Source of the DNA: Candidatus Adlerbacteria bacterium
GTDB taxonomy: Bacteria; Patescibacteriota; Minisyncoccia; Phycocordibacterales; SBAW01
Reading direction: 5' to 3'
DNA: 64,000 nt
Assembly: GCA_028286685.1 (NCBI GenBank)
Contig: JAQBRA010000002.1
Coordinates: 1,073-65,072, forward strand
In this document: in pieces, positions 1 to 64,000 of the stretch
How the letters are laid out: every line of letters begins with the position of its first letter
Position numbering within the stretch: position 1 is the first letter of the stretch
Notes under the pieces: model-generated
The model's input: the letters and a program-made list of their open reading frames with translations, nothing else
Told to the model about the DNA's origin: nothing
Database searches by the model: none
Made by a program: the position numbers and the translations under genes

Positions 1-2224
1 ATTGCGCGCCGATGTTGCTGGTCATGATAATGATCGTATTGCGGAAGTTGACCCGGCGGCCCTTGGAGTCGGTCAGCGTACCGGCATCAAGCACCTGCAA
101 GAGGATATTGAATACTTCCGGGTGCGCTTTCTCGATCTCGTCAAAGAGCAGCACCGAATACGGCCGGTGGCGCACCAGCTCGGTAAGCGATCCGCCTTCG
201 TCGTGACCCACGTAGCCCGGAGGCGCGCCGATAATCTTGGAGACGCTATGCTTCTCCATGTACTCGGACATGTCGACGCGTATGAGCGAGCGGTCGTCGT
301 CGAACATAAACTCCGCCAAGGCGCGCGTCAGTTCGGTCTTGCCGACACCAGTCGGTCCCAGGAACATAAACGAGGCGATCGGCCGGTTCGGGTCGGAGAT
401 GCCCGCGCGCGAGCGCTTGACCGAGTCGGCAATCTTTTGCACCGCCTCGGGCTGGCCCACTACTCTGCCCTGCAATACTTCCTCGATGCGCATGAGCTTC
501 TGCGCCTCCTCCTCGAGCATGCGCGAGACCGGGATACTGGTCCACTTGGACACCACCGCGGCAATATCGGCCTCGGTTATCTCTTCTTTGAGTATGCGGC
601 GGGTCGACTGCAGCTTCTTGAGCCGCTTCATCTTCTGCTCCAGCTCGCGCTCCATAGCCGGTATCTCGCCGTAGCGGATCTCCGCGGCGCGCGAGAGCGA
701 AGCGGAGGCCTCGGCGGTCTCAGCCTCTATGCGCAGGCTTTCAAGCTCTTTCTTTATTGATTTTATATCGCCCAGGGTCTGCTTCTCGTTCTTCCAGCGC
801 TGCTCGAGCTCGTGCGTGGCCTCCTTAAGCTCGGCTATGTCGCGCTCGATAACTTTGACGCGCGCGGCGGCTTTGCTGCCGGCAGGCGTGCTCTTGCGTC
901 CTGCCTCACCTTCAAGGTCGGCTTCCTTGCGCAAGGCTTCCTTCTCTACCTCGAGGCGCATAATCTTGCGATGCGCGTCCTCGAGCTGGGGCGGCTTGTT
1001 CTCCAGGGAAATGCGCAGCGCGGATGCCGCCTCGTCTATAAGGTCAATGGCCTTGTCAGGGAGAAAACGGTCCGGAATGTAGCGGGAAGAAAGCTCTACC
1101 GCGGCCACCAAGGAGTCGTCGGTAATATGCACCCCGTGGAAGAGCTCGTACTTTTCCTTAAGTCCGCGGAGTATCGCTATCGCATCCTCAACGGACGGCT
1201 CGAGAACATAGACCGGCTGGAAGCGCCTCTGGAAGGCCGGGTCGCGCTCGATGTGCTTCTGATACTCGCGCAGGGTCGTGGCGCCTATCATGTGAAGCTC
1301 GCCGCGCGCCAAGGCCGGCTTGATCATGTTGGAGGCGTCCATGGCGCCATCTGCGGCACCCGCACCCATCATGGTGTGTATCTCGTCGACAAACAGGAGA
1401 ACCTTCCCTTCCGAGCGCTCTATCTCTTTCATGATGGCCTTGAGCCTTTCTTCGAACTCGCCGCGATATTTGGTGCCGGCAATGAGTGCGCCCAAGTCCA
1501 AAGACACCAGCTCTTTGTCGCGCAGGGAGTCCGGCACGTCGCCCGAGGCGATGCGCGCGGCCAGGCCTTCAGCGATCGCGGTCTTGCCCACGCCGGCCTC
1601 GCCGATGAGTATCGGATTGTTCTTGGTGCGGCGCGAGAGTATCTGGATTACACGCTTGATTTCCTCGTCGCGACCGATGACCGGGTCGATTTTGTTCTGC
1701 GCCGCCATTTGCGTGAGCGAGCGCGTATATTTCTGCAGCGCGCGGAACTTCTTGGGCTGCTCGGTCGAGGCCTGCTTGGTGGAGCGCAAGTCCAGGAGCG
1801 CGCGGGTGATAGCGTCGCGCGTGATGCGGAAGCGCGAAAGGAGCTCGCGCGCAGCGCCCGGCACGTCCAAAAGGGCTATAAAAAGATGCTCGGTCGAGAC
1901 GAACTCGTCGTGGAGCTCGGTCGCGATCTTCGCGGATCGCTCCAGCGCCTGCACCAGCTCGGGGGTCAGGTACAGCTGGTAGCTGGGCGAGAGCGTCGCG
2001 CTCGTCGAGGGGCCCTCCAGGGCCTCAAGGGTCGTATCGGTAAGCAAGACGAGGTCTACTTCGAGCTTTTCGAGCACGGAAGCGACCAGGCTCTCCTCTT
2101 GCAAGAGGAGAGCTGCCAAGAGATGCGTCGGGCCCACCTGGTTCTGGCCCCGCTCGACCGCGAGCTCATGGGCCCGGCGGACGGCCTCTTTTGCTTTAGT
2201 GGTGAAGTGATTGAATGGGGGCAT
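1..2224 (-). CDS. clpB: ATP-dependent chaperone ClpB (3' end outside window)
   Basis: Reverse-strand translation gives [15 protein letters not shown]..., NBD1 Walker A GEAGVGKT, ...[13 protein letters not shown], a coiled-coil M-domain, NBD2 Walker [13 protein letters not shown] and an [14 protein letters not shown] sensor. The plus-strand ORFs at 2..760 and 812..2242 are antisense artefacts. The ATG start was read at about 2224. Confidence 0.9.
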
Positions 2225-2238
2225 AGTTTTTATGGAGG

Positions 2239-3033
2239 TTAGCTGGCTGCAGGAGCGATGAGATTTGGATTGGGGACGGTGTAGAAATAGGCTCCGGTTT
2301 GGCGCGAGCCGCCGGTGGCAATACCCACCACTTCGCCAAAGAGCGTCATGAGGATGGAGCCCGGTGTTGCCGATGATACGCTCGACTCGATGAGCCCTGC
2401 GTGAGAATCCGGCAGCGACGCTACGACGCCGGTACCGACTGTGTCGCCGCCACCGCCGCCGATGCGTATGACGGACTGGCCAAGCTGGACTTTCGCAGCG
2501 TCAGCAATCGAGGCTGGGGCAAACCCGGTCGACGTGCCTATGGCAATATCAAGCACCGCTATTGCCTGCCCTTTTGCGGCGGGCCGGAGCGTGGCCGGGT
2601 AGCGCTTGCCGTCGGCCAGTATGGCCTCAAGCTGCCTTGAGGCGGAGCTGCTCAGCGCCTCGCGGTCTGCAAACGCAGTACCGCTGCCTGACACGATAAC
2701 GCCGCGAGTAAGCAGGAGGTCGCTGCCCTTCTGGGTGATGCGCACCAGCGACTTCTGCATGCGGGCTATAGACTGCGCGGCCAGGTCGTCGTCTTTGACG
2801 ACCACGGTGCGCTCAGTGACGGTAGTGGCGCTTGCCGCTGCGGTCGCGCCCTGGGTCGCCGGGACTACCTTTTCCACCGTATGCTCGACTATCTGATTGA
2901 TGGTGCGGGTGACCGACGGCGGCGCCTGATTGACCAGGGAGACCGTTACGATACCGGTCGCAATGGAGGTAACGAAACTCACCAAAAGAGTGAGGAGAAC
3001 TATCTGATGTTTGGTGAGATGTTCGAGGTCCAC
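2239..3033 (-). CDS. trypsin-like (S1/HtrA-type) serine protease homolog, membrane-anchored, catalytic triad apparently degenerate
   Basis: Has an N-terminal TM helix. SGSGTAF... and AIAVLDI segments align to HtrA, but the catalytic His position reads ADREAL and the Ser box reads TPGSIL instead of GNSGGPL. Confidence 0.5.
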
Positions 3034-3048
3034 AGCAGCCTTATAATA

Positions 3049-4239
3049 CTACTTTCGGTACCTATTGGCAATTTCAAAAAGTGCTTGTGCAATGCGGCGG
3101 GCCTGGCGCCGGGTAGCATCGGGCAAAAGGGTCAGACGGACCGCTTCTTGGGCCGTTTTCTTGTCGGCGCCAAGCGCCTCTATGACATAGGATGGCTCCT
3201 CGTCGTCGGTACTGCAGGCCGAACGGGTAGAGGCCGCAATGCCTGCGGCATCAAGCGCAATAACGGCCATCTGCCCGTCGAGCCCGGGTATGGAAATACT
3301 GAGGTTGTTTGCGGCCCTATGCTCGCCCGCGGGCCCATGCAGCAAAACATTGGGAATGAGGGCTTTGATTTCCTCGAGCAAGTAGTCGCGCACCTGCGCC
3401 GTTTTTGCCGCGCGCTTGCCCGCTCCCTTCTGCGCGTCGGCCAGAGCGGCGGCAAATGCTGCGGCTGCGGCTGCGTTTTCTGTCCCGGCGCGCTTGCCTT
3501 TCTCTTGTCCGCCGCCCCAGATGACCGGGTCGAGCAAAAGCCCCCGCTTAACGTACAAGCAGCCGATGCCTTTGGGGCCCAAAATTTTCTGCGCATCAAG
3601 CGTCACCATATCGACGCCGAGCTTTTCAACTTTTATATCAAGCCATAGCGGCGCCTGCGACGCGTCGACATGGAAGTACACGGGCAGCTCCCCACCCTTC
3701 TCTTGCCGGTGGGCGCGCAGGCGCCTGACCTCTTTGGCAATCTCGCGCACGGGCTCTACGGCGCCCATCTCGCTGTTTATATATTGCACGGACACGAGCG
3801 CCGTGTCGGGACGGGCAGCTTCCGTGACCGCGTTTGGAAATATAAGACCGTCAGGCTGCACGCCGACAAGCGCAAGCTCGAGCCCTTCGCGCTCAAGCGC
3901 CCGTAGAGGCGCCAGCACCGACTGGTGCTCGATAATGCTCGTTACTGCAGATACTTTTTCCCCGAGACGCAGGCGCGGTCCCAGCGTGCCGGAAATTGCC
4001 AGGTTGTTGGCCTCGGTACCTGAGGCGGTAAAGATTATCTCGTCTGGGTGCGCGCCTATCGAATCGGCGATGCTTTTGCGCGCCGCATCCAGCTCCTTCT
4101 TTGCGGCCAAGGCCTCCTGATGCAGGGCGCCCGGGTTGCCATACAACAGAAGTACGCGCAGCATCTCGCGCCTGGCTTTGCTAGACAGCGGAGTAGCCGC
4201 TGCTGCATCCGCGTAAATTCGCTTCCTTCTAAACCACAT
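3049..4239 (-). CDS. cysteine desulfurase (class V aminotransferase, IscS/NifS-like)
   Basis: FTASGTEANNLAI, the PLP-lysine region TLDAQKILGPKGIGCLYV, and ...SACSTDDEEPSYVIEALG. The ORF extends to 4305, and the second Met (4239) was chosen as the likely start. Confidence 0.8.
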   Translation of the reverse strand: MWFRRKRIYADAAAATPLSSKARREMLRVLLLYGNPGALHQEALAAKKELDAARKSIADSIGAHPDEIIFTASGTEANNLAISGTLGPRLRLGEKVSAVTSIIEHQSVLAPLRALEREGLELALVGVQPDGLIFPNAVTEAARPDTALVSVQYINSEMGAVEPVREIAKEVRRLRAHRQEKGGELPVYFHVDASQAPLWLDIKVEKLGVDMVTLDAQKILGPKGIGCLYVKRGLLLDPVIWGGGQEKGKRAGTENAAAAAAFAAALADAQKGAGKRAAKTAQVRDYLLEEIKALIPNVLLHGPAGEHRAANNLSISIPGLDGQMAVIALDAAGIAASTRSACSTDDEEPSYVIEALGADKKTAQEAVRLTLLPDATRRQARRIAQALFEIANRYRK

Positions 4240-4333
4240 GGCTCTACTATGGCCTAGCGAAGCGAGAGAAACAAGCTCGCTTGTTTCCGAGCGAGCGACG
4301 GACATATCAGCCCTGCTGTTATATACTGTGTAT

Positions 4334-4861
4334 ATGTCTGCAGCATCTCTTTACCCGTACCTCCTCGTGGCCAAAACGTACCTGACCTTGGCTGCACCCT
4401 ATCTCGCCCTTGCAGCAGCCGTCATGGCATTAGTGCTCTTGGTCATGCAAATTCGGTTGCGTCGCAGGCTTGCCCGGCTCGCGCTGGGCCGCAACGGCTC
4501 TATCGAGGAGACGATCGCGGTACTCATGCGCGACATGAAGGAATTCAAGGAGTTCCGCACCGAGCTTGAGAAATACCTGAAGCTTGCTGAAGGCCGCCTG
4601 CGCGGCACCGTATCGGGCCTGGGGGTCGTGCGCTTCAATCCGTTTACCGGCGAAGGCCAGGGCGGCAACCAGAGCTTTGCGCTCACTCTCCTAGACGAAG
4701 GGGGCCAAGGAGTGGTATTGTCGACCCTCTACGCCCGTGACCGCGTCGGCGTCTACGCCAAGCCCCTTAAGGCATTCGCCTCTACCTACGAGCTGAGCGA
4801 AGAGGAGAAGGCTTCGGTAGAAAAGGCGCGCGAGCAGATGGCTGCGCACCGCAAGGCATAA
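4334..4861 (+). CDS. DUF4446-family membrane protein
   Basis: N-terminal TM, then GVVRFNPFTGEGQGGNQSFALTLLDEGGQGVVLSTLYARDRVGVYAKPL, which matches DUF4446 architecture. The internal ATG at 4334 was chosen because the ORF-track start at 4238 would overlap the divergent upstream gene. Confidence 0.5.
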   Translation: MSAASLYPYLLVAKTYLTLAAPYLALAAAVMALVLLVMQIRLRRRLARLALGRNGSIEETIAVLMRDMKEFKEFRTELEKYLKLAEGRLRGTVSGLGVVRFNPFTGEGQGGNQSFALTLLDEGGQGVVLSTLYARDRVGVYAKPLKAFASTYELSEEEKASVEKAREQMAAHRKA

Positions 4862-4891
4862 ATCAGGTGGAGAGCTTCAACATAAAACCCC

Positions 4892-6400
4892 ATGACCCAA
4901 CCTTCCGCCACATCGGGCTCGCGCCCTCCCATAGTTGCAATCGTCGGCCACATTGACCACGGCAAGTCGACCCTGCTCGACTATATTCGCAACACGAAGA
5001 TTGTGGAGGGCGAGGCGGGCGGCATCACCCAGCACCTCTCCGCCTACCAGGCCGTGCACGAGAACTCCACGGGCAAGCACGCCATTACCTTTCTGGATAC
5101 GCCGGGACACGCGGCGTTTGTGGGCATGCGCTCGCGCGGGCTCGAGGTAGCCGACGTCGCGATCCTCATAGTTTCGGCCGAAGAGGGCTCCAAGATCCAG
5201 ACTCTGGAGGCGATCGAGCTTATCAAGAGCGCAAAGATCCCCTTCGTCGTCGCTTTTACGAAAATAGACAAGCCGGGCGCCGATCTTGAGCGCGCCAAGA
5301 TGTCGCTCTTGGAGCACCAGGTATTCGTAGAAGGCATGGGCGGCGATGTGCCGTGGGTCGGCGTCTCGGGCAAGACCGGCGAGGGCATTCCCGAGCTTTT
5401 GGACCTCATACTCCTTTCCGCAGAACTTGAAGAAATTACTGCAGACCCCACCCTTCCGGGCCGGGGGCTCGTTATCGAAGCGCATACCGAGTCCAAGCGC
5501 GGCAACACCGCGATGCTCATCGTTTTGGACGGCTCGGTTATAAGCGGCAAATACGTTGTCGCCGGCGAATGCATCGCCCCAGTGCGCATCATGGAGAACT
5601 TTTTGGGCAAGCCTATAAAGGAAGCCGTGCCCTCAGACCCTATCCGCATCGTGGGCTTTACCCCGCTGCCGCCGGTCGGCACCCGCTTTGAGGTAGTTGA
5701 AAATAAAAAGCTCGCTGAAGCTGCCGCGGCAGCAAACAAGAACGCGAAGGCCAAGCCCGAGGCCACCGGACCCGCCGAGGCTACTGAGCGCACCGTGCTC
5801 CCCGTCATCATAAAGACCGACGTTGCCGGCACCGGCGAGGCGGTCGCCCACGAGATACAGAAGCTCCCCCAGCACGAGAAGCTCGAGGTGCGCGTGATAG
5901 CGCGCGCCGTCGGAGCTATCAGCGAGGGCGACGTCAAGATGCTCGCCGGCAGCTCCACCCCGGGCATTATCGCTGGCTTTAATGTAAAAATTGAGCCCGC
6001 CGCCCGCGAGCTGGCCGAGCGCCAGGGCGTTACGGTCAATACTTTCGATATCATCTACAAGCTCACCGAGTGGCTCGAGGCCACTATAGAGGAGCGCCGC
6101 CCGCGCGAGGAAGTCGACGAGGTTAAAGTCCGTGCCGCGGTACTTAAGTGCTTCAGCGTGCAGGGCAACCGCGTAGTCCTCGGCGGCCGCGTTGAAGAAG
6201 GTACCCTTACCGAGGGCCAGGAAGTGCGCTTAGTGCGCCGCGAGGAGGAAATCGGCCGCGGCAAGATTATTTCGCTCCAGACCGGAAAGACCCCGGCCAA
6301 GAAAGTCGAGGCGGGCAGCGAGTTCGGCGCGATGCTCAAGACCGATGCCATTCCCGCCTCCGGCGACAAGATCGAGGTGTACACTACGGTCATCAAATAA
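4892..6400 (+). CDS. infB: translation initiation factor IF-2 (short form, G-domain onward)
   Basis: PIVAIVGHIDHGKSTLLD, DTPGHAAF, TKIDK, and C-terminal beta-barrel domains. At 502 aa it lacks the long N-terminal region. Confidence 0.9.
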   Translation: MTQPSATSGSRPPIVAIVGHIDHGKSTLLDYIRNTKIVEGEAGGITQHLSAYQAVHENSTGKHAITFLDTPGHAAFVGMRSRGLEVADVAILIVSAEEGSKIQTLEAIELIKSAKIPFVVAFTKIDKPGADLERAKMSLLEHQVFVEGMGGDVPWVGVSGKTGEGIPELLDLILLSAELEEITADPTLPGRGLVIEAHTESKRGNTAMLIVLDGSVISGKYVVAGECIAPVRIMENFLGKPIKEAVPSDPIRIVGFTPLPPVGTRFEVVENKKLAEAAAAANKNAKAKPEATGPAEATERTVLPVIIKTDVAGTGEAVAHEIQKLPQHEKLEVRVIARAVGAISEGDVKMLAGSSTPGIIAGFNVKIEPAARELAERQGVTVNTFDIIYKLTEWLEATIEERRPREEVDEVKVRAAVLKCFSVQGNRVVLGGRVEEGTLTEGQEVRLVRREEEIGRGKIISLQTGKTPAKKVEAGSEFGAMLKTDAIPASGDKIEVYTTVIK

Positions 6401-6415
6401 CCCCACCCCTACCCT

Positions 6416-6730
6416 ATGTCCCAACGACACGAACAAATGCAGGAGCGCATGCGCGAAACCGCGGCCGAGTTCTTGGCCCGCGAGTCCAACCGCCAGTCGA
6501 TGGTTACCGTTACTGCTGCTGAAGTGAGCGGCGACGGCAAGCGCGCCCGCATCTACATCACCGTCATGCCCGACGACTACGAGGAGGAGGCGGTCAAGTT
6601 CGCCAACCGCAACAAGCACGAGTTCGGCATGTATCTCCTTAAGAAAGTGCGCGGCATGCGCATCCCGCAGATGGAGTTCGTCATAGACCGCGGCGAGAAG
6701 ATGCGCCAGCGCCTCGACGAGCTTTCGTAA
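6416..6730 (+). CDS. rbfA: ribosome-binding factor A
   Basis: 104 aa immediately downstream of infB, with the RbfA-like ...RIYITVMPDDYEEE...MRIPQMEFVID. Confidence 0.8.
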   Translation: MSQRHEQMQERMRETAAEFLARESNRQSMVTVTAAEVSGDGKRARIYITVMPDDYEEEAVKFANRNKHEFGMYLLKKVRGMRIPQMEFVIDRGEKMRQRLDELS

Positions 6731-6761
6731 GCGCCTCTGGTGCGCTAAAGTGTATAAGGTC

Positions 6762-6833
6762 GGCCACGTAGCCAAGTAGAAAGGCGCGGGACTGCAAATC
6801 CTGTATGCGCGGGTGCGATTCCCGCCGTGGCCT
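6762..6833 (+). tRNA. tRNA-Cys(GCA)
   Basis: Cloverleaf with acceptor GGCCACG/CGTGGCC, anticodon loop CTGCAAA, and T-arm GGGTGCGATTCCC. Confidence 0.8.
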
Positions 6834-7008
6834 CAAGGAGAGTATTCGACGCTGGGGCCACGGAGAGAAGCATGGGATGCTTCTCGTCGGGAATCGCAAG
6901 CCGGAGCGGGCCCCATGCCTCTTGGCATGGGAGCGAGGCAGGGCCGTGCGGCACATGATCCAGTGGTATCATGTGAACGCCTGGCCGATCCGCCGTGGCC
7001 TCAAGTTT
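6834..7008 (+). repeat. tRNA-linked structured repeat element, copy 1 (ends with a 16-nt duplicate of the tRNA-Cys 3' end)
   Basis: Conserved core aagccggagc...gcgaggcagggccgtgcggc...gaacgcctgg plus two hairpins that covary against copies 2 and 3. The terminal ccgccgtggcctcaag repeats 6823-6838. Confidence 0.6.
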
Positions 7009-7012
7009 ATTT

Positions 7013-7096
7013 GCCGGGGTGATGGAATGGTAGACATAGGGGACTTAAAATCCCCAGAGCTAATATCTCGTGTGGGTTCGAGTCCCACCCCCGGCA
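7013..7096 (+). tRNA. tRNA-Leu(TAA)
   Basis: Acceptor GCCGGGG/CCCCGGC, anticodon loop CTTAAAA, long variable arm, and T-arm GTGGGTTCGAGTCCCAC. Confidence 0.85.
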
Positions 7097-7101
7097 CCGG
7101 T

Positions 7102-7980
7102 ATGGATTTTTTATACGGAAAGCTAGAGCAAGCACCTGAGGGTTTTTGTCCACCTGAGATGTGGCCTGAGTACGCGATCGTGTCCCAGCCTACCTGGCCC
7201 TGCACAAGCGAAGGTGTAGGCAAGGACCCCAGCGGCGTACGCTGGGGTCTATGGCCCTTTACCTTTGAAGACTACATAAGCGACAAAGAACCAAACCTGC
7301 AGGAGTCGCGCAAAGGCACACTGGCCCGCAATCGCGTTATTACGTGGGAGCGCGTGCGCAAAACCAACATACCCCGGGGATGGATGCAGTTTAGCAGAGC
7401 ACCCTCGCGCATAGATGGCGTTTTATCCCTAGATCAAGATCAGGATTATACCCTTTCATGGAATAAGAATGCCCGCCGCGATTTGCGAATTTTTAAAGAC
7501 AAAGTGGCAAGCGGGCTCTATGCAGTAGTGCCGATTTCAATGGATGCGTTTGCAGGTGCTTACCGACAAAGCCTGATAGCCCAACGTGTTGATCTCCGCC
7601 GCCTCGAGGATCTTGAGCGCAAGTTTGCACATCCAGCCGCGCAAGGACATATAAAATTATGGGGTGTTCGTAACACTCAAACTGATGCCATAGTAGCGGG
7701 CACTGCTATTAATTATTCTCCTACCTATAAAAACTCGACTCATATTGCGCCCTTTATACTTGAGGAAGGGCGCCACCTCTGCGCCGCAACGGGGCTTATT
7801 GACCATTGGTTTGCAGAATCCATAAAACACGGCTGCACTTTTGCAACCACGCTCAACTTTTGGTTTAAGGGCCAGCCCAAAGAGTGGCGCGGGTTTTCTG
7901 AATTCAAATCGCACTTTGGGTTTCAGTTTGTGGCCTATCCACCTCGGCTCTATAAGTTCGTTTTAGGGAAGATTTTTTAA
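7102..7980 (+). CDS. FemAB-like / GNAT-fold (Acetyltransf_6-type) acyltransferase family protein; low-GC, likely acquired
   Basis: C-terminal GFSEFKSHFGFQFVAYP matches the FemAB/BioF2-like G-x-x-FK-x-x-FG motif. GC is visibly lower than its surroundings. The ORF-track start at 6805 would run across two tRNAs, so the ATG at 7102 was used. Confidence 0.4.
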   Translation: MDFLYGKLEQAPEGFCPPEMWPEYAIVSQPTWPCTSEGVGKDPSGVRWGLWPFTFEDYISDKEPNLQESRKGTLARNRVITWERVRKTNIPRGWMQFSRAPSRIDGVLSLDQDQDYTLSWNKNARRDLRIFKDKVASGLYAVVPISMDAFAGAYRQSLIAQRVDLRRLEDLERKFAHPAAQGHIKLWGVRNTQTDAIVAGTAINYSPTYKNSTHIAPFILEEGRHLCAATGLIDHWFAESIKHGCTFATTLNFWFKGQPKEWRGFSEFKSHFGFQFVAYPPRLYKFVLGKIF

Positions 7981-7989
7981 ATTTTTAGT

Positions 7990-8133
7990 ATTTCGCACTA
8001 GTGGTCAGGCGTTCAACATGCGCCGTCGCACACATTGCCGCACGACCCTGCCTCGCCGTCCTGCAAGCGTAGGACATGGCTCCGGCTCGCACACAAGCAG
8101 AAAGCCTCCCGCAGGGGAGGCTTTCTGCTTGTG
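7990..8133 (-). repeat. tRNA-linked structured repeat element, copy 3 (downstream of tRNA-Lys)
   Basis: On the minus strand: a long hairpin with a GCAG loop (8092-8133), then the conserved gagccggag...cgaggcagggtcgtgcggc...gaacgcctga core. The terminal repeat of the tRNA-Lys 3' end is degenerate. Confidence 0.55.
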
Positions 8134-8206
8134 TGCGCCTACCTGGATTCGAACCAGGGACAATCTCCTTAAGAGGGAGCTGCTCTACCAACTGAGCTAT
8201 AGGCGC
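8134..8206 (-). tRNA. tRNA-Lys(CTT)
   Basis: The reverse complement reads GCGCCTATAGCTCAGTTGGTAGAGC...anticodon loop CTCTTAA...GTCCCTGGTTCGAATCCAGGTAGGCGCA. Confidence 0.8.
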
Positions 8207-8335
8207 GAGTGAGGCTGGCACCAGGAATTCGTTCCTGATTGCCCGAACGAGCGGCCTATATGATTTCTCATATAGGCGCATCCGAACAGGAAAAATATAG
8301 CATAAAAATGGCTTTGCGCATAGAATGGCGATATC

Positions 8336-8417
8336 GCTGGAGTGGCGGAATTGGTATACGCGCCAGTCTTAGGAACTGGTCCCGCAAGGGTTGGAGGTTC
8401 AAGTCCTCTCTCCAGCA
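8336..8417 (+). tRNA. tRNA-Leu(TAG)
   Basis: Acceptor GCTGGAG/CTCCAGC, anticodon stem-loop CCAGT-CTTAGGA-ACTGG, long variable arm, and a TTCAAGT T-loop. Confidence 0.8.
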
Positions 8418-8429
8418 CAATTTTGAAAA

Positions 8430-8463
8430 GCTAAAATCCCCTTTATTTTAAGGGGATTTTAGC
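8430..8463 (+). terminator. hairpin terminator after tRNA-Leu(TAG)
   Basis: gctaaaatcccctt-tatttt-aaggggattttagc, a 14-bp stem. Confidence 0.5.
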
Positions 8464-8491
8464 TTGACAAACCCATACAATATGATATAAT
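8464..8491 (+). promoter_or_regulatory. sigma70-type promoter for the SPFH operon
   Basis: TTGACA, a 16-nt spacer, then TATAAT, about 80 nt upstream of the 8574 start. Confidence 0.6.
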
Positions 8492-8573
8492 AGATAGCGG
8501 ACGGTATGGTCTGCCCTAAGGCGACTCGTATCAAAAATTCATCGCACTTCGACAACAGAATAGGGGTCTTAAA

Positions 8574-9734
8574 ATGACACACATGGACGTTGCTCCAGGT
8601 CCGGATATCGTCAGTCGAGATACGGACCGAGTCGACACTTATCCCGCCTACTACTTCCTCGCACTCATTGTGCTTGCGGCGGCCTGGTTTCTGACAGGTC
8701 TCGTATTTTACGGGATACCCGTCGGATACGGCAGCTTAACGATCTACATGAGCACCGTCATCTGGGCTTTGGGAGCCGCGCACTTTGCGACCAGCTTCAG
8801 GATTGTAGAGCCTGACTACTTCGCTGGCGTCCTGGTGTTCGGAACGCCGACCGTTGTCGTGACTGGCAAACCGCTCTTGGTGCCCATGGGAATCTTTAAA
8901 GTCATAGAGATCTCCCGGGGCATCATCCAAATGGAGCTGCCCAACGAGCCGAATCTCATCTTCCGCAAAGAGGATGTAGAGATTGTTCCTCCTGGCATGT
9001 CACCCCCAATCCGGGTGACCTTCAAGAAGGGAGTGGCAGGCGACGATGGCTTTGATCCAAACGATCCGTTTGATGACAGGTCGACTCAAGAAGTGACTCC
9101 TATCATTCGCTTCAGGATTCAAGACGAAGAAGGGTTCTGGACGTTCTTCGTAAGGCTCGGAGGATTCGACGAAGCGCGCAAGCAAGCCGAAGACATGAGC
9201 ATCGCCGTTCTCCAGCAGTGGCTGACAGCACTCACTCTTCGGCAAGCTTTCGCGGGTATCGGAACAATCAACCGACATTACGACGATTACATCCGAGCGC
9301 AGACTAAAGGATGGGGCATCGAGATCGACAGTGCACACATCAAACTTATTGGCCTGTCGCACTCCTTCAATACAGCCATCCAGGATATCCCGCGCGCCAA
9401 AGCCGAAAAACTTGCTCGAACTTCTCGGGCAGAAGCTAAGCAGATTGAGCTCACGCGCGAAGGACTCGGCGAGGCTAATGCCAGAAAAGCACTTCTTTTT
9501 GCTGAAGCCTCTGGTCTTGAAGAGAAAGCGAAGTCACTTGGCGTAACCGGACACGACATGCTCGGTGCCGATACGGCCCGAGCGATCGGAGAGTCCGGCA
9601 ATATGATTATTGTCGGCGCTCAAGGCCTTACGGAAGCCGTTACCGCCGCGTTTGCGGCGGGAAAAGGCATGCAAGGAAAACCCAAACCCACACCCCCTGC
9701 CACTGAACCAGGCACACCACCCACTGGAGCATAG
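8574..9734 (+). CDS. SPFH/Band-7 (stomatin/flotillin-like) domain membrane protein
   Basis: N-terminal TM helices, then an SPFH-like core (...IRFRIQDEEGFWTFFVRLGGFDEARKQAEDMSIAVLQQWL...), then an Ala/Glu-rich coiled coil and a Pro-rich tail. Confidence 0.6.
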   Translation: MTHMDVAPGPDIVSRDTDRVDTYPAYYFLALIVLAAAWFLTGLVFYGIPVGYGSLTIYMSTVIWALGAAHFATSFRIVEPDYFAGVLVFGTPTVVVTGKPLLVPMGIFKVIEISRGIIQMELPNEPNLIFRKEDVEIVPPGMSPPIRVTFKKGVAGDDGFDPNDPFDDRSTQEVTPIIRFRIQDEEGFWTFFVRLGGFDEARKQAEDMSIAVLQQWLTALTLRQAFAGIGTINRHYDDYIRAQTKGWGIEIDSAHIKLIGLSHSFNTAIQDIPRAKAEKLARTSRAEAKQIELTREGLGEANARKALLFAEASGLEEKAKSLGVTGHDMLGADTARAIGESGNMIIVGAQGLTEAVTAAFAAGKGMQGKPKPTPPATEPGTPPTGA

Positions 9735-9736
9735 AA

Positions 9737-10642
9737 ATGGAACTGACTTACGGAATCGCTATCTTTGTCCTCGTGGTGTTTTCCGTTTATTTTGGAAGAC
9801 ACTGGGAAAAGAAAGGCTCTACACGTATCAGCAGACCATCCCCCGTAACCCCTTCTACCAGAACACCGGAAGATACCGCAAACGAAGACAAAACTCCTCC
9901 TGCGGCTTCTGGCTGGTGGAAAGCGATAGGGGGCGTATCTGGTCGGTTTGTAACCTATTGGTCGACAAACTGGGCGTATGTTCTTCTGCCGCCCGCAGCG
10001 GTAGCACTGTCCCTTGTCCTGTTTGCATACTCCTTCCCTGAATGGTGGTGGTCATACAAACAATGGAATGGACCGACCTGGCAACTTGTGGTTGCCACGC
10101 TCGCACTCGGACTTATCAAGGTCTCTCCTCTCGCGCCCTCTTGGCGCGGGAGACTTACGGCATTAGTGCTCGTATTCGCGGTCGGAGCCTTTGTGTGGAC
10201 ACTTCTTGTCCGGGCTCCGTTCTTCTGCGCTCCTGGCGACACCGCGTGTCGCCAGGAGGAAGCCCGGGTGGCGAACGAGAAGCGTCTGGCCGTCCTGCAA
10301 GATCAGGCACGGCGCGCTAAACAAGAGCGGCGTGATGCAGTGGCACGAACGGACTGCACCCATGGCGTGTTGGCGACCATAGAGCTCAACCAAGAGCCGG
10401 TCACATTCCCCAACCGCTGCGTGTTTATCTTCGATATTACGGCCGGACCTGTCTGGTTCAAGGGCAGGGACGGCACTGTTGTCGGAGGCAGCACCGGAGT
10501 TACTGCAGGAGCTCGAGTGCCATGGCCCAGCGGGTTTCGACTCCTGGGCGCATGGTCGCGAGGCAACGGCAAGCTCGAAGGCGTCTTCTGCCCGGAAGAG
10601 CGGCCGGTATGGCGCAGCGGAACTTGCTCGCATACCGGTTAG
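9737..10642 (+). CDS. multi-pass membrane protein, partner of the SPFH gene (NfeD-like role possible)
   Basis: Start is 3 nt after the SPFH stop. It has four predicted TM segments, then a Cys-containing soluble C-terminal domain. No recognisable family. Confidence 0.4.
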   Translation: MELTYGIAIFVLVVFSVYFGRHWEKKGSTRISRPSPVTPSTRTPEDTANEDKTPPAASGWWKAIGGVSGRFVTYWSTNWAYVLLPPAAVALSLVLFAYSFPEWWWSYKQWNGPTWQLVVATLALGLIKVSPLAPSWRGRLTALVLVFAVGAFVWTLLVRAPFFCAPGDTACRQEEARVANEKRLAVLQDQARRAKQERRDAVARTDCTHGVLATIELNQEPVTFPNRCVFIFDITAGPVWFKGRDGTVVGGSTGVTAGARVPWPSGFRLLGAWSRGNGKLEGVFCPEERPVWRSGTCSHTG

Positions 10643-10677
10643 CAAACTTAGTTCTTACTGAAATCCCTTCTGGGGTA

Positions 10678-10709
10678 CGCAGGACCAATTGGTCCTGCGT
10701 TTTTCTTTT
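10678..10709 (+). terminator. rho-independent terminator
   Basis: cgcaggaccaattggtcctgcg followed by tttttctttt. Confidence 0.7.
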
Positions 10710-10792
10710 CCCAAAAACCCTTATAAAAGGCCGTCTTTTGCTCCCCTCTCCCATCACTTGACTTTTATACTCAAGTATGCTACTATTGATAT

Positions 10793-11269
10793 ATGCAAAA
10801 GACCCTTATAACCACTGCCGTGTTGGCCGCGCTTTTTGCTCCTCTATCAGCTATAGCCGCCTCGGTACCCACCGGATACTCTTACGACCCGGGCTATTCC
10901 TACACGCCTGGATACTCATATACCCCTGGCTACTCTATCCCGTCCGGCCACTCTGAAAACTCAGGCACTTCTATATCGTCGGGCCAGTCAATCTCAAGCG
11001 GTTCATCCATACCGTCGGGCCACTCTATACCTTCCGGCTACTCTATCCCCTCCGGACACTCGATACCTTCCGGCCATTCCGTAGAATCGGGACACTCTAT
11101 ATCGTCCGGCCAGTCCATCCAAACCGGCCATTCTATACAGTCGGGTTACTCTATTAGCTCCGGACATTCCATACAGTCGGGCCGCTCTATTCAGACCGGA
11201 TACTCAATACCTTCCGGCCGCTCCATAGAGTCCGGACATTCGATAGAGGGAACAAAGCTCAGCTGGTAA
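10793..11269 (+). CDS. secreted His/Ser/Gly-rich hexapeptide-repeat protein
   Basis: Signal peptide MQKTLITTAVLAALFAPLSAIAAS, then about 20 tandem S-I-x-S-G-H/Y/Q/R hexapeptides (18-bp DNA repeats). Confidence 0.6.
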   Translation: MQKTLITTAVLAALFAPLSAIAASVPTGYSYDPGYSYTPGYSYTPGYSIPSGHSENSGTSISSGQSISSGSSIPSGHSIPSGYSIPSGHSIPSGHSVESGHSISSGQSIQTGHSIQSGYSISSGHSIQSGRSIQTGYSIPSGRSIESGHSIEGTKLSW

Positions 11270-11282
11270 TACCCCGAAAGCC

Positions 11283-11325
11283 AAAACAAAACTCCCGGAC
11301 TTACGTCCGGGAGTTTTGTTTCTGC
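11283..11325 (+). terminator. rho-independent terminator (bidirectional hairpin)
   Basis: aaaacaaaactcccggac-ttac-gtccgggagttttgtttt. Confidence 0.7.
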
Positions 11326-11335
11326 ACTTACTACA

Positions 11336-11617
11336 TTAGCAAGGCAAATTGCCGCCAACCATAGTAGAGATAAGTTTTATGATTGCAATGGCGGAGACCA
11401 TGATAAACATGCCTCCCAGGCCCCACAGCATATGCTGTTTGCCCTCTTCTTTCTTGCCGGCCTCATTGCTTAGGCCCCACAGAAATTCCACAAGCCCCCA
11501 GACGAACACCAAAAGCCCTGCCGCGAATATGAGTGCGAGTAGCGGGTTTATAAACGCCTCGGTCAGCTTGCCGACGATGGTGCAGGTAGCGCTATTTGTA
11601 ACGGCAGCAGATAGCAT
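11336..11617 (-). CDS. VirB2/TrbC-like (T4SS-pilin-like) small membrane protein, paralog 1
   Basis: Two hydrophobic helices with the shared F-x-W-G-L-V-x-F/Y-L-x-G ... K ... L-x-W-G-L ... motif. Confidence 0.5.
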   Translation of the reverse strand: MLSAAVTNSATCTIVGKLTEAFINPLLALIFAAGLLVFVWGLVEFLWGLSNEAGKKEEGKQHMLWGLGGMFIMVSAIAIIKLISTMVGGNLPC

Positions 11618-11622
11618 GATTA

Positions 11623-12018
11623 TTATGGGGTATACCCGTCTTTACCGAAGAGAGGGCCGCTGCTATTGCCATACTGTATCTGCGGGGCTTTTCCTCGGGC
11701 ATTTTCATCGATACCGAGCGCTTCTTGCATAAGGGCAACAATACCCCAAACCGACACCATAACAAACAAGGTTATAAGGCCCCACTTCATCAGGTCCTTG
11801 CCCTTCTCGTGCCCGCTCTTGCTCGATGCCCCCCACAGGTAGCGCACCAAGCCCCAGAAGAACACGACCAGCGCTAGGGTAATGAGTATCGGTATGAGCG
11901 CTCCTATAAGACTCCCAAAAGCCCCTAAGAGGCTTTCAATAGGCGACAGGTTAAGTCCTTGGGCAGAGGCCCATGCGGGCAAAGCGAACAGGAGCAAAGC
12001 TGCAGACCTTTTTATCAT
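11623..12018 (-). CDS. VirB2/TrbC-like (T4SS-pilin-like) small membrane protein, paralog 2
   Basis: Signal peptide, then ILITLALVVFFWGLVRYLWGA...KDLMKWGLITLFVMVSVWGIV. Confidence 0.5.
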   Translation of the reverse strand: MIKRSAALLLFALPAWASAQGLNLSPIESLLGAFGSLIGALIPILITLALVVFFWGLVRYLWGASSKSGHEKGKDLMKWGLITLFVMVSVWGIVALMQEALGIDENARGKAPQIQYGNSSGPLFGKDGYTP

Positions 12019-12372
12019 TTACGGTACGAGTGCTTTAGGAGAGAGGACATCTGCATTGCGCTGGACACCCAAAGCATCCTGGGCCAGGCGGACAATGCCC
12101 CAGACCGACACCATGACAAACAAAGTTACGAGACCCCACTTCATCAGGTCCTTAGCACCGGCGGTGTTTGACTTGCCGCCAGCGCCGTACAAGTAGCGCA
12201 CCAAGCCCCAGAAAAAGACAACGAGTGCCAAGGTGATGAGTATCGGAACCAAGGCGGCAACGAGGCGGCCTACGGCGCCAATAAGATTGGCCAAAGGCTG
12301 TAGGCTCTGAGCCGAAGCCGCAAGCGGCAGTGCTAAAGAAAGGGCTGATAGTGCGGCGAAGGTCTTTTTCAT
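12019..12372 (-). CDS. VirB2/TrbC-like (T4SS-pilin-like) small membrane protein, paralog 3
   Basis: Core is near-identical to paralog 2 (ILITLALVVFFWGLVRYLYGA...KDLMKWGLVTLFVMVSVWGIV). The tail differs. Confidence 0.5.
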   Translation of the reverse strand: MKKTFAALSALSLALPLAASAQSLQPLANLIGAVGRLVAALVPILITLALVVFFWGLVRYLYGAGGKSNTAGAKDLMKWGLVTLFVMVSVWGIVRLAQDALGVQRNADVLSPKALVP

Positions 12373-12455
12373 TAAAATAACTTAAACGGGTATGGCTCTA
12401 TTCTAGCAGGCCCCTGCTCTCTTTTGCTTTGCCGTGTGGATAACAAAGGGCCAGG

Positions 12456-12698
12456 TTAGGCCGGCAGGAATATCCCCTGTAGCAATTGCAGTATGCCAAA
12501 TATGGATACCAGCACAAACAGCGCCACCAGGCCCCAGCCCAACAGCTCTTTTTGGCCCTGCTTGTCATGCGAGTCGCCGGACAGGTACAAGAACCGTACT
12601 GCGCCCCATAAAAATATGGCCAGCGCTACCGAGCCCAAGAGAGCCACCAGGACGTTTATAACGCTAATTATCTGGCCAACGAGGACGGAAAAAGTCAT
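12456..12698 (-). CDS. VirB2/TrbC-like (T4SS-pilin-like) small membrane protein, paralog 4
   Basis: LAIFLWGAVRFLYLSG...KELLGWGLVALFVLVSIFGIL. Confidence 0.45.
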   Translation of the reverse strand: MTFSVLVGQIISVINVLVALLGSVALAIFLWGAVRFLYLSGDSHDKQGQKELLGWGLVALFVLVSIFGILQLLQGIFLPA

Positions 12699-12701
12699 AT
12701 A

Positions 12702-13148
12702 TTAGCGGCCACAGAACTGTATCGTACCGCTGGTATCGAGCGTTTGGATAGTTGCCGAAATGATGCTGGCCAAGGTCCAAGCGCCCAGGAATATGGCAAT
12801 GCCTAAAATGACAAACTTAAAGTTCCTTTTAGCGTCGTCGAGCCCTGTCGCGCTGCCACGGGCCAATATAAACCTGAAACCCGACCATACTAAGAACAAG
12901 ACCGCGATCGGCATGCCTATCGCCATAATAATGTTGAGCAGGGCCTTGACCAGGTTGCAGAAATCATCAACGCCCAGCGGGTTACACAACTTAAAAGTAC
13001 CTCCTTGTGATCCGCAATCAGAGCCTGTGGGAACGGAATTTTGATATGTCCCTGTCTGGACAGAGTTTGCCTGCGCCAAAGCAAATTGTGGAATAAGTAT
13101 TATTCCACAAAGGATGAGCGAGGTTGAGATAAATTTATAAAATTTCAT
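12702..13148 (-). CDS. VirB2/TrbC-like small membrane protein, divergent Cys-containing paralog 5
   Basis: Signal peptide, a Cys-rich N-terminal part, then AVLFLVWSGFRFILARG...KRNFKFVILGIAIFLGAW. Lower GC than the others. Confidence 0.4.
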   Translation of the reverse strand: MKFYKFISTSLILCGIILIPQFALAQANSVQTGTYQNSVPTGSDCGSQGGTFKLCNPLGVDDFCNLVKALLNIIMAIGMPIAVLFLVWSGFRFILARGSATGLDDAKRNFKFVILGIAIFLGAWTLASIISATIQTLDTSGTIQFCGR

Positions 13149-14440
13149 TGATTTGGCAAAAGCTGGCGCATAGCCTGGGCGGCATCAAAAACGGCCTGCT
13201 CGGGGTCGGTGCGCCCCGATGAGACAGATTCTATCATTGTTTTAAAGATGTTATTGGTCGCCGAGGCGTTCGGGTCATTCCACGAGCGCGAGATAAGCGC
13301 TGACTGTACGAACACCTCTCCGGCGGCAGAAGCCGAGGTGTCTATGGGCACATCGCGGCGCACCGGCGGCAAGGTGGTCTGCCCCGATACGGCAGCAATG
13401 CCTGCGGCCGAGGTAAGCTTTTGGGCCACCGCCAAAGCTCCGGCCGGGTTCTGCGCCCCGCGAGCAATGGAGAGCCCCGCGATATTGCCGGAGGTAATGC
13501 GGGATGAAGCGCCCATAAGCTGGGGCAGCACCGCAACGCCAAAGCGCAGGTTGGGATTGCGCTCCGCTATGGAGCGGTACTCGCTGGCAAAGCCGAAGTA
13601 AACTGCAACGTCGCCCGAAGCAAATGCGTTGTACGAGTTGGGCAGCGAGCGGTTCCACGAGTAGGTGGTTTTAGAAGGGTTGGCAAAATCGGTATAAAAC
13701 CGCAAGGCTCCGGCAGCCGGCGTGTCGCTCTGGTTTTCAGGCTTGGAACCTAAGACAGTGGTAAGCGCGCCCGCAGCATTGCGACTCGTGACAAAGTCTC
13801 CGGTCTGCATGAACAGGGCCGACAGGACCGCCTTGCCGTTGTTTATGTTGTCCCAGGTGCCCAGCGCCACCGCCGACTTGCGGACCGAGCCGGCAGAGAG
13901 CGAGGTTATCTTGGGCGCCAAGGTAATGAGATCATTCCAATACTGGGGCGGCTGGGCGATGCCAACCCCGGTAAAGGTGTCGCGGTTCCAGTACATGACC
14001 AAGGGGTCTATGGTAAACGGCAAGGCCAAGATGCCTCCCGGGGTCAAAAACAGCTGGCCCTCGTCAACAAAGGACGACATGAACGTGCTTTGCGTCACGG
14101 CGCTGTACGGGATAGGCACTATCTTGTCGGAAAGCCCGCCCATGCTGCTCTGCGAGAGGAAGACCAGGTCCGGACCGGTGCCTGCTGCAATGGCATTTAC
14201 CAGGTCAGACTCGTACGTGGCCGGGCTGTGATAGTAATACTGCACATCCGAGAGGCTCTTATCCGCGCTAGACACCTCGCCTAGGACCGAGTCCATGGTC
14301 GACTGGTCGATAGTGCCCCAGACAATAACCGTGCCTATTCCCCCTTGGCCGCCCACACCCCCAAAAAGAGCGAAGACGCCGATACCGATGACGACAAGGG
14401 CTACGAAAATGCCGGTAACTATGGTTTGGAAGCTGGACAT
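13145..14440 (-). CDS. membrane-anchored extracellular solute-binding protein (ABC-transporter SBP family 1-like)
   Basis: N-terminal TM anchor, then a periplasmic-binding-protein-like sequence (...DLVFLSQSSMGGLSDKIVPIPY...WNDLITLAPKI...). Confidence 0.5.
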   Translation of the reverse strand: MSSFQTIVTGIFVALVVIGIGVFALFGGVGGQGGIGTVIVWGTIDQSTMDSVLGEVSSADKSLSDVQYYYHSPATYESDLVNAIAAGTGPDLVFLSQSSMGGLSDKIVPIPYSAVTQSTFMSSFVDEGQLFLTPGGILALPFTIDPLVMYWNRDTFTGVGIAQPPQYWNDLITLAPKITSLSAGSVRKSAVALGTWDNINNGKAVLSALFMQTGDFVTSRNAAGALTTVLGSKPENQSDTPAAGALRFYTDFANPSKTTYSWNRSLPNSYNAFASGDVAVYFGFASEYRSIAERNPNLRFGVAVLPQLMGASSRITSGNIAGLSIARGAQNPAGALAVAQKLTSAAGIAAVSGQTTLPPVRRDVPIDTSASAAGEVFVQSALISRSWNDPNASATNNIFKTMIESVSSGRTDPEQAVFDAAQAMRQLLPNQ

Positions 14441-14446
14441 GCGGTA

Positions 14447-14983
14447 TTACTTTTTCCTTAGTATAAGCCCCCAATGGTAGGCGCCTGCGGGGATATCCTC
14501 TGCCTGACTGAATCCGGCGACCTCGAATATTTTCTTAGCCTCCACAGCGGACACTATCTGGTCGGGATGCGGCCCCAAGCCGCCGTGCGAGTCGCCCCAG
14601 TCGATAAGCATGAGGCGGCCGGCACGGCGCAGCACGCGGGCAGCTTCTGCGGCTGCAGCAGCCTTGTCCTCGGTCGAAAAGAGCCCGTTGGCCAAAATGC
14701 AAAAATCCATGGTGCCTTCGGGCAAATGCGTGCCGTTAAGCTTTTCTATCGTGCCGCGCACAACCTCTATGTTGCGCAAGCCCTCGGCCTCGGCCAGATT
14801 CTTAAGCCGCGGGAGCATGTCCTGATGGGCATCTACGGCCCACACCTGGCCCTGGGCCCCTACCGCGCGGGCAGCCGCGCGGGCAAAAAAGCCCGAGCCA
14901 GCGGCCAAGTCGGCCACGCGCGAGCCTTCGCTTATGTGGCACGCCGCCACTGCTGCCTGCGGATTAAGAAACGAACTCTCCAT
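14447..14983 (-). CDS. class I SAM-dependent methyltransferase
   Basis: Motif I VADLAAGSGFFARAAA, and ...LRRAGRLMLIDW. Start taken at the second Met (MESSFLN). Confidence 0.6.
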   Translation of the reverse strand: MESSFLNPQAAVAACHISEGSRVADLAAGSGFFARAAARAVGAQGQVWAVDAHQDMLPRLKNLAEAEGLRNIEVVRGTIEKLNGTHLPEGTMDFCILANGLFSTEDKAAAAAEAARVLRRAGRLMLIDWGDSHGGLGPHPDQIVSAVEAKKIFEVAGFSQAEDIPAGAYHWGLILRKK

Positions 14984-15032
14984 TGCGTTCAGTATATATC
15001 CAAAAAAGCGCCGCCCAGAAAGTCTGGGCGGG

Positions 15033-15383
15033 CTAGGCGGCTTGCACTGAAACGATCCGGGCAAGTTTGGGTTTCAATTCCGTTTCTTCCACCCATCTAC
15101 CGCCTAAAGTTTCAGCAACGGGAATGCTGTAAAAACGCATATGGGCTACCGGCAGGATAAAAGAGTCGCCGAGCTCATACTCAATATCCTGGTAATAAAC
15201 CCACCCCTTAAGCAGCGGGCTTATCGCAATTGCAGCGCAACTGAGAGCCTCGGCCTCCGTATCAAAGAGGCTTTTGCATGTAGCGCAAGCGTATTGGACA
15301 TGGGCCTTCCAGACCGCGCAGCACCGGAGAGCCCTGGGCTGCTCGATATAGGCTGTTTCGCACCTCTCGCATTGAAATAACAT
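15033..15383 (-). CDS. hypothetical protein with an N-terminal Cys-rich (zinc-ribbon-like) segment
   Basis: CERCETAY...CC...CATC. Confidence 0.3.
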   Translation of the reverse strand: MLFQCERCETAYIEQPRALRCCAVWKAHVQYACATCKSLFDTEAEALSCAAIAISPLLKGWVYYQDIEYELGDSFILPVAHMRFYSIPVAETLGGRWVEETELKPKLARIVSVQAA

Positions 15384-15430
15384 CGCTACCTACCCCGCGC
15401 TAGAGCTTGTCTGCTTCAACTCTACACCCG

Positions 15431-15456
15431 CAAAAAAGCCCCGCTTGAGCGGGGGT
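15431..15456 (-). terminator. rho-independent terminator (minus strand)
   Basis: The minus-strand transcript ends ccccgctcaagcgggg followed by cttttttg. Confidence 0.6.
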
Positions 15457-15487
15457 GGATAAGTCAGAGGCCGCGCGGGCAGTACCG

Positions 15488-15648
15488 CTACCGGCCAACC
15501 GCCACGGCCTCGGACGGAGTGCCGGAGATGGCAGCCTGGCGTTCTGCAGAGAGCACCGATGCGCCCCACAGCGAGTATGCAACCGTGCAGACCATCGCTA
15601 GGGCGACCACTCCTGCCGTGCCCATTTTATTAGAAACTTTCTCGCTCA
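15488..15648 (-). CDS. small predicted single-TM peptide (52 aa), not in the ORF track
   Basis: MSEKVSNKMGTAGVVALAMVCTVAYSLWGASVLSAERQAAISGTPSEAVAVGR, directly followed by a canonical terminator. Confidence 0.3.
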
Positions 15649-15917
15649 TATATACATAAACGCACAACCTGCCTGTTTCTTACATGAATTACCCGCCGCA
15701 CGTATGTGCGGCGGGTAATAAAACAGCTTCTTGTCTTTAAAAATTACAGAAGGAACGGCGCACAATACAAAGAAACGCCCACCAATCCCGCAGCCCACAA
15801 CCCCGCCTTGCGACACGCTTCTTTGTTTCTGAAAAACGACACGACCCGCTTCGCCATGACGACCTCCCAAGATCCAGCCTCTGCCACAAAGGTACTCCAC
15901 CCCGCAGCGCGGTCAAC

Positions 15918-16178
15918 TTACTTATCCCCTTCGACTTTAGAAAATCGCTGCATCTGACTGTCCTCCCACTGCAGGGATTCGCTCCACTCGGCAAGCGGGC
16001 GGGTAAACAGCGGCGCGGCCGCATTGTCATACATCGGCTCGTACACCACCGCCCATTGATCAGTCGAGTCGAGCGCAACGCCGATAATTTTATATAAATC
16101 GCCCTTGTAGTGCTTATATACCTCCCCTGCCTCAGGGGCGTCTGCAGGCAACATTGGTACCGGATCTCCTTTTGACAT
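15918..16178 (-). CDS. DUF1653-family protein
   Basis: EVYKHYKGDLYKIIGVALDSTDQWAVVYEPMY is a typical DUF1653 core. Start taken at the second Met. Confidence 0.5.
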   Translation of the reverse strand: MSKGDPVPMLPADAPEAGEVYKHYKGDLYKIIGVALDSTDQWAVVYEPMYDNAAAPLFTRPLAEWSESLQWEDSQMQRFSKVEGDK

Positions 16179-16199
16179 ATCCCTAGTATACAAACAAAA

Positions 16200-16229
16200 C
16201 GCCCGCGGCACCCAATGGGGCCGCGGGCT
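16200..16229 (-). terminator. palindromic terminator (copy A of a repeated palindrome)
   Basis: gcccgcggc-acccaatgg-ggccgcgggc, followed by a T-run on the minus strand. Confidence 0.5.
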
Positions 16230-16234
16230 CTCAA

Positions 16235-16396
16235 TCAATTCCTATAGCGATAACCGCTGTGGGGGTTCGCGCTGGCAAACTTATTCATCGCCTCTCTGTA
16301 GCTTTTGCCATCTCCGCTCTTGGGAGGAGACGGCGGGGTCCTGACCCCCTTTTTGCGAGCCTTGATCCGCTCACTCTGCCGTTTGGACTTTGCCAT
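16235..16396 (-). CDS. small basic protein (53 aa), not in the ORF track
   Basis: GGAGG sits 7 nt upstream of the ATG. The product is MAKSKRQSERIKARKKGVRTPPSPPKSGDGKSYREAMNKFASANPHSGYRYRN, flanked by two similar terminator palindromes. Confidence 0.35.
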   Translation of the reverse strand: MAKSKRQSERIKARKKGVRTPPSPPKSGDGKSYREAMNKFASANPHSGYRYRN

Positions 16397-16483
16397 TTCG
16401 ATACCTCCGTATCATTTCCGGGCTGGAACTGCGCCGCTGCCGACACCTTACTATGCCACCCTGTCAAAATCAACAAAATAAAA

Positions 16484-16520
16484 GCCCGCGGCACCCATAG
16501 GGCCGCGGGCTATTCTTTTC
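16484..16520 (-). terminator. palindromic terminator (copy B), bidirectional
   Basis: gcccgcggc-acccatagg-gccgcgggc with T-runs on both sides. Confidence 0.55.
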
Positions 16521-16522
16521 GC

Positions 16523-16843
16523 TTATTTTTTTGTCTTGCGCCTGAGTTTGGTCTTGAGCTTGAGCTTTTTTATCTCACTCAAGACTTTGCGCGGAAGACC
16601 GGAGCTATTGCCTTTCTTGCGGCGCTTATTGTCTTCGGACAGGATTTTTTGGACCCGACGGATCTTCTTTGCATCCTGCGCTTCGATCTTTTCTCGAGCC
16701 ACTATCTCTTCCCGGCGCCGGGTATCGGCCTCGAAGAAAGTCTCCTGATTGGGGCCATAGACCACCTGGGACATCGAAGTTATTCCTGCCGTACCCAGGC
16801 CCCTAAACTTCGCATTAACGTTGCTGTACAGGCGTACTGCCAT
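16523..16843 (-). CDS. hypothetical protein with a highly basic Lys/Arg-rich C-terminus
   Basis: MAVRLYSNVNAKFRGLGTAGITSM...KKLKLKTKLRRKTKK. Confidence 0.3.
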   Translation of the reverse strand: MAVRLYSNVNAKFRGLGTAGITSMSQVVYGPNQETFFEADTRRREEIVAREKIEAQDAKKIRRVQKILSEDNKRRKKGNSSGLPRKVLSEIKKLKLKTKLRRKTKK

Positions 16844-16926
16844 CTTCTCCAATCCTCTAGAGCTGCTTGTCTGCTCCTATTTTACCAAATTTGACGTTTT
16901 AGTAAATAAATACTCTTATTCTGCCG

Positions 16927-17436
16927 CTAGTTTATCTTGTCGCCGTAATCGAGGTCGTGCTGGGCGTAGCGATGGCGCAGCATGGCCTCGTCGCCGTACT
17001 TGGCAAACGACTGCTCGAAGGGCGACGGCATAAAGCCGCGTTCCTCCAGGTGCGCGATGGCGCAGAAGTAGTTTTGCGTGCGCCCGGCCACGACCGAGGC
17101 GTAGTGCAGCCAGCCGTTTACGTAGCCGCAGTACATGCAGCCGATCTTCTCGTACCAGGTCAGATACGGCAGCCTGGCGCGATCGACAATGCGTATATAG
17201 TGGCTGCGCTTAACCTTGCGGATGCCAAACAGCGGGAAAGCAATTTGATGATAGAGCTCCAAGAAAATGTCTGAGATGACGACCGGCACGAGCATGAGCC
17301 AAACCAGGGGCGCGCCCACCAGGTAGCGCAAAAACTGCGGATATTTGGACTTTGTGTGGGTAATTATCGGTTTAGTCATACTTAAGTTATCCCCAGCGTT
17401 ATCCCCTTTTATGCCATTTTGGGGTGAATTGGTCAA
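16927..17436 (-). CDS. hypothetical membrane protein
   Basis: 169-aa ORF with one TM segment (LVGAPLVWLMLVPVVISDIFL). No recognisable family. Confidence 0.3.
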   Translation of the reverse strand: MTNSPQNGIKGDNAGDNLSMTKPIITHTKSKYPQFLRYLVGAPLVWLMLVPVVISDIFLELYHQIAFPLFGIRKVKRSHYIRIVDRARLPYLTWYEKIGCMYCGYVNGWLHYASVVAGRTQNYFCAIAHLEERGFMPSPFEQSFAKYGDEAMLRHRYAQHDLDYGDKIN

Positions 17437-17695
17437 AATGCTATACTGGTGGAAGTAGGTAGGTCAGGAAGCATAGAGGCTTCTACTGATCCTAAAGCGA
17501 CATTGGTTGATCCATTTGATCGCATATTGTGTGGGGCGACCCACTTACCGGGCATGGGCTTACGCCGAGCGATTTCGGATCGAGGGCTGAGGAGTTGCTG
17601 GAGAGTACGCAACATTCTCCACTCAGGCACCAACATTCACTTACCGTTCGGACCCGCCTCCCAAACTCCAGCTTCGGCTCGGAGTTTTTGTATTT

Positions 17696-20167
17696 TTACA
17701 AGCAAACGAAGGAGGCAATTGCGTCGCCTTCGCGGAGTTTCATCACGCGGACGCCTTGGGTGCTGCGGGAGAGGGACGGGATTTCTTTAAGCGCGGTGCG
17801 AATGACCTGACCCTTCTTGGAGACGACAACGATCTCGTCCTCGCCTACGCCTTCTTCTTTTGAAATTACTTTAGACGCAATCAGCGAGCCGGTCTTGGGG
17901 GTCGTATTCATGGTCTTGATGCCCGAGCCGCCGCGGTTCTGGTTCTTGTACTCGTCCACCGAGGTGGTCTTGCCGTAGCCGTTCTTGGACAACACCAGAA
18001 CCTCGAGGTTCTTCATCCCCTTCTTGATAACGTCGGCACCCACGATAATGTCGCCGGCCCCCAGCTTCATACCGCGCACGCCGCCGGCACCGCGGCCCAT
18101 GGCGCGGATGTCGCCCTCCTTAAAGCGGATCGATTGGCCCTTGGCGGTCGAGAGGAAGATCTCGTCGCCCTTCTCTACCAGGAGCGCGGCAATAAGCTCG
18201 TCGCCCTTCTGGAGCTTGATAGCAATAAGGCCCGAGCGGCGCACGTCATGGAAGGCGGTGGCGTCTACCTTCTTGGCAACGCCTTCTTTGGTGATCATGT
18301 ACAAAAACTTCTCGCCCTCCTTCTGGTTCTTGCGCATCGGCAGCACGCTCGATACTTTTTCTGAGTCGGTAAGCTGCAGGAAGTTGACCAGGGCCTTGCC
18401 CTTGGTCGAGCGCTTGCCTTCAGGAATTTCGTAGAACTTGAGCTGGAAGGCGCGGCCTGCGTCGGTAAAGAACAAAAGGTCGCTATGGGTCGAGGTGGTC
18501 AGGAAGGTAGTAACGAAGTCCTCCTCTTTAGTATCAAGGTCGATAACGCCAACGCCGCCGCGCTTCTGCTGCTTGTATTCGTCGGGGTTGGTGCGCTTAA
18601 CGTAGCCGCCTGCAGTCAATACCAAAACCTGCTCCTCGTCGGGCACGAGATCCTCGACATTGATAACGCCGGCGGCGCCTTTCATCACCTTGGTGTTGCG
18701 GTCGTCGCTAAAGCGGCGGGTAAGCTCCTCGATCTCATGCTTAATAAGCGCGAGCATCTTCTTGTCGCTGCCCAAGAGCGCGGTCAGCTCGGCAATAAGC
18801 GCCTGGACCTCTGCAAGCTCGTCCATGACCTTCTGGCGCTCGAGGTTAGCAAGGCGCGAAAGACGCATCTCCAAAATGGCAGTGGCCTGCAAGTCGCTGA
18901 ACTTGTACTTCTTAACGATGTTGGCATGCGCCTCCGGCACATCTTTGGAGGCGCGGATGGTCTTGATGAGCTCATCAATTATGTCGAGCGCCTTGGCGAG
19001 GCCGAGCAAGATGTGCTCGCGGTCCTGCGCCTTGGTGAGATCAAACAGCGTGCGGCGGCGCACGACCTCGCGGCGGTGCTTAATAAACTCCTCGAGGATG
19101 CCTTTGAGTGAAATGGTCTGCGGCACGCCGTCGACAAGCACAACCATGTTGAAATGGAACGTGTCCTCAAGCGCGGTGTGCTTGTAGAGGAAGTTGAGGA
19201 CCTTCTGCGGATGCGCGCCCTGTTTGAGGTCGATAACGACGCGGATGTCCTTGGACGATTCGTCGCGCAGGCCGCGCACGCCCTCAAGCTTCTTGTCGCG
19301 GACCAGGTCGGCGATGCGCATGATGAGGTCGGCCTTGTTGACGCGGTACGGAATGGAGGTAATGACGATCTGGAAGTCGCCCTTCTTGCCTTCTACAATT
19401 TCTGCCACGCCGCGCACGACTACGCCGCCCTTGCCGGTGCTGTAGGCATGCAAAAGCGCTTTCTTATCAAATGCCACGGCGCCCGTCGGGAAGTCCGGGC
19501 CGGTAATAAACTCCATGAGGTCCTCGACGGTTGCGTCCGGGTTTTCTATCAAATGCGTCAAAGCGCCGGAGACCTCGCCCAAGTTGTGCGGCGGAATAGA
19601 GGTTGCCATACCGACGGCGATACCGAGCGTGCCGTTAAGCAGAATGTTGGGCATGCCGGCAGGCAGCACCGTCGGCTCCTTGATAGTGCCATCGTAGTTG
19701 GGGCGCCACTCCACAGTGTCTTTATCAAGGTCGTTTAAGAGCGCCTCGGCTACGCGCGACATTTTCGCCTCGGTGTAGCGGTAGGCGGCGGCCGAGTCGC
19801 CGTCGATGGAGCCGAAGTTACCCTGGCCCAAAATGAGCGGGTAGCGCATAGAGAAGTCTTGCGTCATCTTGACCATCGCGTCGTACACCGACTGGTCGCC
19901 GTGCGGGTGGTATTTACCCAGTACGTCTCCCACGATAGTTGCCGACTTGCGGAAGCGCGCGCCCGGGGTAAGCCCCTGGCGATGCATGGTGTAGAGAATG
20001 CGGCGGTGCACCGGCTTGAGACCGTCGCGCACATCGGGCAGGGCGCGGTCGGTAATGACCGACATGGCGTAGTCGATAAAGCTCTCGCGCATTTCAGCGG
20101 AGATGCTGCGGCCGACGATGCCCGTGCCGCCCTGTTCTTTTGTCTTGTTTTCTTCCTTGTCTGCCAT
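17696..20167 (-). CDS. gyrA: DNA gyrase subunit A
   Basis: 823 aa, [23 protein letters not shown] (active-site Tyr region), and the C-terminal beta-pinwheel GyrA-box region. Confidence 0.95.
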
Positions 20168-20168
20168 A

Positions 20169-20420
20169 CTAGAATCCTGAAGTCGGGGCCGGTATTAACT
20201 GGTTGGGCCCATTGTAGCCGCTTTGCGCCGCCGCCGCAGTAAGCGACGTCTGGTTAGTATCGTCTTGCGCCAGCTGCGTCTCGTCGGAGGAAAGGCGGAA
20301 GCCCAGCGTCGTAATCCAGATAGCAAAGACCCCCGCCGTAACGACGCCCGCGATCTGCATCGCATGCTGGCGGCGCTCGTGGGGCTCTTTGGTCTTTATG
20401 TGATCGAGATACTTCTTCAT
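20169..20420 (-). CDS. hypothetical small membrane protein
   Basis: Single TM ([18 protein letters not shown]). Start taken at the internal Met to avoid overlap with the upstream gene. Confidence 0.3.
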
Positions 20421-20427
20421 ATCTATA

Positions 20428-21048
20428 TTATGCGCCCAAAACGACGACTTCGGCCTCTTTGCCCTCAAGGTCCTTGCGCTTGACGGTCAGTTTTTCCTCG
20501 GCCTTTGTGCCCTCGGCACCCGCCTCCTTAAGGAATGATTTGAGCGCGGCCGCATCGTAGTGCATGGGCACGATTACCTTGGGGCCGAGCTGCACGGCCA
20601 GCTTATAGGCCGCCGCATGATCAAGCACTTCGCCGCCGCCGACCGGTATAAACAGTATATCGACTTCATCAACTTCTTGCTTGGCAGCCGCGGGCAGCTC
20701 GGCCGAGCCCATGGCGCCCAAAAAGCACAGGTTCATGCCCTCGAGCGATATAGAGTAGATAGTATTGATAGTCGCCTGCTTGTCGTAGGTCGTAGGCGCA
20801 CCAAAGCCACGCACTGCTACGCCCTTAACCTCATACTCGCCCGCGCCGCTTATAACGAACGGCTGGCGCTCGCCGAAGGAGGCGTTTTCGGTGCCATTGA
20901 AGTCTTCATGCGGCAAAGAGACAAGGGCGATGTCAGCGCCAAACTTAGAGGTGGCAAGCTTGGAGGATTTGCCGGGCGGGTTGATAGCGATAGTCAGATC
21001 GCCAAAGGTAACCTTAAAGCACTCGCCGCCCAGGTAGCTGATAACCAT
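20428..21048 (-). CDS. MBL-fold metallo-hydrolase
   Basis: Beta-lactamase-fold-like ...DIALVSLPHEDFNG...VIVPMHYD. Confidence 0.5.
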   Translation of the reverse strand: MVISYLGGECFKVTFGDLTIAINPPGKSSKLATSKFGADIALVSLPHEDFNGTENASFGERQPFVISGAGEYEVKGVAVRGFGAPTTYDKQATINTIYSISLEGMNLCFLGAMGSAELPAAAKQEVDEVDILFIPVGGGEVLDHAAAYKLAVQLGPKVIVPMHYDAAALKSFLKEAGAEGTKAEEKLTVKRKDLEGKEAEVVVLGA

Positions 21049-21102
21049 GCCTCCATTTTAACATATTTATGAACGCTTTTCCATAAATCGGCTTCTATCT
21101 AC

Positions 21103-21131
21103 TTGACATCTTCATATCGGAAGTTTATATT
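21103..21131 (+). promoter_or_regulatory. sigma70-type promoter
   Basis: TTGACA, a 17-nt spacer, then TATATT, about 100 nt upstream of the Gln/Gly-rich ORF. Confidence 0.55.
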
Positions 21132-21233
21132 GCCTATACATGTTCGCCTGACGCGGACGCCCTCAAAAGGCGCCCTTTTTGTTCCCCAGGGGGCAGAGTC
21201 AGGATGAGGACGTGCAGCACACAGGAGACGACA

Positions 21234-21401
21234 ATGGGTCAAAACAACAAGCCGGGTCAGGGTCAGAAGGATCAGGACCAGCAGGGCGGCCAAAGCGGCC
21301 AGAAGCCCGGCCAGCAGAGCCAGCAGCCCGGCCAAGGCGGCCAGCAGCAGGGCGGCGCCCACAAGCCCGGCACCCAGCCCGGCAAGGGCTCGCAGCGCTA
21401 A
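21234..21401 (+). CDS. small Gln/Gly-rich low-complexity protein (KGG/QGG stress-protein-like)
   Basis: AGGAGAcgacaATG. The product is MGQNNKPGQGQKDQDQQGGQSGQKPGQQSQQPGQGGQQQGGAHKPGTQPGKGSQR. Confidence 0.4.
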   Translation: MGQNNKPGQGQKDQDQQGGQSGQKPGQQSQQPGQGGQQQGGAHKPGTQPGKGSQR

Positions 21402-21668
21402 CGCGCGATCGGCCCACATCCTCGGCGGCGCCGGCGCGCCGTCGAGGACAACCCGGAGGAGTTCCATGAGCATCAAACCAATGCATGGCTTGGGAATTCC
21501 TCAAGCCTTGCAGCAACACGGTGCGGGACCTAAATCCCCGCCTGAACCAAGCGTACTTGGAGTAGTCGGATTCGGGCAACCGATTCCGCCGCTTCAAGGC
21601 GTCACGCCGTCTCTAAAGATCCAAGTCTCTGGGAGGAGAACGCAGAAGCGCCTTTAAGGCGCTCGCAG

Positions 21669-21718
21669 AAGCCCGGTTCGCGCAGCACCATTCAGGTGTT
21701 GAGCGAACCGGCTTTTTT
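21669..21718 (+). terminator. rho-independent terminator
   Basis: aagcccggttcgc...gcgaaccggc followed by ttttttatt. Confidence 0.7.
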
Positions 21719-21849
21719 ATTGCCCTAATTTGCAAAAAGGCCCCTTTCGGGCTATAGTCTGAGCCAATAGAGGGAGTCTCTATTATTAGAAACAGCGCGT
21801 AGGAGTAAAGCCAGATCTTGGCCCCCTACCGTACAAATCAATAAATATT

Positions 21850-22944
21850 ATGGAATCTAACCTTACCGAGGAGAACTTGCCCGCATCCGTGATGGCCATG
21901 TTTGCCGAGCAGGCACACATGCCGCCCAAGGCTGGCGATATTATCGAGGGCACCGTGCTCTCTTTGGACCGCGCCCGCCTCTACGTCGACCTGCCGCCTT
22001 TCGGCACCGGCGTTATTTACGGCCGCGAGTACATGAACGCGCGCGAGGTCATCAAGCGCACCAACGTCGGCGACAAGATCAGCGCCAAAGTCATTTCCAC
22101 CAACACCAAGGACGGCTACATCGAGCTTTCCCTTAAGGAGGCGCGCCAGGCCGCTGCCTGGGCCGAGGCCGAGGATATGGTCAAGAACAAGACCATGCTC
22201 GAGCTTACCGTTAAGGAGGCCAACAAGGGCGGACTCATCATGGAGTGGCAGGGTATTGCCGGATTCCTCCCCGCATCCCAGCTCAAGGCAGAACACTACC
22301 CGCGCGTCAGCGACGGCGACAAGGACCGCATTCTTGATGAGCTGCGCAAGCTCGTGGGCACCAAGCTCCCGGTCTCGATAATCGGCGCACAGCCGAAGGA
22401 GGGCAAGCTCATCTTCAGCGAGAAGGGCGCAGACGATAAGGAGAAGAAGGAGCTCATCGCCAACTACGCCGTGGGCGACGCCGTTAACGGCGAGGTTACC
22501 GGCATGGTGGACTTCGGCGTCTTCGTGAAGCTCGAGGAGGGCCTCGAGGGCCTGGTCCATATTTCCGAGATCGACTGGGGCCTGGTAGACGATCCGCGCC
22601 ACTTCTTCAAGGTCGGCGACAAGGTCCGCGTGAAGATCATCGATATCAAGGACGGCAAAGTGTCCCTCTCAGTGAAGGCGCTCAAGGAGAACCCTTGGGA
22701 GGCTGCCAAGGGCCGCTACAACAAGGGCGACAAGGTTGAGGGCGTGGTCATCAAGTTCAACAAGCACGGCGCACTCGCCTCTATCGAGGAAGGCATTGCC
22801 GGCCTGGTGCACGTCTCCGAGTTCGGCACCGAGGAGAAGCTCCGCGGTAGCTTGGAGCTCGGCAAGCGCTACCCCTTCACCATTTCCCTCTTCGAGCCGA
22901 AGGATATGCGCATGGCATTGAATTTCGCAGGGGATAAGAAGTAA
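21850..22944 (+). CDS. rpsA: 30S ribosomal protein S1 (short, four S1 domains)
   Basis: Repeated S1 motifs (GDIIEGTVLSL, GDAVNGEVTGMVDFGVFVKL, GDKVEGVVIKF...). 364 aa. Confidence 0.85.
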   Translation: MESNLTEENLPASVMAMFAEQAHMPPKAGDIIEGTVLSLDRARLYVDLPPFGTGVIYGREYMNAREVIKRTNVGDKISAKVISTNTKDGYIELSLKEARQAAAWAEAEDMVKNKTMLELTVKEANKGGLIMEWQGIAGFLPASQLKAEHYPRVSDGDKDRILDELRKLVGTKLPVSIIGAQPKEGKLIFSEKGADDKEKKELIANYAVGDAVNGEVTGMVDFGVFVKLEEGLEGLVHISEIDWGLVDDPRHFFKVGDKVRVKIIDIKDGKVSLSVKALKENPWEAAKGRYNKGDKVEGVVIKFNKHGALASIEEGIAGLVHVSEFGTEEKLRGSLELGKRYPFTISLFEPKDMRMALNFAGDKK

Positions 22945-22970
22945 ATCCTGCCGATATCCGCGCAAACAAG

Positions 22971-23002
22971 AAACCGCCTCTCAATTAAGAGAGGCGGTTT
23001 TG
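22971..23002 (+). terminator. bidirectional rho-independent terminator
   Basis: aaaccgcctctc-aattaa-gagaggcggttt. Confidence 0.7.
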
Positions 23003-23353
23003 CATCAGATTCTTAAGCAGGGCATTGAACTGCTCCCTTGAAATGAACTTGCCCAAAAATAAGTGCGCCCCGCGCTCTTTTGCCTCCTGCTGCACGGCAG
23101 GTATGCCATGTCGCGATATGACAACGATTGCGGGTGTGCCGCAGCGCTTGCGGATAGTGTCGATGAGCACGAAGCCCTCCTCTGCCTGGCTGCTTAGGCC
23201 CAAGAGCAGCACCAAGTCGAACTCCTCGGCTACCTCGACAAGACCCGAAGCACTAACAGTCGAGACAGAGATACATCCGGTCGTAACCAGCTTGCTTTCC
23301 CAGTCCACAGCCTCGATAGAGGTTGCCGTGTGGTTTACGACGAGCGCTCGCAT
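22985..23353 (-). CDS. stand-alone receiver-like (CheY-fold) domain protein lacking the phospho-acceptor acidic pocket
   Basis: REC-like layout with the conserved Ser (VVIS) and Lys (LGKF). The DD pair reads NH and the Asp57-equivalent reads L (DLVLLLGLS). Confidence 0.45.
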   Translation of the reverse strand: MRALVVNHTATSIEAVDWESKLVTTGCISVSTVSASGLVEVAEEFDLVLLLGLSSQAEEGFVLIDTIRKRCGTPAIVVISRHGIPAVQQEAKERGAHLFLGKFISREQFNALLKNLMQNRLS

Positions 23354-23414
23354 GGGACGCCTCCTTTGTACTTTGCCCCACTATACGGCATGAGCACCCC
23401 TTGCGCAAAAATTA

Positions 23415-23945
23415 CTACCGCGCATTTATTGCGGTCATTGCGGCTTGGACGCCGTCTTCCAAAACTATTTCCAGCGCCTCCTGCACTATCTTTTTAACTT
23501 TTTTGAGCTTCTCCGCATCGAGAGGCTTGAATTTGCCCAAGACAAAGTCGGTAATCTTCTCGGGCGCGGGCCGCTTGAGCAATCCCTTTGGGGTGGCGCC
23601 CGATATGCCGATGCGGATGCGCACGTAGTCTTTGGTCTTAAGGGCCTTTTCTATCGACTTAACCCCGTTGTGGCCGCCGGCGCTCGAGCCGAAGGAGACT
23701 TTGACGCGGCCCAAGGGCAGATCGAGCTCGTCATGGAGCACGATAAGCTTTTCTGCAGCTTTTTTGCTCGCAATCAGCTTCTTTATGGGGCCGCCCGAGT
23801 TGTTCATATACACGTTAAGCTCGGCGACCTTCGCTTTTTTGGGCAGCTTGTCCTTAAGCGCAGCCAGAAGGTCCTTGCCGACGTTGTGCCGGGTGCCAAT
23901 GTATTCCTTATCAGGGTTCCCGAGCCCCACTACTATCCAAGACAT
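23415..23945 (-). CDS. pth: peptidyl-tRNA hydrolase
   Basis: MSWIVVGLGNPDKEYIGTRHNVG... Confidence 0.85.
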   Translation of the reverse strand: MSWIVVGLGNPDKEYIGTRHNVGKDLLAALKDKLPKKAKVAELNVYMNNSGGPIKKLIASKKAAEKLIVLHDELDLPLGRVKVSFGSSAGGHNGVKSIEKALKTKDYVRIRIGISGATPKGLLKRPAPEKITDFVLGKFKPLDAEKLKKVKKIVQEALEIVLEDGVQAAMTAINAR

Positions 23946-24105
23946 GCAGGCACTATACCACGCAGGCAAAAAACAATAGAAAAATAGTCTGGCCCGAGAG
24001 GGCTCAGAGCCCGATACGGGAGACCCGAGGACTTTTTTCTATTGTTTTTCTGCCGGAGATGTTAAAAAAGCTTGCACTGTTTGCAAAGAGGTATAAACTA
24101 ATGCC

Positions 24106-24663
24106 ATGCCACAGGAGAACAGTGATTCTTTTTTCACCGAACTCCTCAAATTCGTAGTAGTCGCGGCCGTCATCGTGCTCCCGGTGCGCCTTTTTGTCGC
24201 GCAACCGTTCATTGTCTCCGGCGAGAGCATGGATCCGACGTTTAAGAACGGGCAATACCTCATTGTCGACGAGCTTACCTACCGCCTGGAGGACCCCAAG
24301 CGCGGCGACGTGGTTATTTTCCGCTACCCGCGCAACCCTTCCGAGTTCTTTATCAAGCGCATTATCGGACTCCCGGGCGAAACCGTTACGATCCAGGACG
24401 GCACCGTATCGGTAATGGGCGCGGACGGCAGCGCGGTCGCACTCAACGAGCCGTACGTAAAAAACATCGGCAACGGCCGCGACTCATCGTATCCGCTCGG
24501 CGCAGACGAATACTTTGTTATGGGCGACAATCGTCCCGAAAGCTCCGACTCCCGCATTTGGGGCGTACTTCCCCGCGAAAATATGATAGGACGCGCCCTG
24601 GTACGGCTTTTGCCCGTCGGGGACGCAGGCGTCTTCCCCGGCTCGGCTACGTACTCTCAGTAA
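24106..24663 (+). CDS. lepB: signal peptidase I
   Basis: GESMDPTF (Ser box), KRIIGLPGE (Lys box), and GDNRPESSDSR. Confidence 0.85.
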   Translation: MPQENSDSFFTELLKFVVVAAVIVLPVRLFVAQPFIVSGESMDPTFKNGQYLIVDELTYRLEDPKRGDVVIFRYPRNPSEFFIKRIIGLPGETVTIQDGTVSVMGADGSAVALNEPYVKNIGNGRDSSYPLGADEYFVMGDNRPESSDSRIWGVLPRENMIGRALVRLLPVGDAGVFPGSATYSQ

Positions 24664-24664
24664 T

Positions 24665-25807
24665 ATGAGCGCCCCCCAGAAATCCTCCCCGGCCAGCTTC
24701 CTTAAATTGTCCCAGGACGTTGCCTCCTTTTACGGCTTCCGGCCGCTGCGCGAGATAGAAAAGAGCCTTGCCCCCGGCATCTACAAGCGCGGGGCGCACA
24801 ACTTTTCCTCCGCCTCGACCGCGCTGGCGCACAGCTCCGGCGGCGTGCTCCCGGAGCCGGTCATGGCCTACTATGCCAGCGCCTCCCCCTTGCATGTGCC
24901 CGGGGGTTGGCCCGCGCGCGAGGTGGGCGAGTTCGGCTTGCAGGTGGCGGGCGCCAAAGAGAGCGTCGGCGAAGTGTTCCTGCTCAAGACGGTCGCCACT
25001 ATTTTAAGCGAGTGGGGCGGCACCATGACCCGGGTGCGCATCAATGCGCTCGGCGACCGGGACTCCCGGCAACGCTTTGCGCGCGAACTTTCAAGCTACC
25101 TGCGCCGCCAGTCGCACAACCTGTCGCCCGAGTGCCGCGACAAGGCGCCTGAAGACCCTATGGCAGTGTTTGCCTGCGCCGACGAGGCATGCCGCGCGGC
25201 GCTCGAGTCCGGTCCACGCGCGATGAACTTCTTATCGGAGAAGAGCCGCGCCCATTTCCGCGAGGTCTTGGAGCACTTGGAGCACTTGGGGCTCCCCTAC
25301 GAGCTTGATGACATGCTGATGGGCGACGAGCGCGAGCCGCGCGTGGCGTTTGCTATCGACCTCAATGAAGACGCCACGGTCCTGGGCTCTATCGGCGGAC
25401 GCTTTGATGACCATGTCCGCCGGCTCACCGGCCACAAGGAGGCTACGGCAGTCCACGCCAGCCTGTTTTTCCGCAAGAAAGGCCTTACCGCTTCAAACTT
25501 CCAGCTCGAGAGCCCCACAGGGCGGCCCCGCATCTACTTTGTCCAGCTGGGCATGCGCGCCAAGCTGCGTTCGCTCGAGGTAAGCGACATATTGCGCGTA
25601 GCCCGCATCCCGGTCCTGCAATCCTTCGACTCGTCCCGCCTTTCCCCGCAGCTCTTGGCCGCAACTGCGGCAGGAGTCTCCCACCTTATTATTATGGGCC
25701 AGCGCGAGGCTCTGGACGGCACGGTTATCGTCCGCGCGGCCGACAATAGTGCCCAGACGACGCTCGGCCTCTCCCAGCTCCCCCGCTATTTAAAGGCCCT
25801 GCACTAG
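24665..25807 (+). CDS. histidyl-tRNA synthetase-like class II paralog (HisZ-like; catalytic motif 2 degenerate)
   Basis: The C-terminal two-thirds align to HisRS (GGRFDD matches GGRYD; anticodon-binding-like HLIIMGQREALDGTVIVR). The N-terminal region lacks the motif-2 arginines. Confidence 0.45.
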   Translation: MSAPQKSSPASFLKLSQDVASFYGFRPLREIEKSLAPGIYKRGAHNFSSASTALAHSSGGVLPEPVMAYYASASPLHVPGGWPAREVGEFGLQVAGAKESVGEVFLLKTVATILSEWGGTMTRVRINALGDRDSRQRFARELSSYLRRQSHNLSPECRDKAPEDPMAVFACADEACRAALESGPRAMNFLSEKSRAHFREVLEHLEHLGLPYELDDMLMGDEREPRVAFAIDLNEDATVLGSIGGRFDDHVRRLTGHKEATAVHASLFFRKKGLTASNFQLESPTGRPRIYFVQLGMRAKLRSLEVSDILRVARIPVLQSFDSSRLSPQLLAATAAGVSHLIIMGQREALDGTVIVRAADNSAQTTLGLSQLPRYLKALH

Positions 25808-25859
25808 GGCCCAGGGGCAGTTGCAGCCCGTCCTTACCCGTGTTATATTTTCCCCACAC

Positions 25860-26117
25860 ATGGCAACCAACGCAGAGGTAAAAAAGAACGACAACGAGAA
25901 CGCGATAAACCTTATCCGCCGCTTTAGTAAGCGCGTCCAGGGAACGGGCCTTATCCAGGCTACCCGCAAGCGCCGCTACTTTGCCCGCGCAAAGTCCAAG
26001 CTGGTTACCCGCAAGGGCGCCCTTAAGCGCATGGCCCGCCGCGAGGAGGTAACCGAGCTCATCAAGCTCGGCAAGATGGAGGCCCGCGTCCCGGGCCAGC
26101 GCTTCCGCCGCAAGTAA
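25860..26117 (+). CDS. rpsU: 30S ribosomal protein S21 (probable)
   Basis: Small basic protein NAINLIRRFSKRVQGTGLIQATRKRRYFARAKSKLVTRKGALKRMARRE, placed ahead of ybeY. Confidence 0.5.
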   Translation: MATNAEVKKNDNENAINLIRRFSKRVQGTGLIQATRKRRYFARAKSKLVTRKGALKRMARREEVTELIKLGKMEARVPGQRFRRK

Positions 26118-26125
26118 ATCTCCGC

Positions 26126-26464
26126 GTGGTACGCATCCCCGCAGTATTTAAGAAGATCCAGGCCGAGATACTCGGCCCCAGCTACGACCTTTCGGTCGTT
26201 TTTTTGGTTGAGAAGGAGATGCGAAAAGCGATGAAGTACCGGTACGAGAAAATAGCCGGAAAGAAGACGTCCAACGTGCTGTCGTTCCCGCTTTCCAAAA
26301 CGTCCGGCGAAATCCTCATCTGCCCCGATGCCGCAAAGCCCTACACCCTTGCCTACCTTTTTATCCACGGATGCCTGCACCTTAAAGGGTCCAAGCATAG
26401 TGATACAATGGAGCGTGAAGAGAACCGGATTTTAAAAAAATTCGGCCTTCGCGCGCATGAATAA
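26126..26464 (+). CDS. ybeY: rRNA maturation RNase YbeY
   Basis: H-x-x-x-H-x-x-x-x-x-H triad in IHGCLHLKGSKHSD. Confidence 0.7.
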   Translation: MVRIPAVFKKIQAEILGPSYDLSVVFLVEKEMRKAMKYRYEKIAGKKTSNVLSFPLSKTSGEILICPDAAKPYTLAYLFIHGCLHLKGSKHSDTMEREENRILKKFGLRAHE

Positions 26465-27635
26465 TATTGTCACCGGCATAGACATCGGCACTTACCACGT
26501 CAAAGTGGTAATTGCTGAGCGCGCGGACGACCCCCGAGTACCGCCCCGCATTCTGGGCACCGGCTACGCCGAGTCCCGCGGCCTGCGCCAGGGCTACATC
26601 GTCTCCATACCCGAAGTCTCTCGCTCGGTCGCCGCAGCGGTGGCCCAGGCAAGCAAGGCCGCGCGGGTAAAAGTTAAGCGCGCCTATCTGGCGGTTGGCG
26701 GCGTGGGGCTCGACGAGGCCTTCTCGCGCGGAGAGACGGTTGTTGAGCGCGGCGACAGCGAGATTACTGACCGCGACCTGCCGCGCGCCATAAAGGCCAG
26801 CGAAGCGGCGCTTCCGCCATCCGCGACCCTTAACCGCAAGATACTGCACACCATACCGCTCAAGCTCTCCGTCGACGGCACGCGCGTCATGGGCCGTACG
26901 CCCGCCGGCATGAAGGGCGTGCGCCTTTCGGTCGAGACCCTTTTTATCACCTGCCTGGAGCGCCACGTGCATGACCTGGTTGCCGCCGTAGAGGACGCAG
27001 GGCTTGAGGTTGAAGATGTCGTAGCGGCTCCCCTGGCTGCATCGTTTATCGCGCTTACCAAGATGCAGAAGCGCGTGGGCTGCGTCCTCGCCAACATCGG
27101 CGCCGAAACCCTTTCCATTATCGTATTTGAGGACAATGCGCCCACCTCGCTTAAAGTATTTCCCGTAGGCGCATCCGACATCACCAACGACCTGGCGCTC
27201 GGTCTGCGCATCAGCCCCGAAGAGGCGGAAGGATTGAAGTCCGGCGCCGTGCTCGGATCGACTTATCCTAAGAAAAAAGTCGACGACCTCATTGCCCGGC
27301 GTGTCGGGGACATGTTCCGGCTCGTCGAGGCGCACCTGAAAAAGATCGGCAAAGACGAGCTCTTGCCCGCGGGCATCATACTCACCGGAGGCGGCTCGGC
27401 CGTGCAGTCGGTCGCAGACCTCGCCAAAGCAGTGCTGCGGCTCCCTTCGCGCACGGCGGCGCTTGCGGAAGGCACTGCGGCAAAGATGCAGCTGCGCGAC
27501 TCATCGTGGGCAGTAGCCTACGGCCTTACCGTCTGGGGCTTCAGCGAGGGCGGCGAACTGGAGATCCACGAGCCGAGCACCGTTTCTGAAACCCTCAGGT
27601 CGCTGTGGCGCTGGTTTAAGAAATTCTTGCCCTAG
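26457..27635 (+). CDS. ftsA: cell division protein FtsA
   Basis: Actin-like ATPase MNNIVTGIDIGTYHVKVV...GGGSAV, immediately upstream of ftsZ. Confidence 0.85.
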   Translation: MNNIVTGIDIGTYHVKVVIAERADDPRVPPRILGTGYAESRGLRQGYIVSIPEVSRSVAAAVAQASKAARVKVKRAYLAVGGVGLDEAFSRGETVVERGDSEITDRDLPRAIKASEAALPPSATLNRKILHTIPLKLSVDGTRVMGRTPAGMKGVRLSVETLFITCLERHVHDLVAAVEDAGLEVEDVVAAPLAASFIALTKMQKRVGCVLANIGAETLSIIVFEDNAPTSLKVFPVGASDITNDLALGLRISPEEAEGLKSGAVLGSTYPKKKVDDLIARRVGDMFRLVEAHLKKIGKDELLPAGIILTGGGSAVQSVADLAKAVLRLPSRTAALAEGTAAKMQLRDSSWAVAYGLTVWGFSEGGELEIHEPSTVSETLRSLWRWFKKFLP

Positions 27636-27762
27636 GCAAGCGCCGCCATAGGGCGGCTTTTTCGATACAAAAGCCAGGTTTGTCAAAATTGCCAAAGGTT
27701 TTAGGAACAAGTAGAGTTGTAGGGCTACACGGCACGCACACCTAAACAACCAACCAATCCTT

Positions 27763-28986
27763 ATGGCACAAGTACATCCTGAAATCGAGGCATTCGCGCG
27801 CATTCGCGTCATTGGCGTGGGCGGTTCGGGCAAGAATGCCGTCAACCACATGGTCGAGGAGAAGGTGCGTGGTGTCGACTTCATCACGATAAACACCGAC
27901 GCGCAGGACCTCCACCACTCCCTCGCCAAGAAGAAAATCCATATCGGCAAGAACCTCACGCGCGGCCTCGGCGCCGGCATGAACCCGGAGCTCGGCAAGC
28001 GCGCTTCCGAGGAAACCAAGGAAGAGATACAGCAGGCCATCAAGGGCTCTGACATGGTCTTTATCGCGGGCGGCATGGGCGGCGGCACCGGCACGGGTGC
28101 AGCGCCCGTCGTTGCGCGCACCGCAAAGGAAATGGGCGCGCTTACCGTCGCGGTCGTTACCAAGCCGTTTGCCTTCGAGGGCCAGGCCCGCATGCGCTTG
28201 GCCGAGGCCGGGCTTGACGACCTGCGCAAGGAAGTAGACGCGCTCATCATCATCCCCAACGACCGCCTCCTCGCTACCGTCGCCAAGGACACTACGCTCA
28301 AGCAGGCCTTCGCCCAGTGCGACGACGTCTTGAAGCAGGCTGTGGAGGGCATCTCCGACCTCATCACCAATCCGGGCATCATCAACGTCGACTTCGCCGA
28401 CGTCCGCGCGGTCATGGAAAACTCCGGCTCGGCCCTTATGGGCATCGGTATCGCCTCGGGCGAAAACCGCTCCGCCATCGCCGCCAAGGCCGCCGTCTCC
28501 TCGCCGCTCCTCGAGCTCTCCATCAACGGCGCCAAGGGCGTCCTGTTCGCCATCGCGGGTGGCGATGACCTGGGCATGCTCGAGGTCCACGAGGCCGCTA
28601 AAATAATCACCGAGTCCGTCGACCCGAACGCCAAGATCATCTTCGGCGCAGTCAAGGACGACAAGCTCAAGAAGGGCGAGGTTCGCGTGACCGTTATTGC
28701 GACCGGCTTCCCCGCCCCGGGTATGGCCGCTCCCCGCGGCACGCCTTTGTTTACGGCATTCGGCCGCGAGACCACCAAAGAAAAGGAGAAGGAGGAGGAT
28801 GTGCCGCCCTTGGGCCAGGCAGGACGCATCTTTAATGCGCCCCAGGCCCCCGCTCCCCGCGAGGAAAAGGAAGAACCTAAAGTAGCGGCACCTTCCTCTC
28901 AGGAGCCCATCAAGATCAAAGTAGACGAGGATGACGACGAGTGGGGCGCGGTACCGAGCTTCCTGCGCCGCCCCAAGATTAAGTAG
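27763..28986 (+). CDS. ftsZ: cell division protein FtsZ
   Basis: GVGGSGKNAV, the tubulin signature GGGTGTG, a T7-loop region, and the C-terminal peptide. Confidence 0.95.
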   Translation: MAQVHPEIEAFARIRVIGVGGSGKNAVNHMVEEKVRGVDFITINTDAQDLHHSLAKKKIHIGKNLTRGLGAGMNPELGKRASEETKEEIQQAIKGSDMVFIAGGMGGGTGTGAAPVVARTAKEMGALTVAVVTKPFAFEGQARMRLAEAGLDDLRKEVDALIIIPNDRLLATVAKDTTLKQAFAQCDDVLKQAVEGISDLITNPGIINVDFADVRAVMENSGSALMGIGIASGENRSAIAAKAAVSSPLLELSINGAKGVLFAIAGGDDLGMLEVHEAAKIITESVDPNAKIIFGAVKDDKLKKGEVRVTVIATGFPAPGMAAPRGTPLFTAFGRETTKEKEKEEDVPPLGQAGRIFNAPQAPAPREEKEEPKVAAPSSQEPIKIKVDEDDDEWGAVPSFLRRPKIK

Positions 28987-29016
28987 TTTACAAAAGGCGC
29001 ATAGAGTTGTATCTTA

Positions 29017-29042
29017 GCGGCGGACCCAATCCGCCGCTTTTG
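29017..29042 (+). terminator. rho-independent terminator after ftsZ
   Basis: agcggcgg-acccaat-ccgccgct followed by tttt. Confidence 0.65.
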
Positions 29043-29068
29043 GCGCACAAACGCACATAAAGGATGCC

Positions 29069-29662
29069 ATGTCTGAACAAGAGGCAGAACTGATCCGGAA
29101 TTCTCTCAGAAAAAAGCCAGGCACCTTTACCGGCAGAGAGATCGAGGGAATTTGCATCCATCGGGCCGCTAGTTCCGACCAGATCTGGCGGCAGATAGCT
29201 GAGCCGAGCCCCAAACTCTACTTGCACCAGCTAAAAGGCCATGCCCGAGCAATGATTCCCCAGAGTATCGAATACCTCAGGTCAGACGAGCCGGTAGCCG
29301 CTGTCGATAGCATAATCATATTTATGGTAAAGGCATGCCAGCGAACCGGACTGATTCTGGGGGACTTTATTCCCCCTAAGGAACTTGCCGGCGTCAGACG
29401 GGCGGCACTACTGCGAGGAGGACGGCTGCCGCTCGATAACCCAAGCCACCCGCTGATAAGGAGCGGCAACGGCAAGGAGATGTTCCGAGCACACGCGGTC
29501 ATCGCCGGAATAAGCCCTCAGGACCTCGGCATCAACAAAAATGAAGCCGAGCGCTGCCTTCGGGCATACTTCTACAAAGGCAGGCCGCGCATGAAAGAGC
29601 ATTGGAAGGCCGCTCAAAAACAGGCTGAGTTCGTCAATAACCTCTTCCCTGCCACCGCTTAG
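29069..29662 (+). CDS. hypothetical protein
   Basis: 197-aa ORF with lower GC and no recognisable motif. Confidence 0.3.
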   Translation: MSEQEAELIRNSLRKKPGTFTGREIEGICIHRAASSDQIWRQIAEPSPKLYLHQLKGHARAMIPQSIEYLRSDEPVAAVDSIIIFMVKACQRTGLILGDFIPPKELAGVRRAALLRGGRLPLDNPSHPLIRSGNGKEMFRAHAVIAGISPQDLGINKNEAERCLRAYFYKGRPRMKEHWKAAQKQAEFVNNLFPATA

Positions 29663-29692
29663 CGCGCCAGCAGGCGCTCAGTTTCTCAATAC

Positions 29693-29722
29693 GCCACCGC
29701 CAAAAGCGGTGGCTTCTTCTTT
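29693..29722 (+). terminator. rho-independent terminator
   Basis: gccaccgc-caaaa-gcggtggc followed by ttcttcttt. Confidence 0.6.
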
Positions 29723-29750
29723 GGGCCCTTACGCGGTAAAATAGATTTCT

Positions 29751-30677
29751 ATGTACGACCTTGCGATTATCGGCGGCGGCCCTGCGGGGGTTGCCGCCGG
29801 CGTGTATGCGGCCCGCAAACGACTTAAGACAGTTTTTATTGCAGAGACCTTCGGCGGGCAGTCGACCGACTCCCTCGATATCCAGAACTGGATAGGCATC
29901 CCGCATATCCCCGGCCCCGCGCTTGCTAAAGCCCTGGAGGCCCACCTGCGCGAGTATGCGAGCGATATCGTCGACCTTAAGGCTGGCGAGCGCGCCGCAA
30001 CTGTAGAGAAGAGTGCGACAGGATTTGCCATAACGACTCAGAAGGGCTCATACGAGGCCAAGACGGTCCTTATCGCCACCGGCGGCTCGCGACGCAAGCT
30101 CGGCATTCCGGGAGCCGAACAATACGAGAACAAGGGCATTGTCTACTGCGCCTCCTGCGACGGCCCGCTGTTTGCCGGACAAGACACGGTGGTTATCGGC
30201 GCGGGCAATGCCGGGTTTGAGACCGCAGCGCAGCTCTTGGCCTATGCAAAATCGGTTACGCTCCTTAACCGCAGCAGCGCATTTGACAAGGCCGACGCCA
30301 AGACCGTCGAAGCCGTGCGCAATCACCCGAACATGACCATACTTGCCGACACGGAGCCCGTAGAGGTTAAGGGCACGATGTTCGTAAATGCGCTTACGGT
30401 TAAAAACACCAAGACCGGAGAGACTAAAGATCTCCCTGCCGGAGGCATCTTTGTTGAAATCGGTGCCCTGCCCGCCACTGGCCTGGTCAAAGATCTCGTG
30501 GAATTCGACCCTTTCAATCACATAAAGGTCGACCCGCGCACGCAGCGCGCCTCAGTTGCGGGCGTATGGGCTGCGGGCGACTGCACGGACGGCTTGTACC
30601 ACCAAAACAATATTGCCGCGGGAGACGCGGTCAAAGCGCTCGAGGATATCTACTTGTATATAAAGTCGGGCAGCTAG
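29751..30677 (+). CDS. trxB: thioredoxin-disulfide reductase
   Basis: GGGPAG FAD site, redox CASCDG, and GAGNAG NADPH site. Confidence 0.9.
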   Translation: MYDLAIIGGGPAGVAAGVYAARKRLKTVFIAETFGGQSTDSLDIQNWIGIPHIPGPALAKALEAHLREYASDIVDLKAGERAATVEKSATGFAITTQKGSYEAKTVLIATGGSRRKLGIPGAEQYENKGIVYCASCDGPLFAGQDTVVIGAGNAGFETAAQLLAYAKSVTLLNRSSAFDKADAKTVEAVRNHPNMTILADTEPVEVKGTMFVNALTVKNTKTGETKDLPAGGIFVEIGALPATGLVKDLVEFDPFNHIKVDPRTQRASVAGVWAAGDCTDGLYHQNNIAAGDAVKALEDIYLYIKSGS

Positions 30678-32038
30678 CCTTTTTTAGGGACGTCGAATAT
30701 AGAAGGCTCGACCTTCTCCCCTGCCAAATGGCGGGCAATGATGCGTCCGCCGCAGGCCGAAGGCAGTATGCCTATGCCATTGCAGCCCAGGTTGTATAAA
30801 AGCACCGGGTTTTGCGGCTCGGGCCCGACCATGCGCACGCCGTTTTTGGTGTAGCCCATGAGCCCGTGCCAGGTAAAGATGTATTCTATTTTTTTGTTCG
30901 GATCCGAATCATACGTCTTGCGCAAAAAGTCATCGATCGCCTGCACATACTCCTCCGGAAACTCCTGCTCGTAGGAATACGCGCCTCGCTCCGGGAGCGC
31001 CGCCTCGGGCCCACCTATCGATATAAGGTTGTGGCCCGGGTGAGCTTCGTACTCATACGGGCGGCGAGTCAGGTAAAAGTAAACTTCTCCTGCGCTCGCT
31101 CCGGATTGCGGGAAGTAGCTAATAGCTACGGGAGGCTTATTGAGCTTCTCGAGATAGCCGGACATGTAGCCGATGTGGCCGCTAAGGCCGGCATGAAAGC
31201 GCCCGTTTACCTCAAGCCCGTGCTCGTTGATGATCGTAAAATCCTCGAATCCGTTGGTGCACAAGACGACCCTGTCTGCCGTTACAGTGTGCGTTCCCGC
31301 ATCCAAGAGCGCGTCGGCGTCGCGCAGGATCAGCTTATGGACCGGCGCATGCTCGTACAAGGCCAGGCGGTCGGGATACGTCTTGAGGAGATACGCAAAT
31401 ACCTCCTGGCACAAAAGCGCGCTATTGATGCAGCCTTTTTGATAGGAAAGCGCGGCCACGTACTCCGGCGCCTCGGACTCCAAAAGCGCCAGGACTTTCT
31501 GGTGCGGCACGACTTCGTAGAGCCCCTTGTACTCGGCCGGTATGGCGCTTAAGAAAGCAGCAGTCTCGCTTATTCGCATGCGCTCGAGCGGCAGGCCGGC
31601 CTCCTGGCGCCGGTGATTATTTTTCAAATGGAGCAGGACCTGGGTCTCGCTGGTAAAGCCCGCATGGCCCTCGAAACGTGAGAATGGGATATCGAGCCCG
31701 GCATCAGTGTACATCTCGTCTAAAAGCGCCCAGGCATCCTCGACGGCCCGCTGGCCGCGCGCCGCCATGTCCAGGCCGAACTCCTCTGCCAGGCTCGCAA
31801 AACCGCGCTCAAAGTAGCTCGTAACCTGCCCGGCATTGTGGCCCGTAGCGCCATGCGCCATCTTAAAGCGCTCGAGCACTACAACCCGCTTATCGGTGTA
31901 TTTAAGGGTGAAATACGCCGTGGCCGTGCCCGCGATGCCCGCGCCAATAATGGCCACGTCGGCTGCAAGGTCGCCCGGGAGAGTCTTTGACACCCGGGCT
32001 TGGTCGAGCTGGTAGAGCCAGGGCGAGCGGTTCTTCAT
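30674..32038 (-). CDS. FAD-dependent oxidoreductase (DAO family)
   Basis: VAIIGAGIAGTATAY dinucleotide fold, 454 aa. Confidence 0.6.
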   Translation of the reverse strand: MKNRSPWLYQLDQARVSKTLPGDLAADVAIIGAGIAGTATAYFTLKYTDKRVVVLERFKMAHGATGHNAGQVTSYFERGFASLAEEFGLDMAARGQRAVEDAWALLDEMYTDAGLDIPFSRFEGHAGFTSETQVLLHLKNNHRRQEAGLPLERMRISETAAFLSAIPAEYKGLYEVVPHQKVLALLESEAPEYVAALSYQKGCINSALLCQEVFAYLLKTYPDRLALYEHAPVHKLILRDADALLDAGTHTVTADRVVLCTNGFEDFTIINEHGLEVNGRFHAGLSGHIGYMSGYLEKLNKPPVAISYFPQSGASAGEVYFYLTRRPYEYEAHPGHNLISIGGPEAALPERGAYSYEQEFPEEYVQAIDDFLRKTYDSDPNKKIEYIFTWHGLMGYTKNGVRMVGPEPQNPVLLYNLGCNGIGILPSACGGRIIARHLAGEKVEPSIFDVPKKG

Positions 32039-32111
32039 GACTTAGTGAGTGAGAGAATAAAAATTTGTTTTTAATTCCGAGCGAGTGACAGCCATGCAAG
32101 ACGGAGTTCTT

Positions 32112-32522
32112 TTATCGTATGGTTTTGACGAGCGTAAAGTTGCCGCGGAAACCAGGGTTTCCCGAAGCGCCTTCGTCGACATCGCCGACGCGCACGACAA
32201 CCTGCCCGGGCTCCTCAAAGACGCCTATCTCGTGGCCGCCGCCAGCAAACCAGCAGATGACCTTGGATTTCTCATACTCCAAAAAGTCGGAGTCCATCTC
32301 GGCGCAGCTGCCCTCGTGCGTACCGATGTCGAAGCTCTCGCCGCCTGCCATGAGGGTTACTTGCGTCTGCGGTATGCCATCCTTTTCGCCCCGCTCGGAA
32401 AACTCCCACGAGTAGACAAGGGGCCCGGCCGGGGCTTTTGTGTCGTGCCTAAAGACCGTAAACGCCACGCCGCCCAAAATGATGATGATAAGGCCGAGAA
32501 TTCCCCATGATTTAGGTGTCAT
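32112..32522 (-). CDS. hypothetical membrane-anchored protein
   Basis: N-terminal TM (GILGLIIIILGGVAF). Confidence 0.3.
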   Translation of the reverse strand: MTPKSWGILGLIIIILGGVAFTVFRHDTKAPAGPLVYSWEFSERGEKDGIPQTQVTLMAGGESFDIGTHEGSCAEMDSDFLEYEKSKVICWFAGGGHEIGVFEEPGQVVVRVGDVDEGASGNPGFRGNFTLVKTIR

Positions 32523-32551
32523 GCGAATAAGTATAACGTCCTCGCCAGCTC

Positions 32552-33322
32552 TTACAAACGCTCTATAGTGGTCGCCCAGATAACGCCGTCTATGTCGTAG
32601 GGAGTGTTTGCCTCGGCCGGATGCAGCGGGCCCTCAACCTTGACCTTGGCGCCGGTTGGGAAATCGACCGGCGATGCGGACATAAGCGAGGTGTTTATGG
32701 CGTAGTGGCCGTCGCTCTGGTCTATTGCGATGCCGAAGGCGCATTCCATAGTATGTGGGCCGTCACCCTTGTGCGGCAGGCACTCCCAGACGCCCGTAAC
32801 GCTTACCCGCTCAGGCGGTGGCTCTGTGGCGCCCTTTTGCCAGCTGGAGATAAGCCATTGCTCCGCCCGTTTTTCGAGCGCAATAGTTACCGGATACGTG
32901 GCGGCATAGCCTTCTGGATCATCATTCGTTACCTCAACTACCGTGCCCTGCGCGGTCGCGGTCGCATCCTTGTAGCTAACCTCGGCAATCTCGACGCGGT
33001 CGGGCCACGGACTCGAGGTTTGGCGGCCAGGGGCGCTCTTAGGGTCAGCCTGCCATGCCGCAAAAAGTTCCGGGGTTATATAGAGGCCGTACTGCGCGCC
33101 CACTTGCGCCGCAGCATCCGGAGCCAGGAGCGAGACATTCTTCATGTTCGAGCCCAGGCCCTCGATAGCGGCCCGAATAGCTGAGTCCTCGGTATTGGAG
33201 ACCGAACCCTGATCCGGAGCCTTCTGCCCGCCGAACAGCACCAGCATCAGCGCGACCCCAAGTGCCACCGCCGCCCCTATCCCCATGATTGCCTCTTTTT
33301 TCATAAACACATTGTAACGCAT
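32552..33322 (-). CDS. hypothetical secreted/membrane-anchored protein
   Basis: N-terminal TM or signal sequence (IMGIGAAVALGVALMLVLFGG). Confidence 0.3.
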   Translation of the reverse strand: MRYNVFMKKEAIMGIGAAVALGVALMLVLFGGQKAPDQGSVSNTEDSAIRAAIEGLGSNMKNVSLLAPDAAAQVGAQYGLYITPELFAAWQADPKSAPGRQTSSPWPDRVEIAEVSYKDATATAQGTVVEVTNDDPEGYAATYPVTIALEKRAEQWLISSWQKGATEPPPERVSVTGVWECLPHKGDGPHTMECAFGIAIDQSDGHYAINTSLMSASPVDFPTGAKVKVEGPLHPAEANTPYDIDGVIWATTIERL

Positions 33323-33524
33323 TTGCGAGTGGCTACTTATTAAGCCGGGCCTAGCCAGAATTTTTCTTCTTGCTCATAATCGTGCCTACGATGCCGGCAA
33401 TGACCGCCAAGAGCCCGAGCAGCTGCGCTCCGCGGTTTAGGAGAAGCCTAGATAGTCTTATGTAGACTTTTTCTGCGTGTCATAGTGCCAGTATGCCAGC
33501 TCCCTACAAATAGGCGCGGAAAAA

Positions 33525-35423
33525 TTACGGCAACGACTGGCGGCCCTGTGTGGCCCCTACGACGGGTATCCCCTTCTGTTTTATATAATTGACTATGCTC
33601 TGGAACATGCTGGGCGTTACGGAGTAGAGACTGTTGTTAGTGTCAATATCGTGGAACGCGAGTATGAGCCACGTACGCGTCTGCGCCGCAGTATCGACCC
33701 ACTGCTTGACCTGGTCGAGCGTCACGGTATTACGCAGCTCCTGGTACTCGAGCTGGTACGGGTCGGAGTTGGTGGACACGTAGCCGCTTATGGTCGCGGC
33801 CGCACTGGTAAAGCCTGCGTCTCGCACGACCTGGAGCGTCGTCGCGTCGTACTCGCCGTACGGGTACGCGAACGAAAGCACCGACCCCACGCTCCACCCC
33901 AAAAGATCCTGCCGCGACCCGGCTATCTCGTCCTGCTCCTGCTGGGGTGTGAGCGCGGTCAAGTGCGCATGCGTGCGGGTGTGCGCGCCTATCTCGTGCC
34001 CGCGAGCCGCCAGGTCCTGCACTTGCGCCTTGGACACAAAGCCCGGAAAGCCATTGTCGGCCGTCTCGCGCGAGATAATATAGAACATCCCCTTGAATCC
34101 GGCCGTATCGAGCATGGGCGCGGCCGCGGAGTACTGGCTGCTTAAGCCGTCATCGAAGCGGAAGGTCACCGCCCCGGTCAAGAATATGCCGCTCGAGGCC
34201 GAAGAGGCGGTTATGGCTACGTTGTCGAGCGATAGCGTACCGTTGCCTTTGATAAGGTGGAAGACTCTCGTCTTGGCCGCAGCAGATGGCACCGAAAGAG
34301 CGGCCGTGGCAGTAGTCCACGACGAGGCGGCAGGCAAGGTCTTGAGGTCCGCGTAGAAAAAGCTGCCGTCGGCGCGCTGGAATTCTGCGGTCAAGATTGT
34401 CGGCACGTTCGCCATATAGCTGTCCGAGTAGGTATACGCGCCCGGTGAGAGCGCCACCTGCTCGTGCACCCACTTGGCGTCGCCGCTTGCGTAGCCCGAC
34501 ATAGCTATCTGCGCGCCATTGCCGCTCTGTCCCGAGACGGGATATGTAAACACGCGCGTATTGCTGCCATAGCCGCCGCGGGCCCAACGCGCTGGGAGCC
34601 CCCCGGAGCCCGCGGTCTCGAAGTCGCCGTTTAGCACCGAGTTCTGGGCGGACGGAGGCGGCGGGGACGGCGGCATGACCTCGCGCAGGACGTAGTCGTC
34701 GGTATCGAGCGTGCCGTTGCTTTTAATAAGATGGAAGATCGTCGCTGACACCGTGCCCGCGGGCGCCGCAAATTGCACCGTGATGTTCGTGTATGCGGCG
34801 CTCGCGGGCAAGGTGGCAACGTCCTTATAAACGAACGTGCCGCCCGAGAGCGCAAAGCGGATAGTGACTATGCTTGCGGCCGTGCTTTTGTAGGTGTCCG
34901 AAAATTCGTAGGTCTTGCCGCCTGTTACGGGCATGTCGTCCGGGTACCACTTGGCGTCGCCGCTTGCGTAATTGGATAGTGCGACCTCAACGCCACTGCC
35001 ACTTTTGCCCGGCACGGGGTACGTAAGCGCTCGCGTGCTGCTGCCGTAGCCGCCCTTGTGCCAGCTGGCTGGCAGGCCGGGCTGACCGGCAGTCTCAAGC
35101 CCGGGATTAGGCACCAGATTGGGGCCAAAGCTGGAAGCTGCCGGAGCGAGCGCGGCGGGAGCCGCCGCGGGCGCTGTCTTGTTGCCGCTCGGCAGCGTAG
35201 GACTCGGTATAGGCGCCTTTCTGTCTATGTTGGGCTCTTGCGCGGTTTCGCGGTGCGGTATGAGTATGGGCCCGGCGCGCTGCAGGTTAGGGTCCGCGGC
35301 GCTTTCTTGGTTTGGGACCGGAGCGCCGAAGGAGACCCCGAGCGGCGCCACCAGCGCCACCATGACAATAAGCGTCGCTATTTTCTTTCGCCCGCGCCAC
35401 CAATTGTTTACATTGTCTTTCAT
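33525..35423 (-). CDS. secreted polysaccharide deacetylase (NodB domain) with two tandem CBM4/9-like carbohydrate-binding modules
   Basis: NodB motifs FRFDDG...HTRTHAHL. Two about 130-aa repeats (NPGLETAG...SNYASGDAKW and NGDFETAG...SGYASGDAKW). Confidence 0.65.
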   Translation of the reverse strand: MKDNVNNWWRGRKKIATLIVMVALVAPLGVSFGAPVPNQESAADPNLQRAGPILIPHRETAQEPNIDRKAPIPSPTLPSGNKTAPAAAPAALAPAASSFGPNLVPNPGLETAGQPGLPASWHKGGYGSSTRALTYPVPGKSGSGVEVALSNYASGDAKWYPDDMPVTGGKTYEFSDTYKSTAASIVTIRFALSGGTFVYKDVATLPASAAYTNITVQFAAPAGTVSATIFHLIKSNGTLDTDDYVLREVMPPSPPPPSAQNSVLNGDFETAGSGGLPARWARGGYGSNTRVFTYPVSGQSGNGAQIAMSGYASGDAKWVHEQVALSPGAYTYSDSYMANVPTILTAEFQRADGSFFYADLKTLPAASSWTTATAALSVPSAAAKTRVFHLIKGNGTLSLDNVAITASSASSGIFLTGAVTFRFDDGLSSQYSAAAPMLDTAGFKGMFYIISRETADNGFPGFVSKAQVQDLAARGHEIGAHTRTHAHLTALTPQQEQDEIAGSRQDLLGWSVGSVLSFAYPYGEYDATTLQVVRDAGFTSAAATISGYVSTNSDPYQLEYQELRNTVTLDQVKQWVDTAAQTRTWLILAFHDIDTNNSLYSVTPSMFQSIVNYIKQKGIPVVGATQGRQSLP

Positions 35424-35677
35424 ACCTACATATCGTCTTTAACATACGGACGCGATTTCGCGTAAGTGTAGTGCGTATGCCGTGATAGGACTGTGAACAA
35501 AGGCTATGGACAAAGCACGCATGCCGTAGCACAGCGCAATAATCTGAAGATGAAATATGGCGCAACCGTGCGATATACGATTCTTCATTAAGTTTCATCG
35601 TCCTTTCACTATTGACCATATTCACCGAGTCTTAAAGAATATGCAGGTGCGAAGCTTACCCGTTATGAATTCCAAGA

Positions 35678-37438
35678 TTGCAACCCATGCGTATTACAAA
35701 AGCCGCGCTCGTCGCGACTCTATCCCTCAGTGTGCTACTGCCGACGTTCGCGTCGGCGCAGACAGCTTCGGTCTATTACCCGTTCAACAGTGCGGGCACG
35801 CTCTATCAAGCGAGCTCTGCCGAAAAAAGCCCCAGTTCCTACTTCTGGCTTAAAAGCGGCGCCAAACTCGTCATCAAAGATGGTGTGGGCAACACGATAC
35901 AAGGCGCCCTTCCCGCCGACGATCCGTGGAGAAAGACCTATGCATCGACCCTCGCCACGGCCTCCGACAATGGCGCGCACCCGCAGAACACCTTCCTCCT
36001 GCTAACCCGGGCCGCATACAAGAACACCTCCGCACAGATATATGTGCGCCGTACGGCCGACAACCTTACAAACCCGGCCAATCGACAGCCCTACAACGGC
36101 GAGTCGATCCTCGCGCGGTACCAGAGTGACGGAACCTTCTACTATGCCGGCATCCGAGCCGATGGCACGGTCGTCATCAAAAAGAAATTGAACGGCGCAT
36201 ACCAAACGCTCTCGCAGAAGAAGGTGCTCTCTGGCACGTATAACGCAAGTTCAAATCCTAACCTCATCCCTAAAAACACCTGGATAGGACTTAAGCTCAC
36301 GATTGAAGACACCAGCGCAGGCCCGCAACTTACCCTCTTTACCGATGTGAGTAAGACCGGCGCGTGGAGCAAGGCGCTCAGCGTTATCGACGACAAGGCG
36401 AAATTCGGCAGCCCTATCACGGGCGCGGGTGTCGTCGGCATCCAAACCGATTACGCGGACGCGCAGTTCGACGACTTCCTCTTCTCGGAGATAGCGGCAA
36501 CATCGACCCCAGCCCCGACGCCAGCACCCACACCTACCCCTACTCCCACCCCCACTCCGACCCCGACGCCAGCACCCACACCTACGCCGACGCCTACCCC
36601 CGCACAGGGATATGACGCTACCGTGCTCGGCGGCAAGCCAGTCATGTACCTTGCAATGAACTCGTTCAGCACGGGCAAAGAGTCGGACCTAAGCGGCCAT
36701 AACAACGCCGGCGCCTACAAAGGCGGCACGCCCACGACGGCCGCGCTCCCTAACGGGGAGACGGCAGCCAACTTCAACGGCTCGAGCCAGTACCTGACCG
36801 TGCCGTCGAACGCCTCGCTCTCGATCCCGACTACCGGCAAATTGACGTGGGAGGCGTGGATCCGGCCCGATACGTTCCAGTTTTCCAACGCCAGCAGCGA
36901 TGGCTATGTCGACTGGATGGGCAAATGCGCAAACTACTCGCCGACGTGCGAGTGGGAGGCGCGCATCTACGGCGCATCGACCGCACAAGGCCGCCCCAAC
37001 CGACTCTCAGCCTACGCGTTCAACCCATCGGCCGGTCTCGGGAGCGCGGCCGACTGGCAGCCGCAGGCGGGCCTCCTGCAGGCGGGCAAGTGGCTCCACG
37101 TGGTCGCAGAATACGACCTATCGACGACGCCATCTGGGTGCTCCTCCGCTTACCCCGGATCGATCAACATCTGGGTCAACGGCATCAAGCAGAACTTCGC
37201 CGCACATGCACCGACCGGATGCATGAGCCAGTACAAAATATCCCCCAAAGCCGGCAGTTCGCCGCTTACTATCGGGACGATGGCGCTCGACACCTGGTTT
37301 AAGGGTGCGGTCGGCAAGGTCGCCGTGTACAACCGACTGCTGACGCAGACTGAAATCAATGCGCACTTCACTGCAATGACAGGCGCCAATCCTTCCGGCT
37401 CGTGCGCATCCACCTGTACCGCCGCGCTCGTGCAGTAA
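35678..37438 (+). CDS. secreted protein with a novel N-terminal domain, (TP)n linker and C-terminal LamG/concanavalin-A-like lectin domain
   Basis: Signal peptide. An N-terminal domain of about 250 aa paralogous to 41769..42605, then TPAPTPAPTPTPTPTPTPTPTPAPTPTPTPTPA, then a LamG_3-like domain (WEAWIRPD...WLHVVAEYD...IWVNG). Confidence 0.5.
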   Translation: MQPMRITKAALVATLSLSVLLPTFASAQTASVYYPFNSAGTLYQASSAEKSPSSYFWLKSGAKLVIKDGVGNTIQGALPADDPWRKTYASTLATASDNGAHPQNTFLLLTRAAYKNTSAQIYVRRTADNLTNPANRQPYNGESILARYQSDGTFYYAGIRADGTVVIKKKLNGAYQTLSQKKVLSGTYNASSNPNLIPKNTWIGLKLTIEDTSAGPQLTLFTDVSKTGAWSKALSVIDDKAKFGSPITGAGVVGIQTDYADAQFDDFLFSEIAATSTPAPTPAPTPTPTPTPTPTPTPAPTPTPTPTPAQGYDATVLGGKPVMYLAMNSFSTGKESDLSGHNNAGAYKGGTPTTAALPNGETAANFNGSSQYLTVPSNASLSIPTTGKLTWEAWIRPDTFQFSNASSDGYVDWMGKCANYSPTCEWEARIYGASTAQGRPNRLSAYAFNPSAGLGSAADWQPQAGLLQAGKWLHVVAEYDLSTTPSGCSSAYPGSINIWVNGIKQNFAAHAPTGCMSQYKISPKAGSSPLTIGTMALDTWFKGAVGKVAVYNRLLTQTEINAHFTAMTGANPSGSCASTCTAALVQ

Positions 37439-37537
37439 GGTTACCGACCTAAAAATCGACTCATCCCCCGTTCAGCGCAGTGCAACAGGCCATGGTTCAC
37501 TATCAGTTCAGCGTACTACGGTACAGTACGCCGTGAT

Positions 37538-38923
37538 ATGGAAGCTCAATCTGCGACAGAGAGAATAGCGGGAAAGGACGACAAGAAAGGACCGAAATCC
37601 CGCATCGACAAGCCGCGGAACGGGCAGGAAGATGAGCACCCACCCCCTCGCCTACTGAACGTAGCAGTGGTCGGCGTCGGCTATGTCGGCCTACCGCTCG
37701 CGCTCCTGGCCCGCGCAAAGGGCTACCGGGTGCGGGGCATCGACATCGACGAGCGCAAGCGCGCAGCTGTGCGTGACGCAGCCGTGGCCGACCTGGACGC
37801 CTCCTTTACGGAGGCGTTGCGCGTGCAGCCCTTAGAGGTCTCAGGCCATTTCGGCCCGGTGCGCAGCGCGAACATTGTCATCGTATGCGTGCCGACCCCG
37901 GTCGACGACGAGCATAACCCGGACCTCTCCTTGATCGAGGGAGCTGCACGCCGCGTCGGGCGCAACCTGCACCAAGGCGCACTCGTCATACTGGAGTCGA
38001 CCGTGCATCCCGGCACCTGCGACGAGATCTTTATCCCCATTTTAGAGAAAGCGTCGGGCCTGCGCGCCGGAAAGGATTTCGGCGTAGCCCATTGCCCGGA
38101 ACGCATCAACCCGGGAGACAAGGTTTGGACGATAGAACGCATCCCCCGCGTCGTGGGCGCCACGACCGAAAAGGCGCTTAGCTTGGCGGCCAGCTTCTAC
38201 CGCTCGATACTCAGCGCGTCGGTCCATGAGATGGAGAGCATTAAAGAGGCCGAGGCGGTCAAGGTGGTTGAGAATTCCTTTAGGGACATTAACATTGCCT
38301 TCGTCAACGAGCTCGCGATGTCCTTCAGCAAGCTTGGCATCGACGTCAGCCACGTGCTGAGCGGCGCCGCGACGAAGCCTTTCGGCTTCCTGCTCCATCA
38401 GCCGGGGTGCGGTGTTGGAGGGCATTGCATACCGGTCGACCCGTACTACCTTATACGGTACGCCAAGCGCAACGGATTTTCGCACCGCTTCCTGTCGCTC
38501 GCACGCACGATAAACGAAGGCATGCCCGCATATACAGTCTCGCTCGTCGAGACAGGCCTGCACTCGCTCGGACGCACGTTGAGCAACTCGAGCGTGGCGC
38601 TCTTGGGCCTCTCTTATAAAGCCAACGTAAGCGACCTGCGCGAGAGCCCGTCGTTCGAGATTAAGGAACTGCTTGAGAGTAAGGGGGCACGGGTGCGCAC
38701 CTTCGACGAGCATGCGCCCGACCGATCGACGACGCACTCGCTCGCCGAGGCGCTCGACGGGGCCGATGCCGCAATAGTCGCGACCGCCCATGCGGAGTTC
38801 GCTGGACTGCCCCCCTCGGTGTTCGCCTCGCGCGGCGTGCGCGTGGTGGTCGACGGACGCAACTGCCTCCAAAAGGAGCAGTACCTGCGGGCGGGCATCC
38901 TTTACCGCGGCATAGGCCGCTAA
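37538..38923 (+). CDS. nucleotide-sugar (UDP-glucose/UDP-ManNAc-type) 6-dehydrogenase
   Basis: VAVVGVGYVGLPLA Rossmann, catalytic Cys in GFLLHQPGCGVGGHCIPVDP, and a C-terminal UDP-binding domain. Confidence 0.75.
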   Translation: MEAQSATERIAGKDDKKGPKSRIDKPRNGQEDEHPPPRLLNVAVVGVGYVGLPLALLARAKGYRVRGIDIDERKRAAVRDAAVADLDASFTEALRVQPLEVSGHFGPVRSANIVIVCVPTPVDDEHNPDLSLIEGAARRVGRNLHQGALVILESTVHPGTCDEIFIPILEKASGLRAGKDFGVAHCPERINPGDKVWTIERIPRVVGATTEKALSLAASFYRSILSASVHEMESIKEAEAVKVVENSFRDINIAFVNELAMSFSKLGIDVSHVLSGAATKPFGFLLHQPGCGVGGHCIPVDPYYLIRYAKRNGFSHRFLSLARTINEGMPAYTVSLVETGLHSLGRTLSNSSVALLGLSYKANVSDLRESPSFEIKELLESKGARVRTFDEHAPDRSTTHSLAEALDGADAAIVATAHAEFAGLPPSVFASRGVRVVVDGRNCLQKEQYLRAGILYRGIGR

Positions 38924-38927
38924 GGCA

Positions 38928-40211
38928 ATGGAACCACTACCCACGCAGCGACGGCTCGCATTCCTGCAGGACGCAGGGCCCCTGTTTATGTTCTTCCTCG
39001 TGGTTTACTTCATCATCATTCTGAAGACCGCGACTGTCTCCTCCATCGTCGACCACTGGTTCTTTGGCTTATACAGTCTGCTCATCACGACCTACATCCT
39101 CTCACGCTTCCTGCTGTCGCATTTCCATGTAGTGCCCCGCGCGGACCCCGCCTACCGCCCGACCGTCACTTTCGTGGTGCCGGCCAAGAACGAGGAGGAC
39201 AACATACGCGAGACTATGCGCAAGTTCAGCGAGGTCGACTACCCGCCCGAACTTATCGAGGTGATAGCTATCAACGACGGCTCCACCGACCGGACGCTTG
39301 AGGAGATGCGCGCAGCTGCGCTTGAGATACGTGCGCGCATCGCGCGCGTCGAGGTTATCCACTGGGGCCACAATCGCGGCAAGCGCCACGGCATGGCGGA
39401 AGGAGTACAGCGCGCGCGGCACGAAATCATCATCTTCATCGACTCCGACAGCTTCATCGAGCCCGACTGCGTCACCCACCTGGTAAAGTACTTCGCCGAC
39501 CCGGCAGTCGGCGCGGTCTCGGGGCATACCGACGTCCACAACGACCAGGCAAACTTCCTCACCCGCATGCAGGCCATACGCTACTACCTGGCGTTCCGAG
39601 TCTACAAGGCGGCGGAGTCGGTATTCGGCGCGGTAACCTGCTGCCCAGGCTGCTGCAGTGCATACAAGCGCGCCTACCTTATACCCATACTCGACGAGTG
39701 GCTTACCCAGCGCTTTTTGGGCGGCCAGTGCACCTTTGGCGACGACCGCTCGCTCACCAACTTTATCCTGCGGAAATTCGAGGCGGTCTATGCGCCCGAG
39801 GCGCGAGCGCGCACCGTCGTGCCCGAGAAGTTCGCCACGTACGTGCGCCAGCAACAGCGCTGGAAAAAGTCGTGGATACGCGAGACTTTTATCGCATGCG
39901 GATTTATGTGGCGCAAGCATCCGCTCGCGGCGATATCCTTCTATACGTACGTTTTTTTGGCGTTCGCCTCTCCTATCGTGTTTGCCCGCGCGATGATCTG
40001 GCATCCGCTTACGACCGCAAGCGTGCCGCTTGTGTACCTCGCGGGACTCTTCCTCATGCTCATGCTGCACGGGCTCTACTACCGCCTGTACATGGGCCCG
40101 CGAGCGTGGCTCACGGGGATAATGAGCTTTTGGTTTAATTCCGTGGTGCTTATGTGGCAGCTCCCTTGGGCACTCATCACGCTCAAGGACTCCCGCTGGG
40201 GCACCCGTTAA
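38928..40211 (+). CDS. processive family-2 glycosyltransferase (PgaC/HasA/NodC-like polysaccharide synthase)
   Basis: N- and C-terminal TM bundles, D-x-D and DGSTD motifs, and QQRW (Q-x-x-R-W) in VRQQQRWKKSW. Confidence 0.7.
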   Translation: MEPLPTQRRLAFLQDAGPLFMFFLVVYFIIILKTATVSSIVDHWFFGLYSLLITTYILSRFLLSHFHVVPRADPAYRPTVTFVVPAKNEEDNIRETMRKFSEVDYPPELIEVIAINDGSTDRTLEEMRAAALEIRARIARVEVIHWGHNRGKRHGMAEGVQRARHEIIIFIDSDSFIEPDCVTHLVKYFADPAVGAVSGHTDVHNDQANFLTRMQAIRYYLAFRVYKAAESVFGAVTCCPGCCSAYKRAYLIPILDEWLTQRFLGGQCTFGDDRSLTNFILRKFEAVYAPEARARTVVPEKFATYVRQQQRWKKSWIRETFIACGFMWRKHPLAAISFYTYVFLAFASPIVFARAMIWHPLTTASVPLVYLAGLFLMLMLHGLYYRLYMGPRAWLTGIMSFWFNSVVLMWQLPWALITLKDSRWGTR

Positions 40212-40216
40212 CTCCC

Positions 40217-41767
40217 ATGAGATTCGCACGATTTTCACTGCAAAGGCTCGGCCCGATAGTTTTTGCGGGAGTACTGCTCATGGTCGCGACTGTCTCGACG
40301 TTCACCTGGAAGAGCGCCCACTACGGGCAGACGCCGTTCTTCAACTGGCTGGTCCTCATGGTCGAAGAACGCACGGTAGCGGCGGCGTTCAATGGGTGGC
40401 ACTCCCTCGGCGATCTGTCAGCGCTCCTGGCGCCAAAAAAGACACAGGCGCAGCTCGCGAGAGCTGTCCCCGTGCTGGCCTATCACCGCCTGACGCTCAC
40501 CGAGGAGGCCGGCCAGCTTCCGGTGGCGCGCTTCATGGACCAGATGGAGACGCTGCACCGCGCCGGCTGGCACACCGCCACACTCGAGGAGTACCGGCAG
40601 TTCGTGCAGGGCACGCGCACGCTCCCCGAGCGCACCTTTCTCCTGACGTTCGACGACGGGGCGCAGCAGAGCTACTACCCCGTCGACCCCATACTCAAGA
40701 CGCTCGGTTACAGCGCGGTACAGTACGTCATCGTATCCGCCAGCGAAACGCCCAAAAGCATCTACTACCTATCGCCCGAGCAGATAAGCGCCATGCTCTC
40801 AACCGGGCGCTGGGAGATAGGCTCGCACTCCTTTGACGCACACCACACCTACCCCACCGACCCCGCAGGCGGGACCGGCATCTTTTATACCGACAAACTC
40901 TGGATGCCCACGCAAGGGCGCCTGGAGACCGACGCGGAGTTCCTCGCGCGCGTGCACGACGATCTCTTGCGCGCGCGCCAGGCGCTCGAAGCGCGCTACG
41001 GCGTAACAGTCGACACGTTTGCCGTCCCCTTTGGCGGAGAGACCGGACACCGCGCGGCGGACAACTACGCCGGTGGCAGCGATATAACGCTCGCGGAAGC
41101 GCGCAGGCTCTACGACTTCGTGTGGCTGCAGACCGACCGGCGCGACTTTACCTTCAATTACCCCAGCTACCCCTCTATACTCGGCAGGCGCATACACGTC
41201 GACTACGACTGGGAAGGCGAGACGCTCAAGACATTTATGGAGGGTGGAGTCCCCAAGGCGCTGCCATATAGGGATAACTTTGCCGTCGACAGCGGCTGGC
41301 GGCACTCCTGGGGCAGCGTCCAGCCCATCGGGTCGCTCGAGCTCGGTGCGGGCCCGCAGGATACCAGCGCGGGGAGCGTGCTGGACGGGAGTCTCTTGTG
41401 GAGCGCGTACCAAGCGGAGGCGACGGTCAATTGGGAACACGGGTACGCGGTGATCATGGGCGCGGTGCGCGACGCCCACACATACCGGTCGTGCTCGTTC
41501 TCTCCCGGCGAGGTCGAAATACACGACACCAGCGGCACCAGCATCATCCCGCTTGCCAAGCGCGCGGAGTCTGAGATCCAATACGGACAGGGGGTCAAGC
41601 TGGGTATCCGCGTGGAAGATGCCGCTATCTCCTGCTTGTACAACGGCCATGTCCTGCTCTCCGCGCCGACTGGCCGCAACGAGGGCGGCGTCGGCATACA
41701 GACTTGGGCGCCTGAACCAGGCACGGCGAGCCTCCTGGTGACCAATTTTCTCGCAGACCCGCTGTAA
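40217..41767 (+). CDS. two-domain polysaccharide deacetylase (PgaB-like: NodB domain plus C-terminal domain)
   Basis: N-terminal TM, then the NodB motif FLLTFDDGAQQSY...GSHSFDAHH, then a C-terminal domain of about 250 aa. Confidence 0.6.
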   Translation: MRFARFSLQRLGPIVFAGVLLMVATVSTFTWKSAHYGQTPFFNWLVLMVEERTVAAAFNGWHSLGDLSALLAPKKTQAQLARAVPVLAYHRLTLTEEAGQLPVARFMDQMETLHRAGWHTATLEEYRQFVQGTRTLPERTFLLTFDDGAQQSYYPVDPILKTLGYSAVQYVIVSASETPKSIYYLSPEQISAMLSTGRWEIGSHSFDAHHTYPTDPAGGTGIFYTDKLWMPTQGRLETDAEFLARVHDDLLRARQALEARYGVTVDTFAVPFGGETGHRAADNYAGGSDITLAEARRLYDFVWLQTDRRDFTFNYPSYPSILGRRIHVDYDWEGETLKTFMEGGVPKALPYRDNFAVDSGWRHSWGSVQPIGSLELGAGPQDTSAGSVLDGSLLWSAYQAEATVNWEHGYAVIMGAVRDAHTYRSCSFSPGEVEIHDTSGTSIIPLAKRAESEIQYGQGVKLGIRVEDAAISCLYNGHVLLSAPTGRNEGGVGIQTWAPEPGTASLLVTNFLADPL

Positions 41768-41768
41768 C

Positions 41769-42605
41769 ATGCTTATGCAGTTCTATGGCGTACTATCGGC
41801 GATGATCCTTTTAGCCGCAGTGGCGCTCCTTTTTGGCGCGGATCGAGTCGGCACGCCCGTGGCTACGGTCGCCTCGCCGTATGTCTACTTGTTCGGAGGG
41901 AACGGCGCACTGGAAGAGGCCAGGAATACGTCCAGGACCGCGAGCCCCTACTGGTGGCTAAACTCCGGCGGCAGAATCGAGATTGCCGGCTCCCTGGGCA
42001 GCACGATGCAGGGCGACGCGCCGCAAGGTGACCGATGGCGCACGGCCTACGCCGCCTCCAACCCGACCGATACCGACCAGGGTCTCCATCCGCAGAACAT
42101 CTTCCGTCTCGTGACGCGCAGCCTGTGGGGAGACGCGAGCCAGGAGGTCGAGCTGCGCCTGGTTGCCGACCAGAAGAGCCAAAGCCCTAATCGCAACGCG
42201 TCGAACGGGCTCTTTCTTATGAGCCGGTACGTGGACGGCGATACGCTTTACTACGCGGGCCTGCGCGTCGACGGCATGGCCGTGATAAAGAAAAAATACA
42301 ACGGCGCGTATTATACGCTTGCCGAGGCGCCGGCCTTCCCCGGCGCCTACGACCGCGACAAAAACCCCAATCTCCTGCCGCACGGGGAATGGCTCTCGAT
42401 ACGGTCCGAGACCGCGCATACTGACGGCGGCATCGCCATACGCCTATACCTGAAGCGGGAGTCGGACACCAATTGGCTGAAGCTCCTCGAGGCGATTGAC
42501 CGCGGCCAGAGCGGGACGCCCGCCATCAGGGGCCGCGGGCGCGGCGGCATCCGCACCGACTTTATGGACGTGCAGTTCCGCTCGTACCGGATGGAAAATT
42601 TGTGA
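41769..42605 (+). CDS. secreted protein, paralog of the novel N-terminal domain of 35678..37438
   Basis: Signal sequence. HPQNIFRLVTRS...YYAGLRVDGMAVIKKKYNGAYYTL...PNLLPHGEWLSIR...DFMDVQF aligns to the N-terminal domain of the LamG protein. Confidence 0.5.
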   Translation: MLMQFYGVLSAMILLAAVALLFGADRVGTPVATVASPYVYLFGGNGALEEARNTSRTASPYWWLNSGGRIEIAGSLGSTMQGDAPQGDRWRTAYAASNPTDTDQGLHPQNIFRLVTRSLWGDASQEVELRLVADQKSQSPNRNASNGLFLMSRYVDGDTLYYAGLRVDGMAVIKKKYNGAYYTLAEAPAFPGAYDRDKNPNLLPHGEWLSIRSETAHTDGGIAIRLYLKRESDTNWLKLLEAIDRGQSGTPAIRGRGRGGIRTDFMDVQFRSYRMENL

Positions 42606-42718
42606 CCCAAGTGGGAGAAAACTGGAACAACTTCTTTTAGAGCTAGGGGCTTGGTATGCCTTTGGGCGGGCTCTAGAGGCCGAGCGGGTCTAGTACTGAT
42701 ATTGGGGATTAGAAATGA

Positions 42719-42760
42719 AGAAGTCCCGTGAGAAGTGCGTGACTTCTCCGGGACTTTATC
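42719..42760 (-). terminator. hairpin terminator
   Basis: Nested inverted repeat gtcccg...gagaagt-gcgtg-acttctc...cgggac, downstream of the minus-strand gene. Confidence 0.45.
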
Positions 42761-42762
42761 TC

Positions 42763-43200
42763 TTACTCCTTCTTCGGGTATGTTTTGTGTATTTCAAGAT
42801 ACTTCTCTTCCGTTGACGGCAAACCAGCGCAAGTAAAAGCATCTGTGATACTTATCCGGCTCTCAAACAGAAAGCCGAGTTCTGCCATTTCAAACAAGGT
42901 TTGTAGGTCGATGCCCTTGCCGCTCCATTCCTCCGTCTTAATGTAGACAGTCACGTCTTCCTTGTGATAGTAATACTCGATTTCAGTGACTTTCGCCTCT
43001 GAGAAACGAGCAATTGAGTTGAAGGCAATTTCCTTCCCTTCAGCAGGAATAGCATTCACTGGCCAAGGAAGATAGAAAAGCGATGGGTGCGACGGGGAGT
43101 GCAGCCGCACTGCAGTCGCATACTCTTCAGGTAGATCCCAGTCATCCGCAGCAGTAGGAATTTCTACTAAGGCGACGGCTGGCGGTGCCAAGTAGTTCAT
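42763..43200 (-). CDS. hypothetical protein (low-GC islet next to a tRNA cluster)
   Basis: 145-aa ORF with no motif. GC is clearly lower than the genome backbone. Confidence 0.35.
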   Translation of the reverse strand: MNYLAPPAVALVEIPTAADDWDLPEEYATAVRLHSPSHPSLFYLPWPVNAIPAEGKEIAFNSIARFSEAKVTEIEYYYHKEDVTVYIKTEEWSGKGIDLQTLFEMAELGFLFESRISITDAFTCAGLPSTEEKYLEIHKTYPKKE

Positions 43201-43291
43201 ACGACCCTCCTCTTAGATGTTTTTCATCGACGAAAAACTATCGATGTATCCGCAGGCAAAATAACACACTATTTTATTTAAATCAACTCTG

Positions 43292-43363
43292 TGACCCCAC
43301 CGGGAATCGAACCCGGATTAACGGCTTGAAAAGCCGGCGTCCTAACCGTTAGACGATGGGGCC
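43292..43363 (-). tRNA. tRNA-Glu(TTC)
   Basis: The reverse complement reads GGCCCCATCGTCTAACGGTTAGGACGCCGGCTTTTCAAGCCG...GGTTCGATTCCCGGTGGGGTCA. Confidence 0.75.
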
Positions 43364-43393
43364 GCATGCCCGGGGCTTTAACCCTGGGCTTGG

Positions 43394-43480
43394 CGGAGGA
43401 GGTGAGATTCGAACTCACGGTGGAGTTTCCCCCACGCCACATTTCGAGTGTGGTGCCTTCGACCACTCAGCCACTCCTCC
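43394..43480 (-). tRNA. tRNA-Ser(CGA)
   Basis: The reverse complement reads GGAGGAGTGGCTGAGTGGTCGAAGGC...anticodon loop CTCGAAA...long variable arm...GTTCGAATCTCACCTCCTCCG, then CCA. Confidence 0.8.
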
Positions 43481-43551
43481 GTACCACGCAAAATAACACT
43501 TTTTTAACCTCTTTGCTATACTGGCTGCATTAGCCGCTTACCTGCATATAT

Positions 43552-43974
43552 ATGAACCGAGTAGTACATTTTGAGATACAGGCAGACGATCTGGACCGTG
43601 CGCAGAAGTTTTATGAGACAGCATTCGGCTGGACCTTCCAGCAGATGGGTCCCGAATACGGCAATTACCGAGTTATTACGACCGGCCCTGGCCCGGACGA
43701 AATGGCCGAAGGGGTCAAGATGGAAGACCTGGGCATTAACGGCGGAATGATGAAGCGCAACGCTCCGCTGCCCGCGGACGGCATGTCTCCCAACGCATTT
43801 ACCAGTGTTATGGGCGTGGGCGATATTGAGTCGATAATGCCTAAGATAGAGGCGGCAGGAGGCAAACCCCAGACCGACCTTATGGATGTGCCGAATGTCG
43901 GAAAGATCCGCTACTACAAGGATACCGAGGGCAATCTTTTTGGGATCATACAGCCGACAATGCGGGCGGCATAA
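43552..43974 (+). CDS. VOC-family (glyoxalase/bleomycin-resistance fold) protein
   Basis: VVHFEIQADDLDRAQKFYETAFGW, 140 aa. Confidence 0.6.
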   Translation: MNRVVHFEIQADDLDRAQKFYETAFGWTFQQMGPEYGNYRVITTGPGPDEMAEGVKMEDLGINGGMMKRNAPLPADGMSPNAFTSVMGVGDIESIMPKIEAAGGKPQTDLMDVPNVGKIRYYKDTEGNLFGIIQPTMRAA

Positions 43975-44015
43975 TAATTGAAAAAAGCTCCAAAATGCGC
44001 TAAGGTTTTGGAGAT

Positions 44016-44088
44016 GCGCGGTTAGCTCAGTTGGTAGAGCATCCCCTTGACGTGGGGAGGGTCGCAGGTTCAAGTCCTGCACCGCGCA
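44016..44088 (+). tRNA. tRNA-Val(GAC)
   Basis: GCGCGGTTAGCTCAGTTGGTAGAGC...anticodon loop CTTGACG...GGTTCAAGTCCTGCACCGCGCA. Confidence 0.8.
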
Positions 44089-44091
44089 CAA

Positions 44092-44934
44092 ATGAAAGAC
44101 ATAGTCGTTTTATATCATCGCAACTGCCCGGACGGGTTTACGAGCGCCTATTGCGCTTGGAAAAAGTTTGGCGACCAGGCTGACTATATTGCCATGTCTC
44201 ATGGCCAAGAGCCGCCCCAAGGGCTTGAAGGCAAGGAAGTGTACTGCATCGACTACAGCTTTAAGAAAGACATCCTTCTTGATCTGGAGAAAAAGGTTAA
44301 GCGCCTGATAGTGCTCGATCACCACATGGGCGCCCGCGAGGCCGTCGAGGCCGTGCACGAGCACGTGTTTGATAACGACCGCTCCGGTGCCGGCATTGCA
44401 TGGCGATACTTCCATCCGGACGCGAGCGTGCCCCGGCTTGTCGACTACGTCGAGGATAACGATATAAATAAAAACAGCCTGACAAACATACGGGAAATAA
44501 CCACATTTATAAGCATCCAACCTTTCGACTTTAGCCACTTCGACAAGCTTGCGCAGAACATAGAGACCGAAGACGGCTTTAAAAATATTGTCGCGCAAGG
44601 CGGCGCCTATCTCGCCTACCTCGCAAGCCTGTGCGACTACTTGGCAACCAAGGCAGAGGAGGTAGAAATTGACGGACATCGCGTATTTGCCGTAAACGTC
44701 CAGGGCTCGCAGCTGGTGCGCGATGAGATCGGCCACAGGCTCTCGGCGCAAAAAGGCAGGCCGTTCGCCATCATCTGGTGCGAGGACTCGAAAGGCCGGG
44801 GCTTTTCCCTGCGCGGCGACGGCAGCGTAGACCTGTCCCTGCTGGCGCAAAAATACGGCGGCAACGGCCACAAAGGCGCCGCAAGCTTCAGGCTGCCGCA
44901 CGGCAACTCCCTCCCTTTTACGTACCTTGAATAA
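44092..44934 (+). CDS. DHH-family phosphoesterase (NrnA-like)
   Basis: DHH motif LIVLDHH and a DHHA1-like C-terminal part with GGNGHKGAA. The ORF-track start at 44047 lies inside tRNA-Val, so the Met at 44092 was used. Confidence 0.65.
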   Translation: MKDIVVLYHRNCPDGFTSAYCAWKKFGDQADYIAMSHGQEPPQGLEGKEVYCIDYSFKKDILLDLEKKVKRLIVLDHHMGAREAVEAVHEHVFDNDRSGAGIAWRYFHPDASVPRLVDYVEDNDINKNSLTNIREITTFISIQPFDFSHFDKLAQNIETEDGFKNIVAQGGAYLAYLASLCDYLATKAEEVEIDGHRVFAVNVQGSQLVRDEIGHRLSAQKGRPFAIIWCEDSKGRGFSLRGDGSVDLSLLAQKYGGNGHKGAASFRLPHGNSLPFTYLE

Positions 44935-44971
44935 AGAAAGAGCGCCGACCCGAAGGTCGGCGCATTTTTTG

Positions 44972-46180
44972 TTATAGGAACTCCTTAAGGAACGCGTGCA
45001 CAGAACCCGGAGGAGTCATGCCGGAGTATCGCTCATCACCAATAACGATGCGATTGGGCTTCTTGTAGTAACTCGATTGGAGGTTGAAGGTGTAAACACC
45101 TTCTTCATCCGTACGCTGCAACCGGTCTTCCGGACGCTTGAGGCTCGACCAGAGAAAGTCGAGCGATTCGCTCCCGAAAGACGGCTCCCTATTTTGTATA
45201 TAGGGCGCCACCCGCGAGCCAGTAGCCAGCAGGAAGGTCGTCTGAGCATCGCCGCCGCCCCATAATCCGGCCCGAAGGTCGGTAAGGGTATCTCCGGCAT
45301 AGAAGAGGCGCAGGTCTTTTGTCGGTCGGCCGGCTGCTTTCGCAGACTCCGAAAACAGCCGGTTGATCATCTTCTCCTTTCTTGCTCCCCAAGGAATGAG
45401 GTAGAGCGTGTATTTGCTGTTTTCAGGATTATTCCGGTCGGGCCTGCTTTCATCTACAAGCGCAATACGAAGGGCGACCGAATGCCCTTCGGACTTCTTA
45501 CGTTCAATAGCGGAAACGAGCGCATTCATCTGGGCCAATCCGCTACTTCCTTTGAAGTCGAGCTGGAATCTGTATTCCAGCGGAGCGACGTCAGTCAGGT
45601 CTTGCTCGTAGTTACTCCTATTTTCTAAGGGAGACATGTACTCTCCCGCTTCAGGAAAGGTGTCCGCCAAGAAAGCCAGCATCGACAGGCGCCACGGCTC
45701 AGGCTTCGATGCTCCTTTCTTGGCAGCGTCGTGCTTGAGCAGATCGAAGTAGTTATGATCAACCATGTACCCGTGCCCGTTACGCAGGCAGATGCCGCTC
45801 CCGAAGCCGGCGGAAACATCCCAATCGAGAGAGTGGTCAAAAAACGAAACCCCCTCGAGCGGAACAGGCACGCGCCTGCCCGTTACCTGCTCAACGCCCC
45901 ACTTGGGCTCAGGTTCGAGGAAGCCGAGTTTTTTCGACGCTTGATAGACCGAGCTCGACATAGTGAGCGCAGGCGTACGGGCCGTTACAGCACCCGCCAC
46001 CAACCCTCTGTCCAAAAGCAGCTGGCGAACAGCCGCTCTGTCATTCAACTCATTCGAAGACGGAATCTTATCTCCCGTTGTAAATGTCCCATCAAGGTCG
46101 GTAAGCACCATGATGCCGCTTTCTTTTAACTTGGGGATATAGGAAGCTTTCCCATAAGGATCCCCCACCACGTCCGTCAT
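44972..46180 (-). CDS. HAD-superfamily hydrolase-like protein (low-GC)
   Basis: HAD motif I VLTDLDGTF, 402 aa, and lower GC than the backbone. Confidence 0.45.
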   Translation of the reverse strand: MTDVVGDPYGKASYIPKLKESGIMVLTDLDGTFTTGDKIPSSNELNDRAAVRQLLLDRGLVAGAVTARTPALTMSSSVYQASKKLGFLEPEPKWGVEQVTGRRVPVPLEGVSFFDHSLDWDVSAGFGSGICLRNGHGYMVDHNYFDLLKHDAAKKGASKPEPWRLSMLAFLADTFPEAGEYMSPLENRSNYEQDLTDVAPLEYRFQLDFKGSSGLAQMNALVSAIERKKSEGHSVALRIALVDESRPDRNNPENSKYTLYLIPWGARKEKMINRLFSESAKAAGRPTKDLRLFYAGDTLTDLRAGLWGGGDAQTTFLLATGSRVAPYIQNREPSFGSESLDFLWSSLKRPEDRLQRTDEEGVYTFNLQSSYYKKPNRIVIGDERYSGMTPPGSVHAFLKEFL

Positions 46181-46347
46181 TTAACCCCTCCCAAAGAGCA
46201 AGCTGGAATACGGCTACACTCTACCCATTACTTGATACACAACAATATCCGCTTTCAAGCTTACTGGATAGAACCTGTGATCTACATGAAGCCGTTAGAA
46301 TAAGCAAAAACCCTTGAAATAAGTGATTTTTGTGGTATTTTGGTGTT

Positions 46348-47460
46348 ATGAAAGTGCTCGCCATAGAGACCTCCTGCGACGAGACCGGCATTGCCCTGGT
46401 GGAAGGCCGCCGCACTCCGGCAGGCATGGAATTTAGCACCCTCAAGGCGGCATTGGTCAGCCAGGCCGCTCTGCATGCACCGTACGGAGGAGTCTTCCCC
46501 ACTTTGGCCAAGCGCGAACACACAGCAAGTCTGCCAGTACTGTTTGAGCAGTTTAAAGATGAAGATTTTGACGCCATTGCGGTCACCCAAGGACCGGGAC
46601 TCGAGCCGGCGCTCTGGACCGGCATCGAGTTTGCAAAAAAAATTGCAAGCGACTTTAAGAAGCCCCTCTTGCCCGTCAATCATATGGAGGGCCATATTAT
46701 TTCCTCGCTCGCACGGCCGGTTACCAGCCCCGATACTCATTCTAGTATTCTGCAGAACACTAGGGTACTAAGCGATGCGCAGTTTCCAATACTCGCCCTG
46801 CTCGTCTCCGGCGGACACACCGAATTTGTCCTGATGCGCGACTGGTTTCAATACGAGCTTATCGGCCGCACGCTCGACGATGCCGTGGGCGAAGCGTTCG
46901 ACAAGGTGGCCCGCATGATCGGAGTCCCCTACCCGGGCGGGCCGCAAATCTCCAAGCTCGCGCAGGGCGCCCGTGTCCGGTCCTTAAAGTCCGACATCAA
47001 GCTTCCACGCCCTATGCTCCATGCCGACTCCTGCGACGTATCCTTCTCGGGCCTTAAGACCGCGGCACTCTACGCTTTGCGCGACCGCGGCGGCGTACAA
47101 AAACTCTCAGGCGACGAAATATCGGCCTTTGCCGCCGAGCTTGAGGATGCCATTGTCGAAGTCTTGTGCGCCAAGACGCGCCGCGCGCTGGAGCAAACCG
47201 GCGCCAAGACCTTGGTCATAGGCGGGGGTGTGGCAGCCAACCGCTACTTGCGCGAGGAACTGCAGAAAATGGTGCTTGAGGATTTTAACGATGTCGAATT
47301 CCGCCTCCCGGAGCTTTCCATCACCGGGGACAACGCCATTATGATTGCCGAGGCGGCCCTCGCCCACCTCCTTATGGGCGACTGGCAGCTCGACCAGTCC
47401 GGCACAGATCTGGATTTTAAGGCTCAGGGCAACCTTTCTCTAGCCCAAAAAGTGTTGTAA
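46348..47460 (+). CDS. tsaD: tRNA N6-adenosine threonylcarbamoyltransferase
   Basis: MKVLAIETSCDETGIALV..., Kae1/TsaD family. Confidence 0.85.
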   Translation: MKVLAIETSCDETGIALVEGRRTPAGMEFSTLKAALVSQAALHAPYGGVFPTLAKREHTASLPVLFEQFKDEDFDAIAVTQGPGLEPALWTGIEFAKKIASDFKKPLLPVNHMEGHIISSLARPVTSPDTHSSILQNTRVLSDAQFPILALLVSGGHTEFVLMRDWFQYELIGRTLDDAVGEAFDKVARMIGVPYPGGPQISKLAQGARVRSLKSDIKLPRPMLHADSCDVSFSGLKTAALYALRDRGGVQKLSGDEISAFAAELEDAIVEVLCAKTRRALEQTGAKTLVIGGGVAANRYLREELQKMVLEDFNDVEFRLPELSITGDNAIMIAEAALAHLLMGDWQLDQSGTDLDFKAQGNLSLAQKVL

Positions 47461-47469
47461 ATTAAGCCC

Positions 47470-49626
47470 ATGCCGGAGAAATTCCTCAAGCCCTACGACG
47501 CCCAGGCCTCAGAGGCCTCTATATATAAGACATGGGAGGAGTCGGGCTACTTTAACCCCGACAACTTGCCGCCGCTCCAAGACGGCTCTGCGCGCACCGA
47601 GCCTTTTTCCATAGTATTGCCGCCACCTAACGTTACCGGCACGCTCCACCTGGGCCACGCCTCCATGCTGGCAGTCGAAGACATTTTAGTGCGCTACAAC
47701 CGCATGAAGGGCAAGAAGGCGCTTTGGATACCGGGCACCGATTCGGCGGCAATCGCCACCCAGAGCAAGGTTGAAAAGGAAATCCAAAAGAGCGAGGGCA
47801 AATCCCGCCACGATCTGGGGAGAGACGAGCTCCTCAAACGCGTGGACGCCTTTGCCGAAGAGAGCAAAACAACTATCGTCAACCAAGTTAAGCGTATGGG
47901 CTCCTCCCTGGACTGGAGCCGCTATGCCTACACGCTCGACGATAAGCGCTATAAGGCGGTCATGGAGGCGTTCGTGCGCATGTACGACGCTGGGCTCATT
48001 TATCGCGGCAATCGCATAGTTAACTGGGACCCCAAGGGCCAGACGACTATTTCCGATGACGAGATAGTGCACGAGGAGCGCACGGCAAAACTGGTCACGT
48101 TTAAATACTCCAAAGACTTCCCCATCGCCGTCTCTACCACTCGACTTGAGACCAAAGTGGGCGACACGGCGGTCGCGGTGCATCCGGACGATGCTCGCTA
48201 CCAGGAATTTGTAGGAAAAGAATACGACGCGACCTTTTGCGGCGTGCCTTTGCATATAAAAATTATCGCCGACAAGGAAGTCGATCCGGAATTCGGCACC
48301 GGCGCCTTGGGCGTTACTCCCGCGCATTCCCAAACCGACTGGGAGATAGCCGACCGGCATAATATTGCCGCGCGCCCCCAAGTAATAAACGAGTACGCAA
48401 AGATGACCGTCGAGGGACCGCTCAGCGGCAAAAAAGTTCTTGAGGCCCGCGAAACAGTCTTGGAATGGCTCAAGACTGAAGGTCTTTTTATTGAAGAGAA
48501 GGATATCCAGCAAAACGTCTCGACTGCGGAGCGCACCGGCGGCATTATCGAGCCCTTGCCGAAGCTGCAGTGGTTCATAGACGTCAACAAGCCTATAGCC
48601 GAGCGCGGCGACAAATCACTTAAAGAGCTTATGCGCGAGGCGGTAGCATCCGGCGGAGTCATGATCACTCCTAGCCACTTTGAAAAGATTTATTTCCATT
48701 GGATAGAGAATCTGCGCGACTGGTGCATTAGCCGCCAGATCTGGTTCGGGCACCGCATACCCGTCTGGTATAAGGGTACTGAGACCTACGTAGGCATAGA
48801 GGCGCCCGAGGGTGAAGGATGGGGTCAGGATCAAGACACGCTCGACACGTGGTTTAGCTCGGGTCTGTGGACCTTCTCCACCTTGGGCTGGCCGGAGGAG
48901 ACGGAGGACCTAAAAACCTTCCACCCTACCTCAGTCCTTGAGACCGGCTACGACATCCTCTTCTTCTGGGTAGCGCGCATGATACTCATGAGCAGCTTTT
49001 TGATGAAAGAAGTGCCGTTTAAGAACGTATACCTCCACGGCCTCGTGCGCGACGGCCAAGGCCGCAAGATGAGCAAGTCTTTGGGCAACATTATCGACCC
49101 GTTGGATATGATAAATAAGTACGGCGCCGATGCCGTACGCCTTTCGCTTATCGTGGGCGCTGCCCCAGGCAACGATATCCGTCTCGATGAGAACCGCATA
49201 CGCGCCTACAAGAACTTTGCCAACAAGGTATGGAACATTACCCGCTTCGTGCTCGAGAGCGCACAGGAAGCAGATGCCATCGTTGATTCCCCCATCAATC
49301 CCGCAGACGAGAGCCTTATAGCCGAAGCAAAAGTCATGGCCCAAGAAGTTGCCAAGCATATAGACACCTTCCGCCTCGATTTGGCTGCCGATGCCGCCTA
49401 CCAGTTTATCTGGCACCGCTTTGCCGACGAAGTGCTGGAGGAGAGCAAACCGCTCTTGCGCGGGGACGACAAGGTCCGCGCGGCCTCCCGCGCTGCAGCG
49501 CTTCTGCAGTCGCTCGATATACTCCTAAAGGCGCTTCACCCGTTTATGCCGTTTGTAACCGAGGAAATCTGGAAGGACATGCCTTCTCGTAAAGATTTGC
49601 TTATGGTCGAAGCGTGGCCTTCCTAA
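47470..49626 (+). CDS. valS: valine--tRNA ligase (short form)
   Basis: PPPNVTGTLHLGHA (HIGH) and KMSKSLGN (KMSKS). 718 aa, lacking the long C-terminal coiled coil. Confidence 0.8.
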   Translation: MPEKFLKPYDAQASEASIYKTWEESGYFNPDNLPPLQDGSARTEPFSIVLPPPNVTGTLHLGHASMLAVEDILVRYNRMKGKKALWIPGTDSAAIATQSKVEKEIQKSEGKSRHDLGRDELLKRVDAFAEESKTTIVNQVKRMGSSLDWSRYAYTLDDKRYKAVMEAFVRMYDAGLIYRGNRIVNWDPKGQTTISDDEIVHEERTAKLVTFKYSKDFPIAVSTTRLETKVGDTAVAVHPDDARYQEFVGKEYDATFCGVPLHIKIIADKEVDPEFGTGALGVTPAHSQTDWEIADRHNIAARPQVINEYAKMTVEGPLSGKKVLEARETVLEWLKTEGLFIEEKDIQQNVSTAERTGGIIEPLPKLQWFIDVNKPIAERGDKSLKELMREAVASGGVMITPSHFEKIYFHWIENLRDWCISRQIWFGHRIPVWYKGTETYVGIEAPEGEGWGQDQDTLDTWFSSGLWTFSTLGWPEETEDLKTFHPTSVLETGYDILFFWVARMILMSSFLMKEVPFKNVYLHGLVRDGQGRKMSKSLGNIIDPLDMINKYGADAVRLSLIVGAAPGNDIRLDENRIRAYKNFANKVWNITRFVLESAQEADAIVDSPINPADESLIAEAKVMAQEVAKHIDTFRLDLAADAAYQFIWHRFADEVLEESKPLLRGDDKVRAASRAAALLQSLDILLKALHPFMPFVTEEIWKDMPSRKDLLMVEAWPS

Positions 49627-49659
49627 ATTGCCCCAAAGGGGCTGTGCTATACTTTTTTT

Positions 49660-50346
49660 ATGTCCGGTGTGGCTCTTCTTATCGCCGTTGTGGGCGGGAT
49701 ACTGCCCGCGCTGCTGTGGCTCACGTTCTGGCTCATGGAGGACCGCTGCGACCCCGAGCCCAAGCGCTACATATTCTTCTGCTTTATCGGCGGCATGGTA
49801 GCGGTCCCGCTTATACTCCCTATCGAGCAGTATGTGGCGCATTACCTGGCGGGGACGCAGCTTTTGCTGGCCTGGGCAACGCTTGAGGAGTTGTTTAAAT
49901 TCGCTGCGGCGTACGCGGCCGCACTGCGCTTCAGGGTCTTTGACGAGCCTCTGGACGGCGTTATATACCTGGTTACGGCGGCGCTCGGATTCTCCGCGCT
50001 TGAAAACGTATTCTTCCTCCTCTCACCAGTCGGCGACGGCGATCTTTTGCGCACCATAGTCACGGGTGACTTGCGCTTTATCGGCGCAACGCTCTTGCAC
50101 ACGCTTTCATCTGCAACTATCGGCGTTGCGCTGGCGCTTTCGTTCTACAAGAGCGTGGCGCTGCGGAAATTCGCCGCATTCGCGGGAGTTATCCTTGCGG
50201 TCGCATTGCATACGCTCTTTAATTTTTTTATACTTACAAGCGGCAAGGGGTCGACCTTTATGGTCTTCCTCGCCATCTGGCTTGGCATCGTAGTACTCCT
50301 CTTTACCATAGAGCAGGTCAAGCAGCCGGCGCGCGACTACTGTTAG
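49660..50346 (+). CDS. PrsW-family intramembrane metalloprotease
   Basis: Multi-TM, with EELFK (E-E-x-x-K), FSALENVFF and TLLHTLSSA motifs. Confidence 0.65.
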   Translation: MSGVALLIAVVGGILPALLWLTFWLMEDRCDPEPKRYIFFCFIGGMVAVPLILPIEQYVAHYLAGTQLLLAWATLEELFKFAAAYAAALRFRVFDEPLDGVIYLVTAALGFSALENVFFLLSPVGDGDLLRTIVTGDLRFIGATLLHTLSSATIGVALALSFYKSVALRKFAAFAGVILAVALHTLFNFFILTSGKGSTFMVFLAIWLGIVVLLFTIEQVKQPARDYC

Positions 50347-50367
50347 CTAACTATCCCTATATTATTT

Positions 50368-50880
50368 ATGGCACGAGAAAGGCGATCATTGTTTGAGTGG
50401 CTTACGGGGAGCCAAGGCGAAGCGGACTACTCTTTTGACGAACTCGAGCAAGGCGGCGCCTCTTTTGCCGCAACCCCGGCCCGCGGAGGCCGCGTCCCGG
50501 TCCATTCACCAAGCGCTCCCATGCCCCTGCAGGAGCCCGAGGAGGAACCAGCGGGAGAATTGGCCGTCGATGTCTACCAGACCCCGACCCATATCGTCAT
50601 TAAAGCCATGATAGCTGGCGTTAAGCCTGATGATCTCGACGTTTCCATAACCCGCGATATGGTTACTATCCGCGGCAAGCGCGAGCGCCATACCGAGGGT
50701 ACTGCAGGCGACTTTTTCTTCCAGGAACTCTACTGGGGCGCTTTTAGCCGCACCATCGTCCTGCCCCAGGAGGTGGAGATAGAAGAGGCTGAGGCTTCCG
50801 AGAAGCACGGCCTCCTCATTGTGCGCCTCCCCAAGCTCGACAAGGGCCGCCAGGCAAAACTCAAGGTCAAATCGAATTAG
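50368..50880 (+). CDS. Hsp20/alpha-crystallin family small heat-shock protein
   Basis: ACD core LAVDVYQTPTHIVIKAMIAGVKPDDLDVSITRDMVTIRGKRE...GLLIVRLPK. Confidence 0.8.
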   Translation: MARERRSLFEWLTGSQGEADYSFDELEQGGASFAATPARGGRVPVHSPSAPMPLQEPEEEPAGELAVDVYQTPTHIVIKAMIAGVKPDDLDVSITRDMVTIRGKRERHTEGTAGDFFFQELYWGAFSRTIVLPQEVEIEEAEASEKHGLLIVRLPKLDKGRQAKLKVKSN

Positions 50881-50888
50881 GTTCTAGC

Positions 50889-50931
50889 CATAAAGTAAAA
50901 GACCTGCCGCAGGGCAGGTCTTTTACTTTAT
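50889..50931 (+). terminator. bidirectional hairpin terminator (19-bp stem, GCAG loop) between hsp20 and tRNA-Phe
   Basis: ataaagtaaaagacctgcc-gcag-ggcaggtcttttactttat. Confidence 0.65.
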
Positions 50932-50933
50932 GG

Positions 50934-51006
50934 TGCTTGGGGCCGGGCTCGAACCGGCGACATCTTCCTCTTCAGGGAAGCGCTCTACCAACTGAGCTAC
51001 CCAAGC
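50934..51006 (-). tRNA. tRNA-Phe(GAA)
   Basis: The reverse complement reads GCTTGGGTAGCTCAGTTGGTAGAGC...anticodon loop CTGAAGA...GGTTCGAGCCCGGCCCCAAGCA. Confidence 0.85.
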
Positions 51007-51049
51007 AATAAGACCAGCTTATCAAAAAGCGGGACTTTAGGCCACTGGC

Positions 51050-51334
51050 CTAGCGGCTAGTCGAAGTCCCGAAATACTGGCCGAAAAAGCTCCGTGCCTG
51101 CTGCTCAAAACCCTGTGCCGAGTCGTACAAGCCTAATACCTGATGAACGTAGGGCTGCACATAGGCGTAATAGGTGTACGCCGAGACGCTGAATATAAGC
51201 ACCCACCATATGACGGCCACAAACGTATGCCAGCGCTGGTTGCGGCGCATGGCATGGACCACCTTGTTGGTGTCCTGGCTTAAGAGCGTATTGCGGCGCA
51301 CCAGCTCTTTAAGCTCCTCTATCTCCGTATCCAT
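51050..51334 (-). CDS. hypothetical small membrane protein
   Basis: One TM (FVAVIWWVLIFSVSAYTYYAY). Confidence 0.3.
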   Translation of the reverse strand: MDTEIEELKELVRRNTLLSQDTNKVVHAMRRNQRWHTFVAVIWWVLIFSVSAYTYYAYVQPYVHQVLGLYDSAQGFEQQARSFFGQYFGTSTSR

Positions 51335-51357
51335 GCCCTAAATTGTATCACGCACAG

Positions 51358-52245
51358 CTACTTGTCCTTAAAAAAATCCTCGAGCCCCAGCTGCGTCGCC
51401 TCGGCCATGGCATTGAGTGTGCTCTCGCGCAGGAGCGGGTCTTGGATGCGGCGCTCGTATATGTAGGAATATTCCACCAACACACTTGCGGCCTCCAGCG
51501 TATTGTATGCGCCTATGGCGATAAGCTCTTGGTCTTCCACCAGACCCGCGCTTTCGCCCGGCAAGGTGCTCGGGTAGGTTACATCCATAAGGCGGTCCCG
51601 CAGGGCCTCTCCGACCGCCCAGGAGCCCCGCGCGTTGCCAAACTGATTCTCGGGCGTGTAGATAGTAAAGCCGGTGTACGGAGCCGGGTAGTTAAGATCG
51701 TAGCGCGCCGTATCGTTGAAATGCACATGCAAGACGAGATCGAACTCCTCGTCATTGGACCACTTATTGATGCCGTAGAGCCTGAGCGCCGCTTCGCTGG
51801 CGGCGGTCCCATGCGGCACGCCGCTCGCAGATTCAAGATTCCCCGACTCCAAATGACGCTCCATGCGGTCCTTGTAGCGCGCGATGAAATCCTCGGTCTG
51901 CTCCCGTCGATCGGTAAAATATTCAAGGAGGTCGGGGTCGTACCCCTCTTCGGTACGCGCCATGCGCACCTCCAAGTTCTTATTATCCCCCAAGAGGTCC
52001 TTAATTTTTTCTGCAAGTTCAAGATTTAGGTCAGCCTCGCGCAGGCCGGCAAAGGAGGTGCCACTAAACTGATCGTCATGCCCGGCAACAATGAGCACCT
52101 TAAAATCGCCCTTGCCCTTCTGTGCATCCTTATATGCCTTATGGAGGATTGCCGGCGTCGAAGTGTCCTTGTAGGCGGCGGCAAAGGCCTGGCCTGCAGG
52201 CAAAATAAGCAGGGCCGCGGCGACCAACACTAACAAGCGCTTCAT
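51358..52245 (-). CDS. N-acetylmuramoyl-L-alanine amidase (Amidase_3 family), secreted
   Basis: Signal peptide, VLIVAGHDDQ, ...DLVLHVHFND. Confidence 0.55.
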   Translation of the reverse strand: MKRLLVLVAAALLILPAGQAFAAAYKDTSTPAILHKAYKDAQKGKGDFKVLIVAGHDDQFSGTSFAGLREADLNLELAEKIKDLLGDNKNLEVRMARTEEGYDPDLLEYFTDRREQTEDFIARYKDRMERHLESGNLESASGVPHGTAASEAALRLYGINKWSNDEEFDLVLHVHFNDTARYDLNYPAPYTGFTIYTPENQFGNARGSWAVGEALRDRLMDVTYPSTLPGESAGLVEDQELIAIGAYNTLEAASVLVEYSYIYERRIQDPLLRESTLNAMAEATQLGLEDFFKDK

Positions 52246-52282
52246 AAAGCCAGTATAGCAGGTGCCTACCTGAAGATTTTAT

Positions 52283-52354
52283 GTGCCCTTAGCAGGAATT
52301 GAACCTACATCTTCTCCTTAGGACGGAGTTGCTCTATCCGTTGAGCTATAAGGG
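52283..52354 (-). tRNA. tRNA-Arg(CCT)
   Basis: The reverse complement reads GCCCTTATAGCTCAACGGATAGAGC...loop with the CCT anticodon...GTAGGTTCAATTCCTGCTAAGGGCA. The anticodon-stem register is slightly ambiguous. Confidence 0.65.
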
Positions 52355-52371
52355 CTTTCTGTTTTTACGAC

Positions 52372-52393
52372 AAAACCGGCTTTCGCCGGTTTT
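52372..52393 (-). terminator. bidirectional rho-independent terminator
   Basis: aaaaccggc-tttc-gccggtttt. Confidence 0.65.
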
Positions 52394-52420
52394 GAGTATG
52401 CTACAGATTCGCCTTTTGGG

Positions 52421-52663
52421 CTACGCCTCGATCCCGAGCTTGCCAGCCACCTTGGCGCGGTCAAAGCCCACCATCATCTCATCGCCGATAACGATAACCG
52501 GGACGCCTAGCTGGCCGGTCATCTGGATCATCTCCTCGCGCTTTGCGGCGTCGGTTGAGACGTCGTAGCCGGTGTACTCAATGCCCTTTTCGGCAAAGAA
52601 ATCCTTGGCCATCTCGCAGAAGTGGCAGGTCGGCGTGCTGTAGATAGTAACGGTCTTTTGCAT
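52421..52663 (-). CDS. glutaredoxin-like protein (NrdH/Grx family)
   Basis: IYSTPTCHFCEMAKDF (C-x-x-C), 80 aa. Confidence 0.75.
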   Translation of the reverse strand: MQKTVTIYSTPTCHFCEMAKDFFAEKGIEYTGYDVSTDAAKREEMIQMTGQLGVPVIVIGDEMMVGFDRAKVAGKLGIEA

Positions 52664-52714
52664 AAATCCTTGGTTATTTGCTAGTAACTCCAGTATATCA
52701 CGCAGGCTCTTAGG

Positions 52715-53341
52715 CTAGAATCCGAGCTTTTCCTTAACTAAGATCACGTGGATCTTCCGGCCAGTAAAGCCGACATTCTCCTTGTGGAACACGAACACTT
52801 TGTTAACCGCAGTACCTGCCTCGGGGCCGTATACTTTCTTCATGCGCGCATCCTCCAGGGGCACCACATGGTCTAGGAGGCGCTTGTAGGTATCAGCCAG
52901 GGTCGGCACGATCTTTTGGGCACCCACTACGAAGACGACATTGGGCGAGCTATACACGATGTGCGGCAGCTGGCTTCCGGTGTTAGAGGCAATAAGCATC
53001 TCGCCGGTCTCCGAAAGCGCGTGCACCGAGCCTGCGTAATATTCGGAAGTGAGAGCTTGGCGGCGCAACTCCTTCTGCTTTTCAGCATCCGCCTCGGAAA
53101 CAATGCCCGCATGGAGATTGTCCCAGCCATGACCCTCGGCCTTAAGGTGATCGATAAAGCCGATCTCTTCAAGGGTTGCAGACGCGCCGTTCATGACTGA
53201 AGCGCCCTGAGGAATAAGCTCCTTAACCTTTGCCAAAGCCTCTTCCTTGGTAGCCACGACTACCGGCTCGAAGCCGCGCTCCTTAAGCCCTGCGACTGTC
53301 TTAGTAATCGACTCTTCTGATGCCAATTGTGTGTAATCCAT
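52715..53341 (-). CDS. LUD-domain (LutC-like, DUF162) protein
   Basis: 208 aa, LUD-type ...VFVVGAQKIVPTL... Confidence 0.5.
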   Translation of the reverse strand: MDYTQLASEESITKTVAGLKERGFEPVVVATKEEALAKVKELIPQGASVMNGASATLEEIGFIDHLKAEGHGWDNLHAGIVSEADAEKQKELRRQALTSEYYAGSVHALSETGEMLIASNTGSQLPHIVYSSPNVVFVVGAQKIVPTLADTYKRLLDHVVPLEDARMKKVYGPEAGTAVNKVFVFHKENVGFTGRKIHVILVKEKLGF

Positions 53342-53403
53342 AGATTCAGTATATACCGATACTTTACATTGTAAAGTAGTAGGCGCTGTGATACGATTAT
53401 TTT

Positions 53404-53712
53404 ATGGCTTTGGCTACCCCTCTGGCACACAAAAAAGGCGGCTGTCCCGTACAAAAAACGGCCACTTTGCTGAGCGATACATGGACCATGCTTATCATCC
53501 GGGACCTCCTTGAGGGCCCTAGGCGCTTTTGCGACCTCGAACGCTCGCTTGAGGGCATATCGACCCGCACCCTGACCTTGAAGCTCAAAATCCTCGAGTC
53601 CGAACGGCTTATTAAGAAGCTCAAAGACGGCAGCTACTCGGCGACTCCCCGGGGCAAGGGCCTGCGGGTAGTCGAAAGCGCCATGCGCCGGTATGGAGAG
53701 AAATTTTTATAA
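53404..53712 (+). CDS. HxlR-family transcriptional regulator
   Basis: CPVQKTATLLSDTWTMLIIRDLLEGPRRFCDLERSLEGISTRTLTLKLKILE. Confidence 0.75.
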   Translation: MALATPLAHKKGGCPVQKTATLLSDTWTMLIIRDLLEGPRRFCDLERSLEGISTRTLTLKLKILESERLIKKLKDGSYSATPRGKGLRVVESAMRRYGEKFL

Positions 53713-53788
53713 ACTGTGCGGAATAGAAGCTGGGACTTATATTCCTTCCCTCGCTCGCAAATAATAGCGGGCTTTATTTGTCTCACTC

Positions 53789-53961
53789 GGGTGCGGAATG
53801 GGAATCGGTCAGGCGTTCGTATAATGCCGTCGCATTATACGCCGCACGACCCTGCCTCGCTCCCGTGCCCGCTGGCACGGGGCCCGCTCCGGCTTTCGAT
53901 TCTCCACACAACCCGCCCCGCGGGTCGTTCATTCCGCACTCTTGTCACTATAGTTCCTCGG
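53789..53961 (-). repeat. tRNA-linked structured repeat element, copy 2 (ends with a 20-nt duplicate of the tRNA-Gly 3' end)
   Basis: In tRNA orientation: hairpin, then gaatcgaaagccggagc, covarying hairpin 1 (cgtgccagcgggcacg), gcgaggcagggtcgtgcggc, covarying hairpin 2 (gtataatgcgacggcattatac), gaacgcctga, and ccgattcccattccgcacc, which repeats the tRNA 3' end. Confidence 0.6.
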
Positions 53962-54032
53962 TGCGGAATGGGAGAATCGAACTCCCGCCCGTTGCTTGGG
54001 AAGCAACTGTTCTACCACTAAACCAATTCCGC
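53962..54032 (-). tRNA. tRNA-Gly(CCC)
   Basis: The reverse complement reads GCGGAATTGGTTTAGTGGTAGAAC...anticodon stem-loop GTTGC-TTCCCAA-GCAAC...GGGAGTTCGATTCTCCCATTCCGCA. Confidence 0.8.
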
Positions 54033-54045
54033 GTACGGGCCTAAT

Positions 54046-54477
54046 TTACCACACGAAGAGCGCCCTGAATATCCTTACGAAAAAGTTGGGCGAGTCGGCC
54101 GACTCGGAGCTTGTGGTGGCCTGCCGCCGCACAATATCTATCTGGCCCTCGCCCGGCCGGGCTACCCCGTAGCGCTCGCGCACGCCCGCCTCCACCCCCC
54201 TATCCGACGACAAAGCGGCTACGGCGGCCCCTACGTGCTTGTGCTGGGACCGGAGCTCTTCCAGCTCGGCGCGAGCGCTCGCATCGGCACCTGAAGCAGC
54301 CACAAACTTGCCGTACATGCCCCAAGTGCCCCGCACCGCTATAAAAGCCACAAATACCAGGAACGCCACGCCGGCCAGGCCGAAACCCGTCTGCATCAAA
54401 TCCTGCCGGCCCGCTCGGCGCTTGCGATAGTCCTGCATGCTCTCATTGTACCCTCTTCCGGGGACCCCTTTATCCAC
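54046..54477 (-). CDS. FtsB/DivIC-like septum-formation-initiator-type membrane protein (tentative)
   Basis: Basic N-terminus, one TM, then a coiled-coil-prone segment (ARAELEELRSQHKHV). The start may be the internal Met. Confidence 0.3.
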   Translation of the reverse strand: MDKGVPGRGYNESMQDYRKRRAGRQDLMQTGFGLAGVAFLVFVAFIAVRGTWGMYGKFVAASGADASARAELEELRSQHKHVGAAVAALSSDRGVEAGVRERYGVARPGEGQIDIVRRQATTSSESADSPNFFVRIFRALFVW

Positions 54478-54503
54478 CGCCCTATATGCGCTAGACTAGT
54501 GCT

Positions 54504-54608
54504 ATGTACGGAAAACACCACAGTCGCGTCGTCAAAATCGGCGGATACGTCCTGGCAGTAGTCGTTATTGCCTCGATGGTTATCGCCTACTTCGCTCCGG
54601 CAGTCTAA
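54504..54608 (+). CDS. small hydrophobic peptide (34 aa), not in the ORF track
   Basis: MYGKHHSRVVKIGGYVLAVVVIASMVIAYFAPAV. Confidence 0.2.
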   Translation: MYGKHHSRVVKIGGYVLAVVVIASMVIAYFAPAV

Positions 54609-56392
54609 TCGCCTGACTTCACCATCTTAAGGAAGACATCTTCCGGGATGTTTACCTTGCCGCGGCCGAGCATCTTCTTCTTGCCCTTTTTCTGCTTGTC
54701 GCGCAGCTTCATTTTGCGGGTAATGTCGCCGCCGTACATGTGCTGGGTAACATCCTTGGCCATGGCGGACAAGGTTTTGGAAGAAAGTATGCGGCCGGTA
54801 GCCACGCCCTGGATTTTGGTCGTAAACATCTGGCGCGGCAGGATTTTATATAATTTCTCCACAGCAGCAACTGCTTCCTCGTAGGCGCGATGGCTCGCCA
54901 CAATGCGCGTAAACGCGGGAACCGGCTCGTCGGCTACCAAAATATCGAGCCTGGTTACCTCCGCAGGGCGCAGCTCCCCTATCTCATAAGAAATAGAGGC
55001 GTAGCCCGAGGAGGCCGACTTTACCTTGTCAAAGAAGTTGCGCATGAGCTCGCGCAGCGGCATCGACACCTTGAGCATCATGCGCTCCTCGGAAAAGCGG
55101 TCGGTCGAGAGCGTGGTGGCCTCGTGCTCGTACAAAAGCGGCAGGAGATTGCCCAAGTACTCGCCCGGTATCAGAATCTCGGCCTCGACATACGGCTCCC
55201 ATACGTGTGCCACTTCGCCATGGTCCGGAAACAACGGCGGAGAATAGACAATGATGCGCTCGCCTGATTTGGTTTCAACCTCGTAGGTAATGGTCGGCGT
55301 CGTGACAATAAGAGAGATATCGGACTCGCGGCGCAGGCGCTCGGTGATAATTTCCAAGTGGAGCATGCCCAAAAGCCCGCAGCGGAATCCGCGACCCAAG
55401 ACGCCGGACGATTCTTCTTCGTACGAAAGCGACGAATCGGACAAGCGGAGCCGGGAGAGCGCCTGCCGCAGGCCGACAAAGTCGTCCTGGCTCTCGGGAT
55501 AGACGGATGCCCACACGACCGGCCGAGGCTCGGCGTAGCCCGACAGCGGCACGGTCTTAGTACCCTTCGCGCGTACGGTATCGCCGACGCGCGCAAAGCC
55601 CGACTCCTTGATGCCGGTTACGACATAGCCTATCGAGCCCGCGCCCAATTCCGGCACCGGGGTCGGCTGCGGCGAGAATACGCCGACCTCGAGAGCATTG
55701 AAGGTGCGGCCGCTGGCGGAAAACTCCAGAGCATCGCCCTTTTTTATGGCTCCGGCGAAGTTGCGCAAAAAGACGATGATGCCCTGGTGATCCGAGTACT
55801 GGAAGTCGAAGATGAGCGCCTTGGGTTCTTTTTCTTCCGCCTCTTTGGGCGGGGGCACCTTGGCAATGACCGCCTTCAAGAGCTCCTCAACTCCCTCGCC
55901 GGTCTTGCCCGAGCAATGGTAAATTTCGTGCGCCTCGACGCCCAGGAGCCTCATGACCTGTCCCTCTACATCCTCCACGCGCGCCAAGGGAGAGTCTATT
56001 TTGGATAGCGCCGGAACTATCACGAGCCCGAGCTGCTGGGCGCTGCGCAGCACGGTCAGCGTCTGCGCCTGCACGCCCTGGGTCGCATCGACCAGGAGTA
56101 TCGCGCCCTCCACAGCCGTCAGCGCGCGCGACACCTCGTAGCTAAAGTCGATATGGCCGGGAGTATCGATAAGGTTGAGCATGTATTCCTCTCCTTCGAG
56201 GGCGTACTTCATGCGCACCGGCTGCATTTTTATAGTGATGCCGCGCTCGCGCTCAAGGTCCATGGAATCGAGCACCTGCTCGCGCATGCGGCGAGGTTCG
56301 ATAGTCTTGGTGACCTCTAAAAAGCGATCGGCCAGGGTCGATTTACCATGGTCGATGTGGGCGATGATGGAGAAATTGCGTATGCGCTGCAC
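54605..56392 (-). CDS. lepA: elongation factor 4
   Basis: IIAHIDHGKSTLADR, DTPGHIDF, and a LepA-specific C-terminal domain. 595 aa. Confidence 0.9.
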   Translation of the reverse strand: MQRIRNFSIIAHIDHGKSTLADRFLEVTKTIEPRRMREQVLDSMDLERERGITIKMQPVRMKYALEGEEYMLNLIDTPGHIDFSYEVSRALTAVEGAILLVDATQGVQAQTLTVLRSAQQLGLVIVPALSKIDSPLARVEDVEGQVMRLLGVEAHEIYHCSGKTGEGVEELLKAVIAKVPPPKEAEEKEPKALIFDFQYSDHQGIIVFLRNFAGAIKKGDALEFSASGRTFNALEVGVFSPQPTPVPELGAGSIGYVVTGIKESGFARVGDTVRAKGTKTVPLSGYAEPRPVVWASVYPESQDDFVGLRQALSRLRLSDSSLSYEEESSGVLGRGFRCGLLGMLHLEIITERLRRESDISLIVTTPTITYEVETKSGERIIVYSPPLFPDHGEVAHVWEPYVEAEILIPGEYLGNLLPLLYEHEATTLSTDRFSEERMMLKVSMPLRELMRNFFDKVKSASSGYASISYEIGELRPAEVTRLDILVADEPVPAFTRIVASHRAYEEAVAAVEKLYKILPRQMFTTKIQGVATGRILSSKTLSAMAKDVTQHMYGGDITRKMKLRDKQKKGKKKMLGRGKVNIPEDVFLKMVKSGD

Positions 56393-56424
56393 TGCACTAA
56401 ACTACCATTTTTAAGGCCTAAAAA

Positions 56425-58095
56425 CTAGCTCGATACATCAGTCGGCTCCAAAATAACCTTAGGCGGCATAAAGCGGTTTTTAAGCGCCAGGTACGTCTCC
56501 GCAATCTCCTTGTTTTTAAGCAGGTAAAGTACCACGGCCGTCACCATAAGCCCCACTGCGCCGCCCACAAAGCCTTGGGTCAAAATGCCGGCAGTAGTAT
56601 TTATATCGACCAAGAGGCCCATGACGGTAAGCGCGACATAAGCCGCGCCGCCGCCCACTATCGAGGCGCCCAGGCTTTCAAACGAGAGCCTCCATAGCGG
56701 CCCCAGGGTCAGCTTGAAGTCGCGGCGCAAGTGCCAGAAGCCGGCCGCAAACCCCGCCAAAGAGCCCAGGGTCATCGCTAGCGCAAGCATGAGGACCGTC
56801 GTGCCCGTGAGGTCGGAAACGCGCAGCATGGCCTCGAGCATGTCGCGCCAGAGGTAATTGCCGTGGAACACCGCAATGAATAGCAGCGCCGAGAGCACCG
56901 AGACGCACACAGTCGTTAATCCGAAATAAAAAGGCTTGGACGTATTGCCTGCCGCATAATACGCGCGGGCAATGAGCATCGATACCGACTGCGCGAGCAG
57001 GGACACGACAAACAGCGCCAGCGCAGCGGCGGTGAGCTTGGTCGCCCCCCAATCGAACGCGCCGGAGCCGAGTATTGCGCGCACCAGCTGCGCGCGCAAA
57101 ACGATTATGAGCACCGTTGCAGGTATGGTCCAGAAGAATATGTGGCGCAGCGCCACCTCAACGTGCCGCGCAAATTCCGAGAGTTCCCCGCCCGCATGGA
57201 GCTTGGAGAGCGTCGGGAATGCCGCGACCGAGTACGACACGCCGATAATAGTCAGCGGCACGGCCTGCAGGTTCCAGCCGAACATGAATACTGCAATGGA
57301 GCCCGGCGCCATAAACGACGCCAGCGCAGTGAGGATGATGAGCGATATCTGCCCGGCGCCCAAGGAAAGCGTGCGCGGCACCGAGAGGCTCAGCACTTTC
57401 CACAGCTCGCGGCGCGACTCGCGCCACGGCATGTGCGTCTGCGGGCGCTCGACCGCAAAGAACGGGAGCTGGACGAGCATATGGAGCGCCGCGCCTATAA
57501 CCACGCCCCACGCGAGGCCCGCAAGCCCCATGCGCGGATACAAAAATACGATACCCGATATGATGCCTAGGTTATATAAAAGCGGCGATATGGAATAGAG
57601 GAAGAACCGGTGCCGCATCTGGGTCAAGTTAGCGAGGATGTTTGAGGCGCCCAAGAATATCGGCTGCAGGAGCAGTATGCGCGCGAGCAGTACCAAGTCG
57701 GGATTTGCAATGCCCGGTGCGATAAGCTGCAGGAGCCAGGGCGCGAGCATGAACACTACCAGCGATATGGCTCCCATTGCCGCAAAGAAAAATAAGAGCA
57801 TCTGCCGCAGGAAGGAAATCATGTGCCCCTCGTCGGTCTCGGCAAGCCTCGAGAGCACCGGCAAGAGCGCATACAGCGACAGGAGCGAAGCGACGGTAGC
57901 AAACAGCAAGTCCGGAATGCGGAATGCCGCATAGTACACGTCGAGTGTATGCGACGCGCCGAACTCCGCCGCCAAGAGCCGGTCGCGCACCAAGGCCAGA
58001 AGCTGGCTGCCCAAGGCAAAAGCCGCCAGCAAGTAGGCGGCCTGATGCATCCCGCGGACCTCGCGCCCTATGACGCTTAAAAAAGCTCGTACCAC
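56425..58095 (-). CDS. murJ: lipid II flippase MurJ
   Basis: 14-TM MviN/MurJ family, 556 aa. Confidence 0.8.
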   Translation of the reverse strand: MVRAFLSVIGREVRGMHQAAYLLAAFALGSQLLALVRDRLLAAEFGASHTLDVYYAAFRIPDLLFATVASLLSLYALLPVLSRLAETDEGHMISFLRQMLLFFFAAMGAISLVVFMLAPWLLQLIAPGIANPDLVLLARILLLQPIFLGASNILANLTQMRHRFFLYSISPLLYNLGIISGIVFLYPRMGLAGLAWGVVIGAALHMLVQLPFFAVERPQTHMPWRESRRELWKVLSLSVPRTLSLGAGQISLIILTALASFMAPGSIAVFMFGWNLQAVPLTIIGVSYSVAAFPTLSKLHAGGELSEFARHVEVALRHIFFWTIPATVLIIVLRAQLVRAILGSGAFDWGATKLTAAALALFVVSLLAQSVSMLIARAYYAAGNTSKPFYFGLTTVCVSVLSALLFIAVFHGNYLWRDMLEAMLRVSDLTGTTVLMLALAMTLGSLAGFAAGFWHLRRDFKLTLGPLWRLSFESLGASIVGGGAAYVALTVMGLLVDINTTAGILTQGFVGGAVGLMVTAVVLYLLKNKEIAETYLALKNRFMPPKVILEPTDVSS

Positions 58096-58181
58096 TCCCC
58101 CATTTTACCTTGGAATATAAGGAAAAGACACAAAACCGCCGCCCGTGATGGGCGGCGGTTTTAGTTAGAGCAAGGTCGCGC

Positions 58182-60512
58182 TTATTCCTGCACCGGAGCG
58201 GTGGTGGATTGGGTCGGGGTGGTCGTCGCTCCCTCGAGCGCCGGCTTGCCCGCCTGCATGTTGCTTATGACCAGCTTGATTTCCTGATTGTCCGGATTGG
58301 TGCGAACCAAGTCCTGGAACAACTGCAGCGCTTCTACCTGGCGGCTCTGCGTGTAGTAGCTGAGACCCAGGAAGTACTTGGCGTTCGCATAATCGGCCTG
58401 GATCTTGAGCGCCTGCTCAAGCGGCGCGATAGCCTCCTTCGGGGCTCCGCCTGCGTAGTACAGCAAGCCGAGCTGGAACCACAGGGGCGCTACGCCCGGC
58501 GCCGACTGCACCGCAGCCTGTGCGGCCTGGACCGCCGAGTTAAGGTCGTTGTTGGCGACATTGAGCTGTACCAGGAACAGGATCGCGTCAGTGTAGTTGG
58601 GCTTCTGGGTCAGCGAAGCGCGCAGGTACTCGATAGTGCCCGCCTGATCGCCGTTCATAGCCGAGAGGCGCGACAGCGCGAGCGTAATGGTCGGATTCTG
58701 CGGATTGCGGCTCAGTGCGGCCAGATACGTAGAGCTTGCCTGGGCATACGCGCCCTCTACCTTAAGCGAGGAGAGCAGGTCGTATACGCGCGCCATGGAG
58801 AGGAGCGGCCGGTAATCATCCGGATTTGCGGCGATGGCTTTCTGGCCGGCAGCAATAGTCGACTGCAGAGCGGCGGCAAACTGGGTCTGCAGGTCCGCAG
58901 CAGGAGTGTTTGTATTCTGCGCGAGGCCTGCCAATTTGGTGCCGCCTGCATCTACCTGGAGGCGCAAGGCGTCGCCGATAGACTCAATGCCCTCGGCTTT
59001 GACTGCCAGTGCGAGCGCCTCGTCTGCATTGCCGTTTGCCAAGGCAACGCTTGCCTTGCCGACATACACCTCGGCCAAAGCGCGCTGCGAAGTCTTAGCG
59101 GATGCCACGAGCGCAGCGATAATGATGAGCATGCCGAGCGCCAGCGCGTAGAGCTGCACGGGGCGGCTCGGAGCCTCTTCCGTAACTGCAGGACGCCCCT
59201 GGCGCCACAAGAAGCCGAAGGATGCTCCGGCCAAAGTAAGAGCCAAGAGGATAAGGTTTTGGCTCGGGACATAGAAGATCATGGATGCCAAAAGCAGGAA
59301 GCTGCCTGCGGCGAGCGCCATGGCAAGGCCCTTGTCCTCGCGGTTGAGCACCGATACGCGCCAAGCGCGTGCCAAAGCGGCAAGCACCAGGAGGAACGGC
59401 AGTATCCAAGCCAAGACGCCGAGCACGCCTACGGTGCCGAGCGCAGTCGTGAGCGTCGAGAAGCCGACGTTAAAGTCGAGATTCCAGAACGCGGACTGGT
59501 TAACCTCAGCCGGCTTGTGGGCCAGCCACAACTCGCCAAAGGTGTTAGGGCCCGTGCCGGTAAGTGTGCGACCAAACGAGCCGTCGCGGCCTGCCGAGAG
59601 TACGGCCTGAGTAGACTGGTAGGAAGGGCGGACCTCCAAGGAAGATACGGGGAAGATCGACGTGAGGCCGGTATTGAACAGCGGGCCCCAGAAGATGAAG
59701 GCGATCGAAACCATGGCGGAGCCGATGGCGATCCACGGCATGCGGCCCATAAGGCCGCGGGGCACATGCTGGACTTCGCCCTCCTCGCCGCGATGCGAGA
59801 TAAACGAGTAGAGACCGACGCACAGCGAGGCGACCAGGACCAAGGCCCATGCCAAGCTAAAGTTGACGAACGCCAAGAGGAGTACTAGCGCGACGCCCAA
59901 TACCATAGAGCCGATGCGCATCAGGTTGGACGAGCGGCGCAGCTCTATTTGTACGAGAACAAAGAGGAACGCGAGCGAAGCCAAGAGGCCAAGATCGTTC
60001 CACTTGCCCACGAGGTTGACCGAGCGGTCGGCAAACGTCTGGAACGGTATGACCGAGGTGCCAAAGAGTATGGCGATGAACTGGAATACGACTGCGGCGA
60101 CCAGCGCCCACAGGACCGTCGTGTAGAGCAGGCGTGCGGTGCGCTGAGTGCGGAAGAGCGCCGACGAGAAGACGAAGGCGAGCGCGGCGAGCGTCGTAAA
60201 GAGGACTGTGTCCCACTCTACGCTAAAGCCGCTCCATGAAACGGTGGAGTCGAGCGATAGGAAGGCCGATAATGTATAAGCGGCCGGCAGCAAGAACACG
60301 GCGAGCGTCGCCCAAGCCCCATGCGAACGGACGAACTCGCGCATGCCGCCCCCGGCGACAAACAGCACCGCCGCTCCAAGAAGGAGTGCGGCAAACACGG
60401 CTACCTTTGCTAATTGAAACGGGAACCACGCGGTCGGGATGACCAGCACCAAGGCAAGAACGATACCTGCCAGGTACAGGCCCCGAGACCACGCCTGTAG
60501 TCTTGAGTACAT
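58182..60512 (-). CDS. O-antigen-ligase-like (Wzy_C) membrane protein fused to C-terminal TPR repeats
   Basis: N-terminal polytopic domain of about 450 aa, then a TPR-like region (ALRLQVDAGG..., LGLLYYAGGAPKEAIAPLEQAL...). Confidence 0.6.
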   Translation of the reverse strand: MYSRLQAWSRGLYLAGIVLALVLVIPTAWFPFQLAKVAVFAALLLGAAVLFVAGGGMREFVRSHGAWATLAVFLLPAAYTLSAFLSLDSTVSWSGFSVEWDTVLFTTLAALAFVFSSALFRTQRTARLLYTTVLWALVAAVVFQFIAILFGTSVIPFQTFADRSVNLVGKWNDLGLLASLAFLFVLVQIELRRSSNLMRIGSMVLGVALVLLLAFVNFSLAWALVLVASLCVGLYSFISHRGEEGEVQHVPRGLMGRMPWIAIGSAMVSIAFIFWGPLFNTGLTSIFPVSSLEVRPSYQSTQAVLSAGRDGSFGRTLTGTGPNTFGELWLAHKPAEVNQSAFWNLDFNVGFSTLTTALGTVGVLGVLAWILPFLLVLAALARAWRVSVLNREDKGLAMALAAGSFLLLASMIFYVPSQNLILLALTLAGASFGFLWRQGRPAVTEEAPSRPVQLYALALGMLIIIAALVASAKTSQRALAEVYVGKASVALANGNADEALALAVKAEGIESIGDALRLQVDAGGTKLAGLAQNTNTPAADLQTQFAAALQSTIAAGQKAIAANPDDYRPLLSMARVYDLLSSLKVEGAYAQASSTYLAALSRNPQNPTITLALSRLSAMNGDQAGTIEYLRASLTQKPNYTDAILFLVQLNVANNDLNSAVQAAQAAVQSAPGVAPLWFQLGLLYYAGGAPKEAIAPLEQALKIQADYANAKYFLGLSYYTQSRQVEALQLFQDLVRTNPDNQEIKLVISNMQAGKPALEGATTTPTQSTTAPVQE

Positions 60513-60649
60513 ATACGATTATGCTTAAGAAGGGCACGATGCCCTCCCCTATTAATACGAACCTCTATCAGTATAAACCCAAGTTTAAAGAAAATATGGA
60601 AAGATGGGGACAGCAAGGCGAAACCCCGGCAGTTAGCCGGGGTCCTCGC

Positions 60650-60942
60650 ATTTAGCGCGCGCGTCTGTAAGCCGAGTTCTGTCGTGGGCTGCAATTTATC
60701 TGGGCCCAGAGTCGCCCCTGGGCTCGAGCGGCACTCCGCAGTTGCCTGCGGCACGGCCTTGCACCCGGGTAGGGATTTTGCCGTTTCACCCGAACTAAAT
60801 CGGTTCGTCACTGTTCGCACCCCTTACGACCGCTAATATCGTACGGCAGGCGTTACCTGCTACCTTGCTACTGCAGTTGCCCGCAGTGGGAGCTCGGACT
60901 TTCCTCTCCGTCTTGCGACAGAGCTGCAACCAAACGCGCTTT
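60650..60942 (-). ncRNA. rnpB: RNase P RNA (bacterial type A, compact)
   Basis: The minus-strand transcript contains AGGAAAGUCCGAGCUCC (P4 5' strand), GGUAACGCCUGCC, GGGUGAAACGGC and ACAGAACUCGGCUUA (P4 3' strand). P1 pairs GCGCGUUUG with CAGACGCGC, and a hairpin follows. Confidence 0.75.
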
Positions 60943-60944
60943 TA

Positions 60945-61424
60945 CTATTGTACCACGATTTTCTGTCCTTCGGCAATGCCGTGCTTTGCGGCAAAGCCGG
61001 CCGGAACTTCAAGCACATAGCGAGCAGGCTGTGTCGGCCTGAACACCTCAGGGAAGCTTTCAGGGGCGACTAGAGGCGCAATGGTGACTATAGTGCCGTC
61101 TGCGGCAACCCAGATGATATCGAGCGGAATGAGCGTATCTTTCATCCAAAAAGCCCACAACTCGTCGGTATCAAATACGAACCACATGCCCCGGCCTTCT
61201 TCCAGACGGTTGCGGCCGCCTAAGCCCCGCTCGCGCAAAGGGTCAGTATCGGCGACCTCGGCCACTACCTCAGTTGAGCCCAGGGAAAGAGTGACGGTTG
61301 AATGCGTGGTCATGGGAGTAGGTACCAGAGCGGGGCGCTGCCCATAAAGCACGAAAGCCGCCCCCAGGGCGGCCGCCAGTGCTAAAAGTATGAGCGGCAG
61401 TTGTAGTGCGGCCCTCACAGGCAA
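60945..61424 (-). CDS. DUF192-family protein
   Basis: GMWFVFDTDELWAFWMKDTLIPLDIIWVAADGTIV is a typical DUF192 core. Signal anchor. Confidence 0.6.
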   Translation of the reverse strand: MPVRAALQLPLILLALAAALGAAFVLYGQRPALVPTPMTTHSTVTLSLGSTEVVAEVADTDPLRERGLGGRNRLEEGRGMWFVFDTDELWAFWMKDTLIPLDIIWVAADGTIVTIAPLVAPESFPEVFRPTQPARYVLEVPAGFAAKHGIAEGQKIVVQ

Positions 61425-61685
61425 TTAGGAGAGGTGCTTGGAGACAAGCTTGGTCATCTCGAACATGTTTACCATGTCCTTGCCGCCGAAGACCTTCTTG
61501 AGGTTCTCGTCAGCGTTGATGTTGCGCTTGTTGGTAGGGTCCTGGAGATCGTGCTTCTTGATGTATACCCAGAGAGCCTTAACGACCTCGGAGCGGGGCA
61601 TAGGGCCCTTGCCCACTACCTCGGCGAGATCATCGCTGATCTGCATCGGCTTCATAAATGCGGAATTTGCTTTTGCGGGTGCCAT
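61425..61685 (-). CDS. SWIB/MDM2-domain protein
   Basis: MQISDDLAEVVGKGPMPRSEVVKALWVYIKKHDLQDPTNKRNINADENLKKVFG. Confidence 0.7.
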   Translation of the reverse strand: MAPAKANSAFMKPMQISDDLAEVVGKGPMPRSEVVKALWVYIKKHDLQDPTNKRNINADENLKKVFGGKDMVNMFEMTKLVSKHLS

Positions 61686-61783
61686 AAGATTTGTATGTAA
61701 ACTAACTATTTCTAAACGGTTAATAAGACCTGTCTATAGTATACCAGCCCTGCTTAGGCGCAAGGGGGCCTGTTTTACAACTG

Positions 61784-61868
61784 CGGAGGCGGTGAGATTC
61801 GAACTCACGGTGGGTTGCCCCACGCCGCCTTTCCAAGGCGGTGCACTAGACCGCTATGCGACGCCTCC
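61784..61868 (-). tRNA. tRNA-Ser(GGA)
   Basis: The reverse complement reads GGAGGCGTCGCATAGCGGTCTAGTGCACCGCCTTGGAAAGGCGG...long variable arm...GTTCGAATCTCACCGCCTCCG. Confidence 0.8.
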
Positions 61869-61907
61869 AGTGCTCATACAAAATACCCTTATTTCGGCCA
61901 AAGATAA

Positions 61908-61945
61908 AGGCCGGATTTCTCCTTCGAGGAATCCGGCCTGCCGCG
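61908..61945 (-). terminator. rho-independent terminator
   Basis: aaggccggatt...aatccggcct hairpin. Confidence 0.55.
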
Positions 61946-61951
61946 TAGCAG

Positions 61952-62275
61952 CTATTTGTGGCGTTTGCCGAAGGTGGTCCGATTCTTCTGGCCGCCCGCT
62001 GACGTCTGATAGATTGTCCGTTTCGGCCTGTCGTCCACCCGAGCCTTCGGCTGCTGGGTCGGCGCCGGGCGCTCATACAGCTTGGCGAAGTCCGACATTG
62101 TCGGGCTTTGTCGAGCCGTAGTTTCGTGCGCGGGCAGAAGCTGCTCGCCTTCCATCCGACCAGAAGGCTCAAACGCCTTCGAAGGCCGCGGTATAAAACC
62201 GGCGTTTCGCGTATTGATGATCGATTTTTCGGTCACGCGGCCGCCGCTGCGCCGTTCAAAAACCACCTGCACCAT
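61952..62275 (-). CDS. hypothetical basic protein
   Basis: 107-aa ORF ending ...GGQKNRTTFGKRHK, with a terminator downstream. Confidence 0.3.
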   Translation of the reverse strand: MVQVVFERRSGGRVTEKSIINTRNAGFIPRPSKAFEPSGRMEGEQLLPAHETTARQSPTMSDFAKLYERPAPTQQPKARVDDRPKRTIYQTSAGGQKNRTTFGKRHK

Positions 62276-62377
62276 AGTAAGGTCCCCGCTTTAGCCTCTC
62301 CCCCACGGAGAGGCTTACTTCATTAATAGTAGCATATTTGACCCAAAAAGTCAAGCACTACTATAACAGCCTTTCAA

Positions 62378-63268
62378 TTACTGGCTTAGCAGCGCCTTAA
62401 TCCGCTGCTCTACCGGCGGATGGGTCAAAAATAGCCGGGCTAGGCCGCTCATGGCCGCCTTGGGGCCGAATGGGTTTGAGATATACAGGTGCGCTGTGGC
62501 GTTATTGGCGCGGCGCATGGGTGCCTGGTAGCCGCCGATTTTGCGCAGCGCGTTTGCCAGACCCTCCGGGTAGCGGGTTAGCAGTGCGCCCGATGCGTCT
62601 GCCAGAAACTCGCGCTTGCGCGATATCGCAAGCTGAATGAGCGTGGCGACTATGGGAGAAAGAACGATGAGCACCACCGCAACAATCATGAGTATCGGGT
62701 TTTTGTTATCGCGATCGTTGTTCCCTCCCCCAAATAGGGTCGAGCGCAAGAAAAAGTCAGAGGCCAAGGTAACAAAGCCCACCAAGACCACTGCCACGGT
62801 CGACACTAGCATGTCGCGGTTGCCGATATGCGAAAGTTCGTGCGCGATAACCCCTTCAAGCTCCGTGCGTTCCATCATGCCTAAAAGACCTGTGGTAACC
62901 GCGACAGCCGCATGCTCCTTGTTGCGGCCGGTGGCAAAAGCGTTGGGTGCCGGGTCATCAATCACATACACCTTCGGCTTGGGCAGGCCCGCCGTAATAG
63001 CCAGGTTTTCGACAATATTATTGAGCTCGGGATACTGCGCGTCGCTTGCCGGCTTGGCGCCACTCATGGCAATGACCACCTTGTCGGAGCTCCAGTAGGC
63101 CCATACGTTGGTAACAATGGAGAATACAACCGCGATAAGCAGGATCGAGGGATTATTAAAATAGTACGACAGCGCCCAGCCGATAAGCACGACCACGCCC
63201 AAGAACCCGGCCATAAGTATCCAAGTCTTGGCGATGTTTGACTCTTGATGCGTGTATAGCGTTGCCAT
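62378..63268 (-). CDS. htpX: zinc metalloprotease HtpX (M48)
   Basis: HELSHIGNRD (HEXXH) and four TM segments. Confidence 0.85.
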   Translation of the reverse strand: MATLYTHQESNIAKTWILMAGFLGVVVLIGWALSYYFNNPSILLIAVVFSIVTNVWAYWSSDKVVIAMSGAKPASDAQYPELNNIVENLAITAGLPKPKVYVIDDPAPNAFATGRNKEHAAVAVTTGLLGMMERTELEGVIAHELSHIGNRDMLVSTVAVVLVGFVTLASDFFLRSTLFGGGNNDRDNKNPILMIVAVVLIVLSPIVATLIQLAISRKREFLADASGALLTRYPEGLANALRKIGGYQAPMRRANNATAHLYISNPFGPKAAMSGLARLFLTHPPVEQRIKALLSQ

Positions 63269-63771
63269 TAGTTTGTTTTATTGAGACGCTCCTCGACCAT
63301 CTCTATTTCATGGTCGATGCCCTGGATAAGCTCGTAGTTTTTAACCTCGCTTGCAAGCACCCAGGCAAACTCGGTTGCATCCTCGTCCAGAACAACCTCG
63401 CCACCCTCGTACTTGCAGTAAAAGCTCAGGACGATTGCCGGAACGCCGTCGGGGCGGATAAAGGTCAGGTCCAAGAGGTACTGCGCATCGGACACCTCAA
63501 TCCCCACCTCTTCCTTAATCTCGCGCTTAAGGGTGTTTTCGACCGCGCCGTACCACTGCGGACTCTCGGAGTTGGCATAGGTAGCCTCCCCGTCCATGTA
63601 GTCCTTGGTCTCAAGACCGCCGCCCGGCACCGTCCACATGTTGGGCCACGCCTTTTTAGTCGGTGCTCTCTTGGTTATAAGGTAGCGGTAGCCGTCCACG
63701 TCTTTGCGCCAAATGATACCGGTTATAGCGATCCGATGAAGATCGGAGTAGATGGGAGTGGGTACCTCCAT
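63268..63771 (-). CDS. NUDIX hydrolase
   Basis: Nudix box GGLETKDYMDGE...REIKEEVGIE. Start taken at the internal Met (MEVPTPIY). Confidence 0.7.
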   Translation of the reverse strand: MEVPTPIYSDLHRIAITGIIWRKDVDGYRYLITKRAPTKKAWPNMWTVPGGGLETKDYMDGEATYANSESPQWYGAVENTLKREIKEEVGIEVSDAQYLLDLTFIRPDGVPAIVLSFYCKYEGGEVVLDEDATEFAWVLASEVKNYELIQGIDHEIEMVEERLNKTN

Positions 63772-63775
63772 AGAG

Positions 63776-64000
63776 TTAGAACTTAACTGCGACCGGCTGG
63801 CGGGCAGCCGCATCAATCTCGCCCAACTCGAAGAACTCGCGCGGCTCGAAGCGGAACGTGCTGGCAATGACATTGCCCGGGAAGCTTTCTACCGAAGTGT
63901 TGAGGTCGCGCACATTGGTGTTGTAGAAACGGCGCGCAGCTTGAATTTTATTTTCCGTATCCGAAAGTTCGCGCTGGAGCTCCAGGAAGTTGGTGTTGGC
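63776..64000 (-). CDS. lemA: LemA-family protein (5' end outside window)
   Basis: Reverse translation gives ...ENKIQAARRFYNTNVRDLNTSVESFPGNVIASTFRFEPREFFELGE... Confidence 0.7.
   Translation of the reverse strand, partial: ANTNFLELQRELSDTENKIQAARRFYNTNVRDLNTSVESFPGNVIASTFRFEPREFFELGEIDAAARQPVAVKF

Follow-up and report, generated by a model that had tools for sequence, protein, structure and literature searches.

Synteny of a tRNA gene cluster in Candidatus Adlerbacteria and an apparently undescribed structured module at tRNA 3' ends

The region from 6.7 to 10.6 kb of the window (the whole 64-kb stretch of DNA analysed) of a Candidatus Adlerbacteria genome raises the question of whether a low-GC gene lying between tRNA genes and repeated elements was imported as a small genomic islet, and of what these elements are. 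The initial annotation described four tRNA genes and two inverted copies of a novel repeat around this gene, and read the arrangement as cargo delimited by tRNA-targeting elements. The features are collected in Table 1. The four tRNA genes are found by both ARAGORN and Rfam, though tRNA-Lys(CTT) is on the minus strand; in tRNA-Cys(GCA), CCA is not encoded and the discriminator is U (6833). The two repeat copies are real and lie on opposite strands, and a third is present at 53.8 kb. As had been described, the SPFH operon has an intermediate GC content (GC3 of 0.58-0.59 for its genes) and its own consensus promoter, the -35 box of which is overlapped by a hairpin with 22-nt arms (8422-8471) located 3' of tRNA-Leu(TAG). 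A short RNase P RNA is also present in the window.

Table 1. Coordinates of the tRNA genes, element copies, promoter and protein-coding genes in the window.
Feature	Position	Strand	Basis
tRNA-Cys(GCA)	6762-6834	+	ARAGORN; Rfam tRNA, 63.1 bits
Element copy 1, long form ("class B")	6835-7005	+	Covariance model, 93.3 bits; fold z-score -4.8
Copy 1, three-way-junction core	6899-6986	+	Alignment and RNAalifold; pair counts
tRNA-Leu(TAA)	7013-7098	+	ARAGORN and Rfam
292-aa protein, predicted tandem-GNAT fold, low-GC allele	7102-7980	+	AlphaFold2 model, Foldseek, GC3
Element copy 2, short form ("class A")	~7993-8132	-	Covariance model, 95.4 bits; fold z-score -7.1; inverted repeat I1
tRNA-Lys(CTT)	8133-8206	-	ARAGORN and Rfam
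tRNA-Leu(TAG)	8336-8418	+	ARAGORN and Rfam
SPFH operon promoter, sigma-70-type consensus	8464-8491	+	TTGACA-16-TATAAT, 12/12 match, TG extension
SPFH operon genes	8574-9734 and 9737-10642	+	First gene Band_7, 28.3 bits (cut-off 23.6)
Element copy 3, long form	53789-53959	-	Covariance model, 107.6 bits; directly 3' of tRNA-Gly(CCC), 53960-54032

The order infB, rbfA, tRNA-Cys, tRNA-Leu-TAA, gene 7102-7980, tRNA-Lys, tRNA-Leu-TAG, two SPFH-type genes and T4SS pilins is kept in more than ten relatives, in which the full cluster, and not directly the downstream genes, follows infB-rbfA. The orthologue of gene 7102-7980 is 34-68% identical and, with both flanking tRNA pairs, occupies the same site in L001, L002, L003, L022, L069, L083-L087, L090, L095 and L108. 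Some of these genomes are free of elements: L001 and L002 have the same gene order with zero elements, and L085 and L086 have it with an element only 3' of tRNA-Lys. The tRNA 3' end is directly repeated at 6822-6837 and 6990-7005; such repeats bound each 170-nt element and not the gene, and no integrase or transposase was found among the ~30 window proteins scanned. The tRNA-Lys module, composed of an upstream palindrome, the tRNA and the element (~7985-8290), is inverted with respect to L003, L085 and L001; the orientation of copy 2 is therefore explained by inversion of the whole promoter-tRNA-Lys-element module. A convergent tRNA-Lys is also present in L022 and L087, and both orientations of the module occur among relatives. 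The suggestion that the SPFH operon could share an acquired block does not hold either, since its promoter motif is conserved at the same place in L003, L001 and L085, as is the gene order. As judged from this comparison of gene order, the 6.7-10.6 kb region is a vertically inherited, syntenic cluster and not an islet, and gene 7102-7980, with or without the SPFH operon, was rejected as a tRNA-associated genomic island.

The composition of the gene is anomalous, as first noted. Its GC and GC3 are both 0.50, the latter being the lowest among window ORFs of at least 200 aa (0.58-0.84 for the others; window mean GC 0.577), whereas its neighbours span 0.69-0.84, with 0.76 for infB and 0.84 for rbfA. 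Deviant base composition, a criterion for genomic islands, was thus observed; the gene is indeed bracketed by inverted elements, and its identity to the L003 and L085 versions is 61-63%, against 73% between those two and ~76% for infB in each of the three pairs. Set against the synteny, the boundaries of the repeats, the inverted tRNA-Lys module and the scan for recombinases, these observations leave horizontal cargo inserted between two tRNA-targeting elements, perhaps with the SPFH operon, hardly credible. Conserved synteny refutes the insertion of new cargo and only a weaker form survives, namely an allelic replacement, in which the gene, possibly with the inverted tRNA-Lys module, would have been swapped from a lower-GC relative by homologous recombination through the conserved tRNA genes. 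This is in agreement with GC3 values of 0.73, 0.68 and 0.60 in the L003, L085 and L001 orthologues, with a divergence in excess of that of infB, and with the closest homologue (68% identity), which is found on the L087 contig (GC 0.50), where tRNA-Lys is also on the opposite strand directly after the gene. However, 68% identity is far from a recent donor, L087 is without an element after its tRNA-Lys, and the downstream SPFH and pilin genes are also of lower GC and fast-evolving (~30% identity between relatives), so that the same pattern could come from relaxed or diversifying evolution in a surface-related region. We consider such a replacement possible but doubtful; it is compatible with the explanation preferred below.

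The protein encoded by this gene belongs to a family of 51 homologues, mostly of 283-326 aa (median ~292), on which no Pfam domain is recorded except two methyltransferase domains on a 479-aa fusion (P0050). Its description as FemAB/Acetyltransf_6-like stands at the level of the fold but not at that of the sequence. The window protein has no match in Pfam, PF02388 and PF13480 included, even at E<=10, and none in NCBIfam; the best PF13480 hit (E=0.037, in 2 of 38 homologues) is below the Pfam gathering score, and a profile search against the PDB gave nothing significant. The high-confidence AlphaFold2 model (pLDDT 94.9) matches PDB structures in Foldseek with E-values of 1e-10 to 1e-7 and TM-scores of 0.5-0.63 (Sba18/Sbb17, 1e-10; A-PGS, 9e-9; FemX, 1e-8; FemA, 4e-7). 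The predicted structure is a tandem-GNAT fold closest to those of aminoacyl-tRNA-dependent transferases (Sba18/Sbb17, MprF, FemX). This fold is common to FemX/FemABX, the C-terminal domain of MprF (aa-PG synthase) and Sba18/Sbb17 across all 292 aa, whereas sequence identity is just 9-14%, no Pfam or NCBIfam model reaches threshold, and the protein is shorter than FemA/FemB (~400 aa, with a coiled-coil arm). Only 3 nt separate tRNA-Leu(TAA) from the start codon, as in all relatives examined (L001, L003, L085, L087 and L090), a spacing which is at most circumstantial evidence for aminoacyl-tRNA as the acyl donor. The fold assignment would place an enzyme resembling aminoacyl-tRNA-dependent transferases at a conserved position within a tRNA cluster, which suggests Leu-UAA, Lys or Cys as the candidate donor tRNA. 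In GenBank the gene product is 367 aa long with a start upstream of the tRNA, and this start is probably wrong.

The elements themselves were compared in the window. Copies 1 and 2 have three conserved blocks in common, AGCCGGAGC, GCGAGGCAGGGYCGTGCGGC and GAACGCCTGRCC; the 21-mer core has 3 matches where 0.02 are expected by chance, and the covariance model finds exactly three copies with 93-108 bits. In copy 1, behind tRNA-Cys, a linker leads to a duplicate of the acceptor 5' strand of that tRNA (GGCCACGG, 6856-6863), which is followed by a GGG-loop hairpin (6865-6885) and a segment antisense to the T loop and the 3' strand of the T stem (6888-6896). After the core comes a 19-nt tail (6987-7005) in which tRNA-Cys is repeated from the T loop through the 3' end with its CAAG trailer, so that the 16 nt CCGCCGTGGCCTCAAG occur identically and in the same direction at 6822-6837 and at 6990-7005; the inverted repeats I5/I6 are present too. 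The orthologous site is filled in L003 and empty in L085. Copy 2 contains a 23-bp perfect hairpin (arms 8137-8115 and 8110-8088), the lower stem of which extends into the tRNA-Lys 3' end (its 5 terminal nt, CGCAC, pairing with GUGCG), followed by the core (8087-8003) and the tail ACUAGUGCGA (8002-7993); its orthologues are found after tRNA-Lys in L003, L085, L022 and L069. In copy 3 the acceptor 5' copy (53939-53930), the hairpin (53929-53907) and the anti-T segment (53905-53897) precede the core (53894-53807) and a tail (53806-53789) repeating the tRNA-Gly 3' end.

The module is 140-170 nt long and consists of a 5' arm, an almost invariant three-way-junction core of ~90 nt and a tail. In helix H2 of the core, a GGA/GA internal loop lies between GCC/GGC and a variable stem; helix H3 is built from GGCCG/UGGCC, GCG/CGC and a variable stem, with a U.C mismatch between the first two and a G/AA loop between the last two. 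Of the cells in the alignment of 46 distinct cores, 98.4% are paired. Changes on both sides of a pair were counted in 201 cells, to be compared with 56.5 +/- 7.6 after shuffling (0 of 500 shuffles reached 201), and they affect 16 of the 29 core pairs; the covariation score is 0.407 against 0.126 for shuffled alignments and at most 0.088 with the partners slid. The core thus shows compensatory changes beyond shuffled and slid controls, the criterion for a conserved structured RNA, with a support as strong as in curated Rfam families. The ~50 invariant nucleotides are concentrated in the junctions and internal loops, while the peripheral stems covary freely. The fold is strand-specific, in the sense of the tRNA. 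19 G.U and 4 A.C are found in the variable core pairs, and 20 G.U and 3 A.C in hairpin 1. This G.U bias is also the one basis for inferring an RNA rather than a folded single-stranded DNA, in which G.T wobbles would give the same signal. No Rfam 15 family covers 6835-7005 or 7993-8132, at gathering scores or at E<=10, in agreement with the novelty first attributed to the repeat, and no description of it was encountered in the literature, as far as searched. The element is apparently an undescribed, RNA-like structured module of candidate-phyla-radiation bacteria.

About 115 distinct exact copies were collected, all on Patescibacteria-labelled contigs or those of relatives. The genome scan gave ~50 true copies, every record being labelled Patescibacteria (the flanking blocks are missing from matches in other phyla). 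Several of the taxon assignments in GenBank may not be accurate, "uncultured Candidatus Saccharibacteria" being one example, and the phylogenetic breadth is accordingly approximate. The metagenome scan added 71 loci, and the covariance model gives 75 and 88 matches in these loci. Of the exact cores, 113 are distinct, and for 81 of them a tRNA gene on the same strand ends no more than 135 nt upstream; another 8 are tandem units or bear insertions, and 9 are at contig ends. Among the remaining 15, one is preceded by a tRNA containing a group I intron and five by the decayed copy of a tRNA 3' end, and nine are unplaced. With ~90% of the placeable copies immediately following a tRNA on their own strand, the association with tRNA 3' ends is close to obligate, and this part of the initial annotation was borne out. 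A core is found downstream of 23 of 129 non-seed tRNAs (~18%, roughly every fifth tRNA gene).

Each 5' arm is cognate to the tRNA behind which its module lies. Short-form modules have as this arm the 3' side of a ~22-bp hairpin running into the acceptor stem; in the long form the arm is made up of a copy of the acceptor 5' strand, a hairpin and an antisense segment directed at the T loop and T stem. Full complementarity between the 5 nt preceding the core and the end of the own tRNA is found in 76% of cases, compared with 22% when non-cognate tRNA ends are taken. The duplex of the short-form arm with the tRNA 3' end reaches -14.4 kcal/mol with the cognate and -8.6 kcal/mol with non-cognate tRNAs, and that of the long-form arm with the tail -14.0 and -10.4 kcal/mol; arm and tail of the short form have a weak cognate specificity (-8.2 versus -6.6). 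The tail repeats the tRNA 3' end over 7-24 nt in the long form and as CAC plus trailer in the short form. It is decayed in L035, L037, L053 and L056; L037 has a 13-nt duplication including trailer sequence, and in L003 the ancestral CCA-bearing tRNA end is displaced downstream of the element. In tandem arrays each unit is attached to the GACCAC end of the preceding unit. Cargo of 1-1.3 kb lies between tRNA and element in L054, L104 and L138, and L137 has a HicAB pair between two elements; small membrane-protein genes are among the genes seen between a tRNA and an element outside the window. The empty site of L085, compared with the filled sites of the window and L003, and the tandem arrays show that copies are gained by insertion with duplication of the tRNA 3' end. 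In predicted folds, a 7-8-bp cognate acceptor-stem copy stacked on a T-stem-like helix can be drawn for the long form; minimum-free-energy folds of the precursors give a strand-swapped conformer, and the predictions comprise two conformers of nearly equal energy. In the short form, the upper stem of hairpin 1 with UUUCUG/UUUUGUG resembles terminators of the Adlerbacteria genome and its U tract pairs with an A tract; the terminator scan made no call at 8088-8137.

Several known systems are comparable with this module. Integrative elements that target tRNA genes carry a replacement tRNA 3' end, with tyrosine-integrase att sites in the T loop or 3' end. Likewise, the T loop through the 3' end is directly repeated here on both sides, the crossover region starts in the T loop, the native CCA end can be displaced downstream (L003) and insertions recur at one tRNA; but the insert is of 140-170 nt, encodes no integrase or any other protein, and contains an inverted copy of the same tRNA end as well as a folded core that is invariant and shows covariation. 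Integron attC sites and the folded (forked) attP of CTX phage are single-stranded recombination sites, and integrons are recognised by RYYYAAC...GTTRRRY core sites with an intI integrase and attI. The module resembles them by a short inverted pair closing a structured strand, conserved unpaired bases, tandem arrays and strand-specific folding. It differs by its target, the tRNA 3' end, by lacking an integron integrase and a Xer/dif context, by a core sequence that is invariant where attC sequences vary, and by pairing that extends into the flanking tRNA; an integron cassette was rejected, the heptamers being CTTTGTG...CACAAAG-like or tRNA-derived and no integrase being seen. In the MITE-like transcribed repeats of bacteria (Correia/NEMIS, ERIC and BOX), the terminal inverted repeats and the short target duplications are fixed, and there is no specificity for tRNA. 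They too are short, non-coding, multi-copy and intergenic, fold once transcribed and can carry processing sites, whereas the flanking inverted and direct repeats of the module come from each target tRNA; a MITE was also rejected, the inverted repeats differing per target tRNA and the duplications being of 7-24 nt and not fixed. Small RNAs are piggybacked on tRNAs in plant dicistronic tRNA-snoRNA genes, MALAT1-mascRNA and gammaherpesvirus tRNA-miRNA units. As in these, a structured RNA lies immediately 3' of the tRNA in the same orientation, which implies that both use one promoter and that the enzymes processing the tRNA release the RNA; the module, however, is bacterial, carries both a complement and a repeat of the 3' end of the tRNA that it follows, and is multi-copy per genome, behind many isoacceptors.

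Our best guess from these comparisons is a role as a tRNA-piggybacked structured RNA. The tRNA promoter would read through into the module, and the long stem formed by the tRNA 3' end or trailer with the 5' arm would act as a processing signal (RNase III-type or tRNA-3'-end) and a termination signal. By separating the tRNA from a stable, protein-binding small RNA mimicking the tRNA end, this stem would make the module a tRNA-piggybacked RNA, and new copies would be generated by recombination in tRNA 3' ends. Together with the syntenic, non-islet nature of the cluster, we give this joint reading slightly better than an even chance. Against it, the terminator-like short-form hairpin (A tract and U tract) between tRNA and core could keep transcription from reaching the core, pairing of the 5' arm takes up 3-5 bp of the acceptor stem and would hinder rather than help tRNA folding, the precursor folds being strand-swapped, tails copying trailer nucleotides and then decaying resemble insertion scars and not functional mimicry, and no protein family is enriched near the copies.

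These scars are what is expected if the module is primarily non-autonomous mobile DNA. In that case the helix between antisense arm and tRNA-end repeat would close the core into a recombination site made of one folded strand, its insertion into tRNA 3' ends would be the work of a recombinase from another locus, and units with or without cargo would stack as cassettes. The duplications with their trailer nucleotides, the displaced CCA end, the presence/absence polymorphism of sites, the joined tandem units and the cargo loci are compatible with this, and the conserved bulges could act as attC extrahelical bases. Yet no integrase, transposase, HUH enzyme or reverse transcriptase is found near ~50 copies or among the scanned window proteins, and IMG/VR viral contigs contain zero copies. 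The core stays invariant at long-resident orthologous sites while tails and flanks decay, which indicates selection on the core of resident copies; attC sites keep structure and not ~50 nt of sequence, and an antisense arm matching the upstream tRNA, not the 3' end of the element, is unpredicted by a cassette model. Mobility as the primary nature of the module is therefore judged unlikely. The invariant junction nucleotides, set among covarying stems, would also suit a cis-acting catalytic or ligand-sensing RNA controlling maturation of the upstream tRNA, either as a self-cleaving ribozyme guided by the antisense arm to the tRNA 3' end or as a switch, the arm pairing with the tRNA 3' end (acceptor blocked) or with the downstream repeat (core closed). 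The two alternative partners of the arm, each with strong cognate specificity in one form (tRNA end in the short, tail in the long), and the near-isoenergetic conformers are consistent with it. On the other hand, no Rfam ribozyme or riboswitch model matches even at E<=10, the core lies downstream of a terminator-like hairpin, which is the wrong order for a classical switch, the repeat has decayed in several lineages, so that the second conformer would be lost, and only ~18% of tRNAs carry the module; we hold such a control to be distinctly improbable. A broader proposal, that the module is a new tRNA-gene-linked element whose invariant three-way junction, as RNA or as a single strand, would read the tRNA in front of it by base pairing, be it as a cis ribozyme or switch or as a guide-carrying insertion element, appears rather unlikely as well.

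The genomes of Patescibacteria are very small, their complement of RNA-processing enzymes is reduced and their RNA biology is unusual, with introns in rRNA and tRNA. The module already causes annotation errors, the GenBank ORF being extended across a tRNA and spurious ORFs being called over the repeats. If the element reads its own tRNA, its ribozyme or switch version would govern the 3' maturation or quality control of about one-fifth of Patescibacteria tRNAs, and its insertion version would target tRNA 3' ends and could carry cargo cassettes such as HicAB or small membrane-protein genes. The module is a new handle on tRNA production in Patescibacteria, or on the entry of DNA into their tRNA genes.

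As shown in agreement by ARAGORN and Rfam, four tRNA genes are present in the cluster downstream of infB and rbfA (see table), as the initial annotation had stated. The two inverted copies of the 140-170-nt structured repeat found at tRNA 3' ends (hereafter the element) were also recovered, one in the gap between tRNA-Cys and tRNA-Leu(TAA) and the other between the stop codon of the 292-aa gene and tRNA-Lys. This neighbourhood is common to the contigs bearing homologues of the 292-aa protein: L33, ClpB, an aminotransferase, DUF4446, infB, rbfA and, with or without a methyltransferase, tRNA-Cys, tRNA-Leu(TAA), the 292-aa gene, tRNA-Lys, tRNA-Leu(TAG), two SPFH-type genes and T4SS-pilin genes. 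In the related loci L001/L002 (gene 48% identical), there are zero elements, the Cys and Leu genes abut and the Lys-Leu gap is 7 nt. In L085/L086 (63%), the sole element follows tRNA-Lys, and tRNA-Cys is followed by CCA, 12 nt and tRNA-Leu, while L003 (61%) carries both elements. As relatives differing in element content all keep this order, the ancestral state comprises the 292-aa gene with the tRNAs on either side, and it is the elements that are gained or lost. The idea of a small islet delimited by the elements is refuted by this conserved synteny, and the SPFH operon does not belong to an acquired block either, since L003, L001 and L085 have its promoter in the corresponding position. No recombinase is encoded among the ~30 window proteins scanned.

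Coordinates of the features considered. L numbers designate loci fetched from relatives, other genomes or metagenomes.
Feature	Sequence	Positions	Strand
tRNA-Cys(GCA)	window	6762-6834	+
GenBank protein P0001 (367 aa)	window	6805-7980	+
Element copy 1	window	6835-7005	+
tRNA-Leu(TAA)	window	7013-7098	+
292-aa gene	window	7102-7980	+
Inverted tRNA-Lys module	window	~7985-8290	
Element copy 2	window	~7993-8132	-
tRNA-Lys(CTT)	window	8133-8206	-
tRNA-Leu(TAG)	window	8336-8418	+
SPFH-type and surface-related region	window	8574-13148	
102-aa ORF	window	53404-53712	+
Repeat of tRNA-Gly 3' end	window	53715-53728	-
Element copy 3	window	53789-53959	-
RNase P RNA	window	60652-60942	-
Tail-to-tail tRNA/element pair	L056	7535-8000	
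Two elements around 1.2 kb	L137	8209-9905	
Group I intron	L149	1322-1629	
Inserted block	L054	3856-4900	

The inverted orientation of copy 2 exists because the whole tRNA-Lys module has been flipped: the upstream palindrome (CCTATAT...ATATAGG), tRNA-Lys and the element are together inverted relative to L003, L085, L001 and L069. The convergent state of the window is also that of L022 and L087. With both orientations among relatives, the module has been inverted more than once, or is invertible. In L056, the same tRNA-Lys/tRNA-Cys module pair is differently arranged, tRNA-Lys(+)/element(+) and tRNA-Cys(-)/element(-) standing tail to tail with 16 nt and no gene between the covariance-model matches; no infB, rbfA or FemX-like homologue lies within this 8-kb locus.

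All 292 residues are found unchanged in a hypothetical protein that GenBank annotates with 367 aa and that comes from a Candidatus Adlerbacteria MAG, and 50 further homologues of mostly ~290 aa share 44-68% identity. The public annotation starts upstream of tRNA-Leu(TAA), so that its ORF runs across the tRNA. As most homologues have 283-326 aa (median ~292), the ATG at 7102 is likely the start of the gene. The protein had been assigned to a FemAB/Acetyltransf_6-like family. As Pfam membership this does not hold, since the protein has no Pfam match at E<=10 and GNAT families matched only weakly, in 2 of 38 homologues; NCBIfam returned nothing, and the family profile found nothing significant among PDB sequences. 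The assignment stands at the level of fold. An AlphaFold2 model built from 38 homologues (pLDDT 94.9, pTM 0.90) had as its best Foldseek PDB matches exclusively aminoacyl-tRNA-dependent aminoacyl transferases with the tandem-GNAT fold: Sba18/Sbb17 (E-value 1e-10), the Ala-/Lys-phosphatidylglycerol synthase domains of MprF (9e-9), FemX (1e-8) and FemA (4e-7). The gene has tRNAs on both sides, tRNA-Leu(UAA) before it and tRNA-Lys(CUU) after it, and the spacing to tRNA-Leu(UAA) is 3 nt in the window (7013-7105) and 1-4 nt over L001, L003, L085, L087 and L090. That a transferase fold of this type is encoded within a conserved tRNA cluster hints at co-transcription, and perhaps at one particular tRNA as the donor for the predicted enzyme; the adjacency of tRNA-Leu(UAA) is likewise suggestive of an enzyme class using charged tRNA.

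The lower GC content attributed to this gene was borne out (GC 0.50, GC3 0.50). Its GC3 is the lowest among window ORFs of at least 200 aa, the values of the adjoining infB and rbfA being 0.76 and 0.84. The SPFH operon also has the intermediate composition (GC3 0.58-0.59) and consensus promoter ascribed to it, a perfect TTGACA-16-TATAAT. Homologous replacement of the gene by the allele of a lower-GC relative could account for its composition. The orthologues have GC3 values of 0.73 (L003), 0.68 (L085) and 0.60 (L001), all above the window allele; the window protein is 61-63% identical to those of L003 and L085, which share 73% with each other, while infB identity is even (~76%) in all three pairs; and the nearest homologue (68%) comes from a contig with a GC of 0.50, where tRNA-Lys is inverted too. 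However, the SPFH and pilin genes are also of lower GC and only ~30% identical between relatives, so that a rapidly evolving surface-related region explains the data equally well, and we regard the replacement as rather doubtful. The whole 8.2-13.2 kb interval has lowered GC (0.46-0.56), with pilin-type genes inferred from synteny with L001 and L003; its two SPFH-type genes show ~30% identity between relatives whose infB proteins share ~75%, and the region looks like a fast-evolving, surface-related one.

Copies 1 and 2 of the element share the blocks AGCCGGAGC, GCGAGGCAGGGYCGTGCGGC and GAACGCCTGRCC, and the hairpins between these blocks differ in sequence with pairing kept. The 21-mer core has three matches in the window against 0.02 expected, the third copy following tRNA-Gly(CCC) at 53.8 kb. 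The 46 distinct cores retained for structural analysis aligned readily, and RNAalifold folded them into a three-way junction with helices H2 and H3. H2 comprises GCC/GGC, an invariant GGA/GA internal loop and a variable stem; H3 comprises GGUCG/UGACC with an invariant G.U, a U.C mismatch, GCG/CGC, a G/AA loop, a variable stem and a GACG loop, the strands of the invariant H3 stem being GGGUCGUGCGGC...GAACGCCUGACC. Over the 46 cores, 98.4% of the cells are paired. Two-sided changes affect 16 of 29 pairs and 201 cells, against 56.5 +/- 7.6 in shuffled alignments (0 of 500 shuffles reach 201), and the covariation score is 0.407 versus at most 0.088 with the partners slid. In the core, G.U occurs in 19 variable pairs and one invariant pair, against 4 A.C; as G.U far outnumber A.C, the folding strand is, by these pair counts, the tRNA-sense strand. 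On the same grounds we rejected a riboswitch-like reading of the opposite strand (aptamer, then terminator), where moreover only an antisense tRNA would be found downstream. A K-turn in the GGA/GA loop was discarded as a misfit to the 3-nt-bulge consensus, judged from sequence alone.

The covariance model R1 identified no copies in the window beyond these three and recovered 163 from the fetched loci, among them diverged units and tandem arrays. Among 113 distinct exact cores, 81 lie within 135 nt 3' of a same-strand tRNA, of 17 amino-acid specificities; 8 are second units of tandem arrays or carry an insertion, 9 are at contig ends, and 15 have no ARAGORN tRNA call within 400 nt. These last include L149, where a group I intron (64 bits) splits the tRNA preceding the element and ARAGORN misses that tRNA, in agreement with the frequent group I introns reported for Patescibacteria tRNA genes (PMC13011429). 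They also include L054, L104, L138, L027 and L043, in which 1-1.3 kb of other DNA separates the tRNA from a decayed tRNA 3'-end copy and the element behind it; evidently, other DNA integrates at the same tRNA ends, pushing the element downstream. The inserted block of L054, bounded by a GGGTCA repeat, holds two small membrane-protein-like genes. Excluding the copy that brought in each locus, the core is downstream of 23 of 129 tRNAs (18%).

Two forms were distinguished. The short form (class A, window copy 2) accompanies Ile, Val, Arg, Leu, Ala, Phe and Lys tRNAs and consists of the tRNA followed by a ~22-bp hairpin with two conserved bulged A residues, whose lower stem takes in the last 3-5 nt of the tRNA (20 G.U versus 3 A.C in 56 distinct hairpins). 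The 5 nt before its core are perfectly complementary to their own tRNA end in 76% of cases versus 22% for other tRNA ends, with duplex energies of -14.4 and -8.6 kcal/mol, respectively. Its core ends in GACCAC, resembling the ...CAC end of the cognate tRNAs, and in arrays the next unit joins the GACCAC end of the preceding one likewise. The long form (class B, window copies 1 and 3) accompanies Cys, Gly, Ser, Asp, Gln, Glu and Tyr tRNAs. Its core is preceded by a duplicate of the acceptor 5' strand, by a hairpin whose loop is often GGG and by a stretch antisense to the T loop and to the 3' strand of the T stem, and is followed by a 9-24-nt tRNA copy extending from the T loop to past the discriminator. 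The discriminator base does not set the class but shows a tendency only, for Tyr belongs to class B and Trp to class A.

Insertion left footprints at several sites. At tRNA-Cys, the empty site of L085 reads ...GGCCU-CCA-GG at its end; the tRNA of L003 lacks the CCA and runs into CAAGGAG, and GGCCU-CCAG is kept in the copy displaced past the element. This is the footprint of recombination within the 3' part of the tRNA. In L037, a 13-nt duplication covers CCA and the trailer, and the duplicate has no pairing partner in the element. The tRNA-Gly of the window has a second, more degenerate 3'-end repeat (TTCTATTCCGCACA) 60 nt past the tail of copy 3, which suggests successive insertions at tRNA-Gly(CCC). 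A convergent ORF of 102 aa, by the look of its sequence a putative HxlR-type regulator, has its stop codon directly at this repeat. Tails are decayed in L035, L037, L053 and L056, and at orthologous sites the core is unchanged and the variable stems are wholly rewritten by compensatory changes. By these footprints, decayed tails and invariant cores, copies originate by insertion, but resident copies are under purifying selection. Degeneracy of the downstream copies in the window, L003, L037 and L056 led us to reject a T-loop intron whose true 3' exon would be the downstream repeat. In L137, tRNA-Ile, an element, 1.2 kb, a second element and tRNA-Leu follow one another; the 1.2 kb holds a minus-strand ORF and an ORF pair resembling, by eye, HicB/HicA toxin-antitoxin, flanked by a ~55-nt direct repeat (CAGACCGAGA...GGTCCTTAC). 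Elements of L111 and L156 are preceded by this direct repeat as well. It ends in ...GGGGCAC and could mark the edge of a cassette or represent a second family of structured repeats; an Rfam search of the 1.5 kb separating the two L137 elements gave no match.

The observations thus comprise a conserved strand-specific fold, linkage in cis to the 3' ends of tRNAs, antisense pairing with the cognate tRNA and footprints of insertion. Our tentative account, to which we give somewhat less than an even chance, is that readthrough from the tRNA promoter would transcribe the module, that the long stem formed by the tRNA end or trailer with the 5' arm would serve as a signal for double-strand processing and termination, and that a stable three-way-junction RNA mimicking a tRNA end would be released and bind a conserved partner. 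Against such a piggyback RNA count the resemblance of the hairpin to an ordinary terminator of the host genome, the invasion of the acceptor stem by the 5' arm, and MFE folds that favour a strand-swapped conformer; MFE folding of the complete precursors could not tell the conformers apart. To look for a partner protein, all ORFs of 70 aa or more near 50 copies were clustered; this recovered syntenic housekeeping genes alone (Mur ligases, LepA, S20, RuvA), and recombinases, nucleases and reverse transcriptases were absent. The element could also serve a non-autonomous cassette system as its recombination site, folded from a single strand, which we consider unlikely, or a cis ribozyme or switch governing tRNA maturation, which is more improbable still. 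The bacterial type A RNase P RNA of the window measures 291 nt against a 367-position model, with several elements deleted, and scores 104.8 bits, slightly over the gathering score of 100; this short RNA fits a reduced patescibacterial RNase P.

An exact 20-mer core scan of one genome per GTDB species returned 70 stretches, ~50 of which also bear the flanking blocks. These ~50 true copies are labelled Adlerbacteria, Kaiserbacteria, Nomurabacteria, Paceibacterota, Parcubacteria, Minisyncoccia, Patescibacteria and "uncultured Saccharibacteria", and all matches in other phyla are without flanking blocks. The JGI metagenomes added 71 loci. A phage origin was dismissed, a 17-mer core scan of IMG/VR having given 9 chance matches, all without flanking blocks and scoring at best 17.9 bits with the covariance model. 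Rfam 15 contains no match to the element at gathering scores or at E<=10, full-text literature searches found no description of it, and the nearest published work concerns the group I introns in Patescibacteria tRNA genes (PMC13011429). That the element is something categorically new seems to us fairly unlikely; it is a structured module with good support, apparently not described before, that is linked to the 3' ends of tRNAs across a branch of the candidate phyla radiation.

Follow-up and report, generated by a model that had tools for sequence, protein, structure and literature searches.

Structured elements adjoining tRNA genes in CPR bacteria, with an arm antisense to the tRNA 3′ end and a duplicate of it

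Three elements behind tRNA genes

The window, by which we mean the whole stretch of 64,000 nucleotides analysed here, belongs to a Candidatus Adlerbacteria MAG and harbors three copies of a short structured element, all present as the original prediction had it: each lies directly 3′ of a tRNA gene (Cys, Lys or Gly) and on the same strand, and 3 of the 11 tRNAs of the window carry one. A 20-nt stretch of the core, GCGAGGCAGGGYCGTGCGGC, is exact in the three copies, at 6933-6952 (+), 8037-8056 (-) and 53841-53860 (-), where 0.01 matches are expected. In what follows, X is the 3′ segment of the tRNA gene, X′ an arm located 5′ of the core and complementary to the 3′ end of the cognate tRNA, and X′′ the downstream duplicate of that end (Table 1).

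Table 1. Features of the three elements and of their surroundings in the window
Feature	Position	Strand	Basis
tRNA-Cys(GCA)	6762..6834	+	ARAGORN, Rfam
Segment X of tRNA-Cys, first direct-repeat copy, including 4 trailer nt	6822-6837	+	exact 16-mer search
Copy 1, arm X′a GGGGCCACGG; complements the acceptor 3′ strand in tRNA-Cys and in the downstream duplicate	6854..6863	+	sequence, folds
Copy 1, variable hairpin P2	6864..6885	+	fold; homologous P2 in other type B copies
Copy 1, arm X′b GTCGGGAATCG; complements the T-loop/T-stem 3′ strand in tRNA-Cys	6886..6896	+	
Copy 1, stem-loop I, GCC-G-GA-GC ... GC-GA-GGC, with tandem G.A/A.G and variable hairpin 1	6900..6939	+	RNAalifold, pair counts
Copy 1, stem-loop II, GGYCG/UGRCC with invariant G.U, GCG/CGC and variable hairpin 2	6942..6986	+	
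Copy 1, X′′, downstream duplicate of the tRNA-Cys 3′ end	6986..7005	+	
Copy 2, short X′′ (CAC..), then GTGCGA	7993..8003	-	comparison with tandem arrays
Copy 2, stem-loop II, with three G.U pairs in hairpin 2	8003..8047	-	
Copy 2, stem-loop I	8050..8086	-	
Copy 2 (type A), helix H1, palindromic hairpin with CUGC loop	8088..8137	-	folds, loop specificity, tRNA/X′ covariation
tRNA-Lys(CUU)	8133..8206	-	ARAGORN, Rfam
Solo module: palindromic hairpin with CUGC loop directly 3′ of tRNA-Phe, CCA:UGG base, no core	50888..50933	-	
Segment S (53725-53789) and third partial tRNA-Gly end (53714-53724)	53714..53789	-	
Copy 3, X′′, duplicate of the tRNA-Gly 3′ end, CGATT--CCCATTCCGCACC	53790..53807	-	
Copy 3, three-way-junction core	53807..53893	-	stem-loop I 53854-53893, stem-loop II 53807-53851
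Copy 3 (type B), X′b GTGGAGAATCG, P2 and X′a GTGCGGAATG	53897-53907, 53908-53929, 53930-53939	-	
tRNA-Gly(CCC)	53960..54032	-	ARAGORN, Rfam; segment X 53960-53979

The 16-nt direct repeat announced for copy 1, CCGCCGTGGCCTCAAG, is exact, with its two occurrences at 6822-6837 and 6990-7005 rather than at 6823-6838 and up to 7008. It forms the end of an X′′ that starts at a C matching C56 of the T-loop and bears a 2-nt deletion. The helix closing the core has X′b of this copy as its 5′ strand. A terminal duplicate had been credited to copy 1; the Gly copy ends in one as well, and the segment S beyond it, together with the third partial tRNA-Gly end, probably represents an earlier insertion that has decayed and was displaced outward by copy 3. 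The idea of one common architecture has to be abandoned for the Lys copy, which presents a 23-bp palindromic hairpin that includes the last nucleotides of the tRNA, and a short CAC.. repeat. At the base of this helix (H1), the last nucleotides of tRNA-Lys and the trailer (CGCACA) are paired with X′ (UGUGCG), and the GTGCGA located past its X′′ looks like the first part of another unit, cut short.

The covariation of both hairpins is readily seen on the three copies, once the sequences quoted for copies 2 and 3, which had been interchanged, are returned to their places: the Gly copy has cgtgcc/ggcacg and gtataatg/cattatac, the Lys copy gtcct/aggac and aatgtgtg/cgcatgtt, the latter with G.U pairs. 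The conserved core was correctly recognized, though its two ambiguous positions (Y and R) are the partners of one covarying pair, C-G in copy 1 and U-A in copies 2 and 3. Three further points, the X′ arm antisense to the tRNA end, the existence of two architectures and the empty tRNA-Gly sites of syntenic relatives, had been overlooked.

A family conserved among CPR bacteria

By exact-pattern scans followed by a covariance model, 175 copies were assembled, the model matching 73 times in loci from genomes and 102 times in loci from metagenomes. Covariation is kept across these homologues, and the notion of a family of homologous, structured repeats linked to the 3′ ends of tRNAs is borne out. 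The elements measure about 100-190 nt and contain no conserved ORF. They start less than 130 nt past the 3′ end of a same-strand tRNA in 53/73 genome and 76/102 metagenome copies (129/175 in total), and the neighboring tRNAs span more than 25 isoacceptors. Copies are found on both DNA strands within one GC-skew domain, the strand always being that of the tRNA. Some copies have no upstream tRNA. Downstream genes are unrelated or lie on the opposite strand; in four cases the next same-strand tRNA begins 4-32 nt past the element, and these operon-embedded copies suggest that the core is transcribed. The true genome copies all belong to CPR/Patescibacteria MAGs, and the sequence of the junction is very strongly conserved from Saccharibacteria through Paceibacterota.

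The consensus of the core, as derived from RNAalifold and pair counts, is an unknotted three-way junction with stem-loops I and II. Paired cells amount to 96.5% in the 73 genome copies and 96.4% in the 102 metagenome copies, while shuffles reach about 75% and slid controls 28-41%; double changes occur at 28/33 and 29/33 pairs, respectively. The nucleotides that hardly vary number about 35, and a single G.U pair is kept unchanged in 69/70 sequences. The hairpins vary in length around conserved apical and junction nucleotides, two sequence subfamilies differ in nucleotides of the junction, and the variable helix P1 closes this conserved junction, one of its strands having an alternative partner. 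A mutual-information scan for pseudoknots and loop-loop contacts gave no signal beyond the helices and the subfamily signatures.

The original prediction had taken the G-U wobbles of one hairpin as fitting transcription in the tRNA direction, and the folding models agree: in the tRNA-sense orientation the fold gains 7.0 kcal/mol over that of the antisense strand, the sense being favored by 66/67 cores, and G.U outnumbers A.C by 38:12 outside P1. A functional antisense strand is rejected on both the fold energies and this asymmetry. The type A hairpin alone displays no strand asymmetry.

On the basis of our comparisons, the element matches no RNA or mobile-element family found, in line with the earlier failure to assign it to a known ncRNA. 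With Rfam 15, tRNAs and RNase P alone passed the gathering threshold in the window, and tRNAs alone were retrieved in 13 more element loci. At E<=10, no model overlaps the core, including HDV-like, hammerhead, twister, hatchet and pistol ribozymes, group I/II introns and riboswitches; weak miRNA-type matches fall on the long hairpin and are meaningless. An exact 19-mer of the core had 0 matches in 2.9 million viral contigs; 78 viral loci retrieved by a gapped pattern include no match of the covariance model, and the 19-mer matches outside CPR (Streptomyces, Pseudomonas and others) miss the flanking motifs, both sets being thus attributable to chance. Full-text literature searches, with the core sequence among the queries, returned no description of the element. 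Furthermore, other candidates (HDV-like threading, box C/D, K-turn, TnpB/IscB guide RNA, and a resemblance to the 5′ GUGYG and domain V of group II introns) were dismissed, each for want of a defining feature, and a PBS-like primer site was discarded as well, X′ being complementary to the genomic trailer and not to CCA.

The closest relatives of a copy are mostly copies at the same tRNA in other genomes (0.87-0.91 identity). The best pair at different tRNAs of one genome reaches 0.93 identity, and the sole identical pair is a tandem duplicate. The copies of one genome not being nearly identical, the family has seen no burst in recent times; judging from these identities, it is old and largely vertical in descent. 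Copies at the same tRNA persist across families with the structure-preserving drift that is typical of functional RNA.

An antisense arm, a fixed boundary and the turnover of copies

In X′ two nucleotides are specific to the tRNA; they are complementary to tRNA positions 71-70 at 52/54 and 72/74 positions, where permutation predicts 35 and 56.5 (p<1e-4), and 8 dinucleotide types are represented. The arm occurs in two settings. In type A, which comprises most copies, a palindromic hairpin is accompanied by a repeat of 5-9 nt, so that the 16-nt duplicate foreseen from copy 1 does not extend to the majority of the family. The CUGC- and UUGA-loop hairpins occur almost exclusively ahead of the core (25 vs 2), and the view that they are the ordinary terminators of the genome is rejected accordingly. 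In type B, the repeat measures 8-26 nt and starts at C56 of the T-loop, and a spacer or terminator of 20-60 nt stands between the tRNA and the element. Here X′ matches the tRNA over 10-20 nt; X′a complements the acceptor 3′ strand, the discriminator and the trailer, and does so even where X′′ does not include that part. It could be taken for a copy of the 5′ acceptor strand, left from a decayed duplicate tRNA; however, the complementarity to discriminator and trailer contradicts this, as does the X′a of locus L061, with an A opposite U71 where the tRNA has G2. In the minimum free energy folds of the full precursor, X is paired with X′, and the 5′ strand of the tRNA with X′′.

Across the family the direct repeat varies from 4 to 26 nt. 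The left boundary of X′′ is fixed (C56 of the T-loop, or C72/C74), the right one falls 1-7 nt past the tRNA, and the boundary reads CCTGAC|C, next to the conserved junction. Repeats of tRNA ends of at least 12 nt were found only at core 3′ ends. Between locus L184 and the window, X′ and X′′ have remained identical to the tRNA sequence, whereas hairpin 2 has diverged by compensatory changes. Moreover, the perfect 26-nt repeat of L001 takes in unpaired positions and trailer nucleotides; perfect repeats of this sort call for duplication at the DNA level, since selection for pairing alone would not account for them.

An exact-protein look-up for close strains yielded one short contig with RbfA and none with the FtsB-like protein, and syntenic relatives were obtained by homologue-based look-ups. 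The FtsB-tRNAGly-HxlR locus is filled in the window and in L184, and empty in L095, L096 and L093; segment S alone adjoins tRNA-Gly in L094 and L097, and is absent from L095, L096, L093 and L184. Empty-site alleles, the search for which the original prediction had suggested, do exist, so that the attL/attR-like geometry noticed at the outset reflects real gain and loss. The purely DNA-level integration scar to which it had been likened is nevertheless insufficient, because of the arm antisense to the tRNA 3′ end, and no integrase is linked to any copy, either in the 8-kb flanks searched or near those of the window. Decayed copies are represented by S, by L044 and by the arrays in L022 and L049; successive or tandem units occur at one tRNA, the older ones being distal; L084 and L063 hold 0.8-1.1 kb of cargo between the repeats; and sites of elements have been rearranged, as between the window and L066 and in the flipping of tRNA-Gly. 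Clustering of the ORFs in the 8-kb flanks of about 50 loci disclosed no recurrent protein, only scattered housekeeping genes, and Pfam found nothing mobile among the window neighbors (IF-2, RbfA, FtsB-like, HxlR and a LUD-domain protein).

A proposed switching RNA and its rivals

We tentatively propose, with a probability of roughly 0.4, that the element is a module inserting specifically at the 3′ ends of tRNAs. Its payload would be a co-transcribed RNA able to pair in turn with the tRNA end and with the downstream copy of that end, which would probably govern processing. The module is protein-less, and its structured RNA would be transcribed as the trailer of the tRNA. Each unit comprises an X′ antisense to the last 5-20 nt of the neighboring tRNA (reaching across the palindromic hairpin in type A), the conserved three-way junction, and an X′′ copying the tRNA 3′ end from a fixed C. 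X′ would pair either with the real tRNA end, forming helix H1, or with X′′, forming helix P1 and closing the junction; having two alternative partners, it would therefore make the precursor a two-state switch. H1, a long duplex running into the tRNA 3′ end, may serve as a cleavage or processing stalk, for which RNase III would be the obvious candidate enzyme, as it is retained in CPR: together with RNase J and PNPase it is among the ribonucleases kept in at least 90% of CPR genomes (PMC12641178). Folding of the junction with X′′ would strip X′ off the tRNA, and tRNA and element would be freed as separate RNAs. Spread and loss would proceed by recombination at the repeated tRNA segment, through integration and excision or through allele replacement after DNA uptake.

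Several points count against this proposal. The type A hairpin, with a GC stem and a U-tract, resembles an intrinsic terminator and could halt most transcripts before the core; the proposal gives no reason why the displacement of X′ alone should take so strongly conserved a junction; decayed copies and cargo variants resemble selfish DNA more closely than an indispensable device for processing; and only some tRNAs per genome carry the element. The proposal also leaves the matching of X′ to a new tRNA unaccounted for. It is conceivable, although we hold it unlikely, that X′ is a true guide and the junction the scaffold of a target-matched system, guided by RNA or by a folded strand, that homes into or acts on tRNA 3′ ends across CPR. 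This could take the form of a programmable tRNA-targeting mobile element without an enzyme of its own, or of an RNA switch acting in cis to gate the maturation of individual tRNAs.

A purely DNA-level miniature integrative element, of which the X-hairpin-X′-core would be the excised and possibly single-stranded form, is improbable in our estimation, if by no means negligible. X:X′ would then rebuild the duplex 3′ end of the tRNA gene, as folded integron attC does, the junction beside the crossover (..CCTGAC|C) would bind a recombinase encoded elsewhere, and integration into the cognate tRNA would leave the repeat. The fixed left and variable right boundaries of this repeat, its restriction to core 3′ ends when 12 nt or longer, the empty and filled alleles, the stacking of older units distally, the cargo of L084 and L063, and the rearrangements all fit this scheme; partial tRNA genes, known as footprints of integrative elements, are the usual mark of integration (PMC9897764), and the bias of G.T over A.C with compensatory changes would also be expected of folded single-stranded DNA. 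Yet it encounters the want of any integrase, transposase or recurrent protein in the 8-kb flanks of some 50 loci and around the three copies of the window, of near-identical copies at different tRNAs of one genome, and of a single occurrence in the viral contigs. The presence of copies on both strands of one replichore is contrary to a dependence on single-stranded DNA of the lagging strand, duplex recombination would have to act on a very small circle, of 100-190 bp, and the persistence of same-tRNA copies across families looks like that of a functional RNA. A somewhat more doubtful option is a free-standing small RNA acting in trans (for instance the RNA part of an RNP), which would use tRNA promoters and processing, the repeats and X′ being by-products of the birth of copies. 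The junction conserved over such distant lineages, the multi-copy nature of the family with some members within tRNA operons, the variable hairpins with constant apical and junction nucleotides, typical of protein-binding RNAs, and the copies devoid of an upstream tRNA are in its favor, but it does not explain why X′ tracks the neighboring tRNA (over 8 dinucleotide types, and over 10-20 nt in type B) or why X′ and X′′ keep the tRNA sequence while other helices drift by compensatory change, and frequent decayed copies are not what it predicts.

More remote are two readings in which the junction itself is active. A new self-cleaving ribozyme maturing the tRNA 3′ end, with X′ as its substrate-binding arm, would be analogous to HDV-like theta ribozymes, which lie downstream of phage tRNAs and for which a role in tRNA 3′ processing has been proposed (PMC10879173). 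Besides this precedent, the location immediately 3′ of tRNAs, the near-invariant nucleotides and G.U pair in a small junction, the guide-like arm pairing across the boundary between tRNA and trailer, and the reduced RNase set of CPR would suit it. Even so, we consider it very improbable: no Rfam ribozyme matches even at E<=10, neither pseudoknots nor other tertiary contacts show up as covariation, and the fold is unlike that of HDV-like ribozymes, a nested double pseudoknot with cleavage at the 5′ end of the ribozyme itself; a type A copy would have to be cut within a continuous perfect helix, in type B the spacer or terminator intervenes, and a minority of tRNAs carry the element. The layout of a classical aptamer, with a variable P1 whose strand has an alternative partner, a conserved junction and hairpins of variable length, would in turn accommodate a riboswitch-like sensor, in which a ligand-stabilized P1 (X′:X′′) frees the tRNA 3′ end and gates the maturation of a subset of tRNAs. 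Its chances are slighter still, considering that it would sit 3′ of its presumed target, which is unprecedented, that the gene context gives no clue to a ligand, that the two subfamilies differ at junction nucleotides, and that decayed copies are common.

The CPR/Patescibacteria represent a large share of bacterial diversity, with tiny genomes and little non-coding DNA; many of their tRNA genes bear this conserved appendage of 100-190 nt, which reads the 3′ end of its own tRNA. An RNA device would point to an unknown layer of tRNA processing or control in CPR. A mobile element would be a minimal one, which by its target-matching arm and duplicated target would differ from MITEs, introns and integrase islands, and could reveal a new recombination route. 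If X′ is a guide, in either form, the mechanism would be without described precedent. In any case, the covariance model, the 175 examples and the defined empty and filled alleles constitute a resource.

Relation to known systems

Several known systems share part of these traits. Integrative elements of tRNA genes also display direct repeats of the 3′ segment on both sides, an intact tRNA, empty and filled alleles, accretion at one tRNA, and a left repeat boundary at the T-loop or the acceptor end; Williams is said to have described, in 2002, T-loop and 3′-end sublocations for the att sites of tyrosine integrases in tRNA genes. They are, however, kilobases long, while the CPR element measures 100-190 nt with no integrase in it or near it, and has a strand-specific three-way junction, a tRNA-antisense arm and more than 25 tRNAs for one sequence family. 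Theta ribozymes are alike as small structured RNAs immediately 3′ of tRNA genes, but belong to phages; the CPR element resides in chromosomes, has neither an Rfam HDV/theta match nor the double pseudoknot, and holds both a duplicate of the tRNA end and an arm antisense to that end.

Integron attC sites and IS200/IS605-type ends (PATEs), at which recombination enzymes recognize a folded single strand, resemble it in stems whose structure is more conserved than their sequence, in strand-specific folding, conserved mismatches, and non-coding units that may occur in tandem. An attC site is a single imperfect hairpin with R′′/L′′-L′/R′ boxes, adjoining gene cassettes and an IntI integrase; the CPR element is branched, without R/L boxes and without a GTTRRRY box at the boundary, without IntI or TnpA nearby and, as a rule, without ORF cassettes, and its insertion duplicates 5-26 nt of the target. 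MITEs such as Correia/NEMIS of Neisseria are similarly short, non-coding, multi-copy and, as far as gene order tells, co-transcribed with their neighbors, with long transcript hairpins that RNase III could cut. Nevertheless, the inverted arms X′/X′′ copy the local tRNA instead of being terminal inverted repeats constant in the family, the duplication varies in length, near-identical copies and a cognate transposase are lacking, and the core is RNA-like and strongly conserved. Riboswitches sit in the 5′ leaders of functionally related genes, whereas the CPR element lies 3′ of tRNAs. The RNase III stalks of rRNA operons, finally, share the long duplex of flanking sequences that reaches the mature end of a stable RNA; the CPR duplex differs in that it joins the 3′ end of the tRNA to the 5′ end of a second RNA, with the competitor strand X′′ built in.

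Structure and distribution of the tRNA-linked element

Three homologous copies of the element occur in the window, each just 3′ of a same-strand tRNA gene (Cys, Lys and Gly, among the 11 detected by ARAGORN), as the original prediction had proposed. They share an exact 20-nt core, GCGAGGCAGGGYCGTGCGGC, against 0.01 occurrences expected, and about 100 nt can be aligned among them; differences within their two hairpins compensate each other, and each has a much more stable fold than shuffled sequence (z = -4.8, -9.6 and -5.4). The 16-nt direct repeat described for the Cys copy is indeed exact. The prediction had located all copies, with positions 1-3 nt off, but it had interchanged the hairpin sequences of the Lys and Gly copies, and overlooked both the Gly copy's own duplicate of the tRNA end and the different build of the Lys copy.

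An exact 19-mer scan over 185,579 species genomes yielded 91 loci, and those also carrying the flanking motifs all belong to CPR/Patescibacteria MAGs (Saccharibacteria, Paceibacterota, Adler-, Nomura- and Kaiserbacteria, Minisyncoccia); the other matches, where these motifs are absent, were discarded as chance. A covariance model (A2, R1) trained on 47 copies recovered 73 copies in the genome loci and, in the window, only the three known ones. The same 19-mer led to 97 metagenome contigs with 102 model matches, and viral contigs gave zero copies. In agreement with the prediction, Rfam 15 yields no match, whether the cutoff is its gathering threshold or E<=10. The window itself belongs to a Candidatus Adlerbacteria MAG, as a protein identical at 100% indicates, and lies on a contig of 196 kb.

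The consensus fold is a three-way junction of three helices: the closing helix P1, stem-loop I (GCC-G-GA-GC...GC-GA-GGC plus a variable hairpin) and stem-loop II (GGUCG/UGACC, then a 1x1 loop, GCG/CGC and a variable hairpin whose GCGACGGC tip is conserved). In the genome set 96.5% of cells are paired, compared with 74.9% in shuffles and 31-39% for slid partners, with double changes in 28 of 33 pairs; the independent metagenome set gives 96.4% and 29 of 33, and the covariation claimed from three copies is thus retained among the homologues. A search for pseudoknot signal in the family found none. It is the tRNA-sense strand that folds: G.U exceeds A.C by 38:12, one G.U pair is unvaried in 69 of 70 sequences, and 66 of 67 cores fold better in the sense strand, by 7.0 kcal/mol.

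Furthermore, divergent copies form a second core sequence subfamily (GGCGCAGC ... GCGAGCCGGGGUCGCGAG ... CUUGUGACC), often at tRNA-Arg(UCU), Val, Lys or Leu, in which compensatory changes keep the fold even within the "invariant" core.

Coordinates of the element and associated features (L-numbers denote other genome or metagenome loci)
Feature	Locus	Position	Strand	Remark
Core, Cys copy	window	6933-6952	+	
Core, Lys copy	window	8037-8056	-	
Core, Gly copy	window	53841-53860	-	
16-nt repeat, Cys copy	window	6822-6837, 6990-7005		
Interval between Cys and Lys elements	window	7013-7980		tRNA-Leu(UAA) and ORF
ORF	window	7102-7980		292 aa, no Pfam match
Solo palindromic hairpin	window	50888-50933	-	directly 3′ of tRNA-Phe; element-specific CUGC loop
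RNase P RNA, class A	window	60652-60942	-	
Segment S	window	53714-53789	-	
Segment S	L094	411-489		
Segment S	L097	2894-2997		
Cys and Lys elements	L066	7640-7770		tail to tail, ~10 nt apart
Second subfamily	L022	3205-3301, 6312-6538		
Second subfamily	L066	7648-7744		
Second subfamily	L069			
Second subfamily	L007	6758-6853		
Second subfamily	L063	3123-3219		
Tandem array	L022	3000-3500		2-4 units behind one tRNA
Tandem array	L049	3269-3459		2-4 units behind one tRNA
Tandem array	L209	6938-7165		2-4 units behind one tRNA
Tandem array	L213	2503-2880		2-4 units behind one tRNA
Tandem array	L019			
Cargo variant	L084	2600-3600	-	
Cargo variant	L063	3783-5080	+	
No ARAGORN tRNA upstream	L008	1589-1704, 3708-3824		
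No ARAGORN tRNA upstream	L002			
No ARAGORN tRNA upstream	L029			

Two architectures and an arm complementary to the tRNA

The distance from the end of a same-strand tRNA to the start of the match is below 130 nt in 53 of 73 genome and 76 of 102 metagenome cases; most of the others are second units within tandem arrays or contig-edge copies. More than 25 isoacceptors carry the element. About two thirds of the copies, including the Lys copy of the window, are of type A: the tRNA is followed by a terminator-like palindromic hairpin whose loop is CUGC or UUGA (loops near-exclusive to this position, 25 versus 2 elsewhere), GUG plus two nucleotides (the antisense arm X′), the core, and a short repeat, 5-9 nt long, of the tRNA end and the beginning of the trailer. 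In type B, to which the Cys and Gly copies of the window belong, the order is tRNA, spacer or terminator, X′a, hairpin P2, X′b, core and X″, the last being a repeat of 8-26 nt whose first nucleotide is always the C equivalent to T-loop C56 and which ends 1-7 nt beyond the tRNA.

Through its two variable nucleotides the type A arm complements nucleotides 71-70 of the cognate tRNA: the match holds at 52 of 54 positions in a first set (35 by permutation) and at 72 of 74 in a second (56.5 by permutation), across eight dinucleotide types. In type B, X′a and X′b together are complementary to the final 18-20 nt of the tRNA, discriminator and trailer included, and an origin of X′a as a copy of the tRNA 5′ strand was therefore rejected; in L061, X′a has A opposite U71, the tRNA itself having G2. 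In several type B copies X″ holds only the T-loop/T-stem part, and X′a nonetheless matches the real tRNA. The arm thus has two possible partners, the tRNA end (helix H1) or X″ (helix P1), and whole-precursor thermodynamic folds choose the swapped pairing. Comparison of the window's Gly copy with its L184 orthologue shows compensatory drift in hairpin 2, an identical X′a and a single difference in X′b; X″ still reproduces the tRNA-Gly end, exactly in L184 and with a 2-nt deletion in the window. This pattern points to a constraint that would bind both arms to the tRNA.

Several variants accompany these architectures. Tandem arrays mix intact and diverged units, and that of L022 holds a duplicated pair with 100% identity. 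The solo hairpin of the window, at whose base UGG pairs with the encoded CCA, lacks the three-way-junction core; L006 has this tRNA and hairpin too, with a core behind them. An encoded CCA is missing from most tRNA genes of the window but present in tRNA-Phe and tRNA-Ser(CGA), and tRNAs linked to type A have discriminator A followed by C in every case. Where a clear tRNA-like X″ has no ARAGORN tRNA upstream, the tRNA may contain an intron and hence escape standard tools, a situation reported in Patescibacteria (PMC13011429).

Gain, loss and age

Syntenic FtsB-tRNAGly-HxlR loci were compared across relatives, and the empty-site alleles that the original prediction had suggested looking for do exist, beside filled ones. 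In L095 and L096 (68% FtsB identity) the native flank directly follows the tRNA, and the site is also empty in L093 (89%), with the tRNA oppositely oriented; L094 and L097 (68%) carry S, a segment of 71 nt with a flanking 9-nt repeat of the tRNA end; L184 is cleanly filled, with a perfect 20-nt repeat; and the window has element, X″, S and a third partial repeat. These empty, S-only, filled and combined states imply at least two insertions at this tRNA-Gly, where the distal material would be the older. L094 and L097 have S (65-71 nt: a hairpin, GTGCG, then AGCGAGG...) by itself, and in the window it is found distal to the intact copy; S probably represents an older element that has decayed. 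The tRNA-Gly(CCC) of L093, L094 and L097 is opposed in orientation to that of the window, L095, L096 and L184, despite synteny and even in L093, the closest relative.

A copy is mostly closest to copies at the same tRNA in other genomes (0.87-0.91 identity), no identical copies at different tRNAs were found in the family, and the related locus L066 retains both Cys and Lys copies with compensatory drift; the family is therefore old and has mostly been inherited along with its tRNA, gains and losses being only occasional. The tRNA-Leu(UAA) that separates the two elements in the window lies elsewhere in L066, and the ends of the elements resemble a hot spot of rearrangement. Two loci carry a cargo of 0.8-1.1 kb between the tRNA and X′-core-X″: ~790 nt with one small secreted-looking ORF in L084, whose tRNA-Ser-end repeat is perfect over 19 nt, and ~1.1 kb with two small ORFs in L063.

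Possible roles and known systems

The data fit a module with two sides: it would be inserted at tRNA 3′ ends and would also form an RNA structure, on the sense strand, within the tRNA transcript. In four copies the next same-strand tRNA begins only 4-32 nt downstream, and promoter space is therefore absent. We tentatively favour a processing switch (probability about 0.4), in which H1 would form a long duplex running into the tRNA end, junction folding with X″ would set the tRNA free, and recombination at the repeated segment would spread the module; RNase III, RNase J and PNPase are retained by CPR (PMC12641178).

As an alternative, a DNA-level integrative mini-element whose att site is folded seems unlikely. 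A trans-acting small RNA, a mere rider on tRNA operons, is somewhat less likely again; we consider a new ribozyme improbable, and a riboswitch-like sensor slightly more so. The element is like tRNA-targeting integrative elements in its repeats and its empty and filled alleles, and no recurrently linked protein appears among its neighbourhoods. It does not qualify as an integrase island, a MITE, an attC site or an HDV-like theta ribozyme (PMC10879173), nor as a member of any Rfam family. Full-text searching of the literature gave no description of it; we regard it as real, and of a kind previously undescribed.

The RNase P RNA of the window is a reduced CPR-type molecule of only 291 nt with several shortened helices, scoring 104.8 bits, just over the gathering score of 100.

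Follow-up and report, generated by a model that had tools for sequence, protein, structure and literature searches.

Organization of the locus

The window analyzed here is the whole 64,000-nucleotide stretch of DNA from a Candidatus Adlerbacteria MAG (Patescibacteria/CPR). Outside the locus described below, the window is ordinary chromosome that encodes GyrA, a short IF-2, LepA, a class-I aminoacyl-tRNA synthetase, MurJ, TsaD, and 11 tRNAs. The target gene (10793..11269, plus strand) is an open reading frame (ORF) that begins with ATG and comprises 158 codons plus a stop. It is preceded on the same strand by genes for a Band_7/SPFH protein (8574-9734; assigned by Pfam) and a 301-aa membrane protein (9737-10642). 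On its other side, on the minus strand, lie five VirB2-like pilin genes (11336..13148; 93, 131, 117, 80, and 148 aa) and the gene for an extracellular solute-binding protein (SBP; 13145..14440; Pfam SBP_bac_1/8). The pilin array is convergent to the target. All five of its genes match the Pfam family T4SS_pilin (PF18895); four reach the gathering score, and the fifth scores 23.7 (cut-off, 26.6).

The Band_7, membrane protein, and SBP genes served as synteny anchors. The 301-aa protein and the SBP are identical to proteins JWL87_19 and JWL87_26, respectively, of a Candidatus Adlerbacteria bacterium MAG. A homology search with the 301-aa protein returns only the protein itself, while the SBP has 1,492 detectable homologs. 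We found no VirB4 gene within the 64-kb window and no metal transporter gene adjoining the target.

The target is predicted to be exported by a Sec-type signal peptide. This 22-aa peptide, MQKTLITTAVLAALFAPLSAIA (10793..10858, plus strand), was read from the sequence, and its predicted cleavage follows an AIA of the A-x-A type. Directly after it comes ASVPT, and the six-residue repeats (hexads) then begin. Three Tyr-rich hexads, GYSYDP, GYSYTP, and GYSYTP (10874..10927, plus strand), are followed by 18 hexads of the form G-[H8,Y4,Q2,R2,S,T]-S-[I16,V,E]-x-[S/T/G] (10928..11251, plus strand) and by a C-terminal motif, GTKLSW (11249..11266, plus strand), that was recognized by sequence comparison. 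All 21 hexads (nt 10874-11251) stand in one register with zero indels, and in the numbering used for the family the target hexad reads S1-G2-phi3-S4-a5-x6. The signal peptide is followed by no hydrophobic segment and no transmembrane helices. Among the 136 mature residues there are 8 His (5.9%), all at one hexad position, and 16 Ile, so that nearly every hexad holds one. The first-pass annotation of this DNA had described a secreted protein of about 20 hexapeptides, in good agreement with the signal peptide and 21 hexads reported here. Its count of at least 12 His is too high, and its statement that the protein has no hydrophobic core overlooks an Ile in almost every hexad.

The target is predicted to be transcribed separately, from a sigma-70-type promoter placed for a leaderless mRNA. 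A promoter scan finds a -35 hexamer, TTGACT (10758..10763), and an extended -10 element, TGcTACTAT (10778..10786), both on the plus strand. The resulting site, TTGACT-17-TACTAT with TG ahead of the -10, spans 10758-10786 and ends only 6 nt before the ATG, which is a leaderless-type layout. A -10-like hexamer lies 4-9 nt upstream of the ATG in 11 of the 32 window genes, against an expectation of ~5%. The promoter is also preserved among the orthologs described below: ACTTGACTTTT is invariant in five aligned loci (the window and four orthologs), TTGACT also occurs upstream in loci L019 and L020, and the orthologs keep TATG(A/C)TA..AT at the -10.

Terminators lie on both sides of the gene. The upstream one belongs to the 301-aa membrane protein gene (10677..10710, plus strand) and was found by the scan as a 10-bp stem with 7 G-C pairs followed by TTTTCTTTTC; it sets the target apart as a transcription unit. 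The downstream one (11284..11321) was missed by the terminator scan and detected by RNA folding, as a hairpin 3' of the stop codon with an energy of -30.2 kcal/mol and z = -7.3. It has a 17-bp stem and the A-tract, GC stem, and U-tract of a bidirectional intrinsic terminator, common to the target and the convergent pilin gene. A hairpin occupies the same place in the orthologs, with a different stem sequence. Both the promoter-like site and the strong terminator had been reported by the first-pass annotation, and both are borne out here.

A family recovered by synteny

Protein-level searches were nearly empty. A word-indexed homology search with the target returned nothing at E <= 0.001. An exhaustive phmmer search gave 313 matches, nearly all of them to unrelated hexad proteins: cytoplasmic G-x-[GS]-I-[KE]-A proteins, phage-like GDIGGW proteins, and WOR-1 lipoproteins. 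Among the 313, only P0019 appears to be homologous over the signal peptide and N-terminus. In this 116-aa fragment from soil, the match runs from the signal peptide through the Tyr-rich segment into the hexads (BLASTP 2e-25, 47% identity). Scans of genome contigs with the Band_7 neighbor and with the L012 ortholog yielded zero relatives, and a metagenome scan yielded only L002, which carries unrelated phage-like hexad paralogs, and soil proteins that share just GYSYDPGY. A literature search for the repeat peptides returned nothing relevant. The orthologs were found by synteny instead, with SBP orthologs used to fetch the loci.

Six orthologs occupy the position of the target, after the last pilin gene and convergent to it, followed by the membrane protein and Band_7. 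They are L012 (241 aa), L014 (233 aa), L015 (218 aa), L016 (178 aa), L019 (230 aa), and L020 (255 aa). All six loci share the gene order GyrA...SBP, pilin array, convergent hexad gene, membrane protein, Band_7, and the membrane protein and Band_7 pair flanks the ortholog in L014, L015, L016, L019, and L020. Their SBPs are 63-75% identical to the window SBP. L017 and L018, with SBPs of 60% and 56% identity, respectively, lack the hexad gene, and their pilin array abuts the membrane protein gene. To judge from these loci, the hexad family is restricted to the subclade in which the neighboring SBP is at least 63% identical.

The orthologs share a common architecture. A signal peptide of the pattern M-x-K-x-L-I-T-T...A-x-A is common to all six, and their cleavage sites have small residues at -3/-1 (SAVA, VASA, FASA, VEA, AVA). 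Every ortholog has the Tyr-rich N-terminal segment. The C-terminal family motif is G-[TVQ]-[QKE]-[IL]-[GS]-[WYF], with an xSPIYK extension in most orthologs. Between these ends, the family hexad is S1-G2-phi3-[S/A]4-[A/V/I]5-x6, and the ortholog consensus is S-G-Y-S-A/V-x. S1 and G2 are almost invariant across the family; position 3 is mostly Tyr and otherwise F, V, I, R, K, or H; and position 6 is free (P, Q, N, R, S, E). The mature chains consist to 70-80% of Ser, Gly, Tyr, Ala, and Pro, with no Cys and almost no charge.

Within the family, the window copy is an outlier. It has 21 hexads compared with 23-32 in the orthologs, 8 His compared with 0-3, 16 Ile compared with 2-8, and 1 Ala compared with 19-38. 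The His difference suggests that His in the window copy is a lineage-specific substitution at an aromatic position and not a conserved ligand.

We propose to define the family by this signal peptide, a Tyr-rich segment, an array of 20 or more S-G-phi-S/A-a-x hexads, G-x-x-[IL]-[GS]-[WYF] at the C-terminus, a location with the pilin array on one side and the membrane protein and Band_7 pair on the other, and a TTGACT-17-TAnnAT promoter. The window gene shows all of them, as do L012, L014, L015, L016, L019, and L020. These genes evidently make up an unnamed and unannotated family with a fixed chromosomal position, which we describe as the Adlerbacteria pilin-array-associated SGYS hexad protein.

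Selection on the peptide repeat

The hexads are conserved as peptide rather than as DNA. Tandem Repeats Finder (TRF) places an 18-bp array at 10877-11235 and also describes it with periods of 36 and 54 bp. The DNA units of the target share 58-63% identity, and the gene contains exact repeats of up to 14 bp. The first-pass annotation had called the 18-bp periodicity perfect; this is correct for the spacing, which is exact and without indels, but not for the units themselves, given their low identity.

Differences between units fall according to codon position. Within the target, codon positions 1+2 show an identity of 0.70-0.75 between units, and position 3 shows one of 0.36-0.39. For the orthologs, the same analysis was made on four loci (L012, L014, L015, L016). 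Across these and the window, identity between repeats at positions 1+2 is 0.62-0.76. At position 3, it is 0.33-0.43, compared with a random expectation of 0.29-0.40 from base composition in the four orthologs. The same peptide unit is spelled with differing codons between copies in each of the four, where the longest exact DNA repeat is 17-37 bp. Since third codon positions are near-random between repeats, the peptide period has been selected and is not a by-product of recent slippage. The pattern indicates that the hexad repeat frame is under purifying selection. The target evolves quickly in two respects, namely its copy number and three of its six hexad positions (3, 5, and 6).

The sense frame is the sole frame open from start to stop in all seven loci (the window and six orthologs). 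Long alternative frames occur in some orthologs, with an antisense frame of up to 217 codons in L014 and a second sense frame of 216 codons in L015. The repeats are kept in frame in all six orthologs; the first-pass annotation had named a loss of frame in relatives as evidence against it. Its further view that the locus is prone to repeat-number variation fares worse: codons are scrambled between units, and the only other assembly with the target locus (L001) is 100% identical across 6,639 bp, although species do differ in hexad number.

A 36-bp, two-hexad superperiod in the DNA is significant by permutation test in the window and in four of the six orthologs. A three-hexad superperiod (18 residues, 54 bp) had been suggested by the top-scoring 54-bp row of TRF and by the last nine hexads. 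It was rejected, as lag 3 is not significant in the permutation test, whereas lag 2 is.

Matches to known families

No profile in Pfam, NCBIfam, or PHROGs scores above its cut-off for the target or its orthologs. The sub-threshold matches are compositional, comprising LpxD/NeuD, collagen-like adhesins, a serine-rich protein, and a sulfur globule protein. In a sequence search of the PDB, the top match is to the SAQSGA repeat of Plasmodium MSP1, which is disordered; a match to LbH is below significance.

Individual families were examined in the same way. Pfam Hexapep (PF00132/PF14602) has no match in the target (E <= 0.1) or in the six orthologs (E <= 1). Its motif, [LIV]-[GAED]-X2-[STAV]-X, calls for a small residue two positions ahead of the aliphatic one and does not fit the protein, as 16 of the 18 window hexads have H, Y, Q, or R there. 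The collagen family (PF01391) scores 9.8-13.6 bits against a cut-off of 27.2 in five orthologs and has no match in L015; in the target, Gly occurs at every sixth residue only and not as G-X-Y at every third. NCBIfam models of Scl/Lcl score 15-39 bits against cut-offs of 325-500. The target has no match to T4SS_pilin or TrbC-VirB2 (PF18895, PF04956), to Curlin_rpt (PF07012; E <= 0.1), to Bactofilin (PF04519; Pfam), or to His-rich and metallochaperone families (Pfam, NCBIfam). The sulfur globule family (PF17228) does not match the window protein, and it reaches 24.1 bits in L016 and 14 bits in L020 against a cut-off of 26.7.

Predicted fold

Structure predictions for the target depend on the alignment supplied. 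From the single sequence, AlphaFold2 gives an unconfident model (pLDDT 39.6). With a 58-sequence hexad alignment, it gives a beta-helix over residues 60-150 with a pLDDT of ~90. In this model, 4-residue strands (S-I-x-S) alternate with G-h corners, and three hexads make one turn. The 58 rows were drawn from the phmmer matches, and cytoplasmic G-x-[GS]-I-[KE]-A proteins with no relation to the target make up most of them. Repeat sequences are a known case in which AlphaFold2 predicts solenoids too readily.

Most orthologs have Ala instead of Ile at the would-be core and Pro in many hexads, which would leave a very thin core. The 36-bp superperiod disagrees with the three hexads per turn of the model. 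We treat the beta-helix as a hypothesis only, because the alignment is mostly non-homologous, solenoids are over-predicted, the core would be Ala/Ser in most orthologs, and the superperiod is 36 bp.

The family pattern itself fits a beta rung, with an invariant small residue and Gly, a hydrophobic residue two positions off, and a free position that would face outward. The composition and Pro content would fit a disordered Tyr-sticker polymer equally well, and charge-hydropathy values lie at the order/disorder boundary.

Association with the pili

Repetitive sequence at this locus is not confined to the target. The first pilin in every array has 2-3 short tandem repeats right after its signal peptide, and these differ in each ortholog. 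Several of the proteins exported from the target locus thus have repetitive ends that evolve fast. Such repeats would be displayed on the surface if the pilin termini point outward here, as they do in F-type and VirB2-type pili.

A distantly related locus joins the two kinds of sequence in one protein. In P0124, a signal peptide leads into 8 S-G-G-[ST]-[IV]-x hexads, and these into a T4SS_pilin domain, which scores 27.5 bits (cut-off, 26.6). The protein belongs to a distant relative that has the same GyrA-SBP-pilin synteny and an SBP with 34% identity. The functional link between the target and the pili rests on conserved adjacency and on this one fusion protein. The target lies on the opposite strand to the pilin genes and is not co-transcribed with them.

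The suggestion of a surface-matrix protein in the first-pass annotation is compatible with these observations, namely a gene that always lies beside a VirB2-like array and a hexad-pilin fusion in a distant relative. VirB2-like pilin arrays of 2-11 genes are known in Patescibacteria, and no PrgB-type adhesin was detected in the CPR dataset of the same survey (10.1101/2025.01.22.634366).

Function of the hexad protein

We tentatively favor reading the target as an extracellular structural or adhesive partner of the pili that would self-assemble from beta rungs. More generally, the family is probably a cell-surface fiber or adhesive component rather than a dedicated metal binder. Export and signal-peptide cleavage would place a mature chain of ~13-14 kDa outside the cell. 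There, it would act as a structural or adhesive surface polymer alongside the pili, whether as a fiber, a coat, or a pilus-associated decoration. The chain would be arranged in regular beta-type rungs, with S-a-x-S as a short strand and G-phi as a corner, and ladders of Tyr or His could hold chains together or attach them to a host surface. Enrichment in His and Ile, a probable lineage-specific variation of the window copy, might add sensitivity to pH or metals, which would not be a property of the whole family.

Other explanations address the same features. One is that the exported chain is intrinsically disordered, a sticker-and-spacer or elastomeric polymer in which Tyr/His stickers at six-residue intervals and Ser/Gly/Pro spacers would form a gel, a coacervate, an adhesive film, or a flexible and possibly glycosylated spacer. 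The mature proteins are dominated by Ser, Gly, Tyr, Ala, and Pro, are almost uncharged, and lack Cys. The orthologs carry 10-28 [G/S]-Y-[G/S/A] motifs per ~200 residues, a density that resembles the FUS low-complexity domain, and Pro stands at position 6 in many hexads. The low pLDDT of the single-sequence model, the disordered MSP1 repeat as top PDB match, and the near-threshold sulfur globule score of L016 point the same way. Nevertheless, we consider disorder somewhat less likely than beta rungs: the register is strict and without indels over 21-33 copies, and S1 and G2 are invariant despite codon scrambling, as would be expected of a structural rung more than of a disordered spacer. In addition, hydrophobic and polar residues alternate in a beta-like manner, and the window copy has its 16 Ile.

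A His-rich protein for metal binding or metal storage is very unlikely, even though the His of the window copy all share one hexad position, would line the corners of the solenoid model, and could there form ladders. His makes up only 5.9% of the mature chain, and it occupies the most variable structural position, which is filled by Tyr, Val, Phe, or Arg in the orthologs. The target matches no known His-rich or metallochaperone family, and no metal transporter gene adjoins it. Metal binding, which the first-pass annotation had offered as a function, is therefore not upheld for the family, as the orthologs have 0-3 His against 8 here, at a position that is variably aromatic or hydrophobic.

The repeat itself could be explained at the level of DNA. 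A contingency locus, in which frequent 18-bp slippage would vary the phase or length of a surface antigen, is highly improbable. Hexad number does vary between species, and positions 3, 5, and 6 evolve fast, as such a locus would predict. Set against this are the short exact repeats (at most 14 bp here and 17-37 bp in the four orthologs), the scrambled third codon positions, and the identity of L001, the sole other assembly of the locus. Moreover, the unit length is a multiple of 3, so slippage would not switch the frame. It is barely credible that the target is a noncoding ORF that arose by chance in tandemly repeated DNA. More than one frame can stay open in a repeat, as the long alternative frames in L014 and L015 illustrate, and the exact protein is absent from a large clustered protein collection. 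Even so, no frame other than the sense frame stays open throughout the seven loci, conservation extends to the signal peptide, promoter, and terminator, and the substitution pattern tracks codon positions. The gene is also called in the Logan assembly, and the numbering from JWL87_19 to JWL87_26 leaves six genes between, which would fit the target plus five pilins. On this evidence, the ORF is a genuine protein-coding gene.

A protein resembling left-handed beta-helix acyltransferases or gamma-carbonic anhydrases was also considered, given weak NCBIfam hexapeptide matches to LpxD and NeuD (E = 0.0037 and 0.077) and the WOR-1 lipoproteins with x-[PQE]-S-G-h-x that reach the Pfam Hexapep threshold (P0024). 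This candidate is effectively refuted by profile scores, motif, export, and the absence of a catalytic domain. The LpxD score is 16.4 bits against a cut-off of 207, neither the target nor any ortholog matches Pfam Hexapep, and His or Tyr stands at the canonical small [STAV] position.

The reading that we favor, a self-assembling surface partner of the pili, lends itself to a broader and unlikely extension. The hexad proteins might represent a new class of extracellular self-assembling polymer in Patescibacteria, a Sec-exported fiber of beta rungs or Tyr/His stickers. Together with VirB2-like pili, it would supply the missing adhesin or attachment matrix of these presumed epibionts, with a fast-changing repeat number and changing stickers, such as the replacement of Tyr by His plus Ile in this genome, tuning host specificity or pH- or metal-dependent adhesion. 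VirB2-like pilin arrays occur widely in Patescibacteria, a group for which few surface attachment factors have been described. A conserved, exported, and fast-evolving repeat protein tied to such an array is a concrete candidate for a surface partner. The new family is narrow in distribution, and its context is suggestive. It also provides a clean example of a peptide repeat held by selection while its codons are scrambled, and it corrects the view of the target as a His-based metal binder or a slippage hot spot.

Comparison with known systems

The target shares single features with several known systems. Hexapep proteins (PF00132) have the same six-residue period, with aliphatic and small residues in fixed positions. 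They differ in that the target is predicted to be exported and has no enzyme domain, and its model is of the opposite hand. The collagen-like adhesins Scl1/Scl2 and Lcl are likewise exported surface repeat proteins, and their weak matches to the family are driven by an x-x-S sub-period; in contrast, the target has no LPXTG anchor and has Gly at every sixth residue. The right-handed triangular beta-helices of bactofilins and tapirins resemble the target only in the fold of the model built from a heterologous alignment, and the 36-bp superperiod does not fit an 18-residue turn. Furthermore, bactofilins are cytoplasmic, whereas the target bears a signal peptide.

Low-complexity proteins rich in Tyr, Gly, and Ser (and His), including sulfur globule proteins (PF17228), have a similar composition and regular [G/S]-Y-[G/S] stickers. 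The FUS [G/S]Y[G/S] domain, resilin, and the His-rich proteins of squid beak are also comparable to the target family in composition. None of these low-complexity proteins is homologous to the target, whose hexad register is much stricter and which is bacterial and, by prediction, exported. The pilins of T4SS_pilin arrays and P0124 are, like the target, small Sec-exported proteins, and the hexads of P0124 follow the same template. The target differs from the pilins in that it has no pilin domain and is encoded by its own gene on the opposite strand.

Curli CsgA and other secreted functional-amyloid solenoids are small Sec-exported proteins with imperfect repeats that are rich in Ser, Gly, Tyr, and Gln and contain few large hydrophobic residues, and the target is built likewise. 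The curli repeat is ~20 residues long, whereas that of the target is 6 (or 12). Curli also have partners of the CsgB/E/F/G type, while the neighbors of the target are instead the pilins, the SBP, Band_7, and the membrane protein. By analogy, it is plausible that the target resembles curli-type subunits in its mode of action, as a chain of self-polymerizing beta-rung units.

Repeat architecture at the hexad locus and in neighboring pilins

The repeat arrays carry a periodicity longer than the single hexad. We found a significant 36-bp (two-hexad) DNA superperiod in the window array at 10874-11251 (p = 0.002), and it is also significant in the orthologous arrays of L012, L014, L019, and L020. 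In neither the window array nor its orthologues did a three-hexad period of the DNA reach significance. The superperiod may reflect either the duplication history of the array or a 12-residue structural unit.

Short repeats also occur in the VirB2-like pilin (12702-13148, minus strand) encoded next to the solute-binding protein (SBP) gene. This pilin has two to three tandem repeats of 8-9 amino acids directly after its signal peptide. We compared this region between the window and the first pilin gene of the syntenic loci L012, L014, L015, L017, L019, and L020. The repeat sequence is different in each orthologue: the window pilin has NSVQTGTYQ/NSVPTGSD, while the orthologous repeats are PLVGGNTS x3, TFTTGGGS x3, PAVTGNQS x3, and GAIQPxxxG x3. 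Judged from these sequences, the mature N-terminus of the SBP-adjacent pilin is hypervariable.

In a distant relative, hexads are fused to a pilin. This protein, P0124 (locus L011, 10001-10906; GCA_034680565.1, contig JAXOUH010001851.1), has eight S-G-G-[ST]-[IV]-x hexads between its signal peptide and a T4SS_pilin domain. Its gene lies in the same GyrA-SBP-pilin-array synteny as in the window, and the SBPs of the two loci share only 34% identity.

Translation starts and other genes in the window

Many window genes look leaderless. A TANNNT hexamer ends 4-9 nt before the ATG in 11 of the 32 ATG-start genes, against an expectation of ~5%, most commonly at a spacing of 6 nt; a loose Shine-Dalgarno motif or better precedes only 13 of 57 long ORFs. 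Examples of this apparently leaderless type include the hexad gene itself (upstream element and start, 10781-10795) and the genes at 20428-21048 (-), 49660-50346 (+), 51358-52245 (-), and 52715-53341 (-).

Between the Band_7 and hexad genes lies a membrane protein gene (9737-10642, plus strand), for which a word search returned no homologue. Its product is strongly divergent from its counterparts in L014, L015, L016, L017, and L018, and all of them retain an extracellular C-terminal region in which two Cys are conserved. A 391-aa ORF at 6805-7980 (+) overlaps tRNA-Cys (6762-6834) and tRNA-Leu (7013-7098), has no Pfam match, and is probably not a gene. Elsewhere, an envelope-polysaccharide cluster (33525-41767) encodes two polysaccharide deacetylases, a Laminin_G_3 protein, a UDP-glucose dehydrogenase, and a chitin-synthase-like GT2 glycosyltransferase.

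Hexad proteins beyond the locus

Many cytoplasmic proteins among the exhaustive-search matches (including P0003, P0006, P0007, P0010, P0018, and P0066) form a large family, as yet unnamed, with G-x-[GS]-I-[KE]-A hexads. Several open with an FPxG..YQ(D/E)(I/L)LD-containing domain, one was wrongly labeled LpxD by its source, and Pfam gave nothing beyond weak FapA beta-solenoid matches.

A phage-like contig (L002, 5892-12368; VAPE01027443.1) encodes a set of four or more cytoplasmic paralogues. In each of them, an N-terminal domain (MNKYRILTD...GDIGGWIEKESNLSQ; phrog_5070/7964, no assigned function) precedes a stretch of G-[HYND]-S-[ITV]-Q-x hexads. These hexads show local identity to the GHSIQS units of the window protein.

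Secreted Gly/Tyr-rich proteins with PGY[SV]YD hexads occur in soil bacteria (L004, L006, and L009, from JGI soil metagenomes, and L005 and L007). In some, a Gln/Pro-rich tail follows the hexads; those of L005 and L007 end in ...YCRQRFRSYDPASGTYLGYDGLRHSCP, which we take to be putatively BA14K-like. The PGY[SV]YD motif is the sole feature that these soil proteins have in common with the window hexad protein, whose first three units it resembles.
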